In this document: positions 1 through 64,000 of the stretch, one piece after another
Layout of the letters: every line of letters starts with the position of its first letter
How positions within the stretch are numbered: position 1 is the stretch's first letter
Source: Escherichia coli
GTDB lineage: Bacteria; Pseudomonadota; Gammaproteobacteria; Enterobacterales; Enterobacteriaceae
DNA length: 64,000 bases
Assembly: GCF_011045215.1 (NCBI RefSeq)
Contig: NZ_CP049201.1
Reading direction: 5' to 3' (one strand)
Position numbers and translations under genes: made by a program
Notes under the pieces: generated by a model
What the model saw: only the letters and a program-made list of their open reading frames with translations
Told to the model about the DNA's origin: nothing
Database searches by the model: none

Positions 1-125
1 AAGCGCACGGTCGAATTAAATTTACCGACACCGTACAGTTAGACGAATTTCGCCGTGCGCTTTCGTGTTGTGTGCCTGCTTTTAACCACGTCAGGCGAGG
101 TGGTATCCTTAAAATCACCACAGTT

Positions 126-701
126 TTAAGGATTCATTAAGCAATGTCGCAACCACCAATAAATCCGCTTAAGAACATGAAAATTGATTACTGGTATAAA
201 GCGCTTACAGTTGTTGGCGCTGCGTTGTTTGTCTTTAATGGAACGTCTTTTTTTGACAGATATCCCGTTGTTCCATTGGGTTTTTTGTCCTCCGGCATCT
301 TTTTTATTGGTTTGGGGGAGTGGATTAATCACCCTCTCAAAGTGAGATTTATTGGTCCTGGGGTTTGGACTCGTGGATATAATCGTTCTTCGTGCGCACT
401 CGGCATCATCTTCGACATACTTGGTTGTTTCCTGATTGTTACAGGAGTCGTCAAGTTCTTCTGATGTAAAACCGCAAATGGGGCACGTAACGGGAATTTT
501 GAAAAGCGTTTCTCCGGGTTCCAGAACAAAATTTTCTGCGGTCTGATTTTGCTTCTCATATTTGTGCTCCGCGTCATTGTGAGAGCACATTCTTATTCTG
601 AGTGCCTGTTTAAACTCACTGAAGCTGAGAGCTTCTTCGCCTTCGGCAAGGCCTTCGAAGTATTCTTCGTAAGCCTTTTCCATGATTGTGTCGAAATCCA
701 T
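126..701 (-). CDS. YdfB/YdfC-like zinc-ribbon ORF, apparently fused or extended reading frame
   Basis: Translation MDFDTIMEKAYEEYFEG...PVTCPICGF matches recalled YdfB and YdfC N-terminal regions in one frame with no stop; downstream half is K/N/R-rich and may be non-coding read-through. Start at 701 overlaps ydfA stop. Confidence 0.3.
   Translation of the reverse strand: MDFDTIMEKAYEEYFEGLAEGEEALSFSEFKQALRIRMCSHNDAEHKYEKQNQTAENFVLEPGETLFKIPVTCPICGFTSEELDDSCNNQETTKYVEDDAECARRTIISTSPNPRTNKSHFERVINPLPQTNKKDAGGQKTQWNNGISVKKRRSIKDKQRSANNCKRFIPVINFHVLKRIYWWLRHCLMNP
144..464 (+). CDS. Small membrane protein, three predicted TM helices; embedded antisense to the 126..701 ORF
   Basis: ATG preceded by AAGGA; translation has three hydrophobic stretches (LTVVGAALFVF, LGFLSSGIFFIGLG, ALGIIFDILGCFLIVTGVV). 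Only one of the two overlapping ORFs is likely real. Confidence 0.3.
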   Translation: MSQPPINPLKNMKIDYWYKALTVVGAALFVFNGTSFFDRYPVVPLGFLSSGIFFIGLGEWINHPLKVRFIGPGVWTRGYNRSSCALGIIFDILGCFLIVTGVVKFF

Positions 702-702
702 A

Positions 703-858
703 TCACTCACCTGAGTTTCTTTCCAGCCAGCGACGGGCACCATTTTCGGTTTTAAACGTTTTGCTTTTGGTATACGTCATCGCGGTGAACGTGCCGTCCT
801 GGTTGGGGAACACGCCACATACCAGAGATTCGCTGTTGCCAAGATCGATAGTATCCAT
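703..858 (-). CDS. ydfA: YdfA-like small prophage protein (51 aa)
   Basis: Internal Met start with GAGG 5 nt upstream; translation MDTIDLGNSESLVCGVFPNQDGTFTAMTYTKSKTFKTENGARRWLERNSGE matches recalled Qin YdfA; sits downstream of dicA as in Qin. Confidence 0.5.
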   Translation of the reverse strand: MDTIDLGNSESLVCGVFPNQDGTFTAMTYTKSKTFKTENGARRWLERNSGE

Positions 859-938
859 GCTGACCTCATTTCCCCTTAACGCCTGGGTAGCGGAACTGTT
901 TGCTGAGAACACCGTGCGGTGTCTTGATGGAAATTAAT

Positions 939-988
939 TTAGAATAATCTAACATGATAGGCAAGTGTTTTTTGTTAGGTTAGTCTAA
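939..988. promoter_or_regulatory. Two TTAG-N6-CTAA palindromic operator-like sites (939..952 and 975..988)
   Basis: ttagaataatctaa and ttaggttagtctaa share the architecture of the site at 1486..1499 in the dicA-dicC intergenic region. Confidence 0.4.
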
Positions 989-1026
989 CAAAAAGAGTGA
1001 GCGCAACTAATCACTTGAAAAGAATG

Positions 1027-1434
1027 TTATTTTATTGATTTATTTTTACGCGCTTTAAGCATTTCTTCGAAGAGTTTGTTGAAGTTTTCTACTCTTGCGC
1101 GCATTTCAGACAGCAAGGCTTCCTGCTCGGAAGATGGAAGAGCATCGAATAATTCGATCAATTCTTTGTGGTTGGGAGTTAGCTCTGTTTCCACATGAAG
1201 TTCTTGTGCAGGCACTGGTGCCTTGTCTTCATCACCAAACATTAGCCATGTAGGTGAGCACTTCAGAGCATCCGCTAAAGCAAACAATCGTTTTCCGACT
1301 GGCTGGGTTTCGTCTCTTTCCCATTGTGAAATTGTGACGTGAGCAACTCCAGCGAGGCGCGCAGCTTCTCGTTGTGTTAAGCGTAATTCTTTTCGTCGCG
1401 CCAGAACTCGCTGGCCTAGGGTTCTTGTATCCAT
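1027..1434 (-). CDS. dicA: DicA-family HTH (Cro/C1-type) prophage repressor, 135 aa
   Basis: Translation ...LTQREAARLAGVAHVTISQWERDETQPVGKRLFALADALKCSPTWLMFGDEDK...MRARVENFNKLFEEMLKAR matches recalled DicA in length and motifs; divergent from a Cro-like gene. Confidence 0.85.
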   Translation of the reverse strand: MDTRTLGQRVLARRKELRLTQREAARLAGVAHVTISQWERDETQPVGKRLFALADALKCSPTWLMFGDEDKAPVPAQELHVETELTPNHKELIELFDALPSSEQEALLSEMRARVENFNKLFEEMLKARKNKSIK

Positions 1435-1511
1435 AGTTAGGTAATTCTAATTTTTCTTGACTTAGGTATCCCGCGCACAATAATGTTAGAAAAGTCTAAC
1501 AAGAGGGGGCT
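1435..1511. promoter_or_regulatory. Divergent dicA/dicC promoter-operator region with TTAG-N6-CTAA palindrome at 1486..1499
   Basis: Intergenic 77 bp between divergent repressor genes; ttagaaaagtctaa palindrome; TTGACT (1459..1464) -35-like hexamer. Confidence 0.5.
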
Positions 1512-1742
1512 TTGATGCTTAAAGTTGACGCAATTACTTTTTTTGGCAGCAAAACAAAGCTTGCCAATGCCGCAGGAGTGAGACTGGCAAGTGTTGCTGC
1601 TTGGGGGATACTGGTTCCTGAAGGTCGCGCGATGCGTCTACAGGAGGCATCTGGCGGGGAGCTTCAGTATGATCCCAAAGTTTATGACGAATATCGTAAG
1701 ACGAAGCGGACGGGGCGGTTGAACAATGAAAATCACTCCTGA
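1512..1742 (+). CDS. dicC: DicC-like Cro-type regulator, 76 aa
   Basis: Translation ...FGSKTKLANAAGVRLASVAAWG...EGRAMRLQEASGGELQYDPKVYDEYRK matches recalled DicC; divergent from dicA. Confidence 0.75.
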   Translation: MMLKVDAITFFGSKTKLANAAGVRLASVAAWGILVPEGRAMRLQEASGGELQYDPKVYDEYRKTKRTGRLNNENHS

Positions 1743-2247
1743 ACAGGCTCGTGAGGCTCTGGATGCCTGGATATGTCGACCAGGAATGACACAGGAGCAG
1801 GCGACGATATTAATCACTGAAGCATTCTGGGCTTTGAAAGAGCGCCCGAACATCGATGTTCAGCGTGTCACATATGAAGGTGGCGCGGTTGATCAGCGAG
1901 CGCTTAGCGTTAATCGAGTGAAGATATTCGAACGCTGGAAGGCTATCGACACCAGGGATAAGCGTGAAAAGTTCACAGCGCTAGTGCCTGCAATTATGGA
2001 GGCTATCCGGATTAGTGATTTCAGGTTGTATCGTGAGATCAGTGATGGAAAAAGTATTACGTACATGATCGCCGGGTTAAATAAAGAATATGGCGATGTG
2101 GTGGAATCTGGACTGCTTTTTGCAGATCCTGCCGTTGTAGATCGTGAAACTGACGAACTTATAGAAAAAGCAATTGCTTTCAAGCTTGCGTATCGACAGC
2201 AATACCAACAAAAAGCTGGATGGAATTATGAGTCTTCTTTTTGCTGA
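1726..2247 (+). CDS. Hypothetical early-region protein (cII-position), 173 aa
   Basis: ORF between cro-like gene and replication initiator, overlapping both by a few codons; no motif recognised. Confidence 0.5.
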   Translation: MKITPEQAREALDAWICRPGMTQEQATILITEAFWALKERPNIDVQRVTYEGGAVDQRALSVNRVKIFERWKAIDTRDKREKFTALVPAIMEAIRISDFRLYREISDGKSITYMIAGLNKEYGDVVESGLLFADPAVVDRETDELIEKAIAFKLAYRQQYQQKAGWNYESSFC

Positions 2248-3193
2248 ACGCCCACTGGTTATAAACACGCAGCTGGCAATGAAAATCGGCTTAAACGAAG
2301 CCATTGTTTTGCAACAACTGCACTACTGGTTGAGAGATACCAACTCCGGTATGGAATGTGATGGTGTTCGCTGGATTTATAACACAACGGAACAATGGCT
2401 GGAACAGTTCCCATTCTGGTCAGAGTCAACGTTAAAACGCGCGTTTGCAAGTCTGAAAACGCTGGGGCTTTTGCGTTGTGAAAAGCTCAATAAATCAAAG
2501 CGCGATATGACCAATTTCTACACGATCAACTATGGGAGCGAGCTTTTAGATGGTGGCAAATTGAACGAATCCATCGGTTCAAAATGCGCCGCTCCATCAG
2601 GTCAAAATGACACGATGGAAGAGGTCAAAATGAAACGCTCCATTGGTTCAAAACGACCCAATGTCATCGGGTCAAAATGGCCTGATGATCTTACAGAGAA
2701 TACAACAGAGATTACTACAGAGAATAAAAACACTTTTCGTCCGGAAGCTTCGCAACCGGACCCGCAGACGACTGAACAGGATTTTTTAACCCGGAACCCC
2801 GACGCGGTTGTGTTTAGTGTGAAAAAACGCCAGTGGGGTAGCAGGGAGGATTTGGCGTGTGCGCAGTGGATTTGGGGGCGGATCGTGAACCTTTACGAAC
2901 AGGCTGCCAGCGACGATGGAGAGATCATGCGACCAAAAGAGCCTAACTGGACAGCCTGGGCCAATGACGTGCGCACAATGCGGATGCTGGATGGCAGAAG
3001 CCACAGACAAATTTGCGAAATGTTTGGTCGGGTACAGCGGGATCCATTCTGGGTAAAAAACATCATGAGCCCGTCAAAACTCCGCGAAAAATGGGACGAA
3101 CTGGTCATCCGCCTGGGACGTTCACCTGTACAGCGTTGTGTGAATCATATTTCTGAACCGGATACAGAAATTCCGCCTGGTTTCAGAGGATAA
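2228..3193 (+). CDS. Phage replication initiator (lambda O-like), contains internal origin iterons
   Basis: Internal ATG at 2228 (M19 of ORF 2174..3193); gene contains five 23-bp-spaced iterons plus an AT-rich tract, the hallmark of O-type initiators. Confidence 0.6.
   Translation: MSLLFAERPLVINTQLAMKIGLNEAIVLQQLHYWLRDTNSGMECDGVRWIYNTTEQWLEQFPFWSESTLKRAFASLKTLGLLRCEKLNKSKRDMTNFYTINYGSELLDGGKLNESIGSKCAAPSGQNDTMEEVKMKRSIGSKRPNVIGSKWPDDLTENTTEITTENKNTFRPEASQPDPQTTEQDFLTRNPDAVVFSVKKRQWGSREDLACAQWIWGRIVNLYEQAASDDGEIMRPKEPNWTAWANDVRTMRMLDGRSHRQICEMFGRVQRDPFWVKNIMSPSKLREKWDELVIRLGRSPVQRCVNHISEPDTEIPPGFRG
2570..2679 (+). repeat. Origin iterons: five copies of ~TCCATCGGTTCAAAATG at ~23-bp spacing, followed by AT-rich tract 2690..2740
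   Basis: Copies begin at 2570, 2593, ~2616, 2639, ~2663; then acagagaatacaacagagattactacagagaataaaaac. Confidence 0.6.
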
Positions 3194-3233
3194 GTTTTGA
3201 TTTCAGGTCATGAGGTAATTTTAAGGGGGACTT

Positions 3234-3635
3234 GTGGCAAAAGTTTTTACACAAGAAGAGCGGGAAAAAATTAAAGGGCAGGTGGTGGAACTCGTGCGCC
3301 AGAGCGGTCGTGAGACGTTACGGCAACTGGAAGCTAAAACAGGTGCGACTAGATATCTGATGAGCGTTCTTGCCAGAGAGCTGGTAGCCAGTGGCGATGT
3401 ATACAACTCCGGCTACGGGTTATTCCCGTCTGAACAGGCGCGTAAGGACTGGCAAAACGCCCGCAAAAAACTATCGAGGGCAAAGGTGAAGAAAACAGCT
3501 GTGGTTGATCCGGACCTTATCTGGTCGTTACCTGATGGAGAAATACGTCGCTACGACAGTCGCCTAAACATAATCTGTCGCGAGTGCCGGATGAGTGAAG
3601 TTATGCAGCGCATACTGGCATTTTATCAGGGATAA
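3234..3635 (+). CDS. Hypothetical phage protein (replication-region, P-position), 133 aa
   Basis: ORF with GGGGGA RBS-like sequence upstream; no motif recognised. Confidence 0.45.
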   Translation: MAKVFTQEEREKIKGQVVELVRQSGRETLRQLEAKTGATRYLMSVLARELVASGDVYNSGYGLFPSEQARKDWQNARKKLSRAKVKKTAVVDPDLIWSLPDGEIRRYDSRLNIICRECRMSEVMQRILAFYQG

Positions 3636-3831
3636 TGTTAGGTATTTTAGACGTTACTAGATTAAAAAGCATTAGTTCAGGAGTGAATTGACATTCTCAT
3701 TTTTCATGGCACAGGGTAGATCTGGCGTGGTTGTCCGCTTTGTGCCAGAAGCGGACATAGCAGGTGCCAGATGCATTTGTTATTCTTCATTGAATTGAGC
3801 AGTATCCTTAACAGGAACTCTGAATACATAA

Positions 3832-4470
3832 ATGAAGATGAAAAACATGTCTGAAGTGTTGACCCAAGAAAAGCTTATTTTTGTTGCCCAGAGACTAAAG
3901 GCCCTCGCGCAGTCAGGCCTGACCTATTCAAAAGACGTCTTTGACAAGGAACGCTATGAAGCCTTGCGTGAAATTGCCGCTGGACTGCTGAGTTCGCAGT
4001 TTGATATTAGCCGCAATGATTTGTTTCATGTATCGGAAACGGGTTACGCGACGCCCAAAACAGATGTGCGTGCGTTTATCCTGCGTAATAATCGTATTCT
4101 GATGGTGAAAGAGGCTGCAGATGGATTATGGAGTCTTCCTGGCGGATGGGCAGATGTTGGAGATACACCTTCTGAAGCTGTGCGTCGAGAGGTCGAAGAA
4201 GAAACCGGATTAAAAGTCAGAGTGACTAAACTATTGGGAGTTTGGGATCGTAATCTTCACGGCCATCCGCCTTTACCCTGGCATGTTTACAAGCTGATTT
4301 TTCTCTGTGAAGAAGTAGGTGGCAGCCTGTCAATCAGCCATGAGTCACTCGATGCTGATTTTTTTGATGTCAACGACCTGCCTGAATTGTCGCTTTCAAG
4401 AATTGTGCCTGAGCAGATTGCTGTCAGCCTGAGAGTAGCGAAAGGTGATGAAAAAACATGGTTTGATTAA
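3832..4470 (+). CDS. NUDIX hydrolase with N-terminal extension (ADP-ribose pyrophosphatase-like)
   Basis: Nudix box visible: GGWADVGDTPSEAVRREVEEETGL; ~90 aa N-terminal domain as in ADP-ribose pyrophosphatases. Confidence 0.8.
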   Translation: MKMKNMSEVLTQEKLIFVAQRLKALAQSGLTYSKDVFDKERYEALREIAAGLLSSQFDISRNDLFHVSETGYATPKTDVRAFILRNNRILMVKEAADGLWSLPGGWADVGDTPSEAVRREVEEETGLKVRVTKLLGVWDRNLHGHPPLPWHVYKLIFLCEEVGGSLSISHESLDADFFDVNDLPELSLSRIVPEQIAVSLRVAKGDEKTWFD

Positions 4471-4493
4471 CTTTCTTCTGCAACCATTAAGGA

Positions 4494-5138
4494 ATGGCAA
4501 TGATATTCAACGCTAAGGGTTTTTTATTCGATATGGACGGTACGCTGGTTGATTCAACAGCCGTAGTGGAAAACGTCTGGAGAGATTTTTGTGCAGAATA
4601 CGGTCTTGATTCTCAGGCTGTGATTGCTTACGCACACGGGCGGCAAACGATTGATACACTAACGCATTTTATTGGTGCAGGTGAGAAAACCAATAAAATC
4701 GCGGCCTCACTCGAAGAGGTTGAAATCAACACGACAGAAGGCGTTACTGAAGTAAAAGGGGCCGCTGCACTCTTATCAAAACTGCCACCGGATAGCTGGG
4801 CACTTGTCACTTCTGCAGGCAGAATGCTTGCCGAAAACAGGATGAAAGCGGCTAATCTCCCCTTACCCAGAGTAATGGTGTGTGCAGAAGATGTAATGAC
4901 GGGAAAACCAAGTCCCGAGGGTTACATCAAAGCAGCTTTGGCTTTGGGCCTTGAGCCTGGTGAATGCGTGGTATTTGAGGATGCATCTGCGGGTATAAAA
5001 GCAGGGCTGGCAAGTGGAGCTTCGGTAATAGCTGTTCAGCCTGACGCTCTGGGATCATCTGAAGCCCATGCCGTCAGCGAACTGTCTGACATTATGGTCA
5101 AGATTTCCGGAGAACGTTTCAATATCATCTGTGGTTAA
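4494..5138 (+). CDS. HAD-superfamily (subfamily IA) hydrolase/phosphatase
   Basis: HAD motif I FDMDGTLVDS near N-terminus; C-terminal motifs (VVFEDASAGIKAG). Confidence 0.8.
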   Translation: MAMIFNAKGFLFDMDGTLVDSTAVVENVWRDFCAEYGLDSQAVIAYAHGRQTIDTLTHFIGAGEKTNKIAASLEEVEINTTEGVTEVKGAAALLSKLPPDSWALVTSAGRMLAENRMKAANLPLPRVMVCAEDVMTGKPSPEGYIKAALALGLEPGECVVFEDASAGIKAGLASGASVIAVQPDALGSSEAHAVSELSDIMVKISGERFNIICG

Positions 5139-5687
5139 TCACGTTACACAATACGCATCAATGGACGCTGAGTAGTTCGCGAGTTTTAAACTTCCAACGT
5201 CCGCTTTTCGCTCAAAGCGGACTAGAAGGTTAGCTTGTATCGGACTTTGCGTATTAAATGACTAGTGGTTGAGCCCCATTTCCACAGAAAAAATCAGAGA
5301 AACTATACCCAATAGTTGTATTGAATCACTGACGAGACAGCCTCATATTCATCAGGACTGGTGTACGTCCAATACAGGAGGTTGTGGTGCTGGTTCTCAA
5401 ATGTGCGCTGGCTATTACGGCTGTAATGGCGATTTATTGTCTTGCTATTGTTCTTATGGATCGCCTTTCTGACTGATTTCATATTGGCGAGGTAACGGTA
5501 GTTAAGTAGAATGGCTGCGGGTGCTTGAGGCTATCTGCCTCGGGCATGAACACCAACGGCAGATAGAGAAAAGCCCCAGTTAACATTACGCGTCCTGCAA
5601 GACGCTTAACATTAATCTGAGGCCAATTTCATGCTAGACACATGTAGGTTAGCCTCTTACGTGCCGAAAGGCAAGGAGAAGCAGGCT

Positions 5688-5843
5688 ATGAAGCAGCAAA
5701 AGGCGATGTTAATCGCCCTGATCGTCATCTGTTTAACCGTCATAGTGACGGCACTGGTAACGAGGAAAGACCTCTGCGAGGTACGAATCCGAACCGGCCA
5801 GACGGAGGTCGCTGTCTTCACAGCTTACGAACCTGAGGAGTAA
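5688..5843 (+). CDS. hokD: Hok/Gef-family type I toxin (HokD/RelF-like), 51 aa
   Basis: Translation MKQQKAMLIALIVICLTVIVTALVTRKDLCEVRIRTGQTEVAVFTAYEPEE matches recalled HokD; in-frame upstream extension from 5631 is mok-like; sok antisense expected ~5600..5700 on minus strand. Confidence 0.85.
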   Translation: MKQQKAMLIALIVICLTVIVTALVTRKDLCEVRIRTGQTEVAVFTAYEPEE

Positions 5844-5911
5844 GAGACCCGGCGAGGGATAAATCCCTCGCCACCTCTGATGTGGCAGGCATCCTCAACG
5901 CACCCGCACTT

Positions 5912-5939
5912 AACCCGCTTCGGCGGGTTTTTGTTTTTA
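5912..5939 (+). terminator. Rho-independent terminator of hok mRNA
   Basis: Hairpin acccgcttcggcgggt followed by tttttgttttt; preceded by a second hairpin 5851..5872. Confidence 0.6.
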
Positions 5940-6059
5940 TTTTCAACGCGTTTGAAGTTCTGGACGGTGCCGGAATAGAATCAAAAATACTTAAGTAGCG
6001 CGCAGGGATAAGAGGGATGGTCCCTTAAAGGGGAGAGCTAATTATCCGGAAGGATTCTG

Positions 6060-6311
6060 ATGATGAACATCGAAGAACTGCGTAAAATTTTTTGTGAAGA
6101 TGGCCTCTATGCTGTGTGCGTTGAAAATGGAAACATTGTTAGTCATTACCGCATTCTGTGTTTGCGAAAGAATGGGGCTGCGTTAATTAATTTTATGGAT
6201 GCTCGGGTCACGGACGGATTTATCTTGCGCGAAGGTGAGTTTGTCACTTCATTACAGGCACTGAAAGAGATCGGAATAAAAGCAGGCTTTTCAGCTTTTG
6301 CAGAAGAATAA
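6060..6311 (+). CDS. rem: Rem-like small prophage protein, 83 aa
   Basis: 83-aa ORF with GGAAGGA RBS upstream; position after hokD as rem in Qin; length matches recalled Rem. Confidence 0.55.
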   Translation: MMNIEELRKIFCEDGLYAVCVENGNIVSHYRILCLRKNGAALINFMDARVTDGFILREGEFVTSLQALKEIGIKAGFSAFAEE

Positions 6312-6377
6312 ACTCATCTACAATCTTGCGCGGGGCTGAACTCCCGCTGAGTAACACCGTGCCACCGGAGAAAACCG

Positions 6378-6656
6378 ATGGCACGCAACGTAAAATATTA
6401 CAATTCTGATAATTCGCCCGTTCTTGCCTGCACGCACGAGCGGTATTCTCACGCATTCAAGTCTGAATGGTTCCAGCACCCTCCATGCACTGAAGAGCAG
6501 GCTGAATGGATAATTCAGTGTTACCGCAGGCGCGGATACGAGGTTAAGAAAGCCCTTAGTCTCGACTACCGTCACTGGATAATCTCAGTCAGATTGCCTT
6601 ACTCCGAACGCCCACCGCGTCCGTCCCGTACATTCCAGCAACGCATCTGGAGGTAA
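6378..6656 (+). CDS. Hypothetical nin-region protein, 92 aa
   Basis: ORF with GGAG RBS upstream; Cys/His-containing; no family assigned. Confidence 0.4.
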   Translation: MARNVKYYNSDNSPVLACTHERYSHAFKSEWFQHPPCTEEQAEWIIQCYRRRGYEVKKALSLDYRHWIISVRLPYSERPPRPSRTFQQRIWR

Positions 6657-6657
6657 C

Positions 6658-7707
6658 GTGCGGGTATTACTTCGACCTGTTCTGGTACCGGAACTCGGGC
6701 TGGTGGTCGTTAAGCCGGGCCGTGAATCCATGCCGGTATTCCACAATACCCGGGTACTGGTGGAGCCGGAACCGAAAAGCATGCGTAATCTGCCGTCCGG
6801 GATCGTTCCTGCCGTTCGCCAGCCGCTGGTGGAAGACAAAACATTGCTGCCGTTTTTCAGTAATGCACGGGTAATTCGTGCTGCTGGTGGTGCTGGTGCA
6901 TTGTCTGACTGGCTGTTGCGCCATATTAAATCCTGCCAGTGGCCACACGGCGATTATCATCACAGCGAAACCGTTATTCACCGTTATGGTACCGGCGCAA
7001 TGGTGTTGTGCTGGCACTGCGACAACCAGCTGCGTGACCAGACATCCGAATCACTCGAGCAACTTGCTCATCAAAACCTGTCAGCATGGATGATTGACGT
7101 CATCGGTCACGCAATAAGCGGTACGCAGGAGCGTGAATTATCTCTGGCTGAATTATCCTGGTGGGCGGTCCGCAATCAGGTGGCGGACGCGCTACCGGAA
7201 GCGGTATTACGTCGTTCGCTGGGGTTGCGTGCGGAAAAAATCCGCTCCATGTACCGTGAAAGCGACATCGTACCGGGAGAGCAGACCGCCACCAGCATAC
7301 TGAAACAGCGCACAAAAAATCTTGCGCCGCTGCCTCACGCCCACCAGCAACAGAACCCACCACAGGAAAAGACGGTGGTCAGCATTGCCGTTGATCCTGA
7401 GTCTCCGGAATCTTTCATGAAACGACCTAAACGTCGCCGCTGGGTTAATGAAAAGTACACGCGCTGGGTTAAGACACAGCCGTGTGCATGTTGTGGAAAG
7501 CCCGCTGATGATCCCCACCACCTGATAGGCCACGGTCAGGGGGGAATGGGTACAAAAGCGCATGACCTCTTTGTGTTGCCTTTGTGCAGAAAGCATCACG
7601 ACGAGCTGCATGCGGATACCGTGGCATTTGAAGAGAAGTATGGCTCCCAGCTGGAGCTGATATTTCGTTTTATCGATCGTGCGCTGGCAATTGGCGTGCT
7701 GGCCTGA
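6658..7707 (+). CDS. ydfU: DUF968-family prophage protein (YdfU-like), 349 aa
   Basis: C-terminal CACCGKPADDPHHL...CRKHHDELH zinc-binding-like motifs as recalled for YdfU/DUF968; position before Q as in Qin. Confidence 0.7.
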   Translation: MRVLLRPVLVPELGLVVVKPGRESMPVFHNTRVLVEPEPKSMRNLPSGIVPAVRQPLVEDKTLLPFFSNARVIRAAGGAGALSDWLLRHIKSCQWPHGDYHHSETVIHRYGTGAMVLCWHCDNQLRDQTSESLEQLAHQNLSAWMIDVIGHAISGTQERELSLAELSWWAVRNQVADALPEAVLRRSLGLRAEKIRSMYRESDIVPGEQTATSILKQRTKNLAPLPHAHQQQNPPQEKTVVSIAVDPESPESFMKRPKRRRWVNEKYTRWVKTQPCACCGKPADDPHHLIGHGQGGMGTKAHDLFVLPLCRKHHDELHADTVAFEEKYGSQLELIFRFIDRALAIGVLA

Positions 7708-7709
7708 TT

Positions 7710-8069
7710 TTGTGGAGAAAGTTGATGCGTGATATGTATGAAGTTTTAGACCGCTGGGGAGCGTGGGCTGCAGCAGATAACAGTGGTGTGGACTGGCAGC
7801 CGATAGCAGCAGGCTTTAAGGGGCTTTTACCTCATGGTAAAAAAATACGCCTTCAGTGTGATGATGATGAAGGCATCATGATAGACGGCTGTGTTGCCCG
7901 CCTGTGTAAGTATAAACCAGACGAATATGAGCTGATCATTGCTCACTTCGTTATAGGTATTTCACTGCGTTCTATTGCGAAGAGACGCAGATGCTCAGAT
8001 GGAACAATCCGGAAGCAATTGCAGACTGCGTTAGGTTTCATTAATGGGGTTATGTACATGCTCAAGTAA
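7710..8069 (+). CDS. Phage antitermination protein Q-like, 119 aa
   Basis: Small basic protein with Cys cluster and C-terminal HTH-like segment (IAHFVIGISLRSIAKRRRCSDGTIRKQL), at the canonical Q position upstream of the lysis cassette. Confidence 0.6.
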   Translation: MWRKLMRDMYEVLDRWGAWAAADNSGVDWQPIAAGFKGLLPHGKKIRLQCDDDEGIMIDGCVARLCKYKPDEYELIIAHFVIGISLRSIAKRRRCSDGTIRKQLQTALGFINGVMYMLK

Positions 8070-9288
8070 TATTTGGCATTAATTTAAATAAAATACCGAT
8101 GATGCCTATGAATGTAGGCATCCATGCTAGTGATAATAAACTGTCAAGCACCTTATGACAAAAATCCTCATTGTCATTTAATTTTTTAATAGCCTCTTCT
8201 AAGCTCTCTTTAAGATCGCTGGTGTCATCCTTTATTCTATATCTTAATTGTCCAAAAAGTATTTCTTTAGAGTGTGAAATACGAGCAAGTTGTTTTTTTT
8301 GTGACACAATCATTGCAGATGTTATTATTGCTGTGATAATCAATCCAATTAAAGCAATAATCCAATCAGCTTTTGTTGTTAATTTGAAAATAGCAATTGA
8401 ACCAGCTAGTGAAATAGGTATTGCAAGAGCTTTGTTAGAAATTTCTGAAATTATTTTTGACAGTTTTTCTGAGTAATCGAGTTCAGCATCAACAACTTCT
8501 TTCCTTGCTTTATGAAAAGAAAATGCCGATATATAAGCAGCTAAGTTGTTCGTATAAAGTTCGCATATGAAATCCCACTTGTTAATTAACTCGACAAAGG
8601 AATTTCCATTTTTATTAACATACTCAATAACTGTGTTTCTGAAAGTGTTAATCTTTTCAATGTGATGGGCATCAGTAGTAGCTTCACTACTTACTAATGT
8701 TTTAACTAACTGAGTATTTACTGTTTTATCATTAAAAATTTCTTCTGTAATATTTGTTTCAATTACAGCAGAAGAAGATTTAGACTCTGAGTTTAAAATA
8801 AAGACTAAACGATAAAATGTACCTTTGCTATCTTTTTTTATATCATGGAAATGAGCAAGCATGGAAAGAGCATTGATTAGCTCACAAATGTCCTCAATTT
8901 TTTGGATATAAGAAGGTTTTGGTGTTTCTAATGAATAGAAATCATCCTCTATAATATAGAAATACTCTGGCATTATGCCTTTCTTGAGCGTGTTTATTTT
9001 TACAAACTCGTTTTTATTTTTATAAAAACGATTCGCACTTCCTTGTGAAATTTTAAACGAGTATGTAAGAAAATTTCCCTTTTCAGGAAAGTCTTCATAA
9101 TCATAAATTAAATGACCATCCACCTCTATTTCGTCAGCTGTACCAGCTTGAAAAGTAGGGTTCAAAATTCTTTTGAACAATGATTTTACGTCTGCATTAT
9201 AAGCTATACGCGCAGAAAACTTAGCCCCGTCAAAATGAGGATAGCTTGATAATCTATACAGATTAACTATTATACTAAAATCATTCAT
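8062..9288 (-). CDS. Membrane protein, 408 aa, three predicted TM helices in C-terminal third; candidate effector of two-gene cassette
   Basis: ATG overlaps upstream gene stop (ATGA at 9285..9288); hydrophobic helices (ALAIPISLAGSIAIFKL, WIIALIGLIITAIITSAMIV, LLSLAWMPTFIGIIGILFKLM); AT-rich codon usage. Confidence 0.7.
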   Translation of the reverse strand: MNDFSIIVNLYRLSSYPHFDGAKFSARIAYNADVKSLFKRILNPTFQAGTADEIEVDGHLIYDYEDFPEKGNFLTYSFKISQGSANRFYKNKNEFVKINTLKKGIMPEYFYIIEDDFYSLETPKPSYIQKIEDICELINALSMLAHFHDIKKDSKGTFYRLVFILNSESKSSSAVIETNITEEIFNDKTVNTQLVKTLVSSEATTDAHHIEKINTFRNTVIEYVNKNGNSFVELINKWDFICELYTNNLAAYISAFSFHKARKEVVDAELDYSEKLSKIISEISNKALAIPISLAGSIAIFKLTTKADWIIALIGLIITAIITSAMIVSQKKQLARISHSKEILFGQLRYRIKDDTSDLKESLEEAIKKLNDNEDFCHKVLDSLLSLAWMPTFIGIIGILFKLMPNIT

Positions 9289-10451
9289 TCTTTATCTTCT
9301 TCATTACTCGGGTTATCAGTTTCTTTCAACGCTCTTCTTATCTTAGTTAATGCTTCAACAGGCAAATTATTAAATGTTAGGCTTTGGTTTTCGTCATCAT
9401 AATATATTTTAGCATCAGTTGTGACACCGAGTAAATCCTTGTCGAAGTGAAAGCTCAATGATGGGGTTTTATATATCACATTGCGGATTTTATCTAAGGA
9501 GTTTTTATTGATTACGAACTCTGATGGGATTCTGACTTCCTCACTATTGAGGTGTTTCATTAATTTATCAACAAGTTCTGTTTTTTCTTCCTCTTTTAAA
9601 TAGGACATATGGCCTGAAGCAAGCGATTCGATATCAGAAAGCCTTGCAGAGTGCTCGTTGTCAAATTGCTTTTCTAAGTATTTGATAACATCATTTCTAA
9701 ATGACTCTGCTTGATTTTTTAAAAGAGGTTCTTTCTTAAAGAAACGCCTTATTTCATCTGGTAACTTACGGGTTGCGCCTGCTGAAGCAATCCCCTTGTC
9801 ACATCCTAATGCTGCTATAAAATATGCTGCCGCTGACTGTCCCGTAGTTTTGCTTATAAAGCTTAGATAACTTAAGTCTGTTTTTTTTAAATCATCTGCT
9901 TTTTGGTATTCTTCATAATATCTGAAATTTATTTTTGCTGCTTGGTTAATATTACCAAGTTCTAAGTGAATCATTTCCTCTGGCTCTAAATTTTCACTAA
10001 TAGTTACGCCATTAGTTTTTTTGATCATTGTAACCAATAGATAACGGAAACCAGATAAAATATAATCAGTAAAAACAACATATCCTCCAGAAGCCCAAAT
10101 CTGCTCTTGAGCAGATTTATACATTTGTTTCATAACTTCCTTCGATAATTCAATGAAATCATTTGAAACAGATTGTTGAACTAAAGAGTATTTATGAAAT
10201 AGTTCTGGTATAGGGCCTTGTTTTGTTTTATTTTTAATAAAAACACCATAATGCGCTGAGTTCCCTTTTGAACCATACAAATCAATAACACCGTCTACTA
10301 ATTTTTTTACTATATCATTTGTTTTATCTAGTTCTGTATCACGAAGATTGTATGGTTTGGAGTGATCGAAGTCTTTATTAGATTCTTTTAAGAGCTCATG
10401 AACGATTACGTGGCGTATGCTTGCTTTGCTCATTTTTTTGGTCAATTCCAT
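9285..10451 (-). CDS. NdpA/YejK-like (NA37 family) nucleoid-associated-protein homologue, 388 aa; candidate sensor of two-gene cassette
   Basis: Motif-level resemblance to recalled E. coli YejK: N-terminal IRHVIVHELLK, central GGYVVFTDY...YLLVTMIK...ISENLEP, YLSFISKTTGQSAAAYF, C-terminal SLTFNNLP. AT-rich (~30% G+C in a 60-nt spot check). Confidence 0.75.
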   Translation of the reverse strand: MELTKKMSKASIRHVIVHELLKESNKDFDHSKPYNLRDTELDKTNDIVKKLVDGVIDLYGSKGNSAHYGVFIKNKTKQGPIPELFHKYSLVQQSVSNDFIELSKEVMKQMYKSAQEQIWASGGYVVFTDYILSGFRYLLVTMIKKTNGVTISENLEPEEMIHLELGNINQAAKINFRYYEEYQKADDLKKTDLSYLSFISKTTGQSAAAYFIAALGCDKGIASAGATRKLPDEIRRFFKKEPLLKNQAESFRNDVIKYLEKQFDNEHSARLSDIESLASGHMSYLKEEEKTELVDKLMKHLNSEEVRIPSEFVINKNSLDKIRNVIYKTPSLSFHFDKDLLGVTTDAKIYYDDENQSLTFNNLPVEALTKIRRALKETDNPSNEEDKE

Positions 10452-10551
10452 GCGGTTAAGCTAACAATTGTAAAGAGCATAATAAATTACTAACGCGTAC
10501 GCAAAAACTATCATAATCTGTTAAGAGTGGTTACTTCGCCACACAGCTTAA

Positions 10552-10580
10552 ACCCGCCGTCGAGCGGTTTTTTTGTACCT
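10552..10580 (+). terminator. Candidate late-operon terminator (tR'-like) preceded by candidate late promoter
   Basis: Short GC hairpin cccgccgtcgagcgg followed by ttttttt; upstream TTACTA-N18-TCATAAT promoter-like hexamers at ~10489..10522. Confidence 0.35.
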
Positions 10581-10672
10581 GTAAAACTGGTGCAGTACAG
10601 TAAACACGCTGGTGGTCGTGAATACTGACTTTTTATCTTGCTGGCTTTTTAGACAAGAGTTATTGGTATGTC

Positions 10673-10900
10673 ATGTTAACCAGAAGGGAAAAAGACATGC
10701 TAAAACAGCAAGATATGACAGAAACCGCCGCCGCAGTCCTTCATTTCTTACCTGCTGACAAGTGGGTAACGCCACGCATGATGACGAGAACTACCGGAGT
10801 AAGCGAAGCCCGGTGCCAGTTAATACTGACTCAGTTAGTTCTGGCGGGTCTGGCGAAGGATAACGGCGGGTACGGGAATAAATTCAGACGCTGCCAGTAA
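10673..10900 (+). CDS. Hypothetical small protein, 75 aa (possible winged-helix)
   Basis: ORF first in the late operon; no motif assigned. Confidence 0.4.
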   Translation: MLTRREKDMLKQQDMTETAAAVLHFLPADKWVTPRMMTRTTGVSEARCQLILTQLVLAGLAKDNGGYGNKFRRCQ

Positions 10901-11050
10901 TGGCGGTTTCCTGCTGTGAAAATGGGCGGCTGGTGGGTGTTGGTAGCACCTGCCAGCCATTCGCTCATGCTTACTGGTCACAAGCGAACCACGGCCCACT
11001 GCTTTAGCGCAAAAGCAGAGTGAGCCTACCAGAGTTACGCTTACTGATCC

Positions 11051-12103
11051 ATGAAAAATACTGTAAAAATAAACAGTGTTGATTTAATCAACGCTGATTG
11101 CCTGCATTTTATTCAGTCCTTGCCTGATGATTCCATTGATCTGATTGTTACCGATCCGCCGTACTTCAAAGTGAAGCCCAACGGCTGGGACAATCAGTGG
11201 AAAGGGGACGAAGATTACCTGAAGTGGCTGGACTACTGTCTGGCCCAGTTCTGGCGGGTACTGAAACCAGCCGGAAGCCTTTACCTGTTCTGTGGACATC
11301 GCCTGGCATCTGATATTGAGATCATGATGCGTGAACGTTTCAACGTGCTTAACCATATCATCTGGGCGAAGCCGTCCGGACGTTGGAATGGGTGTAATAA
11401 AGAAAGTCTGCGCGCATATTTTCCTGCCACAGAGCGCGTTCTGTTTGCTGAACATTACCAGGGGCCATATCGCGGCAAAAGTGACGGCTATGCGGCAAAA
11501 GAAAGGGAACTCAAACAGCACATAATGGCACCGCTGATATCGTATTTCAGGGATGCTCGTGCCGAACTGGGTATAACGGCAAAACAAATTGCCGAAGCCA
11601 CAGGTAAGAAAAATATGGTTTCCCACTGGTTTGGTGCCAGTCAGTGGCAGTTGCCGAATGAGGCTGACTATCGGAAGTTACAGGCACTGTTTTCCCGTAT
11701 AGCGGCAGAGAAGTTTCAGGAACAACAACTGGAACAACCACACCACCAGCTGGTGGCATCTTATGATTCACTGAATCGCAAATATTCTGAATTGCTGGAT
11801 GAGTTTAAATCTCTCCGGCGCTATTTCTCCGTATCAGTCTCCGTGCCTTATACCGATGTCTGGATGCATAAACCCGTTCAGTTCTACCCGGGTAAACATC
11901 CGTGTGAGAAACCTGCGGATATGCTCCGGCAAATAATCAATGCCAGTAGTCGACCTGGTGATCTGGTTGCTGATTTTTTTATGGGATCCGGTTCCACAAT
12001 AAAAGCAGCAATGGCGCTGGGGCGTCGGGCCTTAGGTGTTGAGCTTGAGTCAGAGCGGTTTAACCAGACAGTGAAAGAGATATACGAGCTGGTGGGGAAA
12101 TAA
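11051..12103 (+). CDS. Orphan DNA N6-adenine/N4-cytosine methyltransferase (beta class)
   Basis: Catalytic DPPY motif near N-terminus (LIVTDPPYF) and AdoMet-binding FxGxG near C-terminus (DFFMGSGST); no cognate endonuclease gene adjacent. Confidence 0.85.
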   Translation: MKNTVKINSVDLINADCLHFIQSLPDDSIDLIVTDPPYFKVKPNGWDNQWKGDEDYLKWLDYCLAQFWRVLKPAGSLYLFCGHRLASDIEIMMRERFNVLNHIIWAKPSGRWNGCNKESLRAYFPATERVLFAEHYQGPYRGKSDGYAAKERELKQHIMAPLISYFRDARAELGITAKQIAEATGKKNMVSHWFGASQWQLPNEADYRKLQALFSRIAAEKFQEQQLEQPHHQLVASYDSLNRKYSELLDEFKSLRRYFSVSVSVPYTDVWMHKPVQFYPGKHPCEKPADMLRQIINASSRPGDLVADFFMGSGSTIKAAMALGRRALGVELESERFNQTVKEIYELVGK

Positions 12104-12109
12104 TCTGGT

Positions 12110-12133
12110 GGCCACGTAGGTGGCCTTTTTATT
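12110..12133 (+). terminator. Hairpin plus T-tract after methylase gene
   Basis: ggccac-gtag-gtggcc followed by tttttattt. Confidence 0.45.
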
Positions 12134-12169
12134 TCCATTACACAGCACCCGCATCTGCGAGGTGGGGTT

Positions 12170-12385
12170 ATGAAATCCATGGATAAGTTAACAACGGGTG
12201 TCGCCTATGGCACCTCAGCAGGTAGTGCCGGGTACTGGTTTTTACAGTTGCTCGATAAAGTCACGCCCTCACAGTGGGCGGCAATAGGTGTGCTGGGTAG
12301 TCTGGTATTTGGCTTGCTGACGTATCTGACAAACCTTTATTTCAAGATTAAAGAAGATAAGCGTAAGGCTGCGAGAGGTGAATAA
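12170..12385 (+). CDS. Class II pinholin (phage 21 S-like), 71 aa with dual start MKSM
   Basis: Translation [71 protein letters not shown] matches recalled S21. Confidence 0.8.
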
Positions 12386-12882
12386 TGTCGCCATCATTAC
12401 GCAAGGCTGTTGCTGCTGCTATTGGTGGTGGGGCTGTTGCCATAGCGTCTGTGCTCATCACTGGTCCGAGTGGTGACGATGGCCTGGAAGGTGTCAGCTA
12501 CATACCATACAAAGATATCGTTGGCGTATGGACTGTATGTCACGGACACACCGGAAAAGACATCATGCTAGGTAAAACGTATACCGAAGCAGAATGCAAA
12601 GCCCTCCTGAATAAAGACCTTGCCACGGTCGCCAGACAAATTAACCCGTACATCAAAGTCGATATACCGGAAACAACGCGCGGCGCTCTTTACTCGTTCG
12701 TCTACAACGTGGGTGCTGGCAATTTCAGAACATCGACGCTTCTTCGCAAAATAAACCAGGGCGATATCAAAGGCGCATGTGACCAGCTACGTCGCTGGAC
12801 ATACGCTGGCGGTAAGCAATGGAAAGGCCTGATGACTCGTCGTGAGATTGAGCGTGAAGTCTGTTTGTGGGGGCAACAATGA
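12385..12882 (+). CDS. SAR endolysin (lysozyme, phage 21 R-like)
   Basis: N-terminal Gly/Ala-rich SAR domain ([20 protein letters not shown]); lysozyme-family core; ATGA overlap with holin stop. Confidence 0.85.
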
Positions 12883-13346
12883 GCAGAGTAACCGCGATTA
12901 TCTCCGCTCTGGTTATCTGCATCATCGTCTGCCTGTCGTGGGCGGTCAATCATTACCGTGATAACGCCATCGCCTACAAAGAACAGCGAGATAAAAAAGT
13001 CAGTGAGCTGAAGCAGGCGACCGCCACCATCGCTGACATGCAGCAGCGTCAGCGTGATGTTGCTGCGATCGATGCAAAATACACGAAGGAGTTAGCCGAT
13101 GCGAAAACTGAAAATGAAACTCTGCGCGCTGATGTTGCCGCTGGTCGTAAGCGCCTGCGGGTCAATGCCAGTTGCTCCGCAGCCGTGCGTGAAGCCACCG
13201 GACCCACCAGCATGGATAATGCAACCAGCCCCCGACTGGCAGACACCGCTGAACGGGATTATTTCATCCTCAGAGAACGGTTGATGACGATGCAGAAGCA
13301 ACTGGAAGGGGCGCAGGAATATATCCGCACCCAGCGCATTAAGTAG
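12867..13346 (+). CDS. i-spanin Rz
   Basis: N-terminal TM segment then coiled-coil-like sequence; overlaps endolysin end; Rz1 embedded in +1 frame. Confidence 0.75.
13099..13284 (+). CDS. o-spanin Rz1 (lipoprotein), embedded in Rz
   Basis: Lipobox LVVSAC followed by Pro-rich mature region. Confidence 0.7.
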
Positions 13347-13367
13347 CTGGAGAAAAAACACGAATCT

Positions 13368-13730
13368 GTGGTTTTTACTGAGCGCGGTGTACACGGTGGA
13401 ACATATGGCGGGAAGTTTGTTGCTTATGATTATGCAGCATGGCTAAACCCCGGATTTAAATATGCAGCCTATAAAGTCCTGGATGACTACTTCACCGGAG
13501 AACTTCAGCATCGCAACAGCTTAAGTGCGCAGCTCAATATGAAGTGTCATGAGTTTGATCAGAAAAAAGATATGGCGAGCTTCTGTGGACAAGGGCTGGC
13601 GGCATGGCGCTATACGAAGCCAGTGTTGGTCGCTGAGATTAACTCCCTGGCTAACCAGCTGCAGATAACGATCCCCGGGCTGTCCGGTATTTGCCGGTAT
13701 GAAATTACCGGAAGGCGCGGTCGTTACTGA
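13368..13730 (+). CDS. KilA-N-domain-like protein or remnant (GTG start)
   Basis: Translation FTERGVHGGTYGGKFVAYDYAAWLNPGFKYAAYKVLDDYF resembles KilA-N domain; non-ATG start, same frame as Rz. Confidence 0.35.
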   Translation: MVFTERGVHGGTYGGKFVAYDYAAWLNPGFKYAAYKVLDDYFTGELQHRNSLSAQLNMKCHEFDQKKDMASFCGQGLAAWRYTKPVLVAEINSLANQLQITIPGLSGICRYEITGRRGRY

Positions 13731-13959
13731 GTAACAGCAGGCATTACAGCAGCCCTTCACTGAGGGGCTGCGATAATGTGAGGAATAAAAAACCGGCAGG
13801 GGAAATCCATTGAAGATTTGCCGGTGGCAAAAGATGGCCATGCTTTTAACCTTAGTAGCAGAGTTACGGAGTTCAACAACGACCGTCGCCGTTATCTTGC
13901 TGAAAGGCGTTTCAATGATTTTCATCAATTTATTCATCAGCAATGGTGATAATCACTCT

Positions 13960-14100
13960 CATTTTGGCGGGTCCTTCCGGTGGGGTGGCCTGCCACGGGG
14001 CGGGAGCGTCGCGGAAAAAGGCTAGTTTTTGAAATTTCATTCGTCATCACCACCACTGTAATAGATTGATATTACAGTGGTTTTATTTTTATGGTGTCGA
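13960..14100. promoter_or_regulatory. Candidate cos (cohesive-end) region upstream of small terminase
   Basis: GC-rich block gggtggcctgccacggggcgggagcgtcgcgg, then AT-rich DNA with 11-bp inverted repeat ccactgtaata/tattacagtgg (14053..14080); resembles recalled lambda cos layout. Confidence 0.3.
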
Positions 14101-14184
14101 TTTTGATTGTTTTTTTGTTCACCACTAACACCGTTTGCCTAAAGTTGTTCGCAAGATGCATGTTTAAAACATTCTGGAGCGGGT

Positions 14185-14679
14185 ATGGATCGAGAGTTAA
14201 AAAATCTGACGCTGAATATCAGTCAACTGGCGGCACTGTCAGGTGTACATCGCCAGACTGCTGCGGCAAGGCTGCAAAATCTACCCGTTGCAGGGGGGCA
14301 TGAAAGCAACCTCAAGCTTTATCGGGTGGTTGATATTGTGTCGGCATTTCTGGCATTGCCACCGCCGGTTGCAGAAGGCGAAATGGACGCGCATGAGCGC
14401 AAAGCCTGGTATCAGTCTGAACGTGAGCGTCTTAAGTTCGAACAGGAAACGGCACAACTCATTCCGGCCAGTGATGTCAGACGGGAGTTTGCCATCTGGG
14501 CAAAAGCGGTCGTGCAGGTGCTGGAGACATTACCGGATATTCTGGAACGTGACTGCGGTCTGCAGCCTGCCGCTGTGAGCCGTGTTCAGTCCATTATTGA
14601 TGATCTGCGCGATCAGATAGCCCTGCGGGTGACTGAAGCAGGTGCGGATGATGAGGAGGAATTACAGCAGGAGGAGTAA
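14185..14679 (+). CDS. Terminase small subunit
   Basis: N-terminal HTH-like segment (LNISQLAALSGVHRQTAAARL), acidic C-terminus, immediately upstream of large terminase with overlapping stop/start. Confidence 0.7.
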   Translation: MDRELKNLTLNISQLAALSGVHRQTAAARLQNLPVAGGHESNLKLYRVVDIVSAFLALPPPVAEGEMDAHERKAWYQSERERLKFEQETAQLIPASDVRREFAIWAKAVVQVLETLPDILERDCGLQPAAVSRVQSIIDDLRDQIALRVTEAGADDEEELQQEE

Positions 14680-16781
14680 TGCTGAATCAGGAAACCGCAA
14701 AGGCAGCACGAACCGATTCAGGTTATATCCTTCGCGCACCGAGACGAATGCGGGTTGCTGATGCCGTTGCTCAGTATATGCGGGTGCCCATGGGGGCAGG
14801 GAACTCAGTCCCGTGGGATCCGCTGGTGGCACCGTATGTTATTGAGCCGATGAACTGCCTGGCCTCGCGTGAATACGACGCAGTGATATTTGTTGGCCCG
14901 GCACGAACCGGCAAGACTATCGGCCTGATTGACGGCTGGGTGATTTACAACGTGATTTGCGATCCTGCTGATATGCTGATCATTCAGATGACGGAGGAAA
15001 AAGCCCGCGAACACTCCAAAAAACGACTCGCCAGAACGTTTCGCGTCAGCCCGGAAGTGGTCAGTCGCCTGAGTCCGAACAAAAATGACAACAACGTTTA
15101 TGACAGAACATTCCTTGCTGGTAACTACCTGAAAATCGGCTGGCCGTCAGTCAATATCATGTCCTCATCAGATTATAAATGCGTCGCGCTGACGGATTAT
15201 GACCGTTTTCCGGAAGATATTGATGGCGAGGGGGATGCTTTCTCTCTTGCCTCAAAACGTACCACCACATTTATGTCCAGCGGTATGACGCTGGTGGAGA
15301 GTTCCCCCGGCAGGGATGTGAAGGATGTGAAATGGCGACGGACTTCACCGCATGAGGCTCCACCAACCACGGGGATCCTGTCGCTCTATAACCGTGGTGA
15401 TCGCCGTCGCTGGTACTGGCCCTGTCCACACTGTGGTGAGTATTTTCAGCCCTGCGGCGATGTGGTTGCTGGTTTCCGTGATATTGCCGATCCCGTGCTG
15501 GCAAGTGAGGCGGCTTATATTCAGTGTCCTTCCTGTTCAGGACGGATTATGCCTGAACAAAAACGTGAGCTGAACGGACGTGGGGTCTGGTTGCGGGATG
15601 GTGAATCCATCAATGCGGATGGCAGTCGTTATGGTGATCCCCGACGCTCACGTATTGCGTCATTCTGGATGGAGGGTCCGGCAGCTGCTTACCAGACACT
15701 CTCGCAACTCGTTTACAAACTGCTTACTGCAGAACAGGAATACGAGACAACCGGAAGTGAAGAAACACTCAAGACGGTTATCAATACCGACTGGGGATTA
15801 CCTTATCTTCCCCGCGCCAGCATGGAGCAACGAAAAAGTGAACTGCTTGAGCAGCGGGCAGAGCCAGTTCCTTCCCGCAGTGTGCCGGATGGCGTTAATT
15901 TCCTTGTGGCGACAGTGGATGTGCAGGCGGGACGTCATCGCCGTTTTGTGGTTCAGGTAACGGGCTATGGCAGCCGTGGCGAACGCTGGATTATTGATCG
16001 TTACAACATCACGCAGTCATTGCGCGGTGACAGCGACGGGGAGAGCCAGCGAATTGATCCGGCCAGCTATCCGGAAGACTGGGATGTCCTGCTGACGGAT
16101 GTTTTTCATAAAAGCTGGCCGCTGGCCTCCGATCCTTCTCAACAAATGCGACTGATGGCAATGGCGGTGGACTCCGGCGGTGAAGACGGGGTCACTGATA
16201 ATGCCTATAAATTCTGGCGTCGTTGCCGTCGTGATGGCCTTGGTAAACGTATTTACCTGTTTAAGGGCGACAGCATCCGGCGCGCAAAACTGATCACCCG
16301 TACATTCCCTGATAACACCGGACGAACGGGCCGACGGGCGCAGGCCGCAGGTGATGTGCCGCTCTGGCTTCTTCAGACGGATGCACTGAAAGACCGGGTG
16401 AATAACGCGTTATGGCGTGACTCGCCAGGTCCCGGCTATGTGCATTTCCCTGACTGGCTGGGGAGCTGGTTTTACGACGAACTGACGTATGAAGAGCGGA
16501 GCAGTGACGGGAAATGGAGTAAGCCGGGTCGCGGTGCCAACGAAGCTTTTGACCTGATGGTGTATGCCGAGGCTCTGGTCATTCTGCATGGATACGAAAA
16601 GATCCGCTGGCCGGATGCACCGGAGTGGGCGAGCCGGGAAACCTGGCTGGAGTGTGTCCCGGACAGTACCGAACCGTCATCCTCACCGGAACCGGTATCC
16701 ACGCCTGTTAAAAAACAAAAACGGAAGAAAACAGTAACTGACGATGTTAACCCCTGGCTGACTTCCGGAGGATGGTTATGA
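14679..16781 (+). CDS. Terminase large subunit (GpA-like), 700 aa
   Basis: Walker A-like VGPARTGKT; size and position typical of lambda gpA family. Confidence 0.85.
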   Translation: MLNQETAKAARTDSGYILRAPRRMRVADAVAQYMRVPMGAGNSVPWDPLVAPYVIEPMNCLASREYDAVIFVGPARTGKTIGLIDGWVIYNVICDPADMLIIQMTEEKAREHSKKRLARTFRVSPEVVSRLSPNKNDNNVYDRTFLAGNYLKIGWPSVNIMSSSDYKCVALTDYDRFPEDIDGEGDAFSLASKRTTTFMSSGMTLVESSPGRDVKDVKWRRTSPHEAPPTTGILSLYNRGDRRRWYWPCPHCGEYFQPCGDVVAGFRDIADPVLASEAAYIQCPSCSGRIMPEQKRELNGRGVWLRDGESINADGSRYGDPRRSRIASFWMEGPAAAYQTLSQLVYKLLTAEQEYETTGSEETLKTVINTDWGLPYLPRASMEQRKSELLEQRAEPVPSRSVPDGVNFLVATVDVQAGRHRRFVVQVTGYGSRGERWIIDRYNITQSLRGDSDGESQRIDPASYPEDWDVLLTDVFHKSWPLASDPSQQMRLMAMAVDSGGEDGVTDNAYKFWRRCRRDGLGKRIYLFKGDSIRRAKLITRTFPDNTGRTGRRAQAAGDVPLWLLQTDALKDRVNNALWRDSPGPGYVHFPDWLGSWFYDELTYEERSSDGKWSKPGRGANEAFDLMVYAEALVILHGYEKIRWPDAPEWASRETWLECVPDSTEPSSSPEPVSTPVKKQKRKKTVTDDVNPWLTSGGWL

Positions 16782-16990
16782 ACCAGAATGATATCGAAGC
16801 CATGATTCAGCGTTATACGGAAGCTGAAATGGCGGTGCTGGACGGAAAATCCGTCACCTTTAATGGTCAGCAGATGACCATGGAAAACTTATCTGAGATC
16901 CGGCAGGGACGGCAGGAGTGGGAGCGCCGCCTTGCGGCTCTGATTACACGACGACGGGGGCATCCCGGGTATCGGCTGGCGAGGTTCTGA
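16772..16990 (+). CDS. Head-tail joining protein (gpW-like), 72 aa
   Basis: Small ORF between terminase and portal as lambda W; C-terminal RRRGHPGY resembles lambda W tail. Confidence 0.5.
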   Translation: MVMNQNDIEAMIQRYTEAEMAVLDGKSVTFNGQQMTMENLSEIRQGRQEWERRLAALITRRRGHPGYRLARF

Positions 16991-18498
16991 TGGCAATTCT
17001 TGATGATGTGATTGGCGTTTTTTCACCAGGATGGAAAGCGGCAAGGCTGCGTTCCCGTGCGGTGATCCAGGCTTATGAGGCCGTAAAAACGACGCGGACA
17101 CACAAAGCCCGACGGGAGAACCGAACTGCCGACCAGTTAAGCCAGTACGGGGCCGTGTCGTTACGTGAGCAGGCCCGTTACCTTGATAACAACCACGATC
17201 TGGTTATTGGTGTATTTGACAAGCTGGAAGAACGGGTGGTGGGGAAAAACGGGATTATTGTCGAGCCACATCCGGTATTACGCAATGGGGCCATTGCCCG
17301 TGACCTGGCTGCGGAGATTCGCACCCGATGGAGTGAATGGTCTGTCAGCCCGGAAGTCACCGGGCAGTTTACCCGTCCGATGCTGGAACGTCTGATGCTT
17401 CGTACCTGGCTGCGCGATGGTGAGGTGTTTGCCCAGATGGTTTCCGGGCGCATAAACAGCCTGACGCCTTCTGCCGGTGTTCATTTCTGGCTGGAGGCGC
17501 TCGAGCCGGACTTTATTCCCATGACCAGTGATGAGAGCAACAGGCTGAATCAGGGCGTGTTTGTTGATGACTGGGGGCGTCCCGAAAAATATCTGGTGTA
17601 TAAAAGCCGTCCCGTATCCGGACGGCAGATGGAAACCAAAGAAGTGGATGCAGAGCGAATGCTGCATCTTAAATTTGTTCGCCGTCTGCACCAGATGCGC
17701 GGGACGTCTTTATTGTCCGGTGTGCTGATCCGCCTCAGTGCCCTGAAAGAGTATGAAGATTCTGAGCTGACTGCAGCAAGGATCGCCGCCGCTCTGGGGA
17801 TGTACATCCGGAAAGGCGACGGGCAGAGCTATGAAGCGGATGGTAATGGCAGCAAGGATAAGGAACGCGAGCTTACCATTCAGCCAGGCATTATTTACGA
17901 TGATCTGAAACCCGGCGAAGAAATCGGAATGGTGAAGTCGGATCGCCCAAATCCTAACCTTGAAACTTTTCGTAATGGTCAGTTGCGTGCCGTGGCGGCG
18001 GGCAGTCGTCTGAGTTTTTCCAGTACAGCGCGCAACTATAACGGCACTTACAGCGCCCAGCGTCAGGAGCTGGTTGAATCCACTGATGGCTACCTGATCC
18101 TGCAGGACTGGTTTATTGGTGCCGTCACCCGTCCGATGTATCGTGCCTGGCTGAAACAGGCTGTGGCATCCGGTGTTATCAGGCTACCCCGCGATCTTGA
18201 CCTTTCTTCACTGTATACCGCGGTGTATTCCGGACCGGTGATGCCGTGGATTGACCCTGTTAAGGAGGCTGAGGCCTGGAAAATCCAGATTCGTGGTGGA
18301 GCGGCGACAGAATCAGACTGGGTACGTGCTGGTGGTCGTAATCCGGATGATGTCAAACGTCGGCGCAAGGCCGAAATTGATGAAAACCGCAAGCTGGATC
18401 TGGTATTTGATACCGATCCGGCCAGTGATAAAGGAGGCAGCAGTGCCGCAACGAAACGACAGGAGCCGCAGCACACCGACGACCAGTCCGAAGAATAA
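16990..18498 (+). CDS. Portal protein
   Basis: ATG at 16990 overlaps gpW stop (ATGA); ~500 aa, position after terminase and W. Confidence 0.8.
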   Translation: MAILDDVIGVFSPGWKAARLRSRAVIQAYEAVKTTRTHKARRENRTADQLSQYGAVSLREQARYLDNNHDLVIGVFDKLEERVVGKNGIIVEPHPVLRNGAIARDLAAEIRTRWSEWSVSPEVTGQFTRPMLERLMLRTWLRDGEVFAQMVSGRINSLTPSAGVHFWLEALEPDFIPMTSDESNRLNQGVFVDDWGRPEKYLVYKSRPVSGRQMETKEVDAERMLHLKFVRRLHQMRGTSLLSGVLIRLSALKEYEDSELTAARIAAALGMYIRKGDGQSYEADGNGSKDKERELTIQPGIIYDDLKPGEEIGMVKSDRPNPNLETFRNGQLRAVAAGSRLSFSSTARNYNGTYSAQRQELVESTDGYLILQDWFIGAVTRPMYRAWLKQAVASGVIRLPRDLDLSSLYTAVYSGPVMPWIDPVKEAEAWKIQIRGGAATESDWVRAGGRNPDDVKRRRKAEIDENRKLDLVFDTDPASDKGGSSAATKRQEPQHTDDQSEE

Positions 18499-18511
18499 TT
18501 CCTGGTTCAGG

Positions 18512-20470
18512 ATGCAGGCTGGTCACCAGAGTGACGCGGATATTTATATTTATGACGAGATTGGTTTCTGGGGTGTTACAGCGAAGCAGTTTATCAGTGA
18601 TCTGAATGCACTGGGCGATATCACCCATATTAATCTCCATATTAATTCACCGGGTGGCGATGTCTTTGAAGGCATCGCCATTTTTAATGCACTGAAAACA
18701 CATGGTGCGTCCATTACCGTTTATGTCGACGGTGTGGCGGCGTCAATGGCGTCGGTCATTGCGATGGTGGGAAACCCGGTCATTATGCCGGAAAACACCT
18801 TCATGATGATTCATAAACCATTTGGCTTTACGGGCGGTGATGCGGAGGACATGCGCACCTATGCCGACCTGCTCGATAAAGTTGAGGCGGTTCTGTTACC
18901 CGCTTATGCACAGAAAACCGGGAAAACCACCGATGAAATTGCTGCCATGCTGGCGGATGAGACCTGGATGTCCGGTGCCGAATGTCTGGCACATGGATTT
19001 GCTGATCAGGTAACGCCAGCCGTTAAGGCAATGGCATGTATTCAGTCAAAACGTACAGAGGAATTTAAAAAGATGCCGGAATCCATTCGAAACATGATTA
19101 CTCCGCCACGCAACAGTGCTCCACGCGTACAGGATAATGAACCTGAAGCCTCCCGGACGCCAGTGCAGGCAGCAGCACCCGTGGTGGATGAAAACAGCAT
19201 CCGTGCGCAGGTACTGGCAGAGCAAAAAGCGCGTGTAAACGGTATTAATGATCTGTTTGCCATGTTTGGCGGGCGTTATCAGACGCTGCAGGCTCAGTGT
19301 CTTGCCGATCCTGAATGTTCGCTGGAGCAGGCCCGCGAAAAGCTGTTGAACGAGATGGGGCGCGAGTCCACGCCATCCAATAAAAATACCCCGGCTCATA
19401 TTTATGCCGGTAACGGTAATTTTGTGGGGGACGGGATCCGCCAGGCGCTGATGGCGCGTGCCGGATTTGAAAAAACCGAACGTGATAATGTCTACAACGG
19501 GATGACCCTGCGTGAATATGCCCGTATGTCACTGACTGAACGGGGTATTGGGGTTTCCAGTTATAACCCGATGCAGATGGTCGGTGCGGCGTTCACACAC
19601 AGTACGTCTGACTTCGGTAATATTCTGCTGGATGTTGCGAACAAAGCCATTCTGCAGGGCTGGGAAGATGCCCCTGAAACCTATGAACAGTGGACGCGGA
19701 AAGGTCAGTTGTCTGATTTTAAAATTGCCCATCGTGTGGGTATGGGGGGCTTCAGTGCTCTGCGTCAGGTGCGTGAAGGGGCGGAATATAAATACGTCAC
19801 CACCGGAGATAAACAGGCCACTATTGCACTGGCGACCTATGGCGAGCTGTTCAGTATCACCCGTCAGGCCATTATCAATGATGATCTGAATATGCTGACC
19901 GATGTCCCGATGAAACTGGGCCGTGCGGCGAAATCCACTATTGCCGATCTGGTTTATGCCATTCTGACGTCTAACCCGAAAATCTCCACAGATAATGTAA
20001 GTCTGTTCGATAAAGCGAAACATGCAAACGTACTGGAGAGCGCTGCAATGGACGTGGCATCGCTGGATAAAGCCCGCCAGTTGATGCGCGTTCAGAAAGA
20101 GGGGGAGCGTCATCTGAATATTCGTCCTGCGTTCGTACTGGTACCGACGGCGATGGAGTCTGTTGCTAACCAGGTCATTCGCTCCTCAAGTGTCAAGGGG
20201 GCTGACATTAACGCCGGTATTATTAACCCGGTGAAAGATTTTGCGACCGTTATTGCAGAGCCTCGTCTTGATGATAACAGCCAGACCACCTTCTACCTGG
20301 CTGCGTCAAAAGGCTCCGATACGATTGAAGTGGCTTATCTCAACGGTGTGGATACGCCATATATTGATCAGATGGAGGGCTTCAGTGTGGATGGCGTGAC
20401 AACGAAAGTGCGTATTGACGCCGGTGTCGCGCCAGTTGATCACCGCGGTCTGGTGAAATGTACGGCGTAA
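18512..20470 (+). CDS. Prohead protease (ClpP/S49-like) fused to major capsid protein (Gifsy-2-type head)
   Basis: N-terminal ClpP-like region (IYIYDEIGFWGV...INSPGGDVFEGIAIFNAL...MASVIAMVGN) continuous with ~450 aa capsid-like region. Confidence 0.75.
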   Translation: MQAGHQSDADIYIYDEIGFWGVTAKQFISDLNALGDITHINLHINSPGGDVFEGIAIFNALKTHGASITVYVDGVAASMASVIAMVGNPVIMPENTFMMIHKPFGFTGGDAEDMRTYADLLDKVEAVLLPAYAQKTGKTTDEIAAMLADETWMSGAECLAHGFADQVTPAVKAMACIQSKRTEEFKKMPESIRNMITPPRNSAPRVQDNEPEASRTPVQAAAPVVDENSIRAQVLAEQKARVNGINDLFAMFGGRYQTLQAQCLADPECSLEQAREKLLNEMGRESTPSNKNTPAHIYAGNGNFVGDGIRQALMARAGFEKTERDNVYNGMTLREYARMSLTERGIGVSSYNPMQMVGAAFTHSTSDFGNILLDVANKAILQGWEDAPETYEQWTRKGQLSDFKIAHRVGMGGFSALRQVREGAEYKYVTTGDKQATIALATYGELFSITRQAIINDDLNMLTDVPMKLGRAAKSTIADLVYAILTSNPKISTDNVSLFDKAKHANVLESAAMDVASLDKARQLMRVQKEGERHLNIRPAFVLVPTAMESVANQVIRSSSVKGADINAGIINPVKDFATVIAEPRLDDNSQTTFYLAASKGSDTIEVAYLNGVDTPYIDQMEGFSVDGVTTKVRIDAGVAPVDHRGLVKCTA

Positions 20471-20493
20471 ACGTCGCAGACAACAACTCTGAT

Positions 20494-20514
20494 GGCCCGT
20501 AAGGGCTTTTTTTG
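20494..20514 (+). terminator. Weak hairpin plus T-tract after capsid gene (partial terminator)
   Basis: gccc-gtaa-gggc followed by ttttttt; second hairpin 20525..20543. Confidence 0.35.
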
Positions 20515-20556
20515 TACCTGAAATCAGCCCCTGAACGGGGCTGTGCGGAGACAGTT

Positions 20557-20880
20557 ATGGCAAAGAATTTTGTAGAAGAAGGAAAAACGGTGGCGATTGT
20601 TGCCAGTGCAGCCATCAGCAGCGGAGATCTGGTGCAGGTGGGTGATGTTTTTGCGGTGGCGCTGACCGATATTCCACAGGGTGAAACAGGCGACGGCATG
20701 ACCGAAGGTGTGTTTATCCTGCCTAAACTGAAAACGGATGACATGAAAACGGGTAAGAAGGTTTATCTGAAGTCCGGAAAAGTTCAGCTGACTAACAGCG
20801 GCTCTGATCCGCTGGTCGGGGTTGTCTGGGCAGATGCCGGAACCAGTGCAGAAGAAGTGCCGGTAAAACTCAATGTCTGA
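20557..20880 (+). CDS. Head decoration/cement-like protein (DUF2190-like)
   Basis: ATG at 20557 with GGAG upstream; small protein after capsid gene. Confidence 0.5.
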   Translation: MAKNFVEEGKTVAIVASAAISSGDLVQVGDVFAVALTDIPQGETGDGMTEGVFILPKLKTDDMKTGKKVYLKSGKVQLTNSGSDPLVGVVWADAGTSAEEVPVKLNV

Positions 20881-21148
20881 TCCCTTTTCCCGGCTGGCAG
20901 CGCGTATGGATGCGATCACGGTCAGAAAGATGGGAAAGACAGCCTCGATTAATGATGTCGATATGACTGTGATCCCGGGAGAAACACTGGCAGAGCTGAA
21001 TGCTCTGTCCGGACCTGCGGTCTCTCTGGTGGTGTTTTCTTCGGGATACCGCCCACGGCGCGGGGATCGCGTTGTTTATGACGGACAACATTGGACGGTC
21101 ACACGGCATGAACGCTTTAACGGTAAGCCAATGATCTTTATTGAGTAA
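20873..21148 (+). CDS. Head completion/head-tail joining protein (FII-position)
   Basis: Position and size; overlaps previous gene end. Confidence 0.45.
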   Translation: MSDPFSRLAARMDAITVRKMGKTASINDVDMTVIPGETLAELNALSGPAVSLVVFSSGYRPRRGDRVVYDGQHWTVTRHERFNGKPMIFIE

Positions 21149-21159
21149 AGAGGTGTGGG

Positions 21160-21738
21160 ATGAAGGGGCTTGAGAATGCCATCCGCAATCTGAACAGCCT
21201 TGATACCCGTATGGTGCCACAGGCCAGCGCATGGGCGATAAACCGTGTGGCACAGAAAGCGGTCTCGGTTGCCACCCGGCAGGTTGCCGGGAATACCGTT
21301 GCGGGAGATAACCAGGTGAAAGGGATACCCCTGAAACTGGTACGTCAGCGTGTCCGGGTGTTTAAAGCCAGTCCGTCAGGAAAAATGACGGCCAGGATCC
21401 GCGTTAACCGGGGCAATCTGCCTGCCATTAAGCTGGGGACCGCCCGGGTCAGACTGACCCGACGTGGTGGAAAACTGCAGTACCGTGGCAGCGTGCTGAA
21501 GGTGGGTAAATATCTTTTCCGGGATGCGTTTATTCAGCAACTGGCGAATGGTCGCTGGCATGTGATGCGGCGTATTGATGGCAAAAATCGTTACCCCATT
21601 GATGTGGTGAAAATCCCTCTGTCCGGACCGCTGACACAGGCATTTGAAGATGCCCGCGACCGCATCATTGCTGCGGAAATGCCGAAACAGCTGGGGTATG
21701 CACTGAAACAACAACTGAGGTTATGGCTGACCCGATGA
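21160..21738 (+). CDS. Tail completion protein (lambda Z-like), 192 aa
   Basis: Same length and position as lambda Z, immediately before U. Confidence 0.5.
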   Translation: MKGLENAIRNLNSLDTRMVPQASAWAINRVAQKAVSVATRQVAGNTVAGDNQVKGIPLKLVRQRVRVFKASPSGKMTARIRVNRGNLPAIKLGTARVRLTRRGGKLQYRGSVLKVGKYLFRDAFIQQLANGRWHVMRRIDGKNRYPIDVVKIPLSGPLTQAFEDARDRIIAAEMPKQLGYALKQQLRLWLTR

Positions 21739-22136
21739 ACCGACATACACAAATCCGCCAGGTCGTACTGGCACGCCTTCGGGAACAGTGTGGAGACAGC
21801 GCCACGTTTTTTGACGGGCTTCCGGCATTTGTTGATGCGCAGGAACTGCCTGCCGTGGCGGTGTGGCTGAGTGATGCTCAGTACACCGGAAAAATGACGG
21901 ATGACGATGACTGGCAGGCTGTTCTGCATATTGCTGTCTTCATCCGGGCACAGGCACCGGATTCAGAGCTGGATATGTGGATGGAGAGCACCATTTTCCC
22001 GGCCCTGAATGATGTACCGGCACTTTCCGGACTCATCGACACCCTGATCCCACTCGGTTTTAACTATCAACGTGATAATGAGATGGCCACCTGGGCGATG
22101 GCGGAAATCACGTACCAGATCACGTACACGAATTAA
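21723..22136 (+). CDS. Tail terminator protein (lambda U-like)
   Basis: Matches recalled lambda gpU: ATFFDG, ELPAVAV, AEYTG-like motif, DSELD.WMES, ITYQITY. Confidence 0.8.
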   Translation: MADPMNRHTQIRQVVLARLREQCGDSATFFDGLPAFVDAQELPAVAVWLSDAQYTGKMTDDDDWQAVLHIAVFIRAQAPDSELDMWMESTIFPALNDVPALSGLIDTLIPLGFNYQRDNEMATWAMAEITYQITYTN

Positions 22137-22146
22137 GGAGGTGGCA

Positions 22147-22890
22147 ATGACCACACCAAATCCACTGGCAAAAACGAAAGGTGCGGGAACGACGTTCTGG
22201 ATGTACACCGGCAAGGGCGATGCGTTTGCGAACCCTTTATCGGACACTGACTGGCTGCGTCTTGCGATGGTGAAGGATCTGCAGCCTGGCGAAATGACCG
22301 CTGATGCAGAAGATGACACTTATCTCGATGATGAAGATGCAGACTGGAAAACGACAACCCAGGGGCAGAAATCCGTCGGTGATACTTCGGCGACGCTGGC
22401 CTGGCGTCCGGGTGACAGCGGGCAGAAAAAACTGGTTCAGTTGTTCGACGCCGGTGAAGTCTGCGCGTTTCGTATCAAATATCCCAACGGTACTGTTGAT
22501 GTTTTCCGTGGCTGGCTGAGTTCACTGGGTAAAACCATTGCCTCAAAAGACGTGATGACCCGCACAGTGAAAATCAGCGGTGTGGGGCGTCCGTATCTGG
22601 CAGAAGAAGGTACTGAAACCGTGGGCGTTACCGGGCTGACGGTGGCACCGGCATCTGCCAGTGTAAAAGTGGGAGCAACCACCACGCTGACCTTTACAGT
22701 AAAACCTGACGGAGCCAGTGACAAAGCGATCAGTGTGCATTCGACAGATCCACAGACTGCCACGGTGACCCTGAACGGGCTTGTGGCCACGGTGAAAGGC
22801 GTGAAGCAGGGCAGTGTCAGCATTGTGGGCATGACTTCTGACGGCGATTTTGTGGCAGTGGCTGCGGTGGCTGTCAGCGCAGCAGGTTAA
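22147..22890 (+). CDS. Major tail protein (lambda V-like) with C-terminal Ig-like domain
   Basis: KGAGTTFWMYTG, NPLSDTDW, YLDDEDADW, NGTVDVFRGW as in recalled lambda gpV; AGGAGG RBS upstream. Confidence 0.85.
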   Translation: MTTPNPLAKTKGAGTTFWMYTGKGDAFANPLSDTDWLRLAMVKDLQPGEMTADAEDDTYLDDEDADWKTTTQGQKSVGDTSATLAWRPGDSGQKKLVQLFDAGEVCAFRIKYPNGTVDVFRGWLSSLGKTIASKDVMTRTVKISGVGRPYLAEEGTETVGVTGLTVAPASASVKVGATTTLTFTVKPDGASDKAISVHSTDPQTATVTLNGLVATVKGVKQGSVSIVGMTSDGDFVAVAAVAVSAAG

Positions 22891-22901
22891 CAGGACGATA
22901 C

Positions 22902-22927
22902 TCATCATTTGCCCCGGTTATCCGGGG
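22902..22927 (+). terminator. Hairpin plus T-tract after major tail gene
   Basis: gccccgg-ttat-ccggggc followed by tttttt. Confidence 0.4.
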
Positions 22928-22947
22928 CTTTTTTGCAGGTGGAGAAC

Positions 22948-23337
22948 ATGATGTTTCTGAAACAGGGCACGTTTAATTATGAAAAGCAGTCCGTGGTGCT
23001 CAGTGAGCTGTCCGGGCTGCAGAGAATTGAATATCTGGCGTTTGTTCAGCAGCGAACGGCAAAGTTTGATGCCGAAGAGGGAGAACTGCCGGAGGCTGAA
23101 CGACAGATTGCTTTTCTGCGGATGGGGATGGATATCAATGCCTGGCTGGTTTCCCGCTCACTGTGGAATGCGGATCAGTCTAAGGATGTTGAGACGCTTT
23201 GCGCATCCGTTATTACAACATGGTCGTATGATGCCCTGGGAGCGGGGGCGGAGATGGTTCTGTCGCTGAGCGGTATGGGAGCCATTGAGAATGCCGGGGA
23301 TTTGGAGCATGAGGTGCTGACGCCGGAAAAGTCCTGA
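22948..23337 (+). CDS. Tail assembly chaperone (lambda G-like)
   Basis: MMFLKQG...SVVLSELSGLQRIE resembles lambda G N-terminus; ATG at 22948/22951 with GGTGGAG RBS. Confidence 0.75.
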   Translation: MMFLKQGTFNYEKQSVVLSELSGLQRIEYLAFVQQRTAKFDAEEGELPEAERQIAFLRMGMDINAWLVSRSLWNADQSKDVETLCASVITTWSYDALGAGAEMVLSLSGMGAIENAGDLEHEVLTPEKS

Positions 23338-23345
23338 CGCGGGAA

Positions 23346-23675
23346 ATGCAGTTTGTCATGCGGCTTGCCCGGGAGTTCCGGCGGGCAGACTGGCGGCGGA
23401 TGCTGTCGGAAATGTCGGCCACTGAGCTTGGTGAGTGGGGCGATTATTTCCGGATGCAGAGCTTCAGTGATGTGTGGATGGATGCGCAGTTTGCCTCGCT
23501 GAAGGCATTGATCGTGAGAATGGTGTCCGGTAGCAGTGATGCTGCGGTGGCTGATTTCAGCCTTTTACCGGAAGAGAACGGGATACCGGAGCGAACGGAC
23601 GAAGAACTGATGCATCTTGGGGAAGGTATTTCCGGAGGTGTGCGTTATGGACCAGATAGCCAACCTGGTCATTGA
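23346..23675 (+). CDS. gpT-like segment; likely expressed only as G-T fusion by -1 programmed frameshift
   Basis: ORF in -1 frame relative to G, open from 23313; overlaps G 3' end; candidate slippery site GGAAAAG at 23325..23331. Confidence 0.55.
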   Translation: MQFVMRLAREFRRADWRRMLSEMSATELGEWGDYFRMQSFSDVWMDAQFASLKALIVRMVSGSSDAAVADFSLLPEENGIPERTDEELMHLGEGISGGVRYGPDSQPGH

Positions 23676-26600
23676 TTTGGGGATTGATGCGGCAGAGTTT
23701 AAAAATGAAATTCCCCGTATCAAAAACCTTCTGAATGGTGCAGCCAGCGATGCAGAACGGTCTTCTGCCCGTATGCAGCGTTTTATGGAGCGTCAGACTC
23801 AGGCCGCCCGGCAGACAATGCAGGCGGCTTCTTCGGCTGCAACAGCCGCATCCGTCCATGCGCAGACGGTGGAGAAGAGCGCACAGGCTCATGAACGCAT
23901 GGCCCGCGAGGTGGAGCAAACCCGCCAGCGTATGGAGGCACTGAGCCAGAAAATGCGCGAGGAACAGGCGCAGGCCATGGCTCTGGCGGAGGCTCAGGAT
24001 AAAGCGGCTGCTGCGTTTTATCGTCAGATTGACAGTGTGAAACAGGCCAGTGCGGGGCTGCAGGAATTACAGCGTATTCAGCAGCAGATCCGACAGGCCA
24101 GAAACAGTGGCGGGATTGGTCAGCAGGATTATCTGGCGCTGATTTCTGAGGTTACTGCGAAAACTCGAGTTCTTACACAGGCTGAGGAAGAGGCTACCCG
24201 ACAGAAAGTGGCGTTTATCCGTCAGCTTAAAGAGCAGGCAACCCGCCAGAATCTTTCATCTTCTGAGTTGCTTCGTGCTAAGGCAGCCCAGCTGGGGGTA
24301 AGCAGTGCTGCAGAAGTGTATATCCGCAAAATGGAGCAGGCAGGAAAAGCCACGCATTCGCTGGGGCTGAAAAGTGCAGCGGCCCGCCAGGAGATAGGCG
24401 TTCTGATAGGTGAACTGGCCCGCGGCAATTTAGGGGCGCTGAGAGGATCCGGGATAACGCTGGCTAACCGTGCCGGATGGATAGACACACTGATGTCACC
24501 GAAAGGCATGATGCTGGGCGGGGTTATTGGCGGTATTACCGCGGCCGTCTATGGTCTGGGTAAAGCCTGGTATGACGGTCAGAAGGAGGGGGAAGAATTT
24601 AACCGCCAGCTGTCGCTGACGGGGCACTATGCCGGAGTCACTGCCGGGCAACTGTGGACGCTCAGTCGTGCTATTTCCGGGAATGGTATCACGCAACATG
24701 CTGCAGCCGGTGCGCTGGCTCAGGTGGTGGGGAGTGGCGCATTTCGTGGAAACGATATCGGTATGGTGGCGAGAGCTGCCGCACAGATGGAGCGATCGGT
24801 TGGCCAGTCGGTCAGCGATACCATAAATCAGTTTAAGCGGCTGAAGGATGATCCTGTAAATGCCGCGAAGGCTCTGGACAATGAGCTGCATTTTCTTACT
24901 GCCACTCAGCTTGAGCAGATACGCGTCCTTGGGGAGCAGGGGCGGTCCAGTGATGCTGCACGGATAGCCATGTCTGCACTGGCAGAGGAAACCGGTCGGC
25001 GTACTGCGGATATTGATAATAACCTCAATGCGCTTGGCAGTACGCTGAAGTATCTGTCTGATTTGTGGAGTCGTTTCTGGGATGCGGCCATGAATATTGG
25101 TCGTGAAGACTCGCTGGATGAACAGATTGCCGCTTTACAGGAGAAAGTGTCGCGGGCGAAAAGACTCCCCTGGACGGCATCATCTTCTCAGGTTGAATAC
25201 GATCAGCAGCGTCTTAACGATCTTCAGGAGAAAAAACGCCAGAAGGATTTGCAGGATGCAAAAGAGCAGGCAGAGCGGAATTATCAGGAGCAACAGAAAC
25301 GACGTAATGCTGAAAATGCTGCACTGAACCGGATGAATGAAACGGAAGCAGCACGACATCAGCGTGAAATTGCGCGTATTAATGCCATGCAGTACGCCGA
25401 TCAGGCTGTCAGGGATGCGGCGATACAACGTGAAAATGAACGTTACGAGAAAGCCCTGGCATCCGGTAAGAAAAAAACACGCGAACCCCGTAATGATGAG
25501 GCCACCCGGTTATTGCTGCAGTACAGTCAGCAACAGGCACAGGTGGAAGGGCAGATTGCTGCTGCCAGACAGTCAGCAGGCATTGCCACGGAAAGGATGA
25601 CAGAAGCGCATAAACAGCTTCTGGCTCTGCAGCAGCGCATCAGCGACCTGGACGGGAAAAAACTGACGGCAGATGAAAAGAGTGTGCTGGCCCGTAAAGA
25701 TGAACTGATTCAGGCACTGACGCTGCTGGATGTAAAACAGCAGGAGCTTCAGAAACAGACGGCACTCAACGAGCTGAAGAAAAAAACAATTCAGCTGACC
25801 AGTCAACTGGCTGAAGAAGAGCGCGCTCAGCGTCAGCAACATGACCTGGATATCGCCACGGTGGGTATGGGTGATCAGCAGCGGCAGCGATATCAGGTAC
25901 AACTGAGTCTTCGCCAGAAATACCAGCAACAGCTGGAGCAGTTGAGGCGGGATAGTGAGCAGAAAGGAACATATAACACGGATGACTACAGAAAGGCCGA
26001 GCAGGCGCTGACGGAGAGCCTGAACCGACAACTGAATGAGAATCGCCGTTATTGGCAACAGCTTGAAATTGCTCAGGGTGACTGGAAAAACGGAGTCCTG
26101 CGTGCACTCCAGAATGTCACTGAGAAAGCGGATAACACAGCCGGGACAGTGGAACAGTTGTTCACGTCTGCGTTCAGTAGCATGAGTGACTGGCTGGCGA
26201 CATTCTGTACTACAGGCAAACTCAATTTCAAATCCTTCACCTCTTCTGTGCTGTCAGATATGTCCAGAATCATGGCTCAGATAGCTTTAATGAAAGCGGT
26301 AAAAGGTATTGCTTCCGCGCTGCCTTTTGATTTTGTAGCCAATGCTGATGGCGGTGTTTATCAGTCGGCTGATTTGAGTCGCTACAGTGGCACGGTGGTT
26401 AACCGTCCGACGTTTTTTGCTTTTGCAAAAGGCGCGGGTGTGATGGGGGAAGCTGGACCTGAAGCCATTCTGCCACTGCGTCGTGGTGCTGACGGTAAGC
26501 TGGGGGTTGTGGCGGATATTGGTGGTTCAGGTATGGCGATGTTTGCCCCGCAGTACAACATTGAGATCAATAACGATGGCACGAACGGGCAGATAGGTCC

Positions 26601-26703
26601 GGCTGCCCTGAAGGTGGTTTATGACCTTGGGAAAAAAGCGGCAGCGGACTTTATGCAACAGCAGGCCCGTGATGGTGGTCGGTTAAGTGGAGCATATCGG
26701 TAA
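23647..26703 (+). CDS. Tail tape measure protein (lambda H-like)
   Basis: ~1018 aa, coiled-coil-rich, Gly-rich segment; position between G-T and M. Confidence 0.85.
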   Translation: MDQIANLVIDLGIDAAEFKNEIPRIKNLLNGAASDAERSSARMQRFMERQTQAARQTMQAASSAATAASVHAQTVEKSAQAHERMAREVEQTRQRMEALSQKMREEQAQAMALAEAQDKAAAAFYRQIDSVKQASAGLQELQRIQQQIRQARNSGGIGQQDYLALISEVTAKTRVLTQAEEEATRQKVAFIRQLKEQATRQNLSSSELLRAKAAQLGVSSAAEVYIRKMEQAGKATHSLGLKSAAARQEIGVLIGELARGNLGALRGSGITLANRAGWIDTLMSPKGMMLGGVIGGITAAVYGLGKAWYDGQKEGEEFNRQLSLTGHYAGVTAGQLWTLSRAISGNGITQHAAAGALAQVVGSGAFRGNDIGMVARAAAQMERSVGQSVSDTINQFKRLKDDPVNAAKALDNELHFLTATQLEQIRVLGEQGRSSDAARIAMSALAEETGRRTADIDNNLNALGSTLKYLSDLWSRFWDAAMNIGREDSLDEQIAALQEKVSRAKRLPWTASSSQVEYDQQRLNDLQEKKRQKDLQDAKEQAERNYQEQQKRRNAENAALNRMNETEAARHQREIARINAMQYADQAVRDAAIQRENERYEKALASGKKKTREPRNDEATRLLLQYSQQQAQVEGQIAAARQSAGIATERMTEAHKQLLALQQRISDLDGKKLTADEKSVLARKDELIQALTLLDVKQQELQKQTALNELKKKTIQLTSQLAEEERAQRQQHDLDIATVGMGDQQRQRYQVQLSLRQKYQQQLEQLRRDSEQKGTYNTDDYRKAEQALTESLNRQLNENRRYWQQLEIAQGDWKNGVLRALQNVTEKADNTAGTVEQLFTSAFSSMSDWLATFCTTGKLNFKSFTSSVLSDMSRIMAQIALMKAVKGIASALPFDFVANADGGVYQSADLSRYSGTVVNRPTFFAFAKGAGVMGEAGPEAILPLRRGADGKLGVVADIGGSGMAMFAPQYNIEINNDGTNGQIGPAALKVVYDLGKKAAADFMQQQARDGGRLSGAYR

Positions 26704-27032
26704 TGGAGACGTTTCACTGGAAAGTGCGCCCGGATATGAATGTGGTATCAGAGCCGAAAGTGGTGACAGTGAAGCTGGGCGATGGTTATGAACAGCGTCG
26801 TGCGGCGGGACTGAATAACCAGTTGTCGACTTACAGCGTGACGATACGTGTTCGTAAATGTGAACACCCATCTTTAAAAGCCTTTCTGGAACGGCACGGT
26901 GGCGTCCGCGCATTTCAGTGGACGCCACCTTATGACTGGAAACCGATTAGGGTGGTTTGTCGTAAATGGTCGGCAAGCGTGGGGGCGCTGTGGGTAACCA
27001 TAACGGCAGATTTTGAACAGGTCGTGGCATAG
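26703..27032 (+). CDS. Minor tail protein (lambda M-like), 109 aa
   Basis: METFHWKV start, identical length and position to lambda M; TAATG overlap with H. Confidence 0.8.
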   Translation: METFHWKVRPDMNVVSEPKVVTVKLGDGYEQRRAAGLNNQLSTYSVTIRVRKCEHPSLKAFLERHGGVRAFQWTPPYDWKPIRVVCRKWSASVGALWVTITADFEQVVA

Positions 27033-27041
27033 GAGGCTCTG

Positions 27042-27740
27042 ATGCAGGATATTCCACAGGAAACACATCATGAGACGACACGCCTCACTCAGTCAGCCCA
27101 GGTGGTGCTCTGGGAAATCGATCTGACAGAGGTCGGTGGTGAACGTTATTTTTTCTGTAATGAGCAGAACGAAAAAGGTGAGCCGGTTACCTGGCAGGGG
27201 CGGCAGTATCAGGCATACCCCATTCAGGGGACGGGATTTGAACTGAACGGCAAGGGCAGTGCTGCCCGTCCGACACTGACGGTTTCTAACCTGCACGGCA
27301 TGGTCACGGGGATGGCGGAAGACCTGCAGAGTCTGGTCGGCGGAACGGTGGTCAGGCGTAAGGTTTACGCCCGTTTTCTGGATGCGGTGAACTTCGTCAA
27401 CGGAAACAGCGACGCCGATCCGGAGCAGGAGGTGATCAGCCGCTGGCGCATAGAGCAGTGCAGCGAACTGAGTGCGGTCAGTGCCTCCTTTGTGTTGTCC
27501 ACACCGACGGAAACGGATGGTGCCGTTTTTCCGGGGCGCATCATGCTGGCTAATACCTGCACCTGGACCTATCGCGGCGATGAGTGCGGTTATCACGGTC
27601 CGGCGGTCGCGGATGAATATGACCAGCCAACGTCCGATATCACGAAGGATAAATGCAGCAAATGCCTGAGCGGCTGTAAGTTTCGCAATAACGTCGGCAA
27701 CTTTGGCGGCTTCCTTTCCATTAACAAACTTTCGCAGTAA
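27042..27740 (+). CDS. Minor tail protein (lambda L-like), 232 aa
   Basis: Length matches lambda L; C-terminal Cys cluster (CTWTYRGDECGY...CSKCLSGC). Confidence 0.8.
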   Translation: MQDIPQETHHETTRLTQSAQVVLWEIDLTEVGGERYFFCNEQNEKGEPVTWQGRQYQAYPIQGTGFELNGKGSAARPTLTVSNLHGMVTGMAEDLQSLVGGTVVRRKVYARFLDAVNFVNGNSDADPEQEVISRWRIEQCSELSAVSASFVLSTPTETDGAVFPGRIMLANTCTWTYRGDECGYHGPAVADEYDQPTSDITKDKCSKCLSGCKFRNNVGNFGGFLSINKLSQ

Positions 27741-27745
27741 ATCCC

Positions 27746-28489
27746 ATGACAGAGACAGAATCAGCGATTCTGGCGCACGCCCGGCGATGTGCGCCAGCGG
27801 AGTCGTGCGGCTTCGTGGTGAGAACGCCGGAAGGGGAAAGATATTTTCCCTGCGTGAATATCTCCGGTGAGCCGGAGGAGTATTTCCGGATGTCGCCGGA
27901 GGACTGGCTGCGGGCAGAGATGCAGGGTGAGATTGTGGCGCTGGTCCACAGCCACCCCGGTGGTCTGCCCTGGCTGAGTGAGGCTGACCGGCGGCTGCAG
28001 GTGCAGAGTGATTTGCCGTGGTGGCTGGTCTGCCGGGGTGAGATTCATAAATTCCGCTGTGTGCCGCATCTCACCGGGCGGCGCTTTGAGCACGGGGTGA
28101 CGGACTGTTACACGCTGTTCCGGGATGCTTATCATCTGGCGGGGATTGAGATGCCGGATTTTCATCGTGAGGATGACTGGTGGCGTCACGGTCAGAATCT
28201 CTATCTGGATAATCTGGAGGCAACGGGGCTATATCAGGTGCCGTTGTCAGCGGCGCAGCCGGGCGATGTGCTGCTGTGCTGTTTTGGTTCATCGGTGCCG
28301 AATCATGCCGCTATTTACTGCGGCGACGGCGAGCTGCTGCACCATATTCCTGAACAACTGAGCAAACGAGAGAGGTATACCGACAAATGGCAGCGACGCA
28401 CACACTCCCTCTGGCATCACCGGGCATGGCACGCATCTGCCTTTACGGGGATTTGCAACGATTTGGCCGCCGCATCGACCTTCGTGTGA
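27746..28489 (+). CDS. Tail assembly protein (lambda K-like; MPN/JAB plus NlpC/P60-like)
   Basis: HSHP metal-binding-like motif (ALVHSHPGG) and downstream Cys/His region; 3' end overlaps the gpI ORF by ~100 nt. Confidence 0.7.
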   Translation: MTETESAILAHARRCAPAESCGFVVRTPEGERYFPCVNISGEPEEYFRMSPEDWLRAEMQGEIVALVHSHPGGLPWLSEADRRLQVQSDLPWWLVCRGEIHKFRCVPHLTGRRFEHGVTDCYTLFRDAYHLAGIEMPDFHREDDWWRHGQNLYLDNLEATGLYQVPLSAAQPGDVLLCCFGSSVPNHAAIYCGDGELLHHIPEQLSKRERYTDKWQRRTHSLWHHRAWHASAFTGICNDLAAASTFV

Positions 28490-29034
28490 AAACGGGGGCC
28501 GAAGCCATCCGGGCGCTGGCCACACAGCTCCCGGTGTTTCGTCAGAAACTGAATGAGGGCTGGTATCAGGTGCGCATTGCCGGGCGTGATGCAGGCGAAA
28601 ATGAATTATCTGCCCGTCTTAATGAGCCGCTGGCAAATGGTGCCGTGATCCACATCGTGCCGCGTCTGGCGGGAGCTAAAAGTGGCGGTGTGTTTCAGGT
28701 GGTGCTTGGGGCGGCGCTGATTGCGGTGGCATGGTGGAATCCTGTGGGTTGGCTGGGTGCCGCGGCTGTATCGGGCATGTATGCGGCAGGGGCCAGTATG
28801 ATCCTGGGCGGAGTGGCGCAGATGCTGGCACCGAAAGCCAGGACGCCCACGGCAGCCAGTACAGATAACGGCAAACAGAACACGTATTTCTCCTCACTGG
28901 ATAACATGGTTGCCCAGGGCAATGTTCTGCCTGTTCTGTACGGTGAAATGCGCGTGGGGTCACGTGTGGTTTCTCAGGAGATCAGCACGGCAGACGAAGG
29001 GGATGGTGGTCAGGTTGTGGTGATTGGTCGCTGA
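28387..29034 (+). CDS. Tail assembly protein (lambda I-like)
   Basis: MAATHTLPLASPGMARICLYGDLQRFGRR and C-terminal NGKQNTYFSSLDNMVAQGNVLPVLYGEMRVGSRVVSQEIS match recalled lambda I; true start may be internal. Confidence 0.65.
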   Translation: MAATHTLPLASPGMARICLYGDLQRFGRRIDLRVKTGAEAIRALATQLPVFRQKLNEGWYQVRIAGRDAGENELSARLNEPLANGAVIHIVPRLAGAKSGGVFQVVLGAALIAVAWWNPVGWLGAAAVSGMYAAGASMILGGVAQMLAPKARTPTAASTDNGKQNTYFSSLDNMVAQGNVLPVLYGEMRVGSRVVSQEISTADEGDGGQVVVIGR

Positions 29035-29094
29035 TGCAAAACATTTTATGTGAAACCGCCTGCGGGCGGTTTTGTCATTTATGGAGCGTGAGGA

Positions 29095-32000
29095 ATGGGT
29101 AAAGGCAGCAGTAAGGGGCATACCCCGCGCGAAGCGAAGGACAACCTGAAGTCCACGCAGCTGCTGAGTGTGATCGATGCCATCAGCGAAGGGCCGGTTG
29201 AAGGTCCGGTGGATGGATTAAAAAGCGTGCTGCTGAACAGTACGCCGGTGCTGGACACTGAGGGGAATACCAACATCTCCGGTGTCACGGTGGTGTTCCG
29301 TGCCGGTGAGCAGGAGCAGACACCGCCGGAGGGGTTTGAATCCTCCGGCTCCGAGACGGTGCTGGGTACGGAAGTGAAATATGACACGCCGATCACCCGC
29401 ACCATTACGTCTGCAAACATCGACCGTCTGCGCTTTACCTTCGGCGTGCAGGCACTGGTGGAAACCACCTCAAAGGGGGACCGGAATCCGTCGGAAGTCC
29501 GCCTGCTGGTTCAGATCCAGCGTAATGGTGGCTGGGTGACGGAAAAAGACATCACCATTAAGGGCAAAACCACCTCGCAGTATCTGGCCTCGGTGGTGGT
29601 GGGTAACCTGCCGCCGCGCCCGTTCAATATACGGATGCGCAGGATGACGCCGGACAGCACCACAGACCAGCTGCAGAACAAAACGCTCTGGTCGTCATAC
29701 ACCGAAATCATCGATGTGAAACAGTGCTACCCGAACACGGCACTGGTCGGCGTGCAGGTGGATTCGGAGCAGTTCGGCAGCCAGCAGGTGAGCCGTAATT
29801 ATCATCTGCGCGGGCGCATTCTGCAGGTGCCGTCGAACTATAACCCGCAGACGCGGCAATACAGCGGTATCTGGGACGGAACGTTTAAGCCAGCATACAG
29901 CAACAACATGGCCTGGTGTCTGTGGGATATGCTGACCCATCCGCGCTACGGCATGGGGAAACGTCTTGGTGCGGCGGATGTGGACAAATGGGCGCTGTAT
30001 GTCATCGGCCAGCATTGCGATCAGTCGGTGCCGGACGGTTTTGGCGGCACGGAGCCGCGCATCACCTGTAATGCGTACCTGACCACACAGCGCAAGGCGT
30101 GGGATGTGCTCAGTGATTTCTGCTCTGCGATGCGCTGTATGCCGGTATGGAACGGGCAGACGCTGACGTTCGTGCAGGACCGACCGTCGGATAAGGTGTG
30201 GACCTATAACCGCAGTAATGTGGTGATGCCGGATGATGGTGCGCCGTTCCGCTACAGCTTCAGCGCCCTGAAGGACCGCCATAATGCCGTTGAGGTGAAC
30301 TGGATTGACCCGAATAACGGCTGGGAGACGGCGACAGAGCTTGTGGAGGACACGCAGGCCATTGCCCGTTACGGTCGTAACGTCACGAAGATGGATGCTT
30401 TTGGCTGTACCAGCCGGGGGCAGGCACACCGCGCCGGGCTGTGGCTGATTAAAACAGAACTGCTGGAAACGCAGACCGTGGACTTCAGCGTGGGTGCCGA
30501 AGGGCTTCGCCATGTACCGGGCGATGTCATTGAAATCTGCGATGATGACTATGCCGGTATCCGCACCGGCGGGCGCGTGCTGGCGGTAAACAGCCAGACC
30601 CGGACGCTGACGCTCGACCGTGAAATCACGCTGCCATCTTCCGGCACCACGCTGATAAGCCTGGTTGACGGGCAGGGGAGTCCGGTCAGCGTGGAGGTTC
30701 AGTCCGTCACCGACGGCGTGAAGGTGAAAGTGAGCCGTGTTCCTGACGGCGTTGCTGAATACAGCGTATGGGGGCTGAAGCTGCCGACGTTGCGCCAGCG
30801 CCTGTTCCGCTGCGTGAGTATCCGTGAGAACGACGACGGCACGTATGCCATCACCGCCGTGCAGCATGTACCGGAAAAAGAGGCCATCGTGGATAACGGG
30901 GCGCACTTTGACGGCGACCAGAGCGGCACGGTAAATGGTGTCACGCCGCCAGCGGTGCAGCACCTGACCGCAGAAGTCACCGCAGACAGCGGGGAATACC
31001 AGGTGCTGGCGCGCTGGGACACGCCGAAGGTGGTGAAGGGCGTGAGCTTCCTGCTTCGCCTGACCGTGGCAGCGGATGACGGCCGTGAGCGGCTGGTCAG
31101 CACGGCCCGGACGACGGAAACCACTTACCGCTTCACACAACTGGCTCTGGGGAACTACAGGCTGACAGTCCGGGCAGTAAATGCGTGGGGGCAGCAGGGC
31201 GATCCGGCGTCGGTATCGTTCCGGATTGCCGCACCGGCAGCGCCGTCGCGGATTGAGCTGACGCCGGGCTATTTTCAGATAACCGCCACGCCGCATCTTG
31301 CGGTTTATGACCCGACGGTACAGTTTGAGTTCTGGTTCTCGGAAAAACGGATTGCGGATATCAGGCAGGTTGAAACCAGCGCGCGTTATCTTGGTACGGC
31401 ACTGTACTGGATAGCCGCCAGTATCAATATCAAACCGGGCCATGATTATTATTTTTACGTTCGCAGTGTGAACACCGTTGGCAAATCGGCATTCGTGGAG
31501 GCTGTCGGTCAGCCGAGTGATGATGCATCAGGCTATCTGGATTTTTTCAAAGGCGAGATAGGGAAAACCCATCTGGCTCAGGAGCTGTGGACGCAGATTG
31601 ATAACGGTCAGCTTGCGCCTGACCTGACTGAAATCAGGACGTCCATAACGGATGTCAGCAATGAAATAACACAGACCGTCAATAAGAAACTGGAAGACCA
31701 GAGTGCAGCGATCCAGCAGATACAGAAGGTTCAGGTTGATACAAATAATAACCTGAACAGCATGTGGGCAGTGAAGCTGCAGCAGATGCAGGACGGACGC
31801 CTTTATATTGCGGGTATCGGTGCCGGTATTGAGAACACCCCTGACGGCATGCAGAGTCAGGTGCTGCTGGCAGCAGACAGGATTGCGATGATTAATCCTG
31901 CGAATGGCAACACAAAGCCGATGTTTGTTGGTCAGGGCGATCAGATATTCATGAATGAAGTGTTCCTGAAACGCCTGACGGCCCCCACCATTACCAGCGG

Positions 32001-32592
32001 CGGTAATCCTCCGGCATTTTCCCTGACATCAGACGGGAGACTGACGGCGAAAAATGCGGATATCAGTGGCAGTGTGAATGCGAACTCAGGAACGCTCAAC
32101 AATGTCACGATTAACCAGAACTGTACGATTAAGGGCATGCTGGAGGCGACCCAGGTCAGAGGAGATTTCGTTAAAGCTGTATCAAAAGCCTTCCCGAAAA
32201 AAGTCGGTACGTGGGGTAACACGGAAACACCAAACGGTACGGTTACAGTCACCATCAGCGATGATCATAACTTTGACCGCCAGATTATTATTCCGCCCAT
32301 TATTTTTAACGGTATAGCGTATGACGATCCGGGGAGCGGAAATAACCCAGGAGGCACGCGATACACGGGTTATGGTTTTGAAGTTCGCAAAAACGGCGTA
32401 TTAATCGCATCCAGAGAAACTAAAGGGGCCATTCCCGGTAGTTACAGTGCAGTTATTGATATGCCGAGTGGCAGGGGAAGCGTCACTCTGGAGTTTAAGA
32501 TTTTCCAGAAAGGCAATCAGGGGGCAGGCAATATCACCGACTGTACGGTGATTGTGACCAAAAAAGCCGCTTCCGGCATCAGTATTCGTTGA
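29095..32592 (+). CDS. Tail tip/host specificity protein (lambda J-like), 1165 aa
   Basis: Size, position, fibronectin-like repeats; GGAATGGG RBS context. Confidence 0.9.
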
Positions 32593-32614
32593 AATATTTA
32601 TAACCCCAATAAAG

Positions 32615-32639
32615 GGCGTCAGGAATGACGCCTTTTTTA
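32615..32639 (+). terminator. Rho-independent terminator after J
   Basis: ggcgtcagg-aat-gacgcc followed by ttttttatt. Confidence 0.6.
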
Positions 32640-32662
32640 TTGCAGAAAAGCGAGAGGTAATT

Positions 32663-33262
32663 ATGCGTAAAGTTTGTGCAGCAATTTTGTCCGCAGCCAT
32701 TTGTCTGGCCGTATCCGGTGCGCCTGCATGGGCGTCTGAACATCAGTCCACGCTGAGCGCGGGGTATCTTCATGCCTCGACGAACGTCCCCGGCAGTGAT
32801 GATCTGAACGGGATTAACGTGAAATACCGTTATGAGTTTACGGACACACTGGGGCTGGTGACGTCATTCAGCTATGCAGGAGACAAGAATCGCCAGCTGA
32901 CCCGTTACAGCGATACCCGCTGGCATGAAGATTCCGTTCGTAACCGCTGGTTCAGCGTAATGGCGGGGCCGTCTGTGCGCGTAAATGAATGGTTCAGCGC
33001 GTATGCGATGGCGGGTATGGCTTACAGCCGTGTGTCGACTTTCTCCGGGGATTATCTCCGCGTAACTGACAACAAGGGGAAAACGCACGACGTGCTGACC
33101 GGAAGTGATGACGGTCGCCACAGCAACACGTCTCTGGCGTGGGGAGCTGGCGTGCAGTTTAACCCGACCGAATCCGTGGCCATTGATATTGCTTATGAAG
33201 GCTCCGGCAGTGGCGACTGGCGCACTGACGGTTTCATCGTGGGTGTCGGTTATAAGTTCTGA
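32663..33262 (+). CDS. lom: Lom/Ail-family outer membrane beta-barrel protein
   Basis: Signal peptide (AICLAVSGAPAWA), beta-barrel-like alternating pattern, C-terminal F; position after J as lambda lom. Confidence 0.85.
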   Translation: MRKVCAAILSAAICLAVSGAPAWASEHQSTLSAGYLHASTNVPGSDDLNGINVKYRYEFTDTLGLVTSFSYAGDKNRQLTRYSDTRWHEDSVRNRWFSVMAGPSVRVNEWFSAYAMAGMAYSRVSTFSGDYLRVTDNKGKTHDVLTGSDDGRHSNTSLAWGAGVQFNPTESVAIDIAYEGSGSGDWRTDGFIVGVGYKF

Positions 33263-33288
33263 TTAGCCAGGTAACACAGTGTTATGAC

Positions 33289-33317
33289 AGCCCGCCTGTT
33301 CAGGCGGGCTTTTTTGT
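33289..33317 (+). terminator. Rho-independent terminator after lom
   Basis: agcccgcctg-tt-caggcgggct followed by tttttt. Confidence 0.65.
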
Positions 33318-33326
33318 GGGGTGAAT

Positions 33327-36300
33327 ATGGCAGTAAAGATTTCAGGTGTACTGAAAGACGGCACAGGAAAACCGGTACAGAACTGCACAATCCAGCTGAA
33401 AGCAAAACGTAACAGCACCGCGGTGGTGGTGAACACGCTGGCCTCAGAAAATCCGGATGAAGCCGGGCGTTACAGCATGGACGTTGAGTACGGTCAGTAC
33501 AGCGTTATTCTGTTGGTGGAAGGATTCCCGCCGTCACATGCCGGGACCATCACCGTGTATGAAGATTCCCGACCCGGTACGCTGAATGATTTTCTCGGTG
33601 CCATGACGGAGGATGATGCCCGTCCGGAGGCTCTGCGCCGTTTTGAACTGATGGTGGAAGAGGTGGCGCGTAACGCGTCCGCGGTGGCACAGAACACGGC
33701 AGCCGCGAAGAAGTCAGCCGGCGATGCCGGCACATCTGCCCGTGAGGCGGCAACCCATGCGACTGATGCTGCAGGCTCAGCACGCGCAGCCAGCACGTCA
33801 GCCGGACAGGCCGCTTCGTCGGCTCAGTCAGCGTCTTCCAGCGCAGGAACGGCATCAACAAAGGCCACTGAAGCATCAAAAAGTGCTGCCGCTGCAGAGT
33901 CCTCAAAAAGCGCGGCAGCTACCAGTGCCAGTGCCGCGAAAACGTCAGAAACGAATGCTGCAGCGTCACAACAATCAGCAGCCACTTCTGCATCCACCGC
34001 GACCACGAAAGCGTCAGAAGCTGCCACCTCAGCCCGGGATGCGTCGGCTTCAAAAGAGGCGGCAAAATCATCAGAAACGAACGCATCCTCGAGCGCCAGT
34101 AGCGCATCTTCCTCGGCAACAGCGGCAGGAAATTCCGCGAAGGCGGCAAAAACGTCAGAGACGAACGCCAGGTCTTCTGAAACGGCAGCGGGACAGAGCG
34201 CCTCGGCTGCGGCAGGCTCAAAAACAGCGGCTGCGTCGTCTGCCAGTGCAGCGTCAACAAGTGCCGGGCAGGCCTCAGCCAGTGCCACCGCCGCCGGAAA
34301 ATCGGCAGAAAGCGCCGCATCGTCTGCTTCAACAGCCACAACGAAGGCTGGCGAAGCCACTGAACAGGCCAGCGCAGCAGCGAGGTCTGCTTCCGCAGCG
34401 AAGACATCCGAAACGAACGCGAAAGCGTCGGAAACCAGCGCAGAATCCTCAAAAACGGCTGCCGCATCGTCAGCCAGTTCGGCGGCGTCATCGGCATCAT
34501 CGGCGTCTGCTTCAAAAGATGAGGCGACCAGACAAGCGTCAGCAGCGAAGAGCAGCGCCACGACGGCATCCACGAAGGCGACAGAGGCTGCTGGCAGTGC
34601 GACGGCGGCAGCTCAGAGCAAAAGTACGGCGGAATCCGCGGCAACGCGCGCCGAGACAGCAGCTAAACGGGCAGAGGATATTGCATCCGCCGTGGCGCTT
34701 GAGGATGCAAGTACGACGAAAAAGGGGATAGTACAGCTCAGCAGTGCGACCAACAGTACGTCTGAAACGCTGGCGGCAACGCCAAAGGCAGTAAAATCAG
34801 CCTATGACAATGCAGAGAAACGTCTGCAGAAAGACCAGAACGGCGCTGATATACCCGATAAGGGATGCTTCCTGAACAACATTAACGCGGTCAGTAAAAC
34901 AGACTTTGCTGATAAGCGTGGTATGCGTTATGTGCGGGTTAACGCTCCTGCAGGTGCAACATCTGGAAAATATTACCCTGTTGTTGTTATGCGTTCTGCT
35001 GGCTCAGTAAGCGAACTGGCATCAAGAGTCATTATCACCACGGCAACGCGAACCGCAGGCGATCCGATGAATAACTGCGAGTTTAACGGATTTGTTATGC
35101 CTGGTGGCTGGACTGACAGGGGGCGTTATGCTTATGGCATGTTCTGGCAATATCAAAACAATGAACGAGCCATTCACTCAATAATGATGAGTAATAAGGG
35201 CGATGATTTGCGCTCTGTGTTCTATGTTGATGGCGCTGCTTTCCCTGTTTTTGCGTTTATTGAAGATGGCCTGTCAATATCCGCACCTGGTGCTGATCTC
35301 GTTGTTAATGATACGACCTATAAGTTTGGGGCAACAAATCCGGCGACTGAATGTATCGCGGCGGACGTTATCCTTGATTTTAAGAGTGGGCGTGGTTTTT
35401 ATGAGTCTCATTCGTTAATCGTTAACGATAACTTGTCGTGCAAAAAACTTTTTGCCACAGACGAAATTGTAGCGCGTGGTGGTAATCAGATTCGAATGAT
35501 AGGTGGGGAGTATGGGGCATTATGGCGTAATGATGGCGCTAAAACTTACCTGCTGCTTACCAATCAAGGTGATGTTTATGGTGGCTGGAATACATTAAGA
35601 CCGTTTGCTATTGATAACGCAACCGGCGAACTGGTTATTGGAACCAAACTGTCCGCAAGTCTGAACGGTAATGCATTAACAGCAACAAAGCTGCAAACGC
35701 CAAGACGGGTTTCTGGTGTTGAGTTTGATGGTTCCAAAGATATTACTTTAACCGCCGCGCATGTGGCTGCTTTTGCCAGAAGGGCAACGGATACATATGC
35801 CGATGCGGATGGTGGCGTTCCCTGGAATGCCGAATCAGGCGCTTATAATGTCACCCGCTCTGGCGACAGCTATATTCTGGTTAACTTCTATACCGGAGTC
35901 GGAAGTTGCCGGACCCTGCAGATGAAGGCGCATTACAGAAATGGTGGTCTGTTCTACCGTTCTTCAAGAGACGGTTATGGTTTTGAGGAAGACTGGGCAG
36001 AAGTTTATACCTCGAAAAATCTTCCACCAGAAAGCTACCCAGTCGGCGCACCAATCCCGTGGCCATCAGATACCGTTCCGTCTGGTTATGCCCAGATGCA
36101 GGGGCAGACTTTTGACAAATCTGCCTACCCGAAACTTGCAGCCGCTTATCCGTCAGGCGTGATCCCTGATATGCGTGGCTGGACGATTAAGGGCAAGCCC
36201 GCCAGTGGTCGTGCCGTATTGTCTCAGGAACAGGACGGCATTAAATCGCATACCCACAGCGCCAGCGCATCCAGTACGGATTTGGGTACGAAAACCACAT

Positions 36301-36728
36301 CGTCGTTTGATTACGGAACCAAATCCACGAATAACACCGGGGCGCATACCCATAGTATTAGCGGGACTGCAAATAGTGCCGGTGCGCACCAACACAAGAG
36401 TTCCGGTGCATTTGGTGGCACGAACACGAGCATTTTTCCTAATGGTTATACTGCGATTTCAAATCCAAGCGCGGGGATTATGAGCACAACAAGCGGTACT
36501 GGCCAGACTCGTAATGCAGGGAAGACATCATCAGATGGTGCTCATACCCACTCACTGTCCGGCACTGCTGCAAGCGCAGGTGCACACGCACATACTGTCG
36601 GTATTGGTGCTCATACGCACTCCGTTGCGATTGGTTCACATGGACACACCATCACCGTTAACGCTGCTGGTAACGCGGAAAACACCGTCAAAAACATCGC
36701 ATTTAACTATATTGTGAGGCTTGCATAA
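33327..36728 (+). CDS. stf: Side tail fibre (lambda Stf-like), ~1134 aa with long Ala/Ser/Thr-rich repeat region and His-rich C-terminal repeats
   Basis: N-terminus [26 protein letters not shown] and C-terminus [31 protein letters not shown] match recalled lambda Stf; repeats SAA.TSETNA and GAHTHS. Confidence 0.85.
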
Positions 36729-37309
36729 TGGCATTCAGAATGAGTGAACAACCACGGACCATAAAAATTTATAATCTGCTGGCCGGAACTAATGAATTTA
36801 TTGGTGAAGGTGACGCATATATTCCACCTCATACAGGTCTGCCAGCAAACAGTACCGATATTGCACCGCCAGATATTCCGGCAGGCTTCGTGGCTGTTTT
36901 CAACAGTGATGAGGCATCGTGGCATCTTGTTGAAGACCATCGGGGTAAAACGGTTTATGACGTGGCTTCCGGCGACGCGTTATTTATTTCTGAACTCGGC
37001 TTATTACCGGAAAATGTCACCTGGTTATCCCCGGAAGGGGAGTTTCAGAAGTGGAACGGCACAGCCTGGGTGAAAGATGCAGAAGCAGAAAAACTGTTCC
37101 GGATCCGGGAGGCGGAAGAAACAAAAAACAACCTGATGCAGGTAGCCAGTGAGCATATTGCGCCACTTCAGGATGCTGTAGATCTGGAAATCGCAACGGA
37201 GGAAGAAAACTCGTTGCTGGAAGCCTGGAAGAAGTATCGGGTGTTGCTGAACCGTGTTGATACATCAACTGCACCTGATATTGAGTGGCCTGTAATACCA
37301 GAAGTTTAA
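36728..37309 (+). CDS. tfa: Tail fibre assembly protein (lambda Tfa-like)
   Basis: 193 aa; TAATG overlap with stf; followed by hairpin agcccgc...gcgggct at 37316..37345. Confidence 0.8.
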
Positions 37310-37428
37310 AATAAAAGCCCGCTTAAAATATCGCGGGCTTCGAAATATAAATGTATTTTCAGAGGCTAGAGCTTAGGATATCTCAGCGGCAATTAACTTA
37401 TGAGGGATAGCTAAATACCAGAAGATAA

Positions 37429-38319
37429 TTAGTTTTTACTATTTATCTTTGTTTGTGGTTCTCCTTCAGCAAGCTCAGCGCCAGTGACAGGATTGATGTC
37501 TTCATGGGATTTCAACCTTGTTGCCATAGCTTTTATCATAGCTTCTTGCTTGGTCGAAAGATTTATCGAGGCCTTCCCATCCCCACCGTCAACCGCTGGA
37601 ACTGGATCGGAAATATAGTCAAAGTTTTCATCACTGTTCCAACTACCTCTGACGTCTTCACCTTCTGACATGTTGTAATATACGTTTTTGTATTTCTCAA
37701 TTGGTGGTAATTTTCCTGGTGGAAAGGTGTTGCGAATTGAATGTAATGCTTTTTCAAATGAAAGCATGTGTGCTGCTTCCCTGGTCATTAAAAATGCCAG
37801 AGTGTCTTTTACTCCAGGATCATCAGTAACATTAATGAGACGTTCGTAAATGATCTTTGCCCGAGCTTCAGCTGCAATATTTGAACGAAGATCGGCCGTG
37901 ACTTCGCCAATAGTATCAACATAAGCTGCAGTCCAGGGTACTCCAGCTGAATTAGTTAATGCTGGGCCTCCTCCGTAGAGGAGAGAAGTTATATGGCTGT
38001 CATTGCCATTTTGAGTTAAGGAACGGTAAAGCTCAGCTTCATTCTCAGTTCCTTCAGCAAGTGCTCCTTTTGCACCTTTGTTGAGCATACCAACAAGAGA
38101 ACCAATAATTTCGAGATGACTTAGTTCTTCTGTTGCTATGTCCATCAGCATATCCCTTCGGCCTGCATCTTCATCACTTAAGCCTTGAGTGAAGTATCGG
38201 CATGCTGCTGCAAGCTCACCCTGTGGCCCGCCGAATTGTTCTAAAAGTAGATTAGCCAAGCCTGGGTTTGGCTCACTTACACGTACTGTATATTGAAGTT
38301 TTTTCACGTGTCTAAACAT
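37429..38319 (-). CDS. katN: Manganese catalase (KatN-like), 296 aa
   Basis: Mn-catalase ferritin-like features (EELSHLEI, TREAAHM); last gene of a yciGFE-katN-type operon. Confidence 0.8.
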   Translation of the reverse strand: MFRHVKKLQYTVRVSEPNPGLANLLLEQFGGPQGELAAACRYFTQGLSDEDAGRRDMLMDIATEELSHLEIIGSLVGMLNKGAKGALAEGTENEAELYRSLTQNGNDSHITSLLYGGGPALTNSAGVPWTAAYVDTIGEVTADLRSNIAAEARAKIIYERLINVTDDPGVKDTLAFLMTREAAHMLSFEKALHSIRNTFPPGKLPPIEKYKNVYYNMSEGEDVRGSWNSDENFDYISDPVPAVDGGDGKASINLSTKQEAMIKAMATRLKSHEDINPVTGAELAEGEPQTKINSKN

Positions 38320-38337
38320 AATGCCTCCTCAAAAGAA

Positions 38338-38844
38338 TTATTTTTTGGCTTCAACTCCATCAATTTCAGATCTGACCATGAATTGCTCAGTGGTGTCAGG
38401 AATATGGTTAAGAAGCCATTCAGCCATTTGTTTTTCTTCATTAAGAATTGCTTCAATAATGGGTACTGAAGCTGTATCACCCGCATTTTTGGCTGCTGCG
38501 AGAAGAGATGTGTAGCACGCAATTTCAAATTGTTCGAAAACATAGCCACTGATCGAACCTTTGACAATTTCATCAGATGGAAAAATTCCACCAATGGATT
38601 GCCCAAACGCGGCCATTTTACTCATAGAGTCTTTAATGACAGAGCGCGAAATATTATTACGATCAAGTATGCTTTCAAGCTGTGAAAGCTGGTTCTTTGT
38701 TTCGCTAATGTGCTGCTCAATTCTGGAACGTAACTCTGGATAGTTTTCTATCCGGCTGGCCATAGACTCAAGCATTTTTTCAGCTTGTTTCTCCATCGCA
38801 TGTGCATCACGAAGCCAGTCATGGTAATGTTCAATTCTATTCAT
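38338..38844 (-). CDS. yciE: YciE-like ferritin-like (DUF892) stress protein, 168 aa
   Basis: Length and organisation as recalled Salmonella yciGFE-katN operon. Confidence 0.75.
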   Translation of the reverse strand: MNRIEHYHDWLRDAHAMEKQAEKMLESMASRIENYPELRSRIEQHISETKNQLSQLESILDRNNISRSVIKDSMSKMAAFGQSIGGIFPSDEIVKGSISGYVFEQFEIACYTSLLAAAKNAGDTASVPIIEAILNEEKQMAEWLLNHIPDTTEQFMVRSEIDGVEAKK

Positions 38845-38880
38845 AATCTGTTTATCCTAAAAGAAATTGAAGTCTATAGT

Positions 38881-39387
38881 TCAGGAGTTATCCTGAGCTT
38901 TTTTATTAACGTTATTAAATGCCAGGTCTGTTAATTTGACATCAGTAGCTTTTTCCTCTTCCAGTGTTTCTTTCAGGAGTTTAGCCGCTTTTTTATATCC
39001 TAATTGCTCAGCGAGTGTTACCAAAGTGCCATAACTGGCAATTTCATAGTGCTCTACTTTTTGTGCTGCAGCAATCAATGCAGCATCACGTACTTCATTT
39101 TTATCAGTGCTTTCAATTACCTCATTCGCCTCTTCGATAAGTCCTTCCATTGCGGCACACTTAATTCTTTTCAATTTAAGACCATCTTCAGAATCAACAA
39201 TCTGATCGATGCGTTCAATTTGACCATGTGTCTCATCAAGATGTGACTGAAAAGCAGCGGTTAATTTATCACTATATGCAGAGCGACTAAGTTTAGACAG
39301 TGCCTTTGTTAGTTGTTTCTCAGCGCTGTATGTATCCGATAATAAGTGGATGAAGATATCTTCAACAGATTTAATTTGCATAATCAC
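38881..39387 (-). CDS. yciF: YciF-like ferritin-like (DUF892) stress protein, 168 aa
   Basis: Paralogue of the adjacent gene; same size. Confidence 0.75.
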   Translation of the reverse strand: MIMQIKSVEDIFIHLLSDTYSAEKQLTKALSKLSRSAYSDKLTAAFQSHLDETHGQIERIDQIVDSEDGLKLKRIKCAAMEGLIEEANEVIESTDKNEVRDAALIAAAQKVEHYEIASYGTLVTLAEQLGYKKAAKLLKETLEEEKATDVKLTDLAFNNVNKKAQDNS

Positions 39388-39459
39388 TCCAGAGTTTTCA
39401 CTGCGAGCCCGTAGGCTCGCAGTTAGCTTCAGTTATTCACGAATGTAGGGGATGATAAA

Positions 39460-39642
39460 TTAAGAGTCAGATTTACGGCCGCCACCATGGCTATTCTGAC
39501 CACCTTTTTTCCCTGCTTCTGATGCTCTTTGTGGATCGTTTTTAAAATTACCGCCACTATGTTGGCCGCCTTTACGACCAGCGTCAGAAGCTTTTTGTCG
39601 ATCTTCAGCGAAATTACCTGCACCGCCACGATGTTCGGTCAT
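39460..39642 (-). CDS. yciG: KGG-repeat stress protein (YciG-like), 60 aa
   Basis: Translation contains repeated KGG/GG motifs (RKGGQHSGG, KKGGQNSHGGG). Confidence 0.75.
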   Translation of the reverse strand: MTEHRGGAGNFAEDRQKASDAGRKGGQHSGGNFKNDPQRASEAGKKGGQNSHGGGRKSDS

Positions 39643-39723
39643 ATCATTTCTCCTCTGATTTTCAAATTGTAAATAACATGTGCCTTGTCAGCACCCAATT
39701 AACTTTAGTAACAAATAAGAAAG

Positions 39724-39770
39724 TGTCAAATAACAGATTGGTATGCGCATTTTGATGTGACAAATAACAG
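39724..39770. repeat. Direct repeat TGTCAAATAACAG / TGACAAATAACAG upstream of yciG-like operon (candidate regulator binding sites)
   Basis: Two near-identical 13-mers 33 bp apart, ~80-130 bp upstream of the operon start in an AT-rich leader. Confidence 0.3.
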
Positions 39771-40377
39771 TTGTAAAAAATATGTGCTCAGTGAGTATAA
39801 TTTATTGATATCTTAGTGATTAATGGGAAGTTTAGGTTGTAACTCAAAAGATTAATATACCCAAATTTACATTTATATATTATTTGATGCTCCTGGTGTT
39901 GTTTTTCTCAATAAGAATACTCTGTAAAATAATTCAATCGTAAGATGGTGGTTATTCATATTTTTGAGATACTTCCTAATAGAGTCCATCCCTTGAATAA
40001 ATAATTGTTTTAAAATTTCGTCTAACAAACTAATTACAAAAACTTTTATATAACCCAAAGAATCATGATTATTCTTAATCGTCAAGATTTGACCGTAAAA
40101 ATTTAAGCACAGAAAATTGTGTGCAAGGATGTGTTGTTCAGTCTGTCGAACTTTCGATAGTTTGAGTATTAAATGATTTCCAGCCGTTATTGATTTTACG
40201 CGTAATTCCATAAAAAACTTATCTGTTGGAGAGTTATTTGGGGCATATATGGGACAGAAATCGGCCCCAGATAGACAGTGAGATCGATCTCAGGACGCTT
40301 TTGAAAAAATGCAACTATCTGAAAAAACGTAGAAAACGCCAAGGAACCCACAGGATGTGAAAAAACACCTGTGAATT

Positions 40378-41661
40378 ATGGATTTCCAGTTATATTCGCT
40401 CGGCGCAGCGTTGGTGTTTCATGAAATATTTTTTCCTGAATCATCAACGGCAATGGCGTTAATTCTGGCAATGGGAACCTACGGTGCAGGTTATGTCGCG
40501 CGTATTGTCGGAGCATTTATTTTCGGCAAAATGGGCGACAGAATAGGGCGTAAAAAAGTGCTCTTTATTACCATCACCATGATGGGGATCTGTACCACCT
40601 TAATTGGTGTGTTACCGACCTATGCACAGATTGGTGTTTTTGCACCCATCTTGCTGGTGACGCTGCGTATTATTCAGGGATTGGGTGCAGGTGCGGAAAT
40701 TTCCGGTGCCGGTACGATGCTGGCGGAATATGCGCCAAAAGGTAAGCGCGGAATTATCTCCTCATTTGTGGCTATGGGAACTAACTGCGGAACCTTAAGC
40801 GCAACGGCAATCTGGGCCTTTATGTTCTTCATTCTCAGTAAAGAGGAACTGCTGGCGTGGGGATGGCGTATACCGTTCCTGGCGAGCGTTGTCGTGATGG
40901 TCTTTGCTATCTGGTTGCGTATGAATCTGAAAGAAAGCCCGGTCTTTGAGAAGGTTAACGACAGCAACCAACCAACAGCAAAACCTGCACCTGCTGGTAG
41001 CATGTTCCAGAGCAAATCCTTCTGGCTGGCAACAGGGCTGCGTTTTGGTCAGGCAGGTAACTCCGGATTAATTCAGACTTTCCTTGCAGGCTATTTAGTG
41101 CAGACGTTATTGTTTAACAAAGCAATTCCAACAGATGCATTGATGATCAGTTCGATTCTCGGCTTTATGACCATTCCGTTCCTTGGTTGGTTATCCGATA
41201 AAATTGGTCGCCGGATCCCGTATATTATTATGAATACCTCCGCGATTGTGCTGGCATGGCCAATGCTTTCTATCATCGTAGATAAAAGCTATGCCCCGAG
41301 CACCATTATGGTTGCACTGATTGTGATTCATAACAGTGCGGTGCTGGGATTATTTGCTCTGGAAAATATTACCATGGCAGAAATGTTTGGTTGTAAAAAC
41401 CGCTTTACCCGGATGGCTATTTCAAAAGAAATTGGTGGTCTTATCGCTTCCGGTTTTGGTCCTATCCTGGCAGGTATTTTCTGCACCATGACGGAATCCT
41501 GGTATCCGATCGCCATTATGATCATGGCATATTCAGTGATTGGTTTAATCTCTGCGCTGAAAATGCCAGAAGTGAAAGACCGTGATTTAAGTGCGCTGGA
41601 AGACGCTGCGGAAGATCAACCGCGTGTTGTAAGAGCTGCGCAACCTTCCAGAAGTCTGTAA
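40378..41661 (+). pseudogene. ydfJ: ydfJ, MFS transporter, N-terminally truncated by prophage insertion (3' fragment)
   Basis: 427-aa ORF begins directly at the GxxFFP region; first TM helix (~40 aa) of the ProP/ShiA-type fold is missing; in-frame stop immediately upstream. Confidence 0.65.
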
Positions 41662-41749
41662 ATCCTCAATCCCTTCTCTTACCGGAGAGGGGATTTTTAT
41701 CCATATAACAAAACATGTAGCTTGCCATATTTAAATTTAAGGAATTGTT

Positions 41750-43210
41750 ATGGGAAATAATTTGTTATCAGCAAAAGCGACACTCCCTGTTTATGATCGT
41801 AATAACCTGGCCCCAAGAATTGTTCATTTAGGCTTTGGTGCATTTCACCGTGCGCATCAGGGCGTGTATGCCGATATTCTTGCTACAGAACATTTCAGTG
41901 ACTGGGGATATTATGAGGTCAACTTAATCGGTGGCGAACAGCAAATTGCCGATTTACAACAGCAAGATAATCTTTATACCGTTGCGGAAATGTCGGCCGA
42001 TGCGTGGACGGCTCGCGTCGTTGGCGTCGTTAAAAAAGCCTTGCACGTACAGATAGATGGCTTAGAAACCGTGTTGGCTGCGATGTGTGAACCGCAAATC
42101 GCGATTGTCTCTCTGACAATCACCGAAAAAGGGTATTTCCACTCTCCGGCGACCGGACAGTTAATGCTCGATCACCCGATGGTCGCTGCCGACGTGCAAA
42201 ATCCCCACCAGCCGAAAACAGCAACAGGGGTGATTGTTGAGGCGCTGGCTCGCCGTAAAGCGGCAGGACTTCCCGCATTTACCGTCATGTCATGTGACAA
42301 CATGCCAGAAAACGGTCATGTTATGCGTGACGTTGTCACTTCCTACGCGCAAGCCGTTGATGTAAAACTGGCACAATGGATCGAAGATAACGTGACTTTC
42401 CCATCAACAATGGTGGACCGTATTGTGCCCGCAGTGACAGAGGATACGCTGGCGAAAATCGAACAACTTACCGGTGTGCGCGATCCTGCTGGCGTTGCCT
42501 GTGAACCTTTCCGCCAGTGGGTAATAGAAGATAATTTTGTTGCCGGACGTCCGGAATGGGAAAAAGCGGGAGCAGAACTGGTTAGCGATGTACTGCCTTA
42601 TGAAGAGATGAAGTTGCGCATGCTCAACGGCAGTCATTCATTCCTGGCGTATCTGGGTTATCTTGCCGGATATCAGCACATTAATGACTGTATGGAAGAT
42701 GAACATTATCGTCATGCGGCGTATGGCTTGATGTTGCAGGAACAAGCGCCGACGCTGAAAGTGAAGGGCGTTGATTTGCAAGATTACGCTAACCGATTAA
42801 TTGCACGCTATAGCAACCCGGCGTTACGTCATCGAACCTGGCAGATTGCGATGGATGGCAGCCAGAAATTGCCACAGCGGATGTTGGATTCTGTTCGCTG
42901 GCATCTGGCGCATGACAGCAAGTTCGATCTGCTGGCGCTGGGCGTCGCGGGTTGGATGCGTTATGTCGGTGGTGTTGATGAACAGGGAAATCCGATAGAA
43001 ATCAGTGACCCACTGTTACCTGTTATTCAGAAGGCTGTACAAAGTAGTGCCGAAGGGAAAGCGCGCGTCCAGTCATTGCTGGCGATTAAGGCGATTTTTG
43101 GTGGTGATTTGCCAGACAATAGCTTGTTTACTGCAAAAGTGACGGAAGCGTACTTGTCTTTATTAGCGCATGGCGCGAAAGCGACCGTGGCGAAATATTC
43201 CGTGAAGTAA
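41750..43210 (+). CDS. ydfI: Mannitol-dehydrogenase-family oxidoreductase
   Basis: 486 aa; gene order identical to K-12 ydfI. Confidence 0.85.
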
Positions 43211-43245
43211 AAAAAGCAATGCCGCCATCGGCGGCATTCACACGC

Positions 43246-43449
43246 TTAGTTCATGCCGAGACGAATCAGGTCCAGAGGTGCCAGTTTCTCTTCACAACCT
43301 TCAACAACTACGGTTTTTCCGCGGCGGATTTGCTCAGCGGTCAGACCTTCAGTATCAATCGACAGGATCTTGCCAGTGTGACCGGTGCCGCTAACCATAA
43401 CACGGCTGCCAGTGGTGATTGCGTTACGGTTACGATCGTAGGTCGTCAT
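43246..43449 (-). CDS. ydfZ: Small protein YdfZ, 67 aa
   Basis: Length and position. Confidence 0.7.
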
Positions 43450-43625
43450 AGGTGTTTTCTCCTTTCTGATTTACAGTCGAAGCCCACGTAACGGGCGCAA
43501 TATAAATACTCCTGTCGAGTGAAATATTTTTTGTTTTTGATCAAGCTCACATCTTTTTTGATGCATGCATGAGCCATAAGGCGGGGGTAAAGACTCTCAT
43601 CCCGGATGGGATGAGAGGAAATGAA

Positions 43626-44312
43626 TTACTCTTCGCTAAACCAGTCGCTGTTTTCCTGGCGGATCTGGCGCACGGATTCGCTGATTTCCTGCAAATGTTG
43701 CGTCATTGCACGTTCTACCGCATCGCCATCACGTTTTTGCAGGGCAGAGAAAATATCAAGATGCTGGCGTAACAGCATTTCTGGTGGAGAAACATGGTCG
43801 AAACTCATATAGCGCACGCGATCAACGGTCGCTTTCAGGTTCTCAATGGTATCCCACGCCAGTTGACAGTCGGCAATCTGCGTCAGGAGTTGATGGAAGT
43901 TGTCATCAAGTTCAAAAAAATCATCCAGTTGCTTGCGCTCAATGGCAATGCGTTGCTGGTGAAGATTTTGTTCCAGTTGGTAGCACTGGCTTTCAGTAAT
44001 CATGCTCGCCGCCCGACGCGCCACCGCGCACTCAATGGCCTGACGGATAAAACTGCCGTTGCGCACCTGGGCCATGGAAATTTTGTTGACGTAGCTGCCA
44101 CGCTGCGGACGAATTTGAATCAGACCATTTTCCGCCAGTTTAATAAAGGCTTCACGAACCGGCTGGCGTGACACATTGAAACGAACAGAAACTTCTTTTT
44201 CCGACAACGGTGTGCCTGGAGCAATCAGGCAATGGACAATGTCGCGACGAAGGATACGATAAATTTGCTGATTGACAGGCTGTGTGGGATTAAGTTGCGT
44301 TTCGACGGTCAT
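43626..44312 (-). CDS. ydfH: GntR/FadR-family transcriptional regulator
   Basis: N-terminal winged-HTH ([11 protein letters not shown]...[21 protein letters not shown]), FCD-type C-terminus. Confidence 0.85.
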
Positions 44313-44400
44313 TCGTTCTTGCTTGTGAGTGAGTTAACTGCATGAGTCTACCACTTTTTTGTGACAAGCAATAACCCGGCAGTTACGCCGGGTATAAAAA

Positions 44401-45147
44401 TTACTGACGGTGGACATTCAGTCCGGCATAGCTTTGGGTAACCGGCATCATTTCCAGGGTATTGATATTGACGTGAGCAGGCAGCGTTGACACCCACCAG
44501 ACGGCTTCGCTGACATCTTCTGGCGTCAATGCAACGGTATTTTGATAGGTTTTTTCCGCTTTACTGTCATCGCCTTTAAAGCGGACATTGGAAAACTCGG
44601 TGCCACCCACCAGACCCGGTTCGATGTCGGTGACGCGCACCGCCGTACCATGCAGATCCGTACGCAGATTCAGGCTAAACTGACGAACAAACGCTTTCGT
44701 CGCACCGTAAACGTTACCACCGGCATACGGCCAGCTACCTGCCGTTGAGCCAATGTTAATAATATGACCATGATTACGTTCAACCATACCCGGTAAGACG
44801 GCGCGCGTCATATATACCAGGCCTTTGTTGTTGGTATCAATCATCGTCTCCCAGTCTTCAACGTTGGCTTTATGCGCAGGCTCCATGCCCAACGCCAGGC
44901 CAGCATTGTTTACCAGGATATCAATATTGCTCCACTCGGCAGGGAGCGATGCCAGCATCTCTTCAATAGCGGCGCGGTTGCGAACGTCCAGTTGGGCGAT
45001 ATACAGATTATCTCCCAGTTCGTCTTTTAACTCCTGCAACCGTTCCTGGCGACGGCCAGTGGCGATAACTTTATGCCCTTGTTGAATAAAACGACGAGTA
45101 ATGCATTCACCAAAACCTGCCGTTGCTCCAGTTACTAAAACGATCAT
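44401..45147 (-). CDS. ydfG: NADP-dependent short-chain dehydrogenase (3-hydroxy acid dehydrogenase)
   Basis: TGATAGFG Rossmann motif; internal start MIVLVTG used; catalytic Y-x3-K present. Confidence 0.85.
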   Translation of the reverse strand: MIVLVTGATAGFGECITRRFIQQGHKVIATGRRQERLQELKDELGDNLYIAQLDVRNRAAIEEMLASLPAEWSNIDILVNNAGLALGMEPAHKANVEDWETMIDTNNKGLVYMTRAVLPGMVERNHGHIINIGSTAGSWPYAGGNVYGATKAFVRQFSLNLRTDLHGTAVRVTDIEPGLVGGTEFSNVRFKGDDSKAEKTYQNTVALTPEDVSEAVWWVSTLPAHVNINTLEMMPVTQSYAGLNVHRQ

Positions 45148-45283
45148 CTCACTGTTCCTCAACGCTTTTGTGTGTCAATAACATAGCACGTGATGCTTAA
45201 GAGCGGGTAATACTGGTTTGCAAGATTGCACTCCGTTATCAGTAAGCCTACGCTATGGAACACCTCGCGTTCAGGAGAAGAAA

Positions 45284-47329
45284 ATGACAACAATGAATCC
45301 TTTCCTTGTGCAAAGCACATTGCCGTATCTGGCTCCTCATTTTGATCAAATTGCCAATCATCACTATCGCCCGGCATTCGATGAGGGAATGCAGCAAAAG
45401 CGGGCAGAAATTGCTGCCATCGCGCTTAACCCGCAAACGCCTGATTTCAACAATACTATTCTGACACTGGAACAAAGCGGAGAATTACTTACCCGCGTTA
45501 CCAGCGTCTTTTTTGCGATGACTGCGGCGCATACCAATGATGAATTACAGCGTCTTGATGAACAGTTTTCCGCTGAACTGGCGGAACTGGCTAATGATAT
45601 CTATCTGAACGGTGAATTATTCGCGCGGGTAGATGCTGTCTGGCAGCGCCGTGAATCCCTGGGGCTTGATAGTGAATCCATCCGCCTGGTGGAGGTGATT
45701 CATCAACGTTTTGTCCTTGCCGGAGCCAAACTTGCGCAAGCTGATAAAGCAAAATTAAAAGTACTGAATACAGAAGCTGCGACCCTAACCAGTCAGTTTA
45801 ACCAGCGATTACTGGCAGCAAATAAATCCGGCGGTCTGGTTGTGAACGATATCGCGCAGCTGGCAGGAATGAGTGAGCAAGAGATTGTACTGGCGGCAGA
45901 GGCGGCTCGCGAGAAAGGTCTGGATAACAAATGGCTGATTCCGCTGCTGAATACCACCCAACAACCGGCGCTTGCCGAAATGCGCGATCGTGCGACGCGA
46001 GAACAACTGTTTATTGCGGGCTGGACGCGAGCGGAAAAAAGTGATGCCAATGATACCCGCGCTATCATTCAACGTCTGGTGGAGATCCGTGCACAACAGG
46101 CTACATTACTTGGTTTTCCTCATTATGCCGCATGGAAAATCGCCGATCAGATGGCAAAAACACCTGAAGCAGCGCTCAACTTTATGCGGGAAATTGTTCC
46201 AGCGGCGCGTCAACGTGCAAGCGATGAATTAGCCTCCATACAGGCGGTTATCGATAAGCAGCAGGGCGGGTTTAGCGCGCAGCCGTGGGACTGGGCATTT
46301 TATGCCGAACAGGTACGGCGGGAGAAATTTGATCTTGATGAGGCGCAGCTCAAGCCATATTTTGAATTAAACACGGTGTTGAATGAAGGTGTATTCTGGA
46401 CCGCGAATCAGCTCTTCGGTATTAAGTTTGTCGAACGTTTTGATATTCCTGTCTACCATCCTGACGTTCGGGTGTGGGAAATATTTGATCATAATGGCGT
46501 GGGGCTGGCGTTATTTTACGGTGATTTCTTCGCCCGTGATTCAAAAAGCGGCGGTGCATGGATGGGCAATTTTGTTGAGCAATCAACGCTTAATGAAACG
46601 CATCCGGTAATTTATAACGTCTGCAATTATCAGAAACCCGCTGCCGGTGAGCCTGCGTTGTTACTCTGGGATGATGTCATAACCTTATTCCATGAATTTG
46701 GTCATACGCTGCACGGCCTTTTTGCCCGCCAGCGTTATGCCACGCTCTCCGGCACCAACACGCCGCGTGATTTTGTCGAATTTCCGTCGCAAATCAACGA
46801 ACACTGGGCAACGCATCCGCAGGTATTCGCTCGCTACGCCCGGCATTATCAGAGCGGGGCAGCAATGCCTGACGAACTGCAACAGAAAATGCGTAATGCC
46901 AGCCTGTTCAACAAAGGGTATGAGATGAGCGAACTGCTTAGCGCCGCACTTCTCGATATGCGCTGGCATTGCCTGGAAGAAAACGAAGCAATGCAGGATG
47001 TCGATGATTTTGAATTGCGGGCGCTGGTGGCAGAAAATATGGATCTTCCTGCTATACCGCCACGCTATCGCAGCAGTTATTTTGCCCATATTTTTGGTGG
47101 CGGATATGCCGCAGGTTATTACGCTTATCTGTGGACGCAAATGTTGGCCGATGATGGTTACCAGTGGTTTGTTGAGCAGGGCGGATTAACGCGTGAAAAT
47201 GGGCTGCGTTTTCGCGAGGCGATCCTTTCCAGAGGTAACAGCGAAGATCTGGAACGCCTGTATCGACAATGGCGCGGTAAGGCTCCTCAGATTATGCCGA
47301 TGCTGCAACATCGTGGCTTGAACATATAA
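45284..47329 (+). CDS. dcp: Dipeptidyl carboxypeptidase II (M3 family zinc peptidase)
   Basis: HEFGH zinc motif; 681 aa from internal ATG at 45284. Confidence 0.9.
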   Translation: MTTMNPFLVQSTLPYLAPHFDQIANHHYRPAFDEGMQQKRAEIAAIALNPQTPDFNNTILTLEQSGELLTRVTSVFFAMTAAHTNDELQRLDEQFSAELAELANDIYLNGELFARVDAVWQRRESLGLDSESIRLVEVIHQRFVLAGAKLAQADKAKLKVLNTEAATLTSQFNQRLLAANKSGGLVVNDIAQLAGMSEQEIVLAAEAAREKGLDNKWLIPLLNTTQQPALAEMRDRATREQLFIAGWTRAEKSDANDTRAIIQRLVEIRAQQATLLGFPHYAAWKIADQMAKTPEAALNFMREIVPAARQRASDELASIQAVIDKQQGGFSAQPWDWAFYAEQVRREKFDLDEAQLKPYFELNTVLNEGVFWTANQLFGIKFVERFDIPVYHPDVRVWEIFDHNGVGLALFYGDFFARDSKSGGAWMGNFVEQSTLNETHPVIYNVCNYQKPAAGEPALLLWDDVITLFHEFGHTLHGLFARQRYATLSGTNTPRDFVEFPSQINEHWATHPQVFARYARHYQSGAAMPDELQQKMRNASLFNKGYEMSELLSAALLDMRWHCLEENEAMQDVDDFELRALVAENMDLPAIPPRYRSSYFAHIFGGGYAAGYYAYLWTQMLADDGYQWFVEQGGLTRENGLRFREAILSRGNSEDLERLYRQWRGKAPQIMPMLQHRGLNI

Positions 47330-47373
47330 ACACCACCAATGGCTGTCCTGGAGATATCGCCAGGCCAGCCTGG

Positions 47374-47892
47374 TTATAGCAGTAACTGCAGCAGCTGGGC
47401 GAGGGCAAACCTCACCGCTAAAGCTAATACCGTTTCGCAGTCGCCAGCAAAATGCATAACCGCAGTGTAGTTCTGGCCTTTAATATGCCACGCGAACCAG
47501 ACGGTACCCGCTGGCGTACCATCTTCACCGCCCTCCGGTCCGCCGTAGCCGGTAATGGCAATACTGACATCAGCATCCGCACGCTCTATGGCACCGGTTG
47601 CCATTTCTGCTGCCACTTTCTCACTCACCGCAGAATATCGTTCAAGAGATTGCTGGCTTACGCTGAGGATTTTCATCTTTGCCTGATCGGTGAAAGTAAC
47701 AAATCCTGCACCGTAAAATTTGGGTGTATCTTCAGCTGCACACAGGGCGCTAGCCAACTTACCGCCGGTGCATGATTCGGCGGTAGTTAAGCGTAATTGA
47801 TCCGCGATAAGTCTTTGACTCAACGCGGATGTCAGGTTTTCAATAGTGTCGGTATCTGCAAGTTGTACAATTTTATTTCTATTAATGTTCAC
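47374..47892 (-). CDS. ydeJ: CinA/PncC-like nicotinamide-nucleotide amidase family protein
   Basis: 172 aa; sequence and position as recalled YdeJ. Confidence 0.8.
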   Translation of the reverse strand: MNINRNKIVQLADTDTIENLTSALSQRLIADQLRLTTAESCTGGKLASALCAAEDTPKFYGAGFVTFTDQAKMKILSVSQQSLERYSAVSEKVAAEMATGAIERADADVSIAITGYGGPEGGEDGTPAGTVWFAWHIKGQNYTAVMHFAGDCETVLALAVRFALAQLLQLLL

Positions 47893-48167
47893 TGTTTTTT
47901 GTCCACGCTTTTATATGTAAAGGTGATTTGCTTTTTCTGTATGCTCGTCCAATATAATAATTTCCAAACATATAAATCCGATTATTCTGAAAATATGTTT
48001 AAGACTTTTCAATCTTCTTAACTTTAGTGAGTTAAATTCTCTGAATATTTGACAGCTAGTTGGCTGATTTTAAATGCCTTATAACAATTGGCAGTATTCT
48101 TATTTGGCAATTATAAAAATAGCAACCAGACTTAATAAGTCAAACCAAACGCAATTAAGGAGTTAGT

Positions 48168-48560
48168 ATGAAATTTCAGGCCATTGTATTAGCAAGTTTT
48201 CTTGTCATGCCTTATGCGTTGGCAGATGACCAGGGCGGTTTAAAACAGGATGCAGCGCCACCGCCGCCTCATGCAATAGAAGATGGCTATCGCGGCACCG
48301 ATGATGCAAAAAAAATGACCGTTGATTTCGCAAAAACCATGCACGATGGCGCTTCGGTTTCACTACGCGGTAATTTGATTTCTCACAAAGGAGAGGACCG
48401 TTACGTTTTTCGCGATAAGAGCGGTGAAATTAATGTTGTTATTCCTGCGGCCGTCTTTGATGGACGAGAAGTTCAGCCGGACCAGATGATCAACATTAGC
48501 GGCAGTCTCGATAAGAAAAGCGCGCCGGCCGTCGTTCGGGTCACTCATTTGCAGAAATAA
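48168..48560 (+). CDS. ydeI: Periplasmic OB-fold (BOF) protein
   Basis: Signal peptide then OB-fold domain; 130 aa. Confidence 0.8.
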
Positions 48561-48814
48561 AAATAAATTAGCCTGATGGCCTGAACTACTGGGCCATTAG
48601 GGTATTGGGTTATGCTATTTGTCATCCTTTTATTTACGATAATGCAGAGGTAATTTACAGAATTAAACACTTTTTTATCCGCTGATTTTGTTTTAAATCA
48701 CAATGTTATCTCAGAAATGACTCATAACTTCGGATTTCTATGAAAATATTGACGTAATTTTGCTTTTCTCTCGTTAGAATAGCGCACACAAGGAACTGTG
48801 AAAAAGGAGTGGCA

Positions 48815-49705
48815 ATGATCAAGAAGACAACGGAAATTGATGCCATCTTGTTAAATCTCAATAAGGCTATCGATGCCCACTACCAGTGGCTGGTGAGTAT
48901 GTTTCACAGCGTGGTCGCGAGAGATGCCAGTAAGCCAGAAATAACGGATAACCATTCTTATGGACTGTGCCAGTTTGGTCGGTGGATTGATCATCTGGGG
49001 CCACTCGATAACGATGAATTACCTTACGTTCGGCTAATGGATTCTGCCCATCAACATATGCATAACTGTGGTCGGGAATTAATGCTGGCTATTGTTGAAA
49101 ATCACTGGCAGGACGCGCATTTCGACGCCTTTCAGGAGGGGTTGCTTTCTTTTACTGCGGCATTAACCGATTACAAAATTTATTTGCTGACGATCCGTAG
49201 CAATATGGATGTTTTGACGGGATTGCCGGGTCGTCGGGTTCTTGATGAATCCTTTGATCATCAGTTACGCAACGCTGAGCCTCTGAATCTTTATTTAATG
49301 TTGTTGGATATTGACCGATTTAAATTGGTTAATGATACCTACGGGCATTTAATCGGCGATGTAGTATTACGCACCCTGGCAACTTACTTAGCCAGTTGGA
49401 CGCGTGATTACGAAACGGTTTATCGCTACGGGGGCGAAGAATTTATCATTATTGTCAAAGCGGCTAATGATGAAGAAGCATGTCGTGCAGGTGTCAGAAT
49501 TTGCCAGTTAGTCGATAACCATGCCATCACACATTCTGAAGGGCATATCAACATTACCGTGACAGCAGGTGTCAGTCGCGCATTTCCTGAAGAGCCTCTG
49601 GATGTGGTCATTGGAAGAGCAGACCGGGCAATGTATGAGGGTAAGCAAACCGGAAGAAATCGCTGCATGTTTATTGACGAACAAAATGTGATTAACCGAG
49701 TTTAA
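48815..49705 (+). CDS. dgcZ: Zinc-sensing diguanylate cyclase
   Basis: N-terminal MIKKTTEIDAILLNLNKAIDAHYQW (CZB domain) and RYGGEEF GGDEF active site. Confidence 0.85.
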   Translation: MIKKTTEIDAILLNLNKAIDAHYQWLVSMFHSVVARDASKPEITDNHSYGLCQFGRWIDHLGPLDNDELPYVRLMDSAHQHMHNCGRELMLAIVENHWQDAHFDAFQEGLLSFTAALTDYKIYLLTIRSNMDVLTGLPGRRVLDESFDHQLRNAEPLNLYLMLLDIDRFKLVNDTYGHLIGDVVLRTLATYLASWTRDYETVYRYGGEEFIIIVKAANDEEACRAGVRICQLVDNHAITHSEGHINITVTAGVSRAFPEEPLDVVIGRADRAMYEGKQTGRNRCMFIDEQNVINRV

Positions 49706-49744
49706 GCTCCGTTTAACATTCATTGAGAAAACTGATGCTACTGT

Positions 49745-49850
49745 GTCAACGATCCGTTATCAGTGCAGGAAAATGCCTGTTAGCGTAAAAGCAAAACACA
49801 AATCTATCCATGCAAGCATTCACCGCCGGTTTACTGGCGGTTTTTTTTTC
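49745..49850 (+). ncRNA. mgrR: Candidate MgrR-like sRNA ending in terminator 49821..49850
   Basis: Intergenic region downstream of dgcZ, divergent context with mgtS; strong hairpin caccgccgg-ttta-ctggcggt followed by nine T; recalled MgrR lies at this locus. Boundaries approximate. Confidence 0.35.
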
Positions 49851-49924
49851 GCCGTCATAAAAATCAGGCCCCTTGTACACAACTGTAACAAGGGGCCGGT
49901 TAGGTGAGGGATTATCTCCGTTCA

Positions 49925-50020
49925 TTAGTCATCCCATTTGTGGCTGAAATACGCGGCCAGAAAACCAGAAAATAAAATTATTCCCAGTACGGCCATAAAA
50001 ACATTCATATTACCCAGCAT
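49925..50020 (-). CDS. mgtS: Small membrane protein MgtS (YneM), 31 aa
   Basis: Reverse-strand translation MLGNMNVFMAVLGIILFSGFLAAYFSHKWDD; terminator hairpin ggccccttgt...acaaggggcc at 49866..49900 on minus strand. Confidence 0.65.
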   Translation of the reverse strand: MLGNMNVFMAVLGIILFSGFLAAYFSHKWDD

Positions 50021-50146
50021 TATTTGCCTCCGTTTATGGTGTGGTGTGTTTCCTCGCTTACCTTAATTTTTATCTCAATGAGAAAGATATTAGCAGAGGT
50101 AACCTAAACGAAGGCTGAATTAAATTTTTATTGTGTTCGACTTAAA

Positions 50147-51334
50147 TCAACAAAGCGCGGGCTGCCCCCACGGTTTTGCACGAATCCCTTTTAACATCAG
50201 CACCCACGCAGCAATGATCACCAACGCTAAGATGATAAACAGCGAGGAAGGCGGCAGGCTGGTTAGCACTACGCCACTCACTAATGGGTTAATCGCGGCA
50301 CCAAGCCAGCCTAAAGACTGGGCGGAAAAATAGCTGGCTTTCATTCCTGGCGGCGCAATATGGTCAATCAACATATACTCGCCCGGCGCATAAATGATTT
50401 CACCGACAGTAAATACCGCAGCTGACATACCCCACAATAGCAGGCTGTTGCCGGAAAAAATAAAACCGACCAGACCGATGACGAAACAGAGGGTGCCAGC
50501 TGTCATCAGCGCGCGGATGTTAGCCGGGTTAAGGCGGCGGCCCACGGAATATTGCAACGTAACCACCATGGCAGCATTCACCGGAAGAACAACCGCGACC
50601 ACCTTTTCGGCAAAATCCCCATCAGCAATCACCATCACATATTGTGAAATGCATGATGCAAATGCGCCGCTAACAAAAGAAGCCAGAAAGCCAGAGCAGG
50701 TAAACCACAACAGTGCTTTATCTTGTAATAAAACTTTCGGCGACCAGACACTGCCTGTTTCCGTGGCGATGATTTTCTCGCTGCGCTTTACCCAAATTTG
50801 AATGAAAAGCATGGGAAACGCGGAACAGATAGCTGCCAGCCAAAAGGGCAGATTGATGCTCTGCATCACCAACAGCGTGCCGAGCGGCGGACCGATGGTC
50901 CAGCCAATGTTGAGCATGGTGTAGTTGATTGAGAAGATTTTCGTTTTGCTGGTGGACGAAAGATTGTCGGCAAACCAGGCTTTCAACACGGTAGCAAAAA
51001 CGGAATAGGCGCAGTTAATGAGGGCAAAAAAGAGCACCACCAGCGTTACGTTATTCACTAAAGGAATGGCAATAAAACCGCTGGCGAAGGCGGTAATTGC
51101 CAGTAACATATAGCGTTTCTTGTCGAACTTATCCGCCAGGATACCAAAACCGAGGCTAAAAACGACGCCAATAGTGAGCGCAATTGTCATCGCATAACCG
51201 ATTAGATCGACACTCAGGCTGTACTGGCGACTCAAGTAAATGGTCATAAATGGCAGCGTAGCGCCGCGTCCGATGGTTAATAACAATGACGAGGCAAGAA
51301 GGGCGCTGGTAGAGCGTCGTAGGGATAAGTTCAT
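50147..51334 (-). CDS. ydeE: MFS efflux transporter
   Basis: 395 aa, 12-TM-like hydrophobicity; gene order. Confidence 0.85.
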   Translation of the reverse strand: MNLSLRRSTSALLASSLLLTIGRGATLPFMTIYLSRQYSLSVDLIGYAMTIALTIGVVFSLGFGILADKFDKKRYMLLAITAFASGFIAIPLVNNVTLVVLFFALINCAYSVFATVLKAWFADNLSSTSKTKIFSINYTMLNIGWTIGPPLGTLLVMQSINLPFWLAAICSAFPMLFIQIWVKRSEKIIATETGSVWSPKVLLQDKALLWFTCSGFLASFVSGAFASCISQYVMVIADGDFAEKVVAVVLPVNAAMVVTLQYSVGRRLNPANIRALMTAGTLCFVIGLVGFIFSGNSLLLWGMSAAVFTVGEIIYAPGEYMLIDHIAPPGMKASYFSAQSLGWLGAAINPLVSGVVLTSLPPSSLFIILALVIIAAWVLMLKGIRAKPWGQPALC

Positions 51335-51528
51335 TTGTCTGTCCGGCAGTGCGTTTCGTTATGTTTTGTTTTAGAGATGTAAAGAAATAGCATGGCAAAA
51401 ATCCGAAGTATAGCGACTTATTTGCGCATTAATGCCGTCGTAACCGGCGACTAACGAATCAACTGTTAAAGAAAAGTAAATTCAGCTAAGTTGATTGCTT
51501 ACAAAAGATGAAATTCAGAGGCGGTAGA

Positions 51529-52428
51529 ATGTCGCGAAAAGATGGGGTGTTGGCGCTACTGGTAGTGGTCGTATGGGGGCTAAATTTTGTGGTCATCAAA
51601 GTGGGGCTTCATAACATGCCACCGCTGATGCTGGCCGGTTTGCGCTTTATGCTGGTCGCTTTTCCGGCCATCTTTTTTGTCGCACGACCGAAAGTACCAC
51701 TGAATTTGCTGCTGGGGTATGGATTAACCATCAGTTTTGCGCAGTTTGCCTTTCTGTTCTGCGCCATTAATTTTGGTATGCCTGCTGGACTGGCTTCGCT
51801 GGTGTTACAGGCACAGGCGTTTTTTACTATCGTGCTTGGCGCGTTTACTTTCGGGGAGCGACTGCATGGCAAACAATTGGCGGGGATCGCCTTAGCGATT
51901 TTTGGCGTACTGGTGTTAATCGAAGATAGCTTTAACGGTCAGCATGTGGCGATGCTCGGTTTTATTTTGACTCTGGCAGCGGCATTTAGTTGGGCGAGTG
52001 GCAATATCTTCAACAAAAAGATCATGTCTCATTCATCCCGTCCGGCGGTAATGTCTCTGGTCGTCTGGAGCGCATTAATCCCGATAATTCCGTTTTTTGT
52101 CGCCTCGCTCATTCTCGATGGCTCCGGAAAAATGATTCACAGTCTGGTCACTATCGACATGACCACCATTCTGGCGTTGATGTATCTGGCATTTGTAGCG
52201 ACGATAGTTGGCTACGGGATTTGGGGTACGCTGCTTGGACGCTATGAAACATGGCGTGTCGCACCATTATCATTACTGGTGCCGGTAGTCGGTCTGGCAA
52301 GTGCAGCGTTACTGCTGGATGAACGCTTAACAGGTCTGCAATTCTTAGGGGCTGTGCTCATTATGGCCGGACTGTATATCAATGTATTTGGTTTGCAGTG
52401 GCGTAAAGCGGTGAAGGTAAGAGGTTAA
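51529..52428 (+). CDS. eamA: Cysteine/O-acetylserine exporter (DMT family)
   Basis: Internal start MSRKDGVLALLVVVVWGLNF; 299 aa. Confidence 0.85.
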   Translation: MSRKDGVLALLVVVVWGLNFVVIKVGLHNMPPLMLAGLRFMLVAFPAIFFVARPKVPLNLLLGYGLTISFAQFAFLFCAINFGMPAGLASLVLQAQAFFTIVLGAFTFGERLHGKQLAGIALAIFGVLVLIEDSFNGQHVAMLGFILTLAAAFSWASGNIFNKKIMSHSSRPAVMSLVVWSALIPIIPFFVASLILDGSGKMIHSLVTIDMTTILALMYLAFVATIVGYGIWGTLLGRYETWRVAPLSLLVPVVGLASAALLLDERLTGLQFLGAVLIMAGLYINVFGLQWRKAVKVRG

Positions 52429-52458
52429 CAAGCCCCGATATGCCGGGGCCTGAATATA

Positions 52459-52677
52459 CTACATGGCTTGTTGGTTATAATAGGGCACGCCCAGCGCATC
52501 CGATTTGTCACTGCCTGTACCCATGTGATTTAAATCGAACGGTGGTTGTTCCTGCGATGGGGGAACAACCACCACATCGCCACAGGAAGTAACGAGCGGT
52601 TGCTGGGTTTGTTCCGCAAAGCCCTGCGCGGAAAAGAGAATAAGCGCAGCTGCTATTGCGGATAAAAGTGGTTTCAT
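52459..52677 (-). CDS. marB: Multiple antibiotic resistance protein MarB
   Basis: 72 aa with signal peptide; downstream of marA. Confidence 0.8.
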   Translation of the reverse strand: MKPLLSAIAAALILFSAQGFAEQTQQPLVTSCGDVVVVPPSQEQPPFDLNHMGTGSDKSDALGVPYYNQQAM

Positions 52678-52708
52678 GATTGCCTCAGTGACGTTGTCAC
52701 GTTATCAA

Positions 52709-53092
52709 CTAGCTGTTGTAATGATTTAATGGATGTAAAAAGCGCGATTCGCCCTGCATATTGGTCATCCGGTATTTATGCGGCGGAACATCAAAGTAAT
52801 TTTTGAAGGTTCGGGTCAGAGTTTGTTGCGACTCGAAGCCATATCGTTCTGCCAGATAGAGTATTGGCTCGTTACTTTCCTTCAGCTTTTGCGCGATTTC
52901 CGTCATCTTACGGCTGCGGATGTATTGGCCTAATGAATGACCGGTTTCTTTTTTAAACATCCGTTGCAGGTGCCATTTGGAGTAACCCGAACGCTCTGAC
53001 ACTTTCTCCAGTGACAGTGGCGATTCCAGGTTGTCCTCGATCCAGTCCAAAATGCTATGAATGGTAATAGCGTCAGTATTGCGTCTGGACAT
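52709..53092 (-). CDS. marA: AraC-family transcriptional activator MarA
   Basis: Translation [51 protein letters not shown]... matches recalled MarA. Confidence 0.9.
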
Positions 53093-53112
53093 CGTCATAC
53101 CTCATTTTTTGT

Positions 53113-53547
53113 TTACGGCAGGACTTTCTTAAGCAAATGCTCAAGTGTTGCCACTTCGTCCGCCGTCAGGTTTTTTGTTAATTCTTGATGCAGGTCCTGG
53201 CCAACTAATTGATGGCATTGTTCACATATTGCCGCGCCGCTGGTGGTAAGTTTTACCAGTACGCCGCGCTTATCATTCGGGTTCGGCAACCTTTCAACCC
53301 AGCCTTTACAGACCAGGCGATCCAGCATACGGGTCAGTGCTCCCAGGTCGACCGACAACACTTTTTTCAGTTCAACCGGAGTAATACACGCCGCGCAGCG
53401 GATAGAGCAGAGCACCTTAAACTGTGCCGCAGTAATATCCAGCGGAGACAGATACTCATTAAGCAGACGATCTTTCTTCTGATTAACCATATGGATTAAG
53501 CGACCCAATGGAATAATTTCATTGAACAGATCGCTGGTACTTTTCAC
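53113..53547 (-). CDS. marR: MarR repressor
   Basis: 144 aa winged-HTH; MKSTSDLFNEIIPLGRLIHMVNQKKDRLLNEYLSPLDITAAQFKVL matches recalled MarR. Confidence 0.9.
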   Translation of the reverse strand: MKSTSDLFNEIIPLGRLIHMVNQKKDRLLNEYLSPLDITAAQFKVLCSIRCAACITPVELKKVLSVDLGALTRMLDRLVCKGWVERLPNPNDKRGVLVKLTTSGAAICEQCHQLVGQDLHQELTKNLTADEVATLEHLLKKVLP

Positions 53548-53758
53548 ATTAGTTGCCCTGGCAAGTAATTAGTTGCAGAGGATAATATTGCCCAGGCAAG
53601 TATAAGTCAAATGAATGAATTGACCGATGCCACGTTTTGCTAAATCGGTTCAAGTTTTGGTCAATGCGATGCAAGGTTAGCTAAAGAGTGACACTTTATC
53701 CTTGTTTACCCCTTATACTTTTCGCTGATAACCCAGATACACAGGATAACAACCACCA
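53548..53758. promoter_or_regulatory. marO operator/promoter region (divergent marRAB and marC promoters)
   Basis: Intergenic region between divergent marR and marC; contains ttgcc/ggcaa-type MarR-site-like repeats. Confidence 0.55.
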
Positions 53759-54424
53759 ATGTTAGATTTGTTTAAAGCAATTGGCCTGGGGCTGGTGGTG
53801 TTACTGCCGTTAGCTAACCCATTAACAACTGTCGCGTTATTTCTTGGCCTGGCAGGCAACATGAACAGTGCCGAACGTAATCGTCAGTCGTTGATGGCCT
53901 CGGTGTACGTATTTGCCATCATGATGGTGGCGTATTACGCCGGGCAACTGGTGATGGATACATTTGGCATTTCGATTCCCGGTCTGCGAATTGCAGGCGG
54001 CTTAATCGTCGCTTTTATCGGTTTTCGGATGCTTTTTCCGCAACAGAAAGCGATTGATTCACCGGAGGCGAAAAGCAAGTCGGAAGAGCTGGAAGATGAA
54101 CCCAGTGCCAATATTGCCTTTGTGCCACTGGCAATGCCAAGTACCGCCGGTCCGGGAACCATTGCGATGATTATTAGCTCGGCGTCCACAGTGCGTCAGA
54201 GTTCAACCTTCGCTGATTGGGTTCTGATGGTTGCGCCGCCGCTGATCTTTTTCCTGGTGGCGGTTATTTTGTGGGGAAGCCTACGCAGCTCCGGCGCAAT
54301 TATGCGGCTGGTGGGCAAGGGGGGAATTGAAGCGATCTCCCGCCTGATGGGGTTCCTGCTGGTATGTATGGGTGTGCAGTTTATTATTAACGGCATCCTG
54401 GAAATCATTAAAACGTACCATTAA
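53759..54424 (+). CDS. marC: MarC-family inner membrane protein
   Basis: 221 aa, multi-TM; divergent from marRAB. Confidence 0.85.
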
Positions 54425-54448
54425 AAAAGGCCCGAATGGGCCTTTCAA

Positions 54449-55639
54449 CTATTGCGTCTGTTCTTCGAGTGTCACTGGCCAGCGGCGAAATATAATGATT
54501 GACCATATTAACGCGGCAAAAGCAGGCACCGCGCCCACATAACCAATCATCGACATTGACCAGTGCAGACTCACCTGATTACCTACCAACGCACCCGCCC
54601 CGATTCCAATATTAAATATCCCGGAGAATAGCGCCATCGCGACGTCGGTGGCATCTGGTGCCAGCGCCAGCACTTTAACCTGCATACCAAGCCCGATGAT
54701 CATCATCGCGATCCCCCAGAAAATACTCAGCACCCCGAGGTGTATTTCACTGTTCGCCGCAGGTAGCAGCAGTGCCAGACACACCAGCAACAGCGCAATC
54801 GCCGTACTTACCAACGCAGACGCATATTGATTACCCAGTTTACCGAAAATCACGCTGCCAATAATGCCCGCACCACCGAGTAATAACAGTAATGCCGTGG
54901 CAAAGTTGGCGCTGAATCCCGCAATGTTTTGCACAAAAGGCTCAATATAGCTGTATGCCGTGTAATGGGCGGTGACAACCACCACAGTTAACAAATAAAT
55001 GCTCATCAATGCCGGGCGGCGGAACAATAGCGGGAGGCTTTTCAATGAACCGGAATGCTCACTGGGCAGTAAGGGAAGTAACTTAATCAGGCACAAAAGG
55101 GTAATAAGCGCCCCGATACCAATCGCGAAGAAGGTCATTCGCCAACCGAAATACTGCCCCACAATGCGCCCGAGAGGTAATCCTAATACCATTGCCAGTG
55201 CTGTACCTGTGGCAATTAAACTCAATGCCTGTGCTCGCTTCCCGGCCGGAGCCATACGGATCGCCAGGGACGCCGTAATCGACCAGAAAATCGCATGTGC
55301 AAAAGCCACACCAATGCGACTGATCACCAGAACGGTAAAGCTCCACGATAAAAACGACAGTACGTGGCTGGCAATAAACACCACAAACAGGCAGATCAGT
55401 AATTTGCGCCGTTCAACCTGGCTGGTCATTAGCATAAAAGGCAATGACATTAGCGCTACTACCCATGCGTAAATGGTCAACATAATGCCGACCTGAGCGG
55501 TTTGCATGTGAAAACTTTGCGCAATGTCAGAGAGCAGGCCAACAGGGACAAATTCGGTGGTGTTGAAGATGAAGGCGGCGACTGCCAGCGTAACGACCCG
55601 TAGCCACGCCACTTTGCGGGAAACAGTGTTTGTTGTCAT
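54449..55639 (-). CDS. sotB: MFS sugar efflux transporter SotB (YdeA)
   Basis: 396 aa, MFS hydrophobicity pattern; gene order. Confidence 0.85.
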
Positions 55640-55789
55640 AACAGATTATCGGGTGAGTTGCGAAAAAGTGATGAAATGATCTTAAAACGGTTAATGATGT
55701 GAATACAATGCATTTGTGATCTGGATCGCGTTTTCCGTTTCTCTGACGCTGATTCTTTCACGCGTCAGAGAGACGGTAAACATCACGGT

Positions 55790-56905
55790 TTAATGACGAT
55801 CAGGAATGTCTGGCGTTTTGGAGGTTGCGGGTATAGGTGGTCTGACAGGGGAGCGAGGCCTGTTTTTCACCAGGTCTTCATGAGTAACTTTTGGCGGTGT
55901 TTCATTTTTTACAAAAAGTTTGAGGGTCTTGCGCGCCATATGTTTGATAATTTTATCATCACTTAATGATGCTGGCATCAACACGTCATTCAAATCACTT
56001 TCATTGGGATTCATAAATTGGTGATAGTGTAACAACATATTGGCGAAAAATAAAAACAAGTCCTGAAAATGAGGAGGTTCTTGTTCTGCTAAAAGGGATA
56101 AAAAGCAGATGCAGACTTCGGGTAGTACATGTTTGTTAGAACCTAATGAATCCATCAGGCTTTGCAATAAATCCTCTTTTAATTCGCTGTCCGTTATGTC
56201 GAGAATGGCGGTGATCAAGTTAGGATCTTTATTGACGAACCATCTGTGAACCTCAGAGTTATTCCATAATCGGGGGAGTATGACAAAATTACCGCGAGAG
56301 ATAAAATTCAGGACAAGCAAATCAAACTGGCGTAAGTAATCTGCAGCGGTATGGTGATCCGGAGGCAGGGGTTCAATATGTGGTGTATGCGCTCTTTTGA
56401 TGGGAACGGCAGGGTTGATCATTGGAAATTGTTCAATAAAATCATTCAGAAACAGAAAGAGCACACGCTCGACGCCGGTCTGAAATACGCGCCCCATAGT
56501 GACAGGCTTTGGGTTGGGAGCGCAAAAAATATTAATTTCTCCATCATGGCGGAAATTATCTAAATAAATAGGGCTTAAATTTATTACTACCTGAAATTCA
56601 ATATTTTCTTTGTGTCTTCCATTCCTGGCGGGATAAGTGAGTTTAAACTGAACCTTTTCATTGTATAGCGTGTCGTTACCCCGAAAAGAAGTCCTCTGAA
56701 TATATGATAAGTTGTCAAGGTTATTAAATATCTTTTTTGTGGCTGAGTTGATGTTTAAAGACGTGCGCCACTCTTCATTACATATTATTGTACTAAGTGC
56801 ATCAATAAAATCCTTTAAAACTTCTTTTACCTGCGGTGCAATATTACGAACGGGAAAATCATCAGGAAGAGATATGTAATTGCTGATGCTTACTGGCGTA
56901 ACCAT
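55790..56905 (-). CDS. yneK: Uncharacterised protein YneK
   Basis: 371 aa; gene order. Confidence 0.7.
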   Translation of the reverse strand: MVTPVSISNYISLPDDFPVRNIAPQVKEVLKDFIDALSTIICNEEWRTSLNINSATKKIFNNLDNLSYIQRTSFRGNDTLYNEKVQFKLTYPARNGRHKENIEFQVVINLSPIYLDNFRHDGEINIFCAPNPKPVTMGRVFQTGVERVLFLFLNDFIEQFPMINPAVPIKRAHTPHIEPLPPDHHTAADYLRQFDLLVLNFISRGNFVILPRLWNNSEVHRWFVNKDPNLITAILDITDSELKEDLLQSLMDSLGSNKHVLPEVCICFLSLLAEQEPPHFQDLFLFFANMLLHYHQFMNPNESDLNDVLMPASLSDDKIIKHMARKTLKLFVKNETPPKVTHEDLVKNRPRSPVRPPIPATSKTPDIPDRH

Positions 56906-56982
56906 ATTTGCCCCATATAGTCATAAGTCATCGGAACATCACTATATAGAGCATATTAACCGCAAGAACTATCAAAAATAGC

Positions 56983-57864
56983 TCATTGATATCCCTGTCT
57001 TGCCGAGTCAGGCACATCCAGCAGTTGAATAAATGCCTCGAGCGGACGTGTTTTCGCACCACGACGCCAGACCAGCCAGGTTGTTAACCAACGCCATTGC
57101 TCAGCTAACGGCCACGCTTCAACCTGGTGATGCCCCGGCATACTTTCCAGCATAGAGCGCGGAATAAGCGCAATGCCTGCTCCTGCGACTACACAGGCCA
57201 ACATTCCGTGATAAGACTCCATCTCATGGATAGTTCCCGGAGCGGCACCGTCAGCATGAAACCAGCTCTCGAAGTGGCGACGATACGAACAATTGGCACG
57301 GAAGGCATAAATGTTACTGCCATTAACCTGACTGGCACGGATTACTGGCGCATGACCTTGTGGCGTGACGATCATCAGCTCCTCGCGGTATACCGGTATC
57401 CCGTCAATGGCAGTATGGTTAATGGGTCCATCAATAAACGCCGCATTAAGTTTTCCCTCCAGCACACCTTCCAGCATAGTGCCGGAAGGGCCGGTGGAAA
57501 GTGAAAACTGAATTTTGGGATAACGACGGTTGAATTCCGCCAGCGTGGCCGGAATGCGAACTGCTGCGGTGCTTTCCAGCGAACCCAGAGAAAATAAACC
57601 TTGCGGCTCATCGCCAGCGACAACGCTCCGCGCTTCATCCACTAACGCGAGAATTTGTTGGCTATAGCGTAAAAAGTTATGCCCGGCAGGAGATAGACGT
57701 AAACGCTGATTCTCGCGAATAAACAGATCTACCCCCAGTTCTGTTTCCAGCTGGCGTAGACGGGTAGTGAGATTCGACGGCACGCGATGCACTATTGCTG
57801 CAGCCTGCGTAATGCTGCCAGCTTCGGCAACCGCGTTGAACATCTCCAGTTGGGTCAGATCCAT
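56983..57864 (-). CDS. yneJ: LysR-family transcriptional regulator
   Basis: N-terminal LysR HTH ([38 protein letters not shown]); divergent from sad. Confidence 0.8.
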
Positions 57865-57964
57865 AACATTCTCGATTCGTGAATAAGTGGCTTAATATTA
57901 TTCATTTTAAAGCAAGAGTAAATCTGCGTATCTTCATACCATGACTCATAAAGGAGATACCCCG

Positions 57965-59353
57965 ATGACCATTACTCCGGCAACTCATGCAATTTCGATA
58001 AATCCTGCCACGGGTGAACAACTTTCTGTGTTGCCGTGGGCTGGCGCTGATGATATCGAAAACGCACTTCAGCTGGCGGCAGCAGGCTTTCGTGACTGGC
58101 GCGAGACAAATATAGATTATCGTGCTGAAAAACTGCGTGATATCGGTAAGGCTCTGCGCGCTCGTAGCGAAGAAATGGCGCAAATGATCACCAGCGAAAT
58201 GGGCAAACCAATCAACCAGGCGCGCGCTGAAGTGGCGAAATCGGCGAATTTGTGTGACTGGTATGCAGAACATGGTCCGGCAATGCTGAAGGCGGAACCT
58301 ACGCTGGTGGAAAATCAGCAGGCGGTTATTGAGTATCGACCGTTGGGGACGATTCTGGCGATTATGCCGTGGAATTTTCCGTTATGGCAGGTGATGCGTG
58401 GCGCTGTTCCCATCATTCTTGCAGGTAACGGCTACTTACTTAAACATGCGCCGAATGTGATGGGCTGTGCACAGCTCATTGCCCAGGTGTTTAAAGATGC
58501 GGGTATCCCACAAGGCGTATATGGCTGGCTGAATGCCGACAACGACGGTGTCAGTCAGATGATTAAAGACTCGCGCATTGCTGCTATCACGGTGACCGGA
58601 AGTGTTCGTGCTGGAGCGGCTATTGGCGCACAGGCTGGAGCGGCACTGAAAAAATGCGTACTGGAACTGGGCGGTTCGGATCCGTTTATTGTGCTTAACG
58701 ATGCCGATCTGGAACTGGCGGTGAAAGCGGCGGTAGCCGGACGTTATCAGAATACCGGACAGGTTTGTGCAGCGGCAAAACGTTTTATCATCGAAGAGGG
58801 AATTGCTTCGGCATTTACCGAACGTTTTGTGGCAGCTGCGGCAGCCTTGAAAATGGGCGATCCCCGTGACGAAGAGAACACTCTCGGACCAATGGCTCGT
58901 TTTGATTTACGTGATGAGCTGCATCATCAGGTGGAGAAAACCCTGGCGCAGGGTGCGCATTTGTTACTGGGCGGGGAAAAGATGGCTGGGGCAGGTAACT
59001 ACTATCCGCCAACGGTTCTGGCGAATGTTACCCCAGAAATGACCGCATTTCGGGAAGAAATGTTTGGCCCCGTTGCGGCAATCACCATTGCGAAAGATGC
59101 AGAACATGCACTGGAACTGGCTAATGATAGTGAGTTCGGCCTTTCAGCAACTATTTTTACCACCGACGAAACACAGGCCAGACAGATGGCGGCACGTCTG
59201 GAATGCGGTGGGGTGTTTATCAATGGTTATTGTGCCAGCGACGCGCGAGTGGCCTTTGGTGGCGTGAAAAAGAGTGGTTTTGGTCGTGAGCTTTCCCATT
59301 TCGGCTTACACGAATTCTGTAATATCCAGACGGTGTGGAAAGACCGGATCTGA
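57965..59353 (+). CDS. sad: Succinate-semialdehyde dehydrogenase (NAD(P)+)
   Basis: Aldehyde dehydrogenase motifs (ELGGSDP, catalytic Cys in GQVCAAAKR); AAGGAG RBS before ATG at 57965. Confidence 0.85.
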
Positions 59354-59416
59354 CGCGACATATTTAGCTCTGATATACTCGCAGGTCTTTTCAGACCTGC
59401 GGTCCAGGAGTAGAAA

Positions 59417-60343
59417 GTGGCAGTCGCCATGGATAATGCAATTTTAGAAAACATCTTGCGGCAAGTGCGGCCGCTCATTGGTCAGGGTAAAGTCGCGGAT
59501 TATATTCCGGCGCTGGCTACGGTAGACGGTTCCCGATTGGGCATTGCTATCTGTACCGTTGACGGACAGCTTTTTCAGGCCGGAGACGCGCAAGAACGTT
59601 TTTCCATTCAGTCTATTTCCAAAGTGCTGAGTCTCGTTGTCGCCATGCGTCATTACTCCGAAGAGGAAATCTGGCAACGCGTCGGCAAAGATCCGTCTGG
59701 ATCACCGTTCAATTCTTTAGTGCAACTGGAAATGGAGCAGGGTATTCCGCGTAATCCGTTTATTAATGCCGGTGCGCTGGTGGTCTGCGATATGTTGCAA
59801 GGGCGATTAAGCGCACCACGGCAACGTATGCTGGAAGTCGTGCGCGGCTTAAGCGGTGTGTCTGATATTTCCTACGATACGGTGGTAGCGCGTTCCGAAT
59901 TTGAACATTCCGCGCGAAATGCGGCTATCGCCTGGCTGATGAAGTCGTTTGGCAATTTCCATCATGACGTGACAACCGTTCTGCAAAACTACTTTCATTA
60001 CTGCGCTCTGAAAATGAGCTGTGTAGAGCTGGCCCGGACGTTTGTCTTTCTGGCTAATCAGGGGAAAGCTATTCATATTGATGAACCTGTGGTGACGCCA
60101 ATGCAGGCACGGCAAATTAACGCGCTGATGGCGACCAGTGGTATGTACCAGAACGCGGGGGAGTTTGCCTGGCGGGTGGGACTACCGGCGAAATCTGGCG
60201 TTGGTGGCGGTATTGTGGCGATTGTTCCGCATGAAATGGCCATCGCAGTCTGGAGTCCGGAACTGGATGATGCTGGTAACTCGCTTGCGGGCATTGCCGT
60301 CCTTGAACAATTGACGAAACAGTTAGGGCGTTCGGTTTATTAA
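59417..60343 (+). CDS. glsB: Glutaminase 2
   Basis: 308 aa serine-dependent glutaminase family; gene order. Confidence 0.85.
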
Positions 60344-60702
60344 TGCAGTCTCTCGATCCACTCTTCGCGCGTTTATCCCGTTCAAAATTTCGATCTCGCT
60401 TTCGTTTGGGCATGAAAGAGCGTCAGTATTGTCTGGAGAAAGGCGCGCCAGTCATCGAACAACATGCGGCGGATTTTGTCGCTAAACGTCTTGCTCCGGC
60501 ATTACCGGCTAATGACGGTAAGCAAACCCCCATGCGCGGGCATCCGGTGTTTATCGCTCAGCACGCCACTGCAACCTGTTGTCGCGGTTGTCTGGCTAAG
60601 TGGCATAACATTCCGCAGGGTGTTTCGTTAAGCGAGCAACAACAACGTTATATCGTGGCGGTAATCTATCACTGGCTGGTTGTACAGATGAATCAGCCAT
60701 GA
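60343..60702 (+). CDS. yneG: DUF4186-family protein YneG
   Basis: 119 aa; overlaps glsB stop. Confidence 0.7.
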   Translation: MQSLDPLFARLSRSKFRSRFRLGMKERQYCLEKGAPVIEQHAADFVAKRLAPALPANDGKQTPMRGHPVFIAQHATATCCRGCLAKWHNIPQGVSLSEQQQRYIVAVIYHWLVVQMNQP

Positions 60703-60840
60703 GAATTGCGGAAAACGACAAAATAGTATTCCCAGGGTACCTTTATTTGCCGCCGCTGTCAGCGAACATGCTATCCTTTATGAGAATTTACTTATTACGT
60801 TGAGATAATTGCCACCCGCAATTGTATGGACAGATAATTA

Positions 60841-62259
60841 ATGCATGTACACCCCATTTCAACTTTCCGTGTGTTCCAGGAAGGTCATCTGCTACGTAAT
60901 AGCATCGCTATTTTTGCGCTAACCACGCTGTTCTATTTTATTGGTGCAGAGTTACGGCTGGTTCACGAACTTTCTCTTTTCTGGCCGCTGAATGGCGTAA
61001 TGGCGGGGGTGTTTGCCCGCTATGTCTGGCTTAATCGACTGCATTACTATGCGATCAGTTATGCGGCGATGCTGGTTTATGATGCCATAACCACCGAATG
61101 GGGACTGGTTTCACTGGCTATCAATTTCTCCAATATGATGTTTATTGTTACCGTCGCCTTACTGGTCGTGCGGGATAAGCGTCTGGGGAAAAATAAGTAT
61201 GAGCCAGTAAGTGCCTTACGGCTATTTAATTACTGTCTGATTGCCGCATTATTATGCGCTATTGTCGGGGCGATTGGTTCGGTCAGTATTGATAGTCTGG
61301 ATTTCTGGCCTTTGCTTGCGGACTGGTTCAGTGAGCAATTCTCAACGGGCGTGTTGATCGTGCCTTGTATGCTGACGTTGGCTATTCCTGGAGTGCTGCC
61401 GCGCTTTAAAGCAGAACAGATGATGCCCGCCATCGCGCTTATTGTGTCGGTTATTGCCTCGGTAGTCATTGGCGGAGCGGGGAGTCTGGCGTTCCCGCTG
61501 CCTGCATTAATCTGGTGTGCAGTGCGCTATACGCCGCAGGTAACATGTCTGTTGACCTTTGTTACCGGTGCGGTGGAAATCGTACTGGTGGCTAATTCGG
61601 TGATTGATATCTCGGTCGGTTCGCCGTTCTCCATTCCGGAAATGTTCTCCGCACGTCTCGGTATTGCCACGATGGCGATATGCCCAATTATGGTTTCTTT
61701 TAGCGTGGCAGCGATCAATTCGCTAATGAAGCAAGTTGCGCTGCGAGCCGACTTTGATTTTCTGACTCAGGTTTACTCACGGTCCGGTCTTTATGAGGCG
61801 CTGAAAAGTCCATCGCTGAAACAGACACAACATCTGACTGTCATGCTGCTTGATATCGACTATTTCAAAAGTATTAACGATAACTATGGACATGAATGTG
61901 GCGATAAAGTGTTAAGCGTGTTTGCCCGGCATATTCAGAAGATTGTCGGTGATAAGGGGCTGGTGGCGCGCATGGGCGGCGAAGAATTTGCTGTTGCAGT
62001 GCCGTCGGTGAATCCTGTCGATGGTCTGCTAATGGCGGAAAAAATCCGTAAAGGCGTTGAACTGCAACCATTCACCTGGCAACAAAAAACGCTTTATCTC
62101 ACGGTAAGTATTGGCGTCGGTAGTGGTCGCGCATCGTACCGAACGCTGACCGATGACTTTAATAAATTGATGGTCGAAGCCGATACGTGTCTGTATCGCT
62201 CGAAGAAAGATGGGCGCAACCGTACCAGCACTATGCGTTACGGTGAGGAAGTTGTCTGA
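60841..62259 (+). CDS. dgcF: Membrane-anchored diguanylate cyclase (MASE-like N-terminus plus GGDEF)
   Basis: Multi-TM N-terminal half and GGEEF active site (RMGGEEF); true start may be internal. Confidence 0.75.
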   Translation: MHVHPISTFRVFQEGHLLRNSIAIFALTTLFYFIGAELRLVHELSLFWPLNGVMAGVFARYVWLNRLHYYAISYAAMLVYDAITTEWGLVSLAINFSNMMFIVTVALLVVRDKRLGKNKYEPVSALRLFNYCLIAALLCAIVGAIGSVSIDSLDFWPLLADWFSEQFSTGVLIVPCMLTLAIPGVLPRFKAEQMMPAIALIVSVIASVVIGGAGSLAFPLPALIWCAVRYTPQVTCLLTFVTGAVEIVLVANSVIDISVGSPFSIPEMFSARLGIATMAICPIMVSFSVAAINSLMKQVALRADFDFLTQVYSRSGLYEALKSPSLKQTQHLTVMLLDIDYFKSINDNYGHECGDKVLSVFARHIQKIVGDKGLVARMGGEEFAVAVPSVNPVDGLLMAEKIRKGVELQPFTWQQKTLYLTVSIGVGSGRASYRTLTDDFNKLMVEADTCLYRSKKDGRNRTSTMRYGEEVV

Positions 62260-62485
62260 CATCTTTGTTCATTCAGAGCGATTTAAATGCAATGTGTTCT
62301 ACCACTTTATGATCCAGGAAAAGGCGTTTTTCCTCGATTAAACCATGATCCGCGCCACACTTTTCTCATAAAACTGCTCATTAATCATCAGGAGTTGATC
62401 AAAACAGGGGTTCGGCGTATTAAAGTTTGTTAACCTGTCGTACCAATTCAAACAGGTTGTATGACTAATCAGAAGGGAACCCATT

Positions 62486-63937
62486 GTGAAAACACTAAAT
62501 CGTCGCGATTTTCCCGGTGCACAGTATCCAGAACGTATCATTCAGTTTGGTGAAGGTAACTTCCTGCGCGCCTTTGTTGACTGGCAAATAGATCTCCTGA
62601 ATGAGCACACCGATCTGAATTCTGGCGTGGTCGTTGTTCGTCCGATTGAAACTTCATTCCCGCCGTCACTGAGCACGCAGGATGGTCTGTACACCACCAT
62701 TATCCGTGGCCTGAATGAGAAGGGGGAAGCGGTCAGCGACGCGCGTCTGATTCGCTCGGTTAATCGTGAAATCAGCGTCTACAGTGAATACGATGAATTC
62801 CTGAAACTGGCGCACAACCCGGAAATGCGCTTTGTTTTCTCTAACACCACCGAAGCGGGTATCAGCTACCATGCGGGCGATAAATTCGATGATGCGCCAG
62901 CGGTAAGCTATCCCGCAAAACTGACACGTCTGCTATTCGAGCGTTTTAGCCATTTCAACGGTGCGCTGGATAAAGGTTGGATCATCATCCCGTGTGAGTT
63001 GATCGACTACAATGGCGACGCGTTGCGTGAACTGGTGCTGCGCTATGCGCAAGAGTGGGCACTGCCAGAAGCATTTATTCAATGGCTGGATCAGGCTAAC
63101 AGCTTCTGTTCTACGCTGGTGGACCGTATCGTTACCGGTTATCCGCGTGATGAAGTGGCTAAACTGGAAGAAGAACTGGGTTATCACGATGGTTTCCTCG
63201 ACACCGCTGAACACTTTTACCTGTTTGTGATTCAGGGACCGGAATCCTTAGCGACCGAGCTGCGTCTGGACAAATATCCGCTCAACGTGCTGATTGTTGA
63301 CGATATTAAACCGTATAAAGAACGCAAAGTGGCAATACTCAACGGTGCACACACCGCGTTGGTGCCGGTGGCGTTCCAGGCAGGGCTGGATACCGTAGGT
63401 GAAGCGATGAACGATGCTGAAATTTGCGCATTCGTTGAAAAAGCCATCTACGAAGAAATTATTCCGGTACTGGATTTGCCACGCGATGAACTGGAATCTT
63501 TCGCCAGTGCAGTCACCGGGCGTTTCCGTAACCCGTACATTAAGCATCAGCTGCTGTCTATCGCGCTCAACGGTATGACCAAGTTCCGTACCCGCATCCT
63601 GCCGCAGCTGCTGGCAGGGCAGAAGGCAAACGGCACACTTCCGGCGCGCCTTACTTTCGCATTAGCGGCGTTGATTGCGTTCTATCGTGGTGAGCGTAAC
63701 GGAGAAACATATCCGGTACAGGACGATGCACACTGGCTGGAACGTTATCAGCAACTCTGGAGCCAGCATCGTGACCGTGTTATCGGTACCCAGGAACTGG
63801 TAGCGATTGTGTTGGCAGAAAAAGACCACTGGGAGCAGGACCTGACGCAAGTGCCTGGTCTGGTCGAGCAGGTTGCTAATGACCTGGATGCGATTCTTGA
63901 AAAAGGGATGCGCGAAGCTGTACGTCCGTTGTGCTAA
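62486..63937 (+). CDS. uxaB: Altronate oxidoreductase (tagaturonate reductase)
   Basis: 483 aa, mannitol-dehydrogenase family; GAAGGGAA RBS region; gene order. Confidence 0.85.
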
Positions 63938-63944
63938 TACTCTG

Positions 63945-63972
63945 AACCCGGTTTCGACCGGGTTTCTCATTT
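63945..63972 (+). terminator. Rho-independent terminator after uxaB
   Basis: aacccggt-ttcg-accgggtt followed by tctcatttc. Confidence 0.5.
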
Positions 63973-64000
63973 CACTATATTAGTTACAACATCCTATATG

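Follow-up and report, generated by a model that had tools for sequence, protein, structure and literature searches.

DS-1 (DefensePredictor-discovered system 1), consisting of WP_000355468.1 and WP_000150292.1 (NCBIfam NF053868 and NF053869, respectively), has been validated experimentally: the plating of Bas1 (7.6 logs), Bas26, Bas3, and T3 was lowered, and the system was functional from its own native upstream region (DeWeirdt et al., Science 2026, PMC13092281). Type II PANGU (Pag2A and Pag2B), one tested example of which came from E. coli, is a bicistronic operon that encodes a sensor, a YejK-like nucleoid-associated protein (NAP), together with a membrane effector; its protection against T4 (3-4 logs) depended on both genes, and growth curves were Abi-like (Li et al., bioRxiv 10.64898/2026.04.06.716658). 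In the same study, no toxicity was seen with either gene alone or with the pair, the NAP being an activator; Pag2A-GFP departed from the nucleoid on T4 infection; and the N-terminal 'DMK' domain of Pag2B, a NAP-binding domain with an acidic, DNA-mimicking surface, bound Pag2A with a KD of 19 nM. PANGU-Ecu caused abortive infection on degradation of the host chromosome by phage nucleases, and T4 escaped via denA mutations (bioRxiv 10.64898/2026.04.06.716658). The sensing of chromosome damage by a NAP is a very recent idea.

The window analyzed in this study (64,000 nucleotides of Escherichia coli DNA) contains a two-gene cassette (genes A and B) that, judged by sequence, is a divergent relative of DS-1 and type II PANGU, a family that is already published. 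By analogy with these homologues, the cassette is quite probably a prophage-borne two-gene anti-phage system of the same kind; this reading is based on homology, the same gene order and site, the function of the homologues, conservation of the pair, its accessory status, and its listing by DefensePredictor. The ORFs of gene B (8062..9288; 408 aa) and gene A (longest ORF, 9285..10451; 388 aa) are both intact, lie on the minus strand, and share four nucleotides (9285..9288), in which ATGA places the start of B over the stop of A, whereas all adjoining phage ORFs are on the plus strand. The cassette is located between the gene for the phage Q antiterminator (7710..8069, plus strand; phrog_79 'anti-termination protein Q-like', E 9e-46) and the late genes; Q is convergent with gene B, and the two ORFs share 8 bp at the 3' end of Q. 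The G+C content was 0.29-0.36 over 8000-10550 (~0.32 for the cassette) versus 0.47-0.57 on either side. An earlier note on this DNA had reported the coupled gene pair, its strand opposite to the flanking phage genes, a G+C content of ~30%, and the overlap with Q, and the ORF coordinates, computed composition, and identity of Q agreed with this description. A hok/sok module is present elsewhere in the same prophage.

The earlier note had also regarded the cassette as accessory cargo at a variable position, with Q on one side and the late genes on the other, and the comparison with related prophages that it proposed confirmed this: sibling prophages with the same backbone carry unrelated alternative cargo at the same Q-adjacent site (without matches in PADLOC and NCBIfam). 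Homology to the Q of sibling prophages stops at ~8038, and cassette-specific DNA extends from ~8039 (within the last Q codons) to ~10480-10490. These boundaries were set against sibling prophages with other cargo because an empty site, with this Q allele joined straight to the right flank, was found in no genome searched. Since unrelated cargo occupies the site in these siblings, the cassette is dispensable for the phage life cycle.

Protein A showed full-length matches with Pfam NA37 (PF04245; E 2.8e-50, residues 16-364, model positions 1-321 of 325) and with the solved structure of YejK (9be2_A; E 6.7e-15), bearing out the likeness to NA37/YejK that had been seen previously at several motifs. 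Since its score with the NCBIfam YejK equivalog NF001557 was 133.2 bits, below the cut-off of 341, protein A is a paralogue and not the housekeeping YejK. In the alignment of homologues, the conserved N-terminus of A begins at Met7 ('MSKASIRHVIVHEL'), and the RefSeq annotation is 382 aa long. Because of this agreement, the true extent of gene A is most likely 9285..10433 (minus strand; 382 aa from Met7); of the 388 aa assigned previously, the length of the ORF was correct, whereas the start probably was not. As the counterpart of Pag2A and DS-1A, A is the presumed DNA-bound sensor.

Gene B encodes the presumed effector, the counterpart of Pag2B and DS-1B. The protein matched phrog_5023 (E 1e-137), contained no significant Pfam domain, and found no match in a PDB sequence search with its profile and only uncharacterised family members in a Foldseek search against AFDB50. 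Hydropathy revealed segments at residues 287-305 (weak), 303-331 (strong), and 381-405, and the AF2 model (pLDDT 84.6) consisted of an alpha/beta domain (residues 1-180), a helical region, and C-terminal helices (289-302, 306-351, 358-388, and 390-403). These data support the earlier view of B as a membrane protein whose N-terminal part is soluble and shows no recognisable catalytic motif, for which structure prediction had been proposed. The C-terminal membrane region (residues 287-405; 8074..8430, minus strand) comprises a hydrophobic hairpin (~287-328), a basic loop of ~55 aa, and a final hydrophobic helix (381-405). From hydropathy and the AF2 helices, two to three membrane helices are predicted, such that the three previously assigned are plausible, the membrane helices themselves having stood and their exact count being 2-3. 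The topology would be N-in, as the positive-inside rule suggests and as contact with cytoplasmic A would require. The N-terminal alpha/beta domain (residues 1-190; 8719..9288, minus strand) is probably the A-binding domain; this region was modelled confidently, without a match to a known fold, and residues 1-285 have a net charge of -8 and a pI of 5.5.

In the HMM searches proposed by the earlier note, which gave NA37 for A, both proteins also matched the DS-1 models below the cut-offs: A with DS1_1_antiphage (NF053868; 98.2 bits, E 4.9e-28, cut-off 330) and B with DS1_2_antiphage (NF053869; 100.7 bits, E 8.9e-29, cut-off 315). BLASTP identity was 24% for both A and DS-1A (E 3e-11) and B and DS-1B (E 2e-10), and hhalign of the B family against DS-1B gave a probability of 96.6% (E 5e-10). 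In terms of sequence, A and B are homologous to DS-1A and DS-1B, yet lie outside the DS-1 equivalog boundary, and the low scores and identity count against the reading as a DS-1/PANGU system. PADLOC-DB 2023, a library older than DS-1 and PANGU, returned for A and B only a chance match to DrmC (E 0.047). On the other hand, Table S10 of DefensePredictor lists WP_120130707.1 as a predicted defence gene (log-odds 10.3), and this is the exact A protein that RefSeq annotates where the cassette occurs in a genome of 99.6% identity; the same table also includes the 408-aa WP_016159279.1 (log-odds 13.0), which is probably protein B. The module can no longer be called undescribed, as had been proposed, with DS-1 and type II PANGU published and A and probable B already in that table; likewise, two 2025-2026 reports (DS-1 and PANGU) describe the kind of NA37-based defence system of which no named example had been known to the earlier note. 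Membership of the pair in a characterised system thus applies to the family, but not to this allele.

The pair is conserved. All 47 viral contigs with relatives of B had an NA37 gene directly upstream and a convergent Q gene downstream, and the arrangement of NA37 and B was kept in the three distant representatives (3/3). The identities of A and B to the window proteins covaried across loci (r = 0.97), which indicates that they are inherited as a unit, r alone not being proof of co-evolution. The window allele was present in 29 of 5426 complete E. coli genomes (DS-1 in 106 of 5426); all 29 carriers were at least 99% identical, and B had 100% identity to a protein cluster comprising 309 sequences. 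Two translationally coupled genes including a membrane protein may also form a toxin-antitoxin or addiction module, in which B is a membrane toxin restrained by A, the prophage is stabilised, and protection is incidental; the hok/sok module shows that this prophage carries such genes. We consider this extremely improbable, because the type II PANGU genes are non-toxic singly or paired, with the NAP being an activator and not an antitoxin, and because A, at 382 aa, is a large protein from a DNA-binding family. Furthermore, A is split but B intact in two viral loci (L022 and L048), a state that should not be tolerated if B were a toxin that had lost its antitoxin.

The right-hand junction of the cassette is marked by a conserved 16-nt motif, TTTTGCGTACGCGTTA (10491..10506, minus strand), with the palindromic core GCGTACGC. 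The motif is present as a single copy (0 expected by chance), and one copy was found in 50 of the 62 loci retrieved, DS-1 loci included; it is a candidate Q-binding or late-promoter element. On the plus strand, it is flanked by TTACTA (10487-10492) and TATCAT (10509-10514), and a -10-like TATTAT (10484..10479, minus strand) is directed towards gene A, at a fixed distance from the motif in most alleles. These promoter assignments around 10479-10514 are weak candidates selected by eye, without a call in the promoter scan, which found no late promoter and, upstream of A, no convincing sigma-70 site; the lack of such a site for the cassette counts against the defence reading. A hairpin with a T-run (10556..10575, plus strand), resembling an intrinsic terminator, was identified and is kept in sibling prophages and DS-1 loci; it is presumed to be tR', which is overridden by Q. 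Therefore, of the late promoter and terminator placed beyond the 5' end of the cassette by the earlier note, the terminator was found, whereas the promoter was not.

The scan result upstream of A is also what would be expected if this DS-1/PANGU homologue were inactive or silent here, by H-NS silencing, lack of a working promoter, or absence of its trigger from coliphages. The G+C content of ~0.32 is typical of H-NS targets, and only four of 'a dozen' NAP operons (approximately one third) were protective in the PANGU study (bioRxiv 10.64898/2026.04.06.716658). Nevertheless, a silent cassette appears unlikely: both reading frames are intact, B is identical to its 309-member cluster, the 29 carriers are at least 99% identical, the -10-like element keeps its distance to the motif, and DS-1 works from a native upstream region with the same layout.

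The position of the cassette, fixed beside Q, pR', and the lysis genes in all 47 viral loci and abutting the conserved regulatory motif, may be taken to mean that the pair serves the biology of the prophage itself and not defence against other phages. NA37 proteins are DNA-binding nucleoid proteins, and A may, for example, be a chromatin or silencing protein of the prophage, whereas B may link DNA to the membrane or tune the timing of lysis. However, homologous pairs cloned without a prophage protect against unrelated lytic phages, the same site holds unrelated cargo in siblings with the same backbone, and distant family members occur outside prophages (e.g., beside pilin genes in locus L006); a role in the biology of the prophage itself is, therefore, very unlikely.

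One sibling prophage carries a RexA-like (DUF6731) protein and a 4-TM partner at the same site. A tentative extension of the defence reading, which we regard as rather doubtful, is that the junction between Q and the late promoter is a docking site for abortive-infection cassettes of a soluble sensor and a membrane effector, with shut-off coupled to Q. The occupants may include DS-1/PANGU-II alleles down to 24% identity, the RexA-like pair, and others. Transcription of the cassette may start back-to-back with pR' across GCGTACGC and run convergent into Q, in which case the loading of Q and early read-through at induction would turn the defence off in the prophage's own lytic cycle. If this model is true, the deep and discrete allelic divergence would reflect selection for different triggers or for the evasion of phage inhibitors. 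Neither the Q-adjacent site nor Q coupling is described in the available text of the DS-1 and PANGU papers.

As a prophage-borne defence system of the DS-1/type II PANGU kind, the cassette would function as follows. Protein A, a YejK-like NAP, would rest on chromosomal DNA in the uninfected lysogen and come free when the host chromosome is broken down or disrupted by an infecting phage. Free A would then bind B, an inner-membrane protein, at its N-terminal domain in the cytoplasm, and the C-terminal helices of B would harm membrane function, such that the infected cell stops growing and phage production is aborted. We infer the activity of this allele, its trigger, and the action of B on the membrane by analogy with the homologues. 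The earlier proposal, in which a DNA-binding sensor is paired with a membrane effector and abortive infection is the result, agrees with the reports on these homologues: plating in the case of DS-1, and the requirement for both genes, Abi-like curves, and NAP relocalisation in the case of type II PANGU.

As a discovery, the locus is modest, because the family is published and the exact annotated A and probable B had already been flagged as predicted defence genes. Its value lies in its being a naturally occurring variant that has diverged far from DS-1 and occupies the same prophage site; a comparison of the window allele with DS-1 could reveal the residues of NAP-effector recognition and the phage range of each allele, and such comparisons can draw on the 47 viral loci, in which A/B pairs are co-inherited. 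A fixed Q/pR' site with swappable cargo of a sensor and a membrane protein is also a practical place to mine prophage defence genes.

Among the known systems, DS-1 is similar to the cassette in gene order (an NA37 gene followed by that for a membrane protein of ~400 aa), protein sizes (391/404 aa versus 388/408 aa here), AT-richness (G+C 0.35), and site (in a prophage between holin and Q, convergent with Q), and its upstream motif and layout are the same. In contrast, the N-terminal zinc ribbon of DS-1A is missing from A, which counts against the reading as a DS-1/PANGU system, and the hydrophobic segments of DS-1B are weaker than those of B; the plating data belong to DS-1 itself, whereas the window allele consists of predicted defence genes only. 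Like A and B, the two genes of type II PANGU form a bicistronic operon in which a YejK-like NAP is paired with an effector, and this effector consists of a soluble domain at the N-terminus and a TM domain at the C-terminus (helices 287-331 and 381-405 in B); the window pair would be assigned to it by architecture, not by the sequence of tested operons. Pag2B was reported to be an acidic DNA mimic, whereas residues 1-285 of B are only mildly acidic by sequence, a further point against; the available text of the PANGU preprint stresses defence islands and does not use the word 'prophage'. Type I PANGU (Pag1A and the GRel toxSAS Pag1B) has a sensor of the same family as A and a similar proposed logic, in which the NAP freed from damaged DNA activates the effector via a partner-binding domain, but its effector is a soluble alarmone synthetase, to which the membrane protein B has no similarity. 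Chromosomal YejK (NdpA) shares the fold family of A, the Pfam model and PDB 9be2 both aligning over the full length, but gene A differs in its accessory status, AT-richness, phage-borne location, and constant pairing with B. Searches of A and B against PADLOC and Pfam gave no Rex-named family, and there is no sequence homology to RexA/RexB; furthermore, the lambda rex genes are located in the immunity region, not beside Q. The analogy with RexA/RexB drawn by the earlier note was nevertheless strengthened by the RexA-like pair at the same site in a sibling prophage, and lambda RexA/RexB resembles the proposed function of A and B in being a prophage-encoded soluble sensor and membrane effector with abortive infection as the outcome.

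The cassette at window 8062-10451, which the earlier note had described as an AT-rich, overlapping gene pair, was confirmed in its ORFs, overlaps, and G+C. Both genes were on the - strand: the ORF of gene B (8062..9288; 408 aa) and the longest ORF of gene A (9285..10451; 388 aa) shared 4 nt, in agreement with the claimed ATGA, and the B ORF ran 8 bp into the 3' end of the Q ORF on the + strand (7710..8069; phrog_79, E 9e-46). G+C was 0.29-0.36 across the pair vs 0.47-0.57 on either side. Homologue alignment and RefSeq annotation both moved the start codon of gene A to Met7 (10433), shortening the protein from 388 to 382 aa. The cassette lay within a lambdoid prophage: its left-hand neighbours were a DUF968/HNH protein and Q, and to its right came a small ORF, DNA methyltransferase, holin, endolysin, and Rz.

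Several other features were detected in the window. A hok/sok-type toxin-antisense module was found in the prophage at 5519-5843, consisting of Rfam sok (RF01794; 5519-5693, 115 bits) and a Hok-like ORF of 70 aa (5631-5843). NUDIX and HAD-family hydrolase genes were annotated in sibling genomes matching window 1-7700; a 214-aa ORF (4494-5138) carried the HAD 'DxDGTL' motif, and we take the adjacent 212-aa ORF (3832-4470) to be the putative NUDIX gene by elimination. If so, the early-right region, which precedes Q, holds two metabolic cargo genes (morons). IS009 (37071-37269, 228 bits) and the Hfq-binding sRNA STnc560 (49717-49931, 278 bits), both Rfam matches, were outside the prophage late region.

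The proposed NA37/YejK-like nature of protein A was borne out: it was a full-length member of Pfam NA37 (E 2.8e-50) and matched the solved YejK structure 9be2 (E 6.7e-15). Its 133 bits fell short of the 341-bit YejK cut-off, so A is not the housekeeping YejK. No Pfam domain was detected in protein B. Its AlphaFold model was confident (pLDDT 84.6), with an alpha/beta domain (1-180), a helical region to ~287, and C-terminal helices beyond; hydropathy gave membrane segments at 287-331 and 381-405, and residues 1-285 were only mildly acidic at the sequence level (net charge -8). When 1.84 billion representative proteins were searched with a profile, 1012 B relatives were recovered (577 at E <= 1e-10), and nearly all of the best 150 were full-length (~400-430 aa). 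Foldseek returned only uncharacterised family members, spread over several proteobacterial classes, including an identical copy in Shigella flexneri.

An NA37 gene was directly upstream of the B relative, abutting or overlapping it, in all three distant representatives, and directly upstream in 47/47 IMG/VR contigs with B relatives (33-100% identity). All 47 contigs also carried a convergent Q-family gene immediately downstream (gap -20 to +79 bp) and a cassette G+C of 0.29-0.37, with flanks of ~0.50 and 0.47. Identities of A and B to the window proteins were correlated across these contigs (r = 0.97), and both genes therefore travel as a unit; B diverged faster than A, while Q was still 54-100% identical. 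The locus of DS-1, a published two-gene anti-phage system, was found by exact-sequence look-up between a holin gene and a Phage_antitermQ gene, the latter overlapped convergently; beyond it were DUF968, KilA-N, and RusA, matching the window's relatives, and G+C was 0.35. The window allele was present in 29 of 5426 complete E. coli genomes and that of DS-1 in 106, with all copies within each allele at least 99% identical. The cassette of E. coli AR434 was 99.6% identical to the window's; adjoining the integrase of that prophage (L001:17320-19219), genes for a reverse transcriptase and, after it, a SLATT-domain protein look like a second candidate defence module.

At this site, sibling prophages with the same flanks had different genes, likewise AT-rich and on the reverse strand. 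In E. coli DCE7 (NZ_CP090611; L004:2552-3940, G+C 0.32-0.35), a DUF6731 protein (Pfam E 2e-10; labelled RexA in DefenseFinder) and a 147-aa protein with four hydrophobic segments (4-TM) form a predicted RexAB-like pair at the Q/late-promoter site. E. coli SBF22 had a 308-aa soluble protein and a 182-aa 4-TM protein (L002:2490-3951, G+C 0.30-0.31), and E. coli E21845/O/A had a single 339-aa protein, WP_000357056.1 (L003:2886-3905), a predicted defence gene in DefensePredictor Table S10 (PMC13092281); the cargo proteins of these two loci had no matches in PADLOC and NCBIfam. By the usual meaning of the term, the cassette site is a defence hotspot. G+C was 0.29-0.37 in every cassette allele (window and L012-L062), with protein identity down to 24-35% and flanks of normal composition, which suggests that AT-richness is being maintained rather than left over from recent import.

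Upstream of gene A, a 16-nt motif, TTTTGCGTACGCRTTA (10491-10506; palindromic core GCGTACGC), occurred once in 50 of the 62 fetched loci, 17-158 nt (mostly 45-80 nt) from the longest ORF of gene A in the loci examined. It was followed on the late strand by a terminator, in the window a terminator-like hairpin (10556-10575, +) found by sequence scan. Possible back-to-back promoter elements surrounded the motif: TTACTA-16-TATCAT (+) and TATTAT (-). Segment 10479-10575 was kept even where the cassette proteins fell to 24-35% identity. The motif region is a putative Q-responsive late promoter, and the cassette would be inserted between Q and its target; the segment may serve both as the Q-binding late promoter and as the promoter of the cassette.

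In the DefensePredictor study, DS-1 was clone D390, in which WP_000355468.1 (391 aa, NA37) precedes WP_000150292.1 (404 aa) (PMC13092281). In MG1655, a DS-1 clone that retained the native upstream region lowered plating of Bas1 by 7.6, Bas26 by 2.7, Bas3 by 1.7, T3 by 1.7, and T5 by 1.0 logs (PMC13092281). Table S10 of the same study lists as 'predicted novel defense gene' both WP_120130707.1 (log-odds 10.3) and WP_016159279.1, a 408-aa hypothetical protein (log-odds 13.0), in clusters apart from DS-1 and outside the tested units. The former is exactly the A protein that RefSeq gives for this cassette in a genome with 99.6% identity to the window; the latter is probably protein B, judged from its length and accession number, the number being adjacent to that of the cassette-side Q protein.

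PANGU systems pair YejK-like NAP sensors with effectors (preprint, April 2026; 10.64898/2026.04.06.716658). In type II, Pag2A (NAP) acts with Pag2B, in which an acidic N-terminal 'DNA-mimic' domain is followed by a C-terminal TM domain. An E. coli example protected against T4 by 3-4 logs with Abi-like growth curves; both genes were needed and neither was toxic alone. T4 escapers carried denA (EndoII) mutations, Pag2A-GFP vacated the nucleoid upon infection, and Pag2A bound the Pag2B N-terminal domain with a KD of 19 nM (10.64898/2026.04.06.716658).

For the window allele, the observations comprise homology, architecture, pairing, and context only, and they are best explained by the PANGU model, from which we infer activity, trigger, and effector action. 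Protein A would be bound to the chromosome and freed by phage-caused DNA degradation; free A would bind the cytoplasmic N-terminal domain of B, whose membrane region would stop the cell. That the cassette serves the prophage's own biology, is a toxin-antitoxin module, or is silent is less likely, because homologues cloned alone give protection, the site is variable and dispensable, Pag2-type genes lack toxicity, and the A and B frames are both intact and conserved. In two viral contigs (L022:3826-4981 and L048:3868-5008), possibly decayed copies, the NA37 gene was broken into two ORFs and gene B was intact, which argues against B as a toxin dependent on A as its antitoxin.

The functional guess of defence in the earlier note thus appears good, with the window allele itself predicted only; its claim of an undescribed system did not hold, since the family was published in 2025-2026 (DS-1, PANGU). 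PADLOC 2023 found nothing with A or B. In NCBIfam release 20, DS1_1_antiphage ('nucleoid-associated anti-phage protein') matched A (E 4.9e-28) and DS1_2_antiphage matched B (E 8.9e-29), far below the equivalog cut-offs: 98 vs 330 and 101 vs 315 bits, respectively. By direct comparison, A and DS-1A (E 3e-11) and B and DS-1B (E 2e-10) were each ~24% identical, and a 37-homologue B profile matched DS-1B with 96.6% probability. The cassette is, by homology, a new, divergent member of this family and a predicted defence system: it shares with DS-1 both model matches and the same prophage site, convergent with Q, but differs in its ~24% identity and sub-cut-off scores. The pair also has the architecture that defines type II PANGU, a placement by architecture; the acidic character of B residues 1-285 is only mild at the sequence level.

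Follow-up and report, generated by a model that had tools for sequence, protein, structure and literature searches.

A predicted phage late promoter lies 2.4 kb from the gene for its own regulator Q, with a putative anti-phage cassette in between

The window, that is, the whole 64,000-nucleotide stretch of Escherichia coli DNA analysed here, carries on its plus strand a late antiterminator gene Q (7725–8069), which belongs to PF06530 (E = 5e-44), one of three known Q families, and to the quuD/Q933W branch, hereafter subtype A. The longest open reading frame begins with a TTG at 7710, and the start at 7725 is the one given by PGAP in a 99%-identical genome. The Q product matches phrog_79 ('anti-termination protein Q-like'), shares 46% identity with Q of 933W and 47% with QuuD, and is a distant match to the Q21 structures (PDB 6p18; E = 0.004). 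Two minus-strand genes follow, and the stop codon of the nearer one overlaps that of Q by 8 bp, consistent with the first-pass annotation, which had the Q stop at 8069 adjoining a convergent cassette. The late genes lie beyond on the plus strand. The first ORF of the presumed late transcript (10673–10900; 75 aa, phrog_331) also occupies this place in SfV, Ayreon, cdtI and Stx phages and is followed by a DNA methyltransferase gene of the same transcript (11051–12103) and by a second site resembling an intrinsic terminator (12110–12135; GGCCAC/GTGGCC and then a T run) just ahead of the holin gene. The lysis genes and terminase occupy the plus strand from 12170 onward, starting with holin (12170–12385; annotated as essD among the lysis genes of a homologue), SAR endolysin (12385–12882) and Rz (12867–13346).

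The first cassette gene (9285–10451, minus strand; start at 10433 by PGAP in the annotation of a homologue) encodes a YejK/NdpA-like nucleoid-associated protein (NA37; PF04245, E = 2e-50), with NCBIfam matches to DS1_1_antiphage (E = 3e-28, 99 bits against a cut-off of 330) and to YejK (E = 1e-38, also below its cut-off). The second (8062–9288, minus strand) encodes a protein of 408 aa with C-terminal hydrophobic helices that resembles the DS-1/PANGU type II effector; it belongs to phrog_5023 and matches DS1_2_antiphage (E = 9e-29, 101 bits, below the curated cut-off of 315), and no Pfam or PADLOC match was found for it. PADLOC gave no match to the cassette as a whole, which was identified by NCBIfam only. 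Gene order and the hydrophobic C-terminus fit the description of Pag2A/Pag2B. The two genes form a distant DS-1/PANGU type II-like, putative anti-phage pair, related to that system without being its equivalog. The cassette is AT-rich (GC about 0.28–0.38 versus about 0.5 in the flanks; 0.30–0.43 was also obtained), and no terminator was found for it.

Between the cassette and the first late gene lies a conserved block (10478–10575), the 34-nt core of which occurs once in the window, with zero occurrences expected. Among 248 loci that carry a Q gene of this family, 230 have one plus-strand copy of this block downstream of Q (nhmmer E-values down to 1e-30 in relatives), and neither minus-strand nor duplicate copies were seen in any of the 248. 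The 18 loci that have no block include 4 that end at the Q stop, 6 with less than 1.4 kb after Q and 8 with more than 3.7 kb. The loci are three similarity-ranked samples of one collection, mostly E. coli, and many are near-identical; the 86 blocks that were aligned reduce to 65 unique sequences. In 933W, the homologue of the block is annotated as pR'/qut/terminator. The block of the window starts 2.4 kb past the Q stop, in line with the first-pass claim that the cassette separates Q from the late promoter, and it is followed by the late genes (small ORF, methyltransferase, holin, endolysin, Rz), just as promoter and terminator had been proposed to lie ahead of the late operon. An Rfam scan of the whole window at gathering thresholds returned no match in 10452–10672, and a literature search with the block sequence gave irrelevant matches only.

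Within the block, TAATCT (10514–10519, plus strand) aligns with the annotated pR' -10 of 933W (TATCAT) and is the predicted -10 element of pR'; all 65 unique blocks retain A as the second base of this hexamer and T as the sixth. Transcription is predicted to start at A10526 (plus strand), in TAAG[A]GTGG, the homologous base being a mapped start in both Sp5 and DLP12. In Sp5 of strain Sakai, dRNA-seq located the PR' start at 1,266,203 and Term-seq a 3' end at 1,266,460 (PMC7547250); with an offset of +142 to NC_002695.2, the start falls on the bracketed A of TAAG[A]GTGG, the 3' end on the last T of the terminator T tract. In DLP12 of K-12, the Cappable-seq start at 576452 of U00096.2 (PMC4782308) corresponds, with an offset of +777, to position 4730 of the homologous locus (L011), the base equivalent to A10526, and its signal was low (1.7 versus 90 at a neighbouring start site; PMC4782308). 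Homology to these experimental maps demonstrates both the position of the predicted promoter and its start site. Another hexamer, TATCAT at 10509–10514, was considered as the -10 and rejected, as it is not conserved in DLP12 or in three other loci (L074, L044 and L084) and the mapped starts fit the downstream hexamer. Judged by consensus, pR' is weak: its -10 matches at 3/6 positions, and the best -35-like hexamer, CTAACG, also matches at 3/6, with a spacing of 18 bp. The promoter named in the first-pass annotation, TTACTA with TCATAAT, actually occupies 10487–10492 and 10511–10517 and does not hold up, since it scores below the threshold of the consensus scan and TTACTA is not conserved and lies in cassette-specific DNA; TCATAAT shares 4 nt with TAATCT. 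The same scan found 12 promoter-like sites in the region against 13.2 expected in shuffles and called neither pR' nor the cassette promoter described below; because it misses both, consensus scoring is uninformative here.

Downstream of the start lies a near-invariant leader, AGTGGTTACTTCGCCACACAGCTTAAAC (10526–10553, plus strand), which, given its conservation, is the probable location of the signals for pausing and for Q loading; the 'qut' annotation of 933W covers +8 to +15. No convincing sigma-dependent pause element was found: TACTTC (+7 to +12) corresponds in the alignment to TACATT of 933W and to TACTTT of other loci and has C as its last base in the window, AAGAGT spans -3 to +3, and neither is conserved as TAnnnT across loci. 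A conserved hairpin in the leader (GUGG/CCAC, +2 to +17) was also rejected, as RNAalifold retains only 3 pairs, none of them with compensatory changes, and the pairing is disrupted in some variants; the window leader folds no better than shuffles (z = -1.2). Next comes the first pR'-proximal terminator-like element (10554–10574, plus strand), a CCGC/GCGG stem (10554–10557/10564–10567) with a 6-nt loop followed by a T7 tract (10568–10574), present as the first reading of the sequence had described it. It is homologous to the annotated terminators of 933W and SfV. A hairpin with a T tract is found in 88 of 105 unique leaders, in 60 different hairpin sequences and with a median tract start of +46. 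The hairpin of the window, with 4 GC pairs and -6.1 kcal/mol versus a median of -9.6, is weaker than most, and its terminator efficiency is something we can infer only. The PR' RNA of Sp5 extends to a second terminator 258 nt downstream (PMC7547250), so the homologue of the first hairpin must be an incomplete stop there. No second terminator is evident within 10576–10672 of the window, and the 3'-end tables of Adams 2021 have no entry for essD, nmpC or quuD.

Comparison of the loci demonstrates that the cassette occupies a recurrent slot with a strong strand bias. In cassette-free relatives (L023, L004 Stx2_EH2201, 933W and phage 21), the homologous block begins 0–10 bp from the Q stop codon, i.e. 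pR' lies directly 3' of Q, which is not so in the window, where 2.4 kb intervene. Across the 230 loci, the Q|pR' junction is empty (≤60 bp) in 31, never measures 60–500 bp and exceeds 500 bp in 199. Filled slots hold cassettes of 0.5–3.8 kb, and the block then lies just ahead of the late genes. Nearly all slot ORFs (291/298) are on the minus strand, and they represent 72 protein families in about 49 architectures. PADLOC gave a strong match for 10 of 20 slot representatives and a marginal one for one more; the cargo of relatives includes Kiwa KwaB (E = 2e-150), NsnA, PDC-S20, PDC-S42, PDC-S60, PDC-M53A and a methyltransferase with an OLD-like ATPase. The Q-cassette-block layout is present in phage genomes that were deposited as complete (cdtI, SfII, SfIV, mEp460_4F5 and Stx phages), several of which have a named propagation host. 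As far as these sequences go, separation of Q from pR' is the usual state for subtype A Q rather than a one-off insertion. Since the layout recurs in about 200 related phages, the gap is best viewed as a swap site for cassettes and not as a defect. Adjacency of Q and pR' is positional only, Q acting in trans. No description of the slot was found in the literature searched; we regard the late module as ordinary, and the recurrent slot together with the shared promoter core as moderately new.

Upstream of the predicted -10 lies an 8-bp palindrome, GCGTACGC (10495–10502, -31 to -24 from the pR' start), directly followed by an A5 tract (10503–10507). Its type corresponds to the Q subtype in 227 of 228 loci: subtype A has ACGCGTACGC (81/81), subtype B GCGGTCCGC (71/71) and subtype C TTTACGTACGTA (75/76), and 933W has TTTACGATCGTAAA. 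The single exception has no recognisable palindrome, rather than that of another subtype. Several Q subtypes have leader, downstream DNA and four cassette gene families in common, and the sharing of cassette families and of leader and terminator variants points to recombination between the subtypes. Moreover, the position of the palindrome is comparable to that of the Q-binding element (QBE) annotated in phage 21. The match between Q subtype and palindrome is clear from the comparison of loci, and the palindrome would most likely be the site bound by Q, for which it is the best candidate; the match could in part reflect simple linkage.

The palindrome overlaps a candidate -35 element on the opposite strand, TTGCGT (10499–10504, minus strand), which lies inside the conserved phage block and is invariant in all subtype A loci. 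At a distance of 17 bp is TATGCT (10476–10481, minus strand), a candidate -10 for the cassette, with a predicted start near 10469. With one representative per promoter-proximal gene family, 20 of 29 independent subtype A cassette types have TAnnnT at a distance of exactly 17 bp from TTGCGT and 3 more have it at 18 bp, versus 0–3 of 29 at other non-conserved offsets. The cassette hexamers vary (TATATT, TAAACT, TACAAT, TAGAAT and others), and their flanks are unalignable. In subtype B, placement of the minus-strand -10 is inconsistent. A minus-strand promoter TTGCGT...TATTAT had been proposed for this interval: the statistics for this Q subtype support the presence of a promoter and TTGCGT is conserved, but TATTAT (10484–10479) lies 14 bp away, whereas the 17-bp spacing of TATGCT recurs in relatives. 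TTGCGT-17-TATGCT is the best candidate for the cassette promoter and is presumed active. Another explanation of both regularities, the match of Q to palindrome and the fixed -10 spacing, is shared ancestry within a few clonally spread modules, and the composition of the data (similarity-ranked samples of one collection, mainly E. coli, with many near-identical loci and 86 blocks reducing to 65) lends it some weight. We consider this explanation unlikely, as the exact 17-bp spacing in 20/29 was obtained with one representative per family, differing hexamers and unalignable flanks, and as, despite recombination between the subtypes, the only locus of 228 that breaks the rule for the palindrome does so without acquiring that of another subtype.

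Overall, 10478–10575 is very probably an intact Q-dependent late control region, matched to the Q encoded at 7725–8069 despite the 2.4-kb cassette. RNA polymerase would start at A10526 from the -10 TAATCT, without a good -35, and in the absence of Q would transcribe the conserved leader of about 50 nt and stop, at least partially, at the hairpin and T7 tract (10554–10574). Q, a product of the early rightward transcript, would act in trans, so its distance from pR' would be irrelevant. It most likely recognises GCGTACGC in the -35/spacer position and, once loaded on the polymerase, would carry it past the terminators at 10554–10574 and 12110–12135 into the lysis and structural genes. The cassette occupies a slot that recurs at precisely this place, with the Q stop codon on one side and pR' on the other. 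It lies upstream of the start at 10526 and diverges from it, being antisense only to possible early read-through past Q; as it is not part of the late operon and points away from it, the lysogen could express it. The cassette promoter is probably a hybrid, with the -35 TTGCGT from the phage block and the -10 TATGCT from the cassette. One further possibility, which we put forward tentatively and hold to be doubtful, is that Q binding to the palindrome both switches on pR' and blocks the cassette -35, such that the prophage silences its own defence at lytic entry. Equally speculative is the arrangement that goes with it, in which two back-to-back promoters with starts about 57 bp apart share a -35 region and Q takes the position of sigma region 4. 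If this were true, Q|pR' would be a docking site at which cassettes that bring only a -10 become lysogeny-on and lysis-off.

The block could instead be a constitutive promoter for an StxS-like sRNA or for the methyltransferase operon, the palindrome being an operator for a regulator other than Q, for example a host factor or a different phage protein, and Q loading elsewhere. Indeed, the leader is conserved far above the needs of a promoter, the Sp5 homologue gives rise to an Hfq-binding sRNA, palindromes are typical of dimeric repressors while the Q21 site is a direct repeat, and in DLP12 an RpoE-dependent essD start maps near L011 4375 (from primers in PMC7918800). The last of these is a different promoter, as it is about 350 bp upstream of the block. 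The palindrome type tracks the Q subtype and not the cassette type (about 35 cassette types in subtype A share one palindrome), the gene upstream of Q varies among loci of one subtype, and palindrome and -10 are placed relative to each other as QBE and -10 are in phage 21. Furthermore, the roles of sRNA source and pR' are compatible, as for StxS. Taken as a replacement for Q-dependent control, this reading is quite improbable. Finally, the idea that the cassette uncoupled Q from its promoter, with late transcription defective, or starting directly after Q or inside the cassette and then running antisense through it, and the block an unrelated promoter-like remnant, can draw on the adjacency of pR' to Q in textbook lambdoid phages and cassette-free relatives and on plus-strand promoter-like sites in the AT-rich cassette at 8301, 9246, 9796 and 10038, but is hardly credible given that such sites are no commoner than in shuffles and not conserved, that the overlapping stop codons of Q and the cassette leave no space for a promoter 3' of Q, that the layout exists in complete phage genomes and in 199/230 loci, and that an experimentally mapped PR' is among the homologues of the block.

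A probably intact, Q-dependent late control region at a distance from Q has consequences for annotation: the late promoter of this Q family should be sought by the conserved block and not by closeness to Q. In Shiga-toxin phages, pR' drives toxin expression. Block-based annotation matters for these phages, several of which have the cassette slot (L005, L006). The Q|pR' junction is also compact and easily searched, with about 50 cassette types, and is a ready source of candidate systems because half of the tested representatives match no known defence family. Moreover, the pairing of three or four types of palindrome with Q subtypes suggests a specificity code that can be tested for this unstudied Q branch, and the data hint at a possible route by which a prophage could turn defence cargo off on induction.

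Among known systems, the closest are 933W/Sakai Sp5 and DLP12 (quuD - nmpC - essD), which have a Q of the same family and branch and agree with the window in -10 position, start base, leader and first hairpin. DLP12 likewise has a minus-strand gene between Q and the block, although this is the porin gene nmpC and not a defence pair. In 933W/Sp5, by contrast, no cassette is present and the block reaches into the 3' end of Q; the left half of their palindrome, TTTACG(AT/TA)CGTAAA, is a reasonable -35, whereas GCGTACGC of the window does not provide a good one. Furthermore, the mapped 3' end of Sp5 is the second terminator at +258, which has no equivalent before the first ORF of the window. Phage 21 (curated annotation, OL657228) also encodes a PF06530 Q, and its Q site lies in the -35/-10 spacer region, its start 7 nt after the -10 and its terminator end near +50, a geometry that the window matches with its candidate Q site; genes for a pinholin, a SAR endolysin and a spanin lie downstream in both. 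Q21, however, has 162 aa and only marginal sequence similarity to Q of the window (E = 0.004). Its QBE, the only solved Q-binding element in PF06530 (structures, Yin et al. 2019), is a direct repeat (ATTGAGCA / AATGAGCA), whereas the candidate of the window is a palindrome. Moreover, the -35 of pR'21 is a consensus TTGACA and its pause element, TAAGCT (+2 to +7), is clear, whereas the window has no good -35 and no convincing pause element, and pR'21 starts 7 bp past the Q stop with nothing between, as opposed to 2.4 kb.

The slot itself resembles the hotspots of P2/P4 (Rousset 2022, PMC9122126) and taiEcA of phi80 (PMC11364771) in being a fixed site between conserved phage genes that accommodates many unrelated AT-rich accessory or defence cassettes, with a promoter of their own, here a candidate one, and an orientation opposite to the phage late genes. 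However, the 'noncontiguous operon' of phi80 taiEcA places the defence gene inside the late operon, whereas the cassette of the window is upstream of the late promoter, because a regulator gene flanks the slot on one side and that regulator's own DNA target on the other. The slot further differs from those of P2/P4 and phi80 in that the -35 of the cassette promoter appears to be supplied by the phage block.

This part of the window belongs to a lambdoid prophage of E. coli, and at least 80% of 7400-12400 is present at ~99% identity in 28 complete E. coli genomes. On the plus strand, a DUF968 gene (6658-7707) precedes the late antiterminator gene Q (7725-8069; Pfam PF06530, E = 5e-44). Two minus-strand genes follow, 8062-9288, whose stop codon overlaps that of Q by 8 bp, and 9285-10451. 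Beyond a 221-bp intergenic region (10452-10672) lie, in order, a 75-aa ORF, a DNA methyltransferase gene, a terminator-like site and the genes for holin, SAR endolysin and Rz. The GC content of the cassette is ~0.28-0.38, versus ~0.5 in both flanks. ORF layout, Pfam and GC content thus agree with the first-pass annotation, which had read the region as Q, a convergent cassette and late genes beyond it. In the prophage early region, an Rfam match to the sok antitoxin RNA (5519-5693, plus strand; 115 bits) is overlapped by a 70-aa ORF (5631-5843) containing a Hok-like peptide, suggesting a hok/sok-type toxin-antitoxin locus. Rfam also matches the Hfq-binding sRNA STnc560 (49717-49931; 277 bits) and IS009 (37071-37269; 228 bits).

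Phages with a Q of the same family have in common a block of ~100 bp, equivalent to 10478-10575, which consists of TAACGCGTACGCAAAA, N13, TGTTAAGAGTGGTTACTTCGCCACACAGCTTAAA, a hairpin and a T tract. In Stx2_EH2201 the block begins at the Q stop codon; in Stx2a_1447, Stx1_14040, cdtI, SfII, SfIV and a Klebsiella phage, minus-strand genes intervene and the block is 1.5-2.5 kb downstream of Q, and in K-12 DLP12 it is found between nmpC (minus strand) and essD. Three Q queries of IMG/VR added 240 loci, and the resulting 248 Q-family loci were searched with a block profile. Q and the block are both found in 230 of them, the block always being single, on the plus strand and downstream of Q. The gap between the two is at most 60 bp in 31 loci, 60-500 bp in none and 0.5-3.8 kb in 199. 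The comparison with cassette-free relatives proposed earlier supports the reading that the cassette separates Q from its promoter, since in relatives lacking a cassette, such as Stx2_EH2201, the block adjoins Q. Phages with a Q82-like Q of 250 aa (SfV, Ayreon and vB_EcoM-720R4) share the window's DNA from the hairpin rightwards, but their promoter between Q and the hairpin is different. In Ayreon, two tR'-like hairpin copies (1670-1713 and 2349-2387 of that locus) flank a moron on the plus strand that comprises two small ORFs, suggesting that cargo was inserted there at the terminator and not at the Q|pR' junction.

Judging from homology, the block is pR', on which three lines of evidence converge: the annotation of 933W, dRNA-seq of Sakai Sp5 and Cappable-seq of K-12. 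In the GenBank record of 933W, whose Q is 46% identical to that of the window, the homologous sequence is annotated as pR' (-35 TTTACG, 16 bp, -10 TATCAT) with a putative qut and a terminator; its -10 aligns with TAATCT at 10514-10519. The Sp5 PR' transcript starts at 1,266,203 and ends at 1,266,460 (NC_002695.1; Sy et al. 2020, PMC7547250). With an offset of +142 to NC_002695.2, the 3' end falls on the last T of the terminator T tract, while the start coincides with the bracketed A in GATAAG[A]GTGG; the two positions check each other. For K-12, we take the offset from U00096.2 to U00096.3 to be +777. Consistent with this value, the neighbouring strong start 576081 then lies 7 nt past a TATTAT. 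The plus-strand start at 576452 in U00096.2 (Ettwiller et al. 2016, PMC4782308) becomes position 4730 of the DLP12 locus, the same A as in Sp5, 7 nt past the hexamer TATGCT. The equivalent base, A10526, is the predicted pR' start in the window. The curated record of phage 21 (OL657228) has the same geometry, with the QBE in the -35/-10 spacer, the start 7 nt past the -10, a pause element at +2 to +8 and the terminator end near +50. The strong neighbouring plus-strand Cappable-seq start in DLP12 (~4359; score 90), 7 nt past TATTAT, is immediately upstream of where nmpC begins (its start codon) and near an RpoE-dependent essD start reported by others. This suggests a second promoter for the DLP12 lysis genes, upstream and stronger, from which transcripts must cross the pR' block and hairpin.

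The late promoter had been placed downstream of the cassette and before the late operon, which is the right location, but its hexamers, TTACTA (10487-10492) and TCATAAT (10511-10517), need correction. The pair was not called by a consensus promoter scan, which found 12 promoter-like sites in 7600-12400 versus 13.2 in shuffled sequence, i.e. no excess. Among 65 unique aligned blocks, positions 2 and 6 of the hexamer whose last base is the T of TGTTAAG are invariably A and T, respectively; the hexamer just upstream and overlapping TCATAAT lacks this invariant pattern and was rejected as the -10.

The Q proteins form four clusters, and the sequence at -31 to -24 tracks them almost without exception: ACGCGTACGC in 81/81 loci of subtype A, that of the window, GCGGTCCGC in 71/71 of subtype B, TTTACGTACGTA in 75/76 of the QuuD-like subtype C, and TTTACGATCGTAAA with the 933W Q. 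All four are palindromes. Four cassette gene families are found with both subtypes A and B, which suggests that recombination has shuffled the neighbouring sequences but left Q and palindrome matched. A cassette-encoded regulator as the palindrome's partner is excluded, because ~35 cassette types share one palindrome in subtype A. We infer that the palindrome is a candidate Q-binding site, although the one QBE solved in this Pfam family consists of a direct repeat.

The hairpin and T7 tract noted earlier were recovered both by the sequence scan (10556-10568) and by RNA folding, as a CCGC/GCGG stem (10554-10557/10564-10567) followed by T7 (10568-10574). Of 105 unique leaders, 88 have a hairpin with a T tract after it (median tract start +46), and retention of this feature across 60 distinct hairpin sequences argues for selection on structure. 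A MAFFT-based count shows modest covariation, chiefly G-C to G-U, with double changes at two pairs. The window hairpin is weaker than most (-6.1 versus a median of -9.6 kcal/mol). In Sp5, its homologue is not a complete stop, since the PR' RNA extends 258 nt, to a second terminator (PMC7547250). The window, too, has a second, stronger terminator-like site (12110-12135), between the methyltransferase and holin genes and inside the presumed late transcript, so the lysis genes would need antiterminated polymerase even beyond the first hairpin. The first ~28 nt of the leader (10526-10553) are common to all Q subtypes and almost invariant, despite protein identity of only ~50%, and form no conserved hairpin across the loci. 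Such conservation exceeds the needs of a promoter; signals for Q loading or pausing, or a role as a StxS-like sRNA, may account for it. A search for a sigma-dependent pause element gave no convincing candidate; TACTTC (+7 to +12), the aligned counterpart of 933W TACATT, has C as its last base.

Between Q and the block, 298 ORFs of 90 aa or longer were counted, belonging to 72 families in ~49 architectures, and 291 of them are on the minus strand. The left breakpoint falls within the last ~8 codons of Q (8040-8069, compared with the Q 3' ends of L023, a cassette-free relative, of L005 and L006, Stx phages with a filled slot, and of L008), and the right one 5-10 bp ahead of CTAACGC. As these codons vary by cassette, each cassette supplies its own Q C-terminal tail. 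The subtype C slot always contains the porin nmpC/lc. Among 20 representative slot proteins, PADLOC gave 10 strong matches and one further, marginal match (E ~5e-4), including Kiwa KwaB (E = 2e-150), a cytosine methyltransferase with an OLD/HEC-04-like ATPase, PDC-S42, PDC-M53A, PDC-S20, NsnA, PDC-S60 and another OLD-like ATPase. The window cassette (8062-10451) had no PADLOC match. Its proteins hit the NCBIfam models DS1_1 ('nucleoid-associated anti-phage protein'; E = 3e-28) and DS1_2 (E = 9e-29), both far under the equivalog cut-offs (~100 bits versus >300). By protein similarity the cassette is distantly related to the DS-1/PANGU type II anti-phage pair, and its make-up agrees with type II PANGU as published, a YejK-like protein with a transmembrane effector. 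At other loci the slot is filled by two further diverged versions of the pair (families 10/11 and 28/29). No terminator was found for the window cassette transcript.

For the cassette promoter, TTGCGT...TATTAT had been proposed on the minus strand. TTGCGT (10504-10499) is indeed conserved, but TATTAT is only 14 bp away, and TATGCT (10481-10476) lies at 17 bp. Taking one representative per promoter-proximal gene family of subtype A (29 families), TAnnnT occurs at exactly 17 bp from TTGCGT in 20, at 18 bp in 3 and at other offsets outside the conserved DNA in 0-3. The 17-bp hexamers vary in sequence and are absent from the cassette-free L023, so the -10 appears to be cassette-borne. The cassette promoter thus appears to be a hybrid, its -10 travelling with the cassette and its -35 being part of the phage block, overlapping the palindrome. 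In subtype B the spacing pattern is weak. The predicted cassette (~10469) and pR' (10526) starts are ~57 bp apart with interleaved -35 regions, which makes it plausible that the two promoters compete or that Q occludes the cassette -35.

A comparative study of Stx-phage pR' regions describes neither the window's promoter type nor the cassettes. The Q|pR' slot does not feature in the prophage defence-hotspot papers searched (P2/P4, other sites, and phi80 tai inside the late operon), a limited literature, and it may have been described elsewhere. The DLP12 Q is reported, as cited in PMC7918800, to control the essD lysis cassette. The late control module itself, as read from its sequence, belongs to the 933W/DLP12 type and is unremarkable within it; moderately new are the regular use of the Q|pR' junction as a slot for minus-strand cassettes, the subtype-specific palindromes and the apparent hybrid divergent promoter.

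Follow-up and report, generated by a model that had tools for sequence, protein, structure and literature searches.

An M.EcoGII-family adenine methyltransferase gene in a conserved, terminator-flanked block between Q and the lysis genes of a lambdoid prophage

The methylase gene and its neighbors

The 64,000-nucleotide stretch of Escherichia coli DNA analyzed here (the window) encodes, at positions 11051 to 12103 of the plus strand, a 350-residue protein with an ATG start that we assign to the M.EcoGII family of β-class N6-adenine DNA methyltransferases. The protein matches the N6_N4_Mtase profile (PF01555) over positions 1 to 220 of 221 (E = 5.4e-42; 144.7 bits versus a cutoff of 26.7). A DPPY motif in the N-terminal half (residues 35–38, nucleotides 11153–11164) precedes an FMGSG (FxGxG) motif in the C-terminal half (residues 310–314, nucleotides 11978–11992), an order that defines the β class, as the initial annotation of this DNA had already read from the same two motifs. 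Between the two catalytic halves, ≈130 residues fall outside of the Pfam profile and make up the target-recognition region, which includes a putatively helical target-recognition domain (TRD; residues 160–237, approximately nucleotides 11528–11761). The family feature looked for at these residues is a four-helix bundle with a helix–turn–helix, accompanied by long, partly helical linkers. Matches in a sequence search of the PDB cover the catalytic halves alone (residues 9–114 and 282–333), with no solved homolog found for the central 130 to 170 residues comprising the TRD and linkers. An AlphaFold2 model built on a shallow alignment of nine sequences is of low confidence overall (mean pLDDT of 56.6); its best-scored stretch is region 150 to 250 (70–83), which is modeled as all helix (residues 145–173, 177–184, 190–194, 204–223, and 231–254), in keeping with such a bundle but too weak for a fold comparison.

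The companion of the methylase is a small ORF on the plus strand (10697–10900) that encodes a 67-residue winged-helix-like protein and is preceded by an AAGGGA Shine–Dalgarno sequence. It is annotated at the same place in the RefSeq entry of strain Ec-U11, matches the function-unassigned family phrog_331, and is found in all seven of the seven E. coli and Shigella loci with a full-length methylase, as two alleles that are ≈51% identical. Weak matches to winged helix–turn–helix profiles recur in all alleles (TrmB and MarR_2 in five of five, DprA_WH in four of five; best E = 6e-5), and an AlphaFold2 model, which is of low confidence (pLDDT of 62.7, shallow alignment), contains three helices.

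Further upstream lies the antiterminator gene Q (7710–8069, plus strand; PF06530 Phage_antitermQ, E = 5e-44), the true start of which is probably the ATG at 7725. This Q is 84% identical to that of Stx2a_WGPS2 and weakly matches the Q21 structures 6P18 and 6JNX (E = 0.004). It is preceded by a DUF968/HNH gene (6658–7707), a common gene of the lambdoid nin region; this gene was considered as a restriction partner of the methylase and rejected, since it is missing from methylase-bearing Serratia and N15-like loci. Inserted in the opposite orientation between Q and the methylase block, and not part of the block, is an AT-rich two-gene cargo (8062–10451, minus strand; ≈31% GC versus ≈48–55% in the flanks), which consists of a YejK/NA37-like nucleoid-associated protein (9285–10451, minus strand; PF04245 NA37, E = 2e-50) and a 408-residue partner with C-terminal hydrophobic segments (8062–9288, minus strand). 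The layout of this pair resembles that of type II PANGU (bioRxiv 10.64898/2026.04.06.716658). Its matches to the NCBIfam anti-phage models DS1_1 and DS1_2 fall far below the cutoffs of those models, and PADLOC returns no match for the cargo cassette, the small ORF, or the DUF968 gene. A functional coupling of the methylase to the nucleoid-associated protein cassette was also considered and set aside, since the methylase block is also found beside different cargo or without any. In each of the three loci of this Q type (the window, Ec-U11, and Stx2a_WGPS2), the slot between Q and the putative late promoter holds a different, unrelated inverted cassette, joined at the same conserved junction, and further loci carry other cargo 5′ or 3′ of the methylase; the Q-to-lysis interval is a cargo hotspot, as the initial annotation had described it.

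Downstream of the methylase, a lysis cassette (12170–13346, plus strand) encodes a P21-type holin (12170–12385, plus strand; PF04971, E = 2e-35), a lysozyme (12385–12882, plus strand; PF00959, E = 1e-45), and Rz (12867–13346, plus strand; PF03245, E = 5e-49), followed by terminase and structural genes. This arrangement puts the methylase at the start of the late transcript, with Q on one side and the lysis genes on the other, a position common in lambdoid phages and recognized as such from the outset. No restriction endonuclease or other nuclease family adjoins it among the identified neighbors (small ORF, holin, Q, and nucleoid-associated protein-type cargo), and all neighbors are accounted for. 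The locus lacks the adjoining cognate endonuclease gene of a type II restriction–modification system, and the earlier description of the gene as an orphan holds in this sense. A tRNA scan of the whole window finds none, and the locus is therefore not the tRNA–stx arrangement of Stx phages.

Relationship to M.EcoGII, site-specific relatives, and distribution

The window methylase aligns collinearly with M.EcoGII over the full length, with 281 of 349 residues identical (81%) and two gap positions, in a comparison that uses the M.EcoGII sequence machine-read from Supplementary Table S1 of PMC11551740, with two to four OCR slips spotted against natural homologs. Identity is highest in the N-terminal catalytic region (89%), followed by the TRD (77%), the C-terminal catalytic region (75%), and the first and second linkers (72 and 73%). 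M.EcoGII derives from a prophage of E. coli O104:H4 C227-11 (EGT69837.1; Murray et al. 2018, PMC5778455) and is 349 residues long versus 350 here; like the window methylase, it has the β-class motif order, a collinear TRD and charged linkers, a prophage home, and no restriction partner. The two enzymes differ at 19% of residues overall and at 23% in the TRD, with the window allele being of the SfV orf48/cdtI/mEp460 type. The segments assigned to the dimer interface of M.EcoGII (residues 97–110 and 116–140; PMC11551740) read FNVLNHIIWAKPSG and NKESLRAYFPATERVLFAEHYQGPY in the window protein and carry one change each relative to M.EcoGII, S98N, which is the ancestral state, and I130V. The closest phage copy of M.EcoGII is that of Stx2a_WGPS2 (93%), the layout of which is that of the window, with DUF968, a short Q, inverted cargo, small ORF, and methylase in this order; downstream of the methylase, the window has a terminator and P21-type lysis genes, versus tRNAs and stx on the M.EcoGII side of the comparison. 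We conclude that the window methylase is an intact and very common member of the already characterized M.EcoGII family.

In vitro, M.EcoGII can modify as much as 99% of dA, in every dinucleotide context (PMC5778455). The synthetic reconstructions Anc291, a resurrected ancestor, and SUPREM (Ochiai et al. 2024, PMC11551740) are active on both DNA and RNA, show no methylation motif on RNA, and are 89 and 71% identical to the window methylase, respectively; every tested ancestor from M.EcoGII back to the last common ancestor with M.PflMI is active on DNA and RNA (PMC11551740). SUPREM carries a Glu at residue 179 that is tied to higher RNA activity (PMC11551740); the window protein has Gln at this position, the state of the M.EcoGII clade. 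Given 81 to 89% identity to enzymes with context-free activity, the window methylase most probably modifies adenines in any sequence context, and the differences from M.EcoGII noted previously may confer some sequence preference. The initial annotation had taken the gene for an uncharacterized orphan with a target motif to be discovered, an expectation that gives way to membership in a family of non-specific adenine methylases. Since M.EcoGII-type enzymes are silent in the lysogen and motif free, the proposed search for a motif in the methylome of the lysogen versus a cured strain would be invalid and falsely negative.

The alternative of a sequence-specific orphan methyltransferase that recognizes one discrete motif, and that would guard against one or several restriction systems or regulate epigenetically in the manner of Dam, CcrM, or YhdJ, draws on the fact that most PF01555 enzymes are site specific, that some homologs are labeled “site-specific DNA-methyltransferase” in RefSeq, that nearly a quarter of TRD positions differ from M.EcoGII, and that the predicted TRD fold of M.EcoGII resembles that of M.PflMI (PMC11551740). 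M.PflMI, a β-class enzyme specific for CCANNNNNTGG, is the nearest site-specific relative of M.EcoGII, and the two are predicted to fold alike overall, helical TRD included (PMC11551740); yet, by the description in PMC11551740, its identity to M.EcoGII is no more than 27% and it has no charged interdomain linker. The window methylase retains this linker. The high identity of the window protein to M.EcoGII and to Anc291, which is motif free on RNA, argues in the same direction. YhdJ/M.EcoKII and the β-class enzymes of solved structure (PDB 8urk/9c3u, M.RsrI 1eg2, M.MboIIA 1g60, and CcrM 6pbd) have in common with the window methylase the catalytic Rossmann halves with DPPY and FxGxG motifs, but the window protein scores far below the NCBIfam equivalog cutoffs for YhdJ (NF008572; 108.2 bits versus 292) and CcrM (NF050803; 66.7 bits versus 830). 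On balance, we regard a site-specific enzyme as very improbable.

Homologs of the methylase are found in 1264 of 5426 complete E. coli genomes, with up to eight per genome, and copies at least 95% identical to the window protein occur in about 1000 genomes. A 100% identical copy, annotated “DNA-methyltransferase,” is present in strain Ec-U11 (RefSeq WP_164475710.1). At the DNA level, the gene shares 96 to 99% identity with annotated DNA methylase genes of phages cdtI, mEp460, Ayreon, and SfV (orf48), versus 84% with an Stx2c phage gene, and the position after Q and before the lysis genes is shared by E. coli, Shigella, Serratia, and N15-like phages. The ratio dN/dS is 0.08 to 0.10 in comparisons with SfV, Stx2a_WGPS2, and strain 14EC047; intact copies are, as judged from these ratios, under strong purifying selection. 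In many Stx2a phages, the methylase is reduced to a 50-residue C-terminal remnant directly after Q, from which it follows that the gene is dispensable. Such remnants, together with the description of the home of M.EcoGII itself as a “cryptic prophage” (PMC5778455), would fit a gene that has lost its activity or is decaying as a passenger in a defective prophage. We consider this scarcely credible for the window allele, a full-length ORF with both catalytic motifs, a low dN/dS, an identical copy in another strain, and its many near-identical relatives, in a prophage the lysis, terminase, head, and tail genes of which appear complete up to ≈37.3 kb.

Terminators and leader of the conserved block

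The methylase is the last gene of a conserved block that runs, in order, through a terminator, the small ORF, a second terminator, a 150-nucleotide leader, the methylase, and a third terminator, and that is joined to differing Q genes and lysis cassettes in different phages. Immediately upstream of the block lies the putative late-promoter (pR′) region (10452–10552, plus strand), placed there from position and conservation. The stop codon of Q (8069) overlaps that of the cargo (8062) and leaves no room for a promoter at that junction; the late promoter is therefore expected in 10452 to 10552. A candidate −10 element, CATAAT (10478–10483), has an A-T-A core that is conserved, together with the downstream sequence, in the three loci of the window's Q type, and a consensus promoter scan calls no site in this expected pR′ interval. 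Over the whole region scanned, 12 promoter-like sites are called versus 13.1 in shuffled sequence; with no excess of such sites, nothing suggests that the methylase is expressed independently.

The left edge of the block is a tR′-like hairpin followed by a run of seven T (10553–10574, plus strand), called by a terminator scan. This first terminator is conserved in the window, Ec-U11, SfV, and mEp460 despite their differing Q genes and is annotated in SfV as a putative rho-independent terminator after Q; its stem is weak in the window, with four GC pairs. The third terminator, between the methylase and the holin (12110–12135, plus strand), is a GGCCAC-GTAG-GTGGCC hairpin followed by TTTTTATTTC; it is the top match of the terminator scan (−12.3 kcal/mol, z = −2.5) and is conserved in Ec-U11, in mEp460, and in SfV, where it is annotated as a terminator.

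The second terminator-like hairpin, followed by a T-rich run, lies across the small-ORF stop codon (10890–10911, plus strand). To follow it and the leader across phages, we used 60 distinct leader variants from viral contigs, anchored on a conserved stretch outside of the hairpins. Among these 60 loci, the second hairpin occurs as 26 sequence variants, all of which form a 5- to 7-bp stem followed by a U-tract, and at two base pairs both partners have changed (UA to CG in 15 sequences, UA to GC or CG in 6). We read this covariation as compensatory change that preserves the second terminator. The window copy of the hairpin has a z score of −2.05, and its T-run, TTTCC, is weaker than the TTTTTTATTT of other alleles.

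Between the small ORF and the methylase lies a conserved, untranslated leader of 150 nucleotides (10901–11050, plus strand), which contains a two-tier hairpin of ≈20 bp (10922–10968). Leader identity is 75 to 87% in comparisons in which third-codon positions of the methylase are only 45 to 61% identical. The long hairpin occurs as 20 variants, with the stem kept in all (−25 to −34 kcal/mol); its changes are one-sided and compatible only (U·G to U-A, G·U to G-C), and the covariation argues for this hairpin more weakly than for the second terminator. Overall, 94.9% of cells are paired versus 32 to 51% in slid-partner controls, for a structure derived from the same 60, mutually related sequences. 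A permissive Rfam scan of 7600 to 13500 finds nothing in the leader or the promoter–terminator region, with one chance-level match in the cargo (E = 0.27). No Shine–Dalgarno sequence is visible before the methylase, the only gene of the block without one, and two hairpins flank the methylase AUG, which itself sits in a short unpaired stretch.

Expression and role in the phage life cycle

M.EcoGII is not expressed in its native lysogen, and when expressed, it is deleterious and slows growth; its discoverers proposed that the enzyme is turned on at prophage excision to beat host restriction (PMC5778455). For the window methylase, non-specificity, silence in the lysogen, harm to the host, and protection of the kind seen in vitro are carried over from the M.EcoGII literature and would apply here. 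The arrangement of the locus adds to this picture, as terminators on both sides of the gene and the lack of any promoter signal above chance are consistent with a methylase that is silent in the lysogen.

The reading that we consider likely is that of an M.EcoGII-family, probably context-free adenine methylase that is gated by Q and that partly methylates phage DNA against restriction. The Q-dependent late transcript of the lambdoid prophage would carry the methylase as its first long gene. Late-promoter transcripts would, in the lysogen, end at two or three intrinsic terminators, located right behind the promoter, at the 3′ end of the small ORF, and after the methylase, and the harmful enzyme would not be made. 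Upon induction, Q-modified RNA polymerase would read through these sites, with enzyme output presumably limited by the absence of a Shine–Dalgarno sequence and by the structured leader. Replicating phage DNA would then become partly N6-methylated ahead of packaging, which would blunt those type I, II, and III restriction enzymes of the next host that are blocked by adenine methylation. In the literature searched, we found no paper on hypermethylated virion DNA of methylase-carrying phages, none on a methylase that improves plating on restricting hosts, and, for EcoGII with lambdoid phages or prophage induction, no direct test in the phage life cycle. The anti-restriction idea of the initial annotation is also the function suggested in the literature for M.EcoGII-type enzymes (PMC5778455; PMC12707154) and to this extent stands; for the window methylase, we infer Q-dependent expression, limitation of dose, and an anti-restriction benefit in vivo.

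A similar logic is found in phage Mu Mom and in the α-class promiscuous adenine methyltransferases of the M.HaeV/Hia5 type, which are likewise broad-specificity modifiers on temperate phages, silent in the lysogen, harmful, and switched on for DNA export (PMC12707154; PMC5778455). The folds or motif orders bear no relation to those of the window methylase, and Mom has a chemistry of its own; the likeness is one of analogy and not homology.

A non-specific enzyme might also serve mainly in a role other than anti-restriction, such as methylation of late RNA or DNA:RNA hybrids, a mark for replication or packaging, discrimination of phage versus host DNA, or disruption of host DNA transactions late in infection. 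In vitro, M.EcoGII also modifies ssDNA, RNA, and DNA:RNA hybrids, the latter on both strands (PMC5778455), which, like the conservation of the methylase beside a small winged-helix-like protein, could be taken to favor such a role. [quoted passage not shown] However, no feature of the locus points to an RNA target, loss of the methylase from many successful Stx2a phages indicates that neither packaging nor replication requires it, and protection has been directly shown in vitro for M.EcoGII, the methylation of which blocks 12 six-cutters and 6 four-cutters (PMC5778455). A main role of this other kind is in our estimation improbable, and partial methylation against restriction remains the preferred reading.

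Beyond this, the conserved block, from the tR′-like terminator through the small protein, the second terminator, and the leader with its invariant-armed 20-bp hairpin to the start codon that lacks a Shine–Dalgarno sequence, could serve specifically to set the dose of a dangerous, non-specific methylase, an extension that we find doubtful. The small protein and/or the leader RNA would then act like the controller element of a restriction–modification system and would set the extent to which the phage genome is methylated; no regulator of this type has been described for M.EcoGII in the literature searched.

The enzyme family has already been described, and what this locus adds is minor, namely, a conserved leader and terminator gating together with the winged-helix-like companion. 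RefSeq labels these genes “DNA-methyltransferase” or “site-specific DNA-methyltransferase,” yet they belong to the family of the non-specific M.EcoGII; with a copy in roughly one in four complete E. coli genomes, this is an activity that methylome surveys of lysogens will miss. In some Shiga toxin phages, the methylase block lies directly upstream of stx2, and its terminators are therefore part of the toxin control region there. Finally, flanking terminators, together with a structured leader and the absence of a ribosome-binding site, offer a simple explanation, at the level of sequence, for the published silence of these methylases in lysogens.

Terminator-like hairpins and the leader of the methylase gene

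The methylase, a 350-residue N6-adenine DNA methyltransferase of the M.EcoGII family (window 11051–12103, plus strand), is bracketed by terminators, with hairpins at 10553–10574, 10890–10911, and 12110–12135. The second of these, a terminator-like hairpin that overlaps the stop codon of the upstream small ORF, occurs as 26 sequence variants among 60 loci; its sequence is wholly changed with retention of the stem and U-tract, and compensatory changes are found at two pairs across these 60 loci. Upstream of the methylase start codon lies an untranslated leader of 150 nt (10901–11050), which in between-locus comparisons is 75 to 87% identical, exceeding the 45 to 61% identity at methylase synonymous sites. 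The leader harbors a two-tier hairpin of ≈20 bp (10922–10968) that is retained in 20 of the 20 variants found. A comparison of the leader with Rfam returned no family match; the leader could act in processing, gate translation, or be bound by a protein.

The small ORF itself (10697–10900) encodes 67 residues assigned to phrog_331 and accompanies the methylase in all seven E. coli/Shigella loci examined; it is missing at the loci of Serratia phage OS31 and the N15-like YDC107_1. It exists as two alleles that are ≈51% identical and diverge mainly in the center, and each allele gives weak yet consistent matches to winged-helix models. Further upstream, a conserved stretch extends from the candidate late promoter to the first terminator (10488–10574), from which a short transcript of ≈85 nt would be expected in the lysogen. 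Lambda 6S RNA and the StxS sRNA of Stx phages are possible analogues of this predicted transcript; 10488–10574 is not predicted to fold any better than shuffled sequence does (z = −0.6).

The methylase in Stx phages

Many Stx2a-converting phages have only a C-terminal remnant of the methylase left (≈50 residues, corresponding to residues 315–348), positioned directly 3′ of the antiterminator gene Q and 5′ of the tRNA genes and stx2. This remnant is found at 4962–5114 of the Stx2 phage 86 locus (L005) and in many Stx2a phage records. Other Stx phages, e.g., Stx2a_WGPS2, retain the full-length methylase upstream of the tRNAs and stx2.

Inverted cargo between Q and the putative late promoter

An AT-rich (31% GC) cassette lies inverted on the minus strand (8062–10451); one of its two genes codes for a YejK/NA37-like nucleoid-associated protein, the other for a 408-residue partner with C-terminal hydrophobic segments. 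PADLOC returned no hit on the cassette, which matches the NCBIfam anti-phage models DS1_1 and DS1_2, but far under their cutoffs. Its gene layout resembles that of "type II PANGU," abortive-infection systems that pair a NAP sensor with a transmembrane effector (2026 preprint, bioRxiv 10.64898/2026.04.06.716658). Three loci sharing the same Q type, the window, Ec-U11, and Stx2a_WGPS2, carry unrelated inverted cargo between the Q stop codon and the late-promoter region (window 8062–8069 and 10449–10460; 9799–11410 in L003 and 2823–4408 in L004, the two non-window loci). The cargo operons in all three loci begin at one conserved junction, TTCCAT (ATGGAA on the cargo strand), an arrangement that points to a fixed site at which cargo is exchanged by recombination.

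Follow-up and report, generated by a model that had tools for sequence, protein, structure and literature searches.

A probable lambda-like cos site with a variable inverted repeat in an mEp460/phi458-like prophage of Escherichia coli

In lambda, cosQ is the signal for packaging termination; lambda and phage 21 share a common cutting module and carry exchangeable recognition modules. The I2 segment also has a role in termination (PMC4669245), and in cosB of lambda the I1 site lies between R3 and R2 (PMC4669245, PMC9026076). The cosB of Gifsy-1 has the same layout of R3, IHF site, inverted R2 and R1 (PMC9026076), with three R sequences and one IHF site, and its cosN carries changes in the right half (Feiss; PMC4669245, PMC9026076). 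At the simple end stands N15, which has just one R site and lacks an IHF site (PMC4669245, PMC9026076). Putative cos sites with the sequence GGGCGGCGCGCT have been described in mEp213 and LLS (PMC12315714), and we confirmed this sequence in the mEp213 record.

We analysed a window of 64,000 nucleotides of the E. coli contig NZ_CP049201.1, in which a prophage of the mEp460/phi458/vB_EcoS-569R4 kind occupies about 7.4-40.4 kb. We conclude with high confidence that 13969-14184 is the cos site of this lambdoid prophage and functions in the manner of lambda cos; it fits the definition that Feiss gives of a lambda-like cos, an element of an already known kind, with Gifsy-type sites as its closest described relatives. 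The features are listed in Table 1. The locus resembles lambda in its identical cosQ heptamer, an I2-like segment, a same-strand IHF consensus between candidate R3 and R2, a terS gene about 190 nt from the cut, a gpA-family TerL and a lambda-family portal. It differs in that its cosB is unrelated to that of lambda beyond about +40, its IHF core lies at +62 to +74 rather than +79 to +91, its TerS belongs to DUF1441, and the predicted IHF site lies within a 12-bp inverted repeat. Gifsy-2 and Fels-1 have homologous TerS proteins (47.5% and 40.5% to that of the window, respectively), and Gifsy-2 carries R3-, R2- (inverted) and R1-like elements at nearly the same coordinates. Gifsy-2 departs from the window in its 12-mer, GGTGGCTTCGGG, in its cosQ region, which lacks GGGTCCT, in the strand of its IHF-like match and in having no counterpart of the inverted repeat. 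With N15-type simple cosB and PICI cos sites the window has the cosQ/cosN logic in common, but its long cosB, 188-nt leader and IHF consensus set it apart from N15. The closest sequences, those of mEp460, Ayreon, phi458 and vB_EcoS-569R4, have the same cosB type and a TerS that is 99-100% the same; they differ by point changes only, mainly in the repeat arms.

By analogy with lambda, TerS would use its N-terminal winged helix-turn-helix to bind cosB (about 14040-14130), and host IHF would bend the DNA at 14059-14071. The TerS-anchored gpA-type TerL would then nick cosN at 13997/13998 and 14009/14010, producing 12-nt 5' cohesive ends GGGCGGGAGCGT, and packaging would proceed rightward, into terS and the head genes. 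At the next cos, cosQ (13969-13975), cosN and the I2-like segment would signal the terminal cut. The inverted repeat would occupy the R3-to-R2 interval, with the IHF site at its centre and an R3-like element overlapped by its left arm. This reading fixes the probable genome ends and packaging direction for a very common prophage family, the cos element being present in 2147 of 5426 complete E. coli genomes (about 40%). It has little import beyond annotation. In the NCBI annotation the small terminase carries no label other than 'DUF1441 family protein', and several reference records were opened arbitrarily or mis-assembled at this point.

Table 1. Features of the cos region and its neighbourhood (window coordinates; signed positions count from the predicted cut, with 13998 as +1)
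Feature	Position	Strand	Basis or remark
Holin-like, lysozyme-like and Rz-like ORFs	12170-13346		Upstream of cos
Small ORF, ORF11CD3 domain	13368-13730		Upstream of cos
cosQ-like heptamer GGGTCCT	13969-13975	+	Identical to lambda heptamer
cosN, predicted 12-nt cohesive end GGGCGGGAGCGT	13998-14009	+	Lambda homology and genome record ends
I2-like conserved segment CGCGGAAAAAGGCTAGTTTTTG, between cosN and cosB	14010-14031	+	Conservation
Candidate R3, TCATCACCACCACTGTAA	14044-14061 (+47 to +64)	+	Position relative to lambda and Gifsy-2; overlaps left arm
Inverted repeat, 12 + 12 bp, 6-nt spacer	14052-14081	.	100% complementary
Repeat arms ACCACTGTAATA; TATTACAGTGGT	14052-14063; 14070-14081
Predicted IHF site (I1 equivalent), TATCAATCTATTA = WATCAANNNNTTR	14059-14071 (+62 to +74)	-	Consensus match
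T-tract TTTTATTTTT	14081-14090	+	A-tract on IHF-consensus strand; invariant in alignment
Candidate R2, ATGGTGTCGA (reverse complement TCGACACCAT)	14091-14100 (+94 to +103)	-	Inverted relative to R3 and R1
Candidate R1, TTCACCACTAAC	14118-14129 (+121 to +132)	+	Repeated 8-mer search
Conserved block AAAGTTGTTCGCAAGATGCATGTTTAAAA	14141-14169	+	Near-invariant across cosB groups A, B and C; just upstream of terS ribosome-binding site
terS, 164 aa	14185-14679	+	Pfam DUF1441, PHROG 141 'terminase small subunit'
terL, 700 aa	14679-16781	+	Pfam GpA_ATPase (E 8.7e-72), GpA_nuclease (E 1.1e-85)
terS, terL, head-tail adaptor, lambda-family portal, 739-aa ORF			Gene order downstream of cos

The probable cutting region and deposited genome ends

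A preliminary description of this DNA had pointed to a GC-rich block followed by AT-rich DNA with an inverted repeat about 100 bp before terS, and had proposed a candidate cos with a layout like that of lambda cosN and cosB. The block, gggtggcctgccacggggcgggagcgtcgcgg (13983-14014), is 84% GC, a value unmatched by any other 32-nt stretch in the 64-kb window (mean 49%), and the DNA after it is AT-rich as described (34.7% GC over 14015-14184; 32.8% over 14020-14135). The repeat is present and beyond chance, with one base more per arm than had been reported, and it ends 104 nt ahead of the terS ATG at 14185. The proposed order of cosN and cosB was borne out as well: the GC block holds cosN and aligns with both the lambda termini and the ends of deposited phage genomes, and the motor encoded downstream is of lambda type (gpA-family TerL, lambda-family portal, TerS with a winged helix-turn-helix). 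The position of the cut had not been placed in that description.

The alignment with the lambda termini extends from -52 to +40 and includes GGGTCCT and CG/GGGCGG......T/CGCGG, where slashes mark the nicks. Around the cut, lambda reads ...TTACG/GGGCGGCGACCT/CGCGG and the window ...CCACG/GGGCGGGAGCGT/CGCGG; over a longer stretch, ...ACGGGTCCTTTCCGGTGATCCGACAGGTTACG/GGGCGGCGACCT/CGCGG in lambda corresponds to ...GCGGGTCCTT-CCGGTGGGGTGGCCTGCCACG/GGGCGGGAGCGT/CGCGG in the window. The two 12-mers are identical at 8/12 positions, bases 1-6 being the same and bases 7, 8, 9 and 11 different, which is the pattern of variation known from natural lambda-like cosN sites (Feiss, PMC4669245). Similarity to lambda also covers about 20 nt on either side of the 12-mer, and CG dinucleotides flank both nick positions (CACG/GGG and CGT/CGCGG), as they do in lambda. 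The top-strand nick is most likely at 13997/13998 and the bottom-strand nick at 14009/14010. The overhang would be a 5' extension of 12 nt, a length that we infer from homology and the yong2 record only.

For an assessment of conservation, IMG/VR supplied 196 related loci, of which 118 are distinct in sequence; phage and E. coli records were compared separately. CACG precedes the cut in 117 of the 118 distinct loci, and 115 of them have GGGTCCT at a distance of 28-30 nt before the cut, although the DNA farther upstream is mosaic. The distance from cosQ to the cut is 22 nt in the window versus 23 nt in lambda; a decayed prophage copy in O157:H7 has cosQ mutated to GGCTCCT. On the other side of the cut, the I2-like segment is invariant in loci of three different cosB/terS types and recognisably alike in mEp213, yong2, Gifsy-2 and lambda, and the 34 nt from the cut to GGCTAGTTTTTG are common to at least three different cosB/terS types. 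By analogy with I2 of lambda, this segment may take part in termination (PMC4669245).

Five independent records of phage genomes (cdtI, Tritos, yong2, mEp460_4F5 and Ayreon) break at the cosN 12-mer. The record of phage cdtI (AB285204) starts with GGGCGGGAGCGT at +1, the equivalent of 13998, and ends with ...CTGCCACG; that of Tritos also starts at +1 with the same 12-mer. The record of Hafnia phage yong2, whose TerS has 57% identity to that of the window, starts at CGCGGGAAACGGCTAG, which is +13 (equivalent to 14010), and ends with ...GGGTCCT(23 nt)GGGGCAGCGACA, that is, just past a 12-nt block at the cosN position. The mEp460_4F5 record opens at -5, and 3 nt of its cosN are deleted. The Ayreon record is interrupted between +4 and +17 by a chimeric insert of about 150 nt, part of it from terS, a mis-join of the kind expected at physical DNA ends. 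The records of mEp460 and Ayreon were opened just before terS, so that cos is unmarked in them; their break at 14159/14160, within the conserved block of 14141-14169, was considered as an alternative terminus and rejected, as the published note on Ayreon states that the genome was opened there, in front of terS, arbitrarily and by convention.

These record ends are indirect evidence, and they may have been chosen by analogy with lambda. We found no experiment on this phage in the literature; a full-text search for the exact 12-mer GGGCGGGAGCGT returned unrelated mammalian papers only, and termini are not mentioned in the LF82 (Tritos) or infant-coliphage papers. Contig ends in IMG/VR are uninformative on termini because most of these contigs derive from prophages.

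Terminase genes and exchange of cosB modules

The terS and terL genes overlap by one base at 14679, and the terS start codon lies 188 nt from the cut in the window versus 191 nt in lambda. Farther downstream, the 739-aa ORF is a ClpP-like protease/major capsid fusion according to the annotation of a related E. coli genome. A dead relic, or headful (pac) packaging, is extremely improbable here. No support for such a reading was found; some copies elsewhere lie in decayed prophages. In the window, all three genes (terS, terL and portal) are uninterrupted ORFs, the plaque-forming phages Ayreon and vB_EcoS-569R4 encode a TerS that is 100% identical, the region 13700-14300 is 99.7% identical to phage phi458, and TerL is of the gpA cos type.

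TerS was analysed at the levels of structure, profile and sequence. A model of its N-terminal winged helix-turn-helix finds its best structural match in a solved DNA-binding domain of a lambda-like TerS (6hn7, PICI RppC study). BLASTP detected no pairwise similarity between TerS and lambda Nu1 (E = 20), the Pfam scan of TerS returned DUF1441 only and no Phage_Nu1, and a sequence search against PDB chains gave nothing meaningful, with a weak helix-turn-helix match for the profile of the N-terminal domain. Profile comparison aligned TerS residues 9-53 with Nu1 residues 2-48 (E 5e-4), the stretch that forms the winged helix-turn-helix of Nu1. TerS probably works like Nu1 but stands outside the Pfam Phage_Nu1 sequence family.

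Comparison with related phages disclosed which parts of the packaging system are held in common and which are exchanged. The cdtI, Tritos and HannyBb sequences are identical to the window from upstream of cosQ to +33, so that cosQ, cosN and I2 are common, and they have a perfect IHF consensus at +64, but they differ in cosB beyond +33 and in the TerS N-terminus; TerS of cdtI/Tritos is 42% identical overall. In cdtI and Tritos the C-terminal part of TerL is almost identical to that of the window (one substitution; in cdtI from about residue 380), while the N-terminal region is diverged. This type presumably represents a different packaging specificity. The TerS of PhiR40_1 is 99% identical over residues 61-154 and about 68% over residues 1-60, and its cosB differs from that of the window between about +32 and +138. 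The modular relationship is the same as that between lambda and phage 21. It offers a clean natural example of modular cos evolution, in which cosQ, cosN and the nuclease part of TerL are shared and cosB, the DNA-binding domain of TerS and the TerL N-terminus are swapped.

The IHF consensus and candidate TerS sites in cosB

The 64-kb window contains only 4 perfect matches to the IHF consensus, one of them at 14059-14071, where the minus strand reads TATCAATCTATTA. The invariant letters inside the repeat are TAA....TTGATA; the specified letters of the consensus are invariant or nearly so in the alignment, and the two most variable positions, 14063 and 14064, are among its four N positions. A perfect consensus stands at +62 in 117 of 122 loci of the largest window-type terS class, and another at +64, on the same strand and within unrelated flanks, in all cosB regions of the cdtI/Tritos type. 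With one mismatch it recurs in lambda, on the same strand, and in PhiR40_1-type relatives, and in Gifsy-2 an IHF-like match lies on the opposite strand. The conserved part of the repeat is the IHF consensus at its centre, which is likely an IHF binding site.

On the minus strand, an A-tract AAAAATAAAA is located 9 nt 5' of the IHF core. Its spacing resembles that of the A-tract in the lambda attP H' site, which is 8 nt. The corresponding T-tract is present in all three terS groups, with or without a hairpin.

Candidate TerS sites were assigned from their position. The R3 candidate at +47 to +64 corresponds to +50 to +65 in lambda and to the Gifsy-2 copy CAGCACTGAAAA at +53 to +64, and related copies of it occur at 14091-14100 (inverted) and 14118-14129. 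The equivalents of the first of these, the R2 candidate, are CAGTGTCGAA at +97 to +106 in Gifsy-2 and about +100 to +115 in lambda. The R1 candidate matches in position TTCGACACTGAA of Gifsy-2 (+122 to +133) and TTCGACATCGAA of PhiR40_1. Gifsy-2 clearly displays the full order: CAGCACTGAAAA (+53 to +64), then a core resembling an IHF site (+76 to +88), then TTTTCAGTGTCGAA in inverted orientation (+93 to +106) and last TTCGACACTGAA (+122 to +133). The window has CACCACTGTAA at +54 to +64, as the left repeat arm, followed by ATGGTGTCGA (inverted) and TTCACCACTAAC, and it is on account of this positional match that we read the elements of the window as R3-, R2- and R1-like. An earlier choice of TCATCAC (14044-14050) alone as R3 was dropped, and the element was widened to 14044-14061 after the Gifsy-2 comparison. 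By analogy, the layout is likely R3-I1-R2-R1, as in lambda and Gifsy. The candidate elements are short and degenerate, a CA(C/T)CAC motif recurs, and the right repeat arm is equally readable as R2.

The last point bears on the reading implied by the preliminary description, in which both repeat arms would form the primary TerS site, a dyad operator for a TerS dimer at the core of cosB. ACCACTGT occurs at +55 (+) and +77 (-), and the related ACCACTAA at +124 (+), in the arrow pattern of lambda R3, R2 and R1. In addition, the left arm matches the R3-like sequence of Gifsy-2 at 9/11 positions, and TerS has a winged helix-turn-helix domain. We nevertheless regard this reading as unlikely. Free variation in the arms is accompanied by no change in the first 70 residues of TerS, and the dyad is perfect in only 8 of 72 distinct loci. 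Assignment of the arms to R3 and R2 is less likely because their centres are 22 bp apart, leaving no room for an IHF U-turn whose consensus sits between them, and because the right arm has no counterpart in the cosB of Gifsy-2 or PhiR40_1-type phages; moreover, the element at 14091-14100 coincides in position with R2 in Gifsy-2 and nearly does so with R2 in lambda. With R2 at 14091-14100, the right arm would be an extra inverted copy of R3 in the IHF-wrapped interval, dispensable in related phages.

Variation of the inverted repeat

In single-stranded form, a 61-nt segment with the repeat folds well beyond expectation, with z of -5.2 and -5.6 on the two strands and none of 200 shuffles as good. 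The number of Watson-Crick pairs varies among the 72 distinct loci of the same cosB type: 12 pairs in 8 loci, 11 in 9, 10 in 29, 9 in 18 and 8 in 8. The perfect 12/12 repeat is one haplotype only. The repeat is limited to one cosB type; PhiR40_1-type and 7CC-type relatives, with homologous TerS and the same gene order, lack it and show no stable fold (z +0.9 and +1.1). Diversity peaks sharply at this place, with 15-30 haplotypes per 30-nt bin and pi of 0.07-0.09 over the 60 nt at 14043-14102; in the 400 nt that follow, there are 1-5 haplotypes per bin and pi is at most 0.02.

Nowhere in the region is variation greater than in the repeat arms, and compensatory covariation in the stem is not significant, with 92.2% of cells pairing versus 91.8% in shuffles. 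We therefore rejected the idea that the repeat acts mainly as a conserved hairpin of RNA or DNA; an Rfam scan of 13300-14700 at E <= 1 gave no match. Restriction to one cosB type, high variability and uncompensated variation speak against the repeat as such being the functional unit. Thus, of the preliminary description, the cosN/cosB layout stands, whereas the inverted repeat cannot serve as a conserved hallmark of cosB, being missing in functional relatives that have cosQ and cosN in common with the window and a homologous TerS, and most variable in its arms.

One explanation for the perfect repeat is that it serves no purpose of its own: unconstrained spacer DNA between constrained sites would hold a quasi-palindrome that template-switch mutation or short-tract conversion maintains and reshuffles. 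The diversity peak itself fits such a process, as do changes that are mostly transitions in many combinations, the concerted change of 14054-56 with 14091-93 and the unchanged first 70 TerS residues among the variants. On the other hand, CTGTAAT....ATTACAG at the core hardly varies, a fact for which the IHF consensus accounts in part only, and the covariation comes from one base pair, within the range given for unconstrained trees. We consider this explanation possible, though not the favoured one.

The repeat could also be a Rho-independent terminator, with the 12-bp stem on the + strand followed by UUUUAUUUUU, that stops read-through from the lysis/moron genes into the packaging genes unless RNA polymerase is modified by the Q antiterminator. 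The T-tract doubles as the U-run in this reading. The repeat is the sole terminator-like match in 13300-14700 (12 pairs, 4 of them G-C, tail TTTATTTTTA), the RNA fold of the 61-nt segment reaches -21.7 kcal/mol (z -5.2), many natural variants are G-U-compatible on the + strand, and one locus has a different GC hairpin ahead of the same T-tract. Yet shuffled sequence yields as many such sites (mean 1.4), stem variation is uncompensated, and the invariant letters fit the IHF consensus rather than the stem. Because the hairpin is not conserved (none is found in PhiR40_1-type or 7CC-type loci, which have the same gene order, or in cdtI/Tritos-type cos), the T-tract is kept with or without it and the IHF consensus matches, termination is a secondary possibility and, in our estimate, quite unlikely as the explanation of the repeat; a terminator may function in the window lineage, possibly alongside the cos function.

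Under the preferred reading of the locus as a lambda-like cos, one small oddity is left, the hypervariable patch in cosB. That this patch of 60 nt (14043-14102), which takes in the repeat arms and the R2-like edge, is a true hotspot in an otherwise frozen packaging signal, driven by palindrome-templated mutation or by selection for a changing cosB geometry, seems very unlikely to us. If it were true, R3-like and R2-like hexamers would be changing in concert while TerS stays constant, and selection could arise, for example, from conflict with cos-hijacking satellites (PICIs) or competing prophages. The concerted change at 14054-56 and 14091-93 is weak: CACTGC goes with GCAGTG and CACTAC with GTAGTG, the first 70 TerS residues remaining unchanged. 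Lying over the IHF site, the patch is usable for the study of quasi-palindrome mutation or of the tolerance of the cosB spacer.

Sequence variation in cosB

In the candidate cosB region, diversity rises to a sharp peak (window positions of this and other features are collected in the table), while the rest of cos and the terS leader are invariant. Among loci whose TerS is 99-100% identical, 15-30 haplotypes per 30 nt were counted within the peak versus 1-5 across the following 400 nt, and the variants are mainly transitions, combined in many ways. Two hexamers inside the peak, one in the R3-like and one in the R2-like element, vary in concert through three pairings. G at 14055 is accompanied by C at 14092 in 8 of 8 loci; the covariation score, which has a single base pair as its basis, was matched by 1 of 500 shuffles. 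TerS residues 1-70 are unchanged among these hexamer variants.

Adjoining the terS ribosome-binding site on its upstream side lies a block, AAAGTTGTTCGCAAGATGCATGTTTAAAA, that is nearly invariant among cosB types otherwise unlike each other. It contains the palindrome ATGCAT and could be an additional TerS site or a translational element.

Window positions of the features discussed
Feature	Position	Detail
Diversity peak	14043-14102	
R3-like hexamer	14051-14056	CACTGC; CACTAC; CACCAC
R2-like hexamer	14091-14096	GCAGTG; GTAGTG; (A/G)TGGTG, paired in the same order
Conserved block	14141-14169	
Second perfect IHF consensus	39798-39810	close to the right end (~40.4 kb) of the phage-like region
ORF with DPPY motif	11051-12103	350 aa; immediately upstream of the lysis genes

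The element order R3, IHF-like, R2 (inverted) and R1 is clear in Gifsy-2 (NC_010393, 17781-19054), where the R elements are composed of CACTGAA and TTCGACACTG repeats. The 12-mer at its cosN position, GGTGGCTTCGGG, is unlike that of lambda, and the cosQ heptamer GGGTCCT is absent from this Gifsy-2 cos region.

The second IHF consensus of the window, TATCAATAAATTA, is the identical 13-mer found in cosB of phages cdtI and Tritos, and may be part of an attachment-site region.

Genome records broken at cosN

Positions here are numbered from the predicted top-strand cut (13998 = +1). The linear record of Hafnia phage yong2 (MZ516527), whose cos is homologous to that of the window but differs in its 12-mer, opens with CGCGGGAAACGGCTAG, equivalent to +13, and ends with GGGTCCT, the next 23 nt and a last GGGGCAGCGACA. 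This start and this end indicate that the record was cut at the bottom-strand nick of the homologous cos. The record of phage Ayreon (MF807953, 44300-44708) carries a chimeric insert of ~150 nt within cosN, between the equivalents of +4 and +17, which contains a piece of Ayreon's own terS. The insert probably arose as an artefact when the physical ends were assembled, and it is crossed by an ORF that the record calls 'putative late gene regulator'.

Altered and replaced cos copies

In E. coli O157:H7 FRIK944 (NZ_CP016625, 960212-961814), cosQ is mutated to GGCTCCT, terS is frameshifted and terL has an internal stop; the cos signal is decaying along with the packaging genes. At the start of an IMG/VR contig (UViG_2778261085_000005), unrelated DNA takes the place, as far as the contig reaches upstream, of all sequence to the left of the T-tract, so that cosQ, cosN and the inverted repeat are all missing there. 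This DNA terminates in a GC-rich hairpin, CCTCCGGCTATGCCGGAGG, directly 5' of the same TTTATTTTT as in the window.

Elsewhere in the window, an ORF upstream of the lysis genes encodes DPPY, a motif characteristic of DNA methyltransferases that act on N6-adenine or N4-cytosine. A 'DNA adenine methylase' is annotated in related phage records, somewhere inside the stretch matching window 7390-25000.
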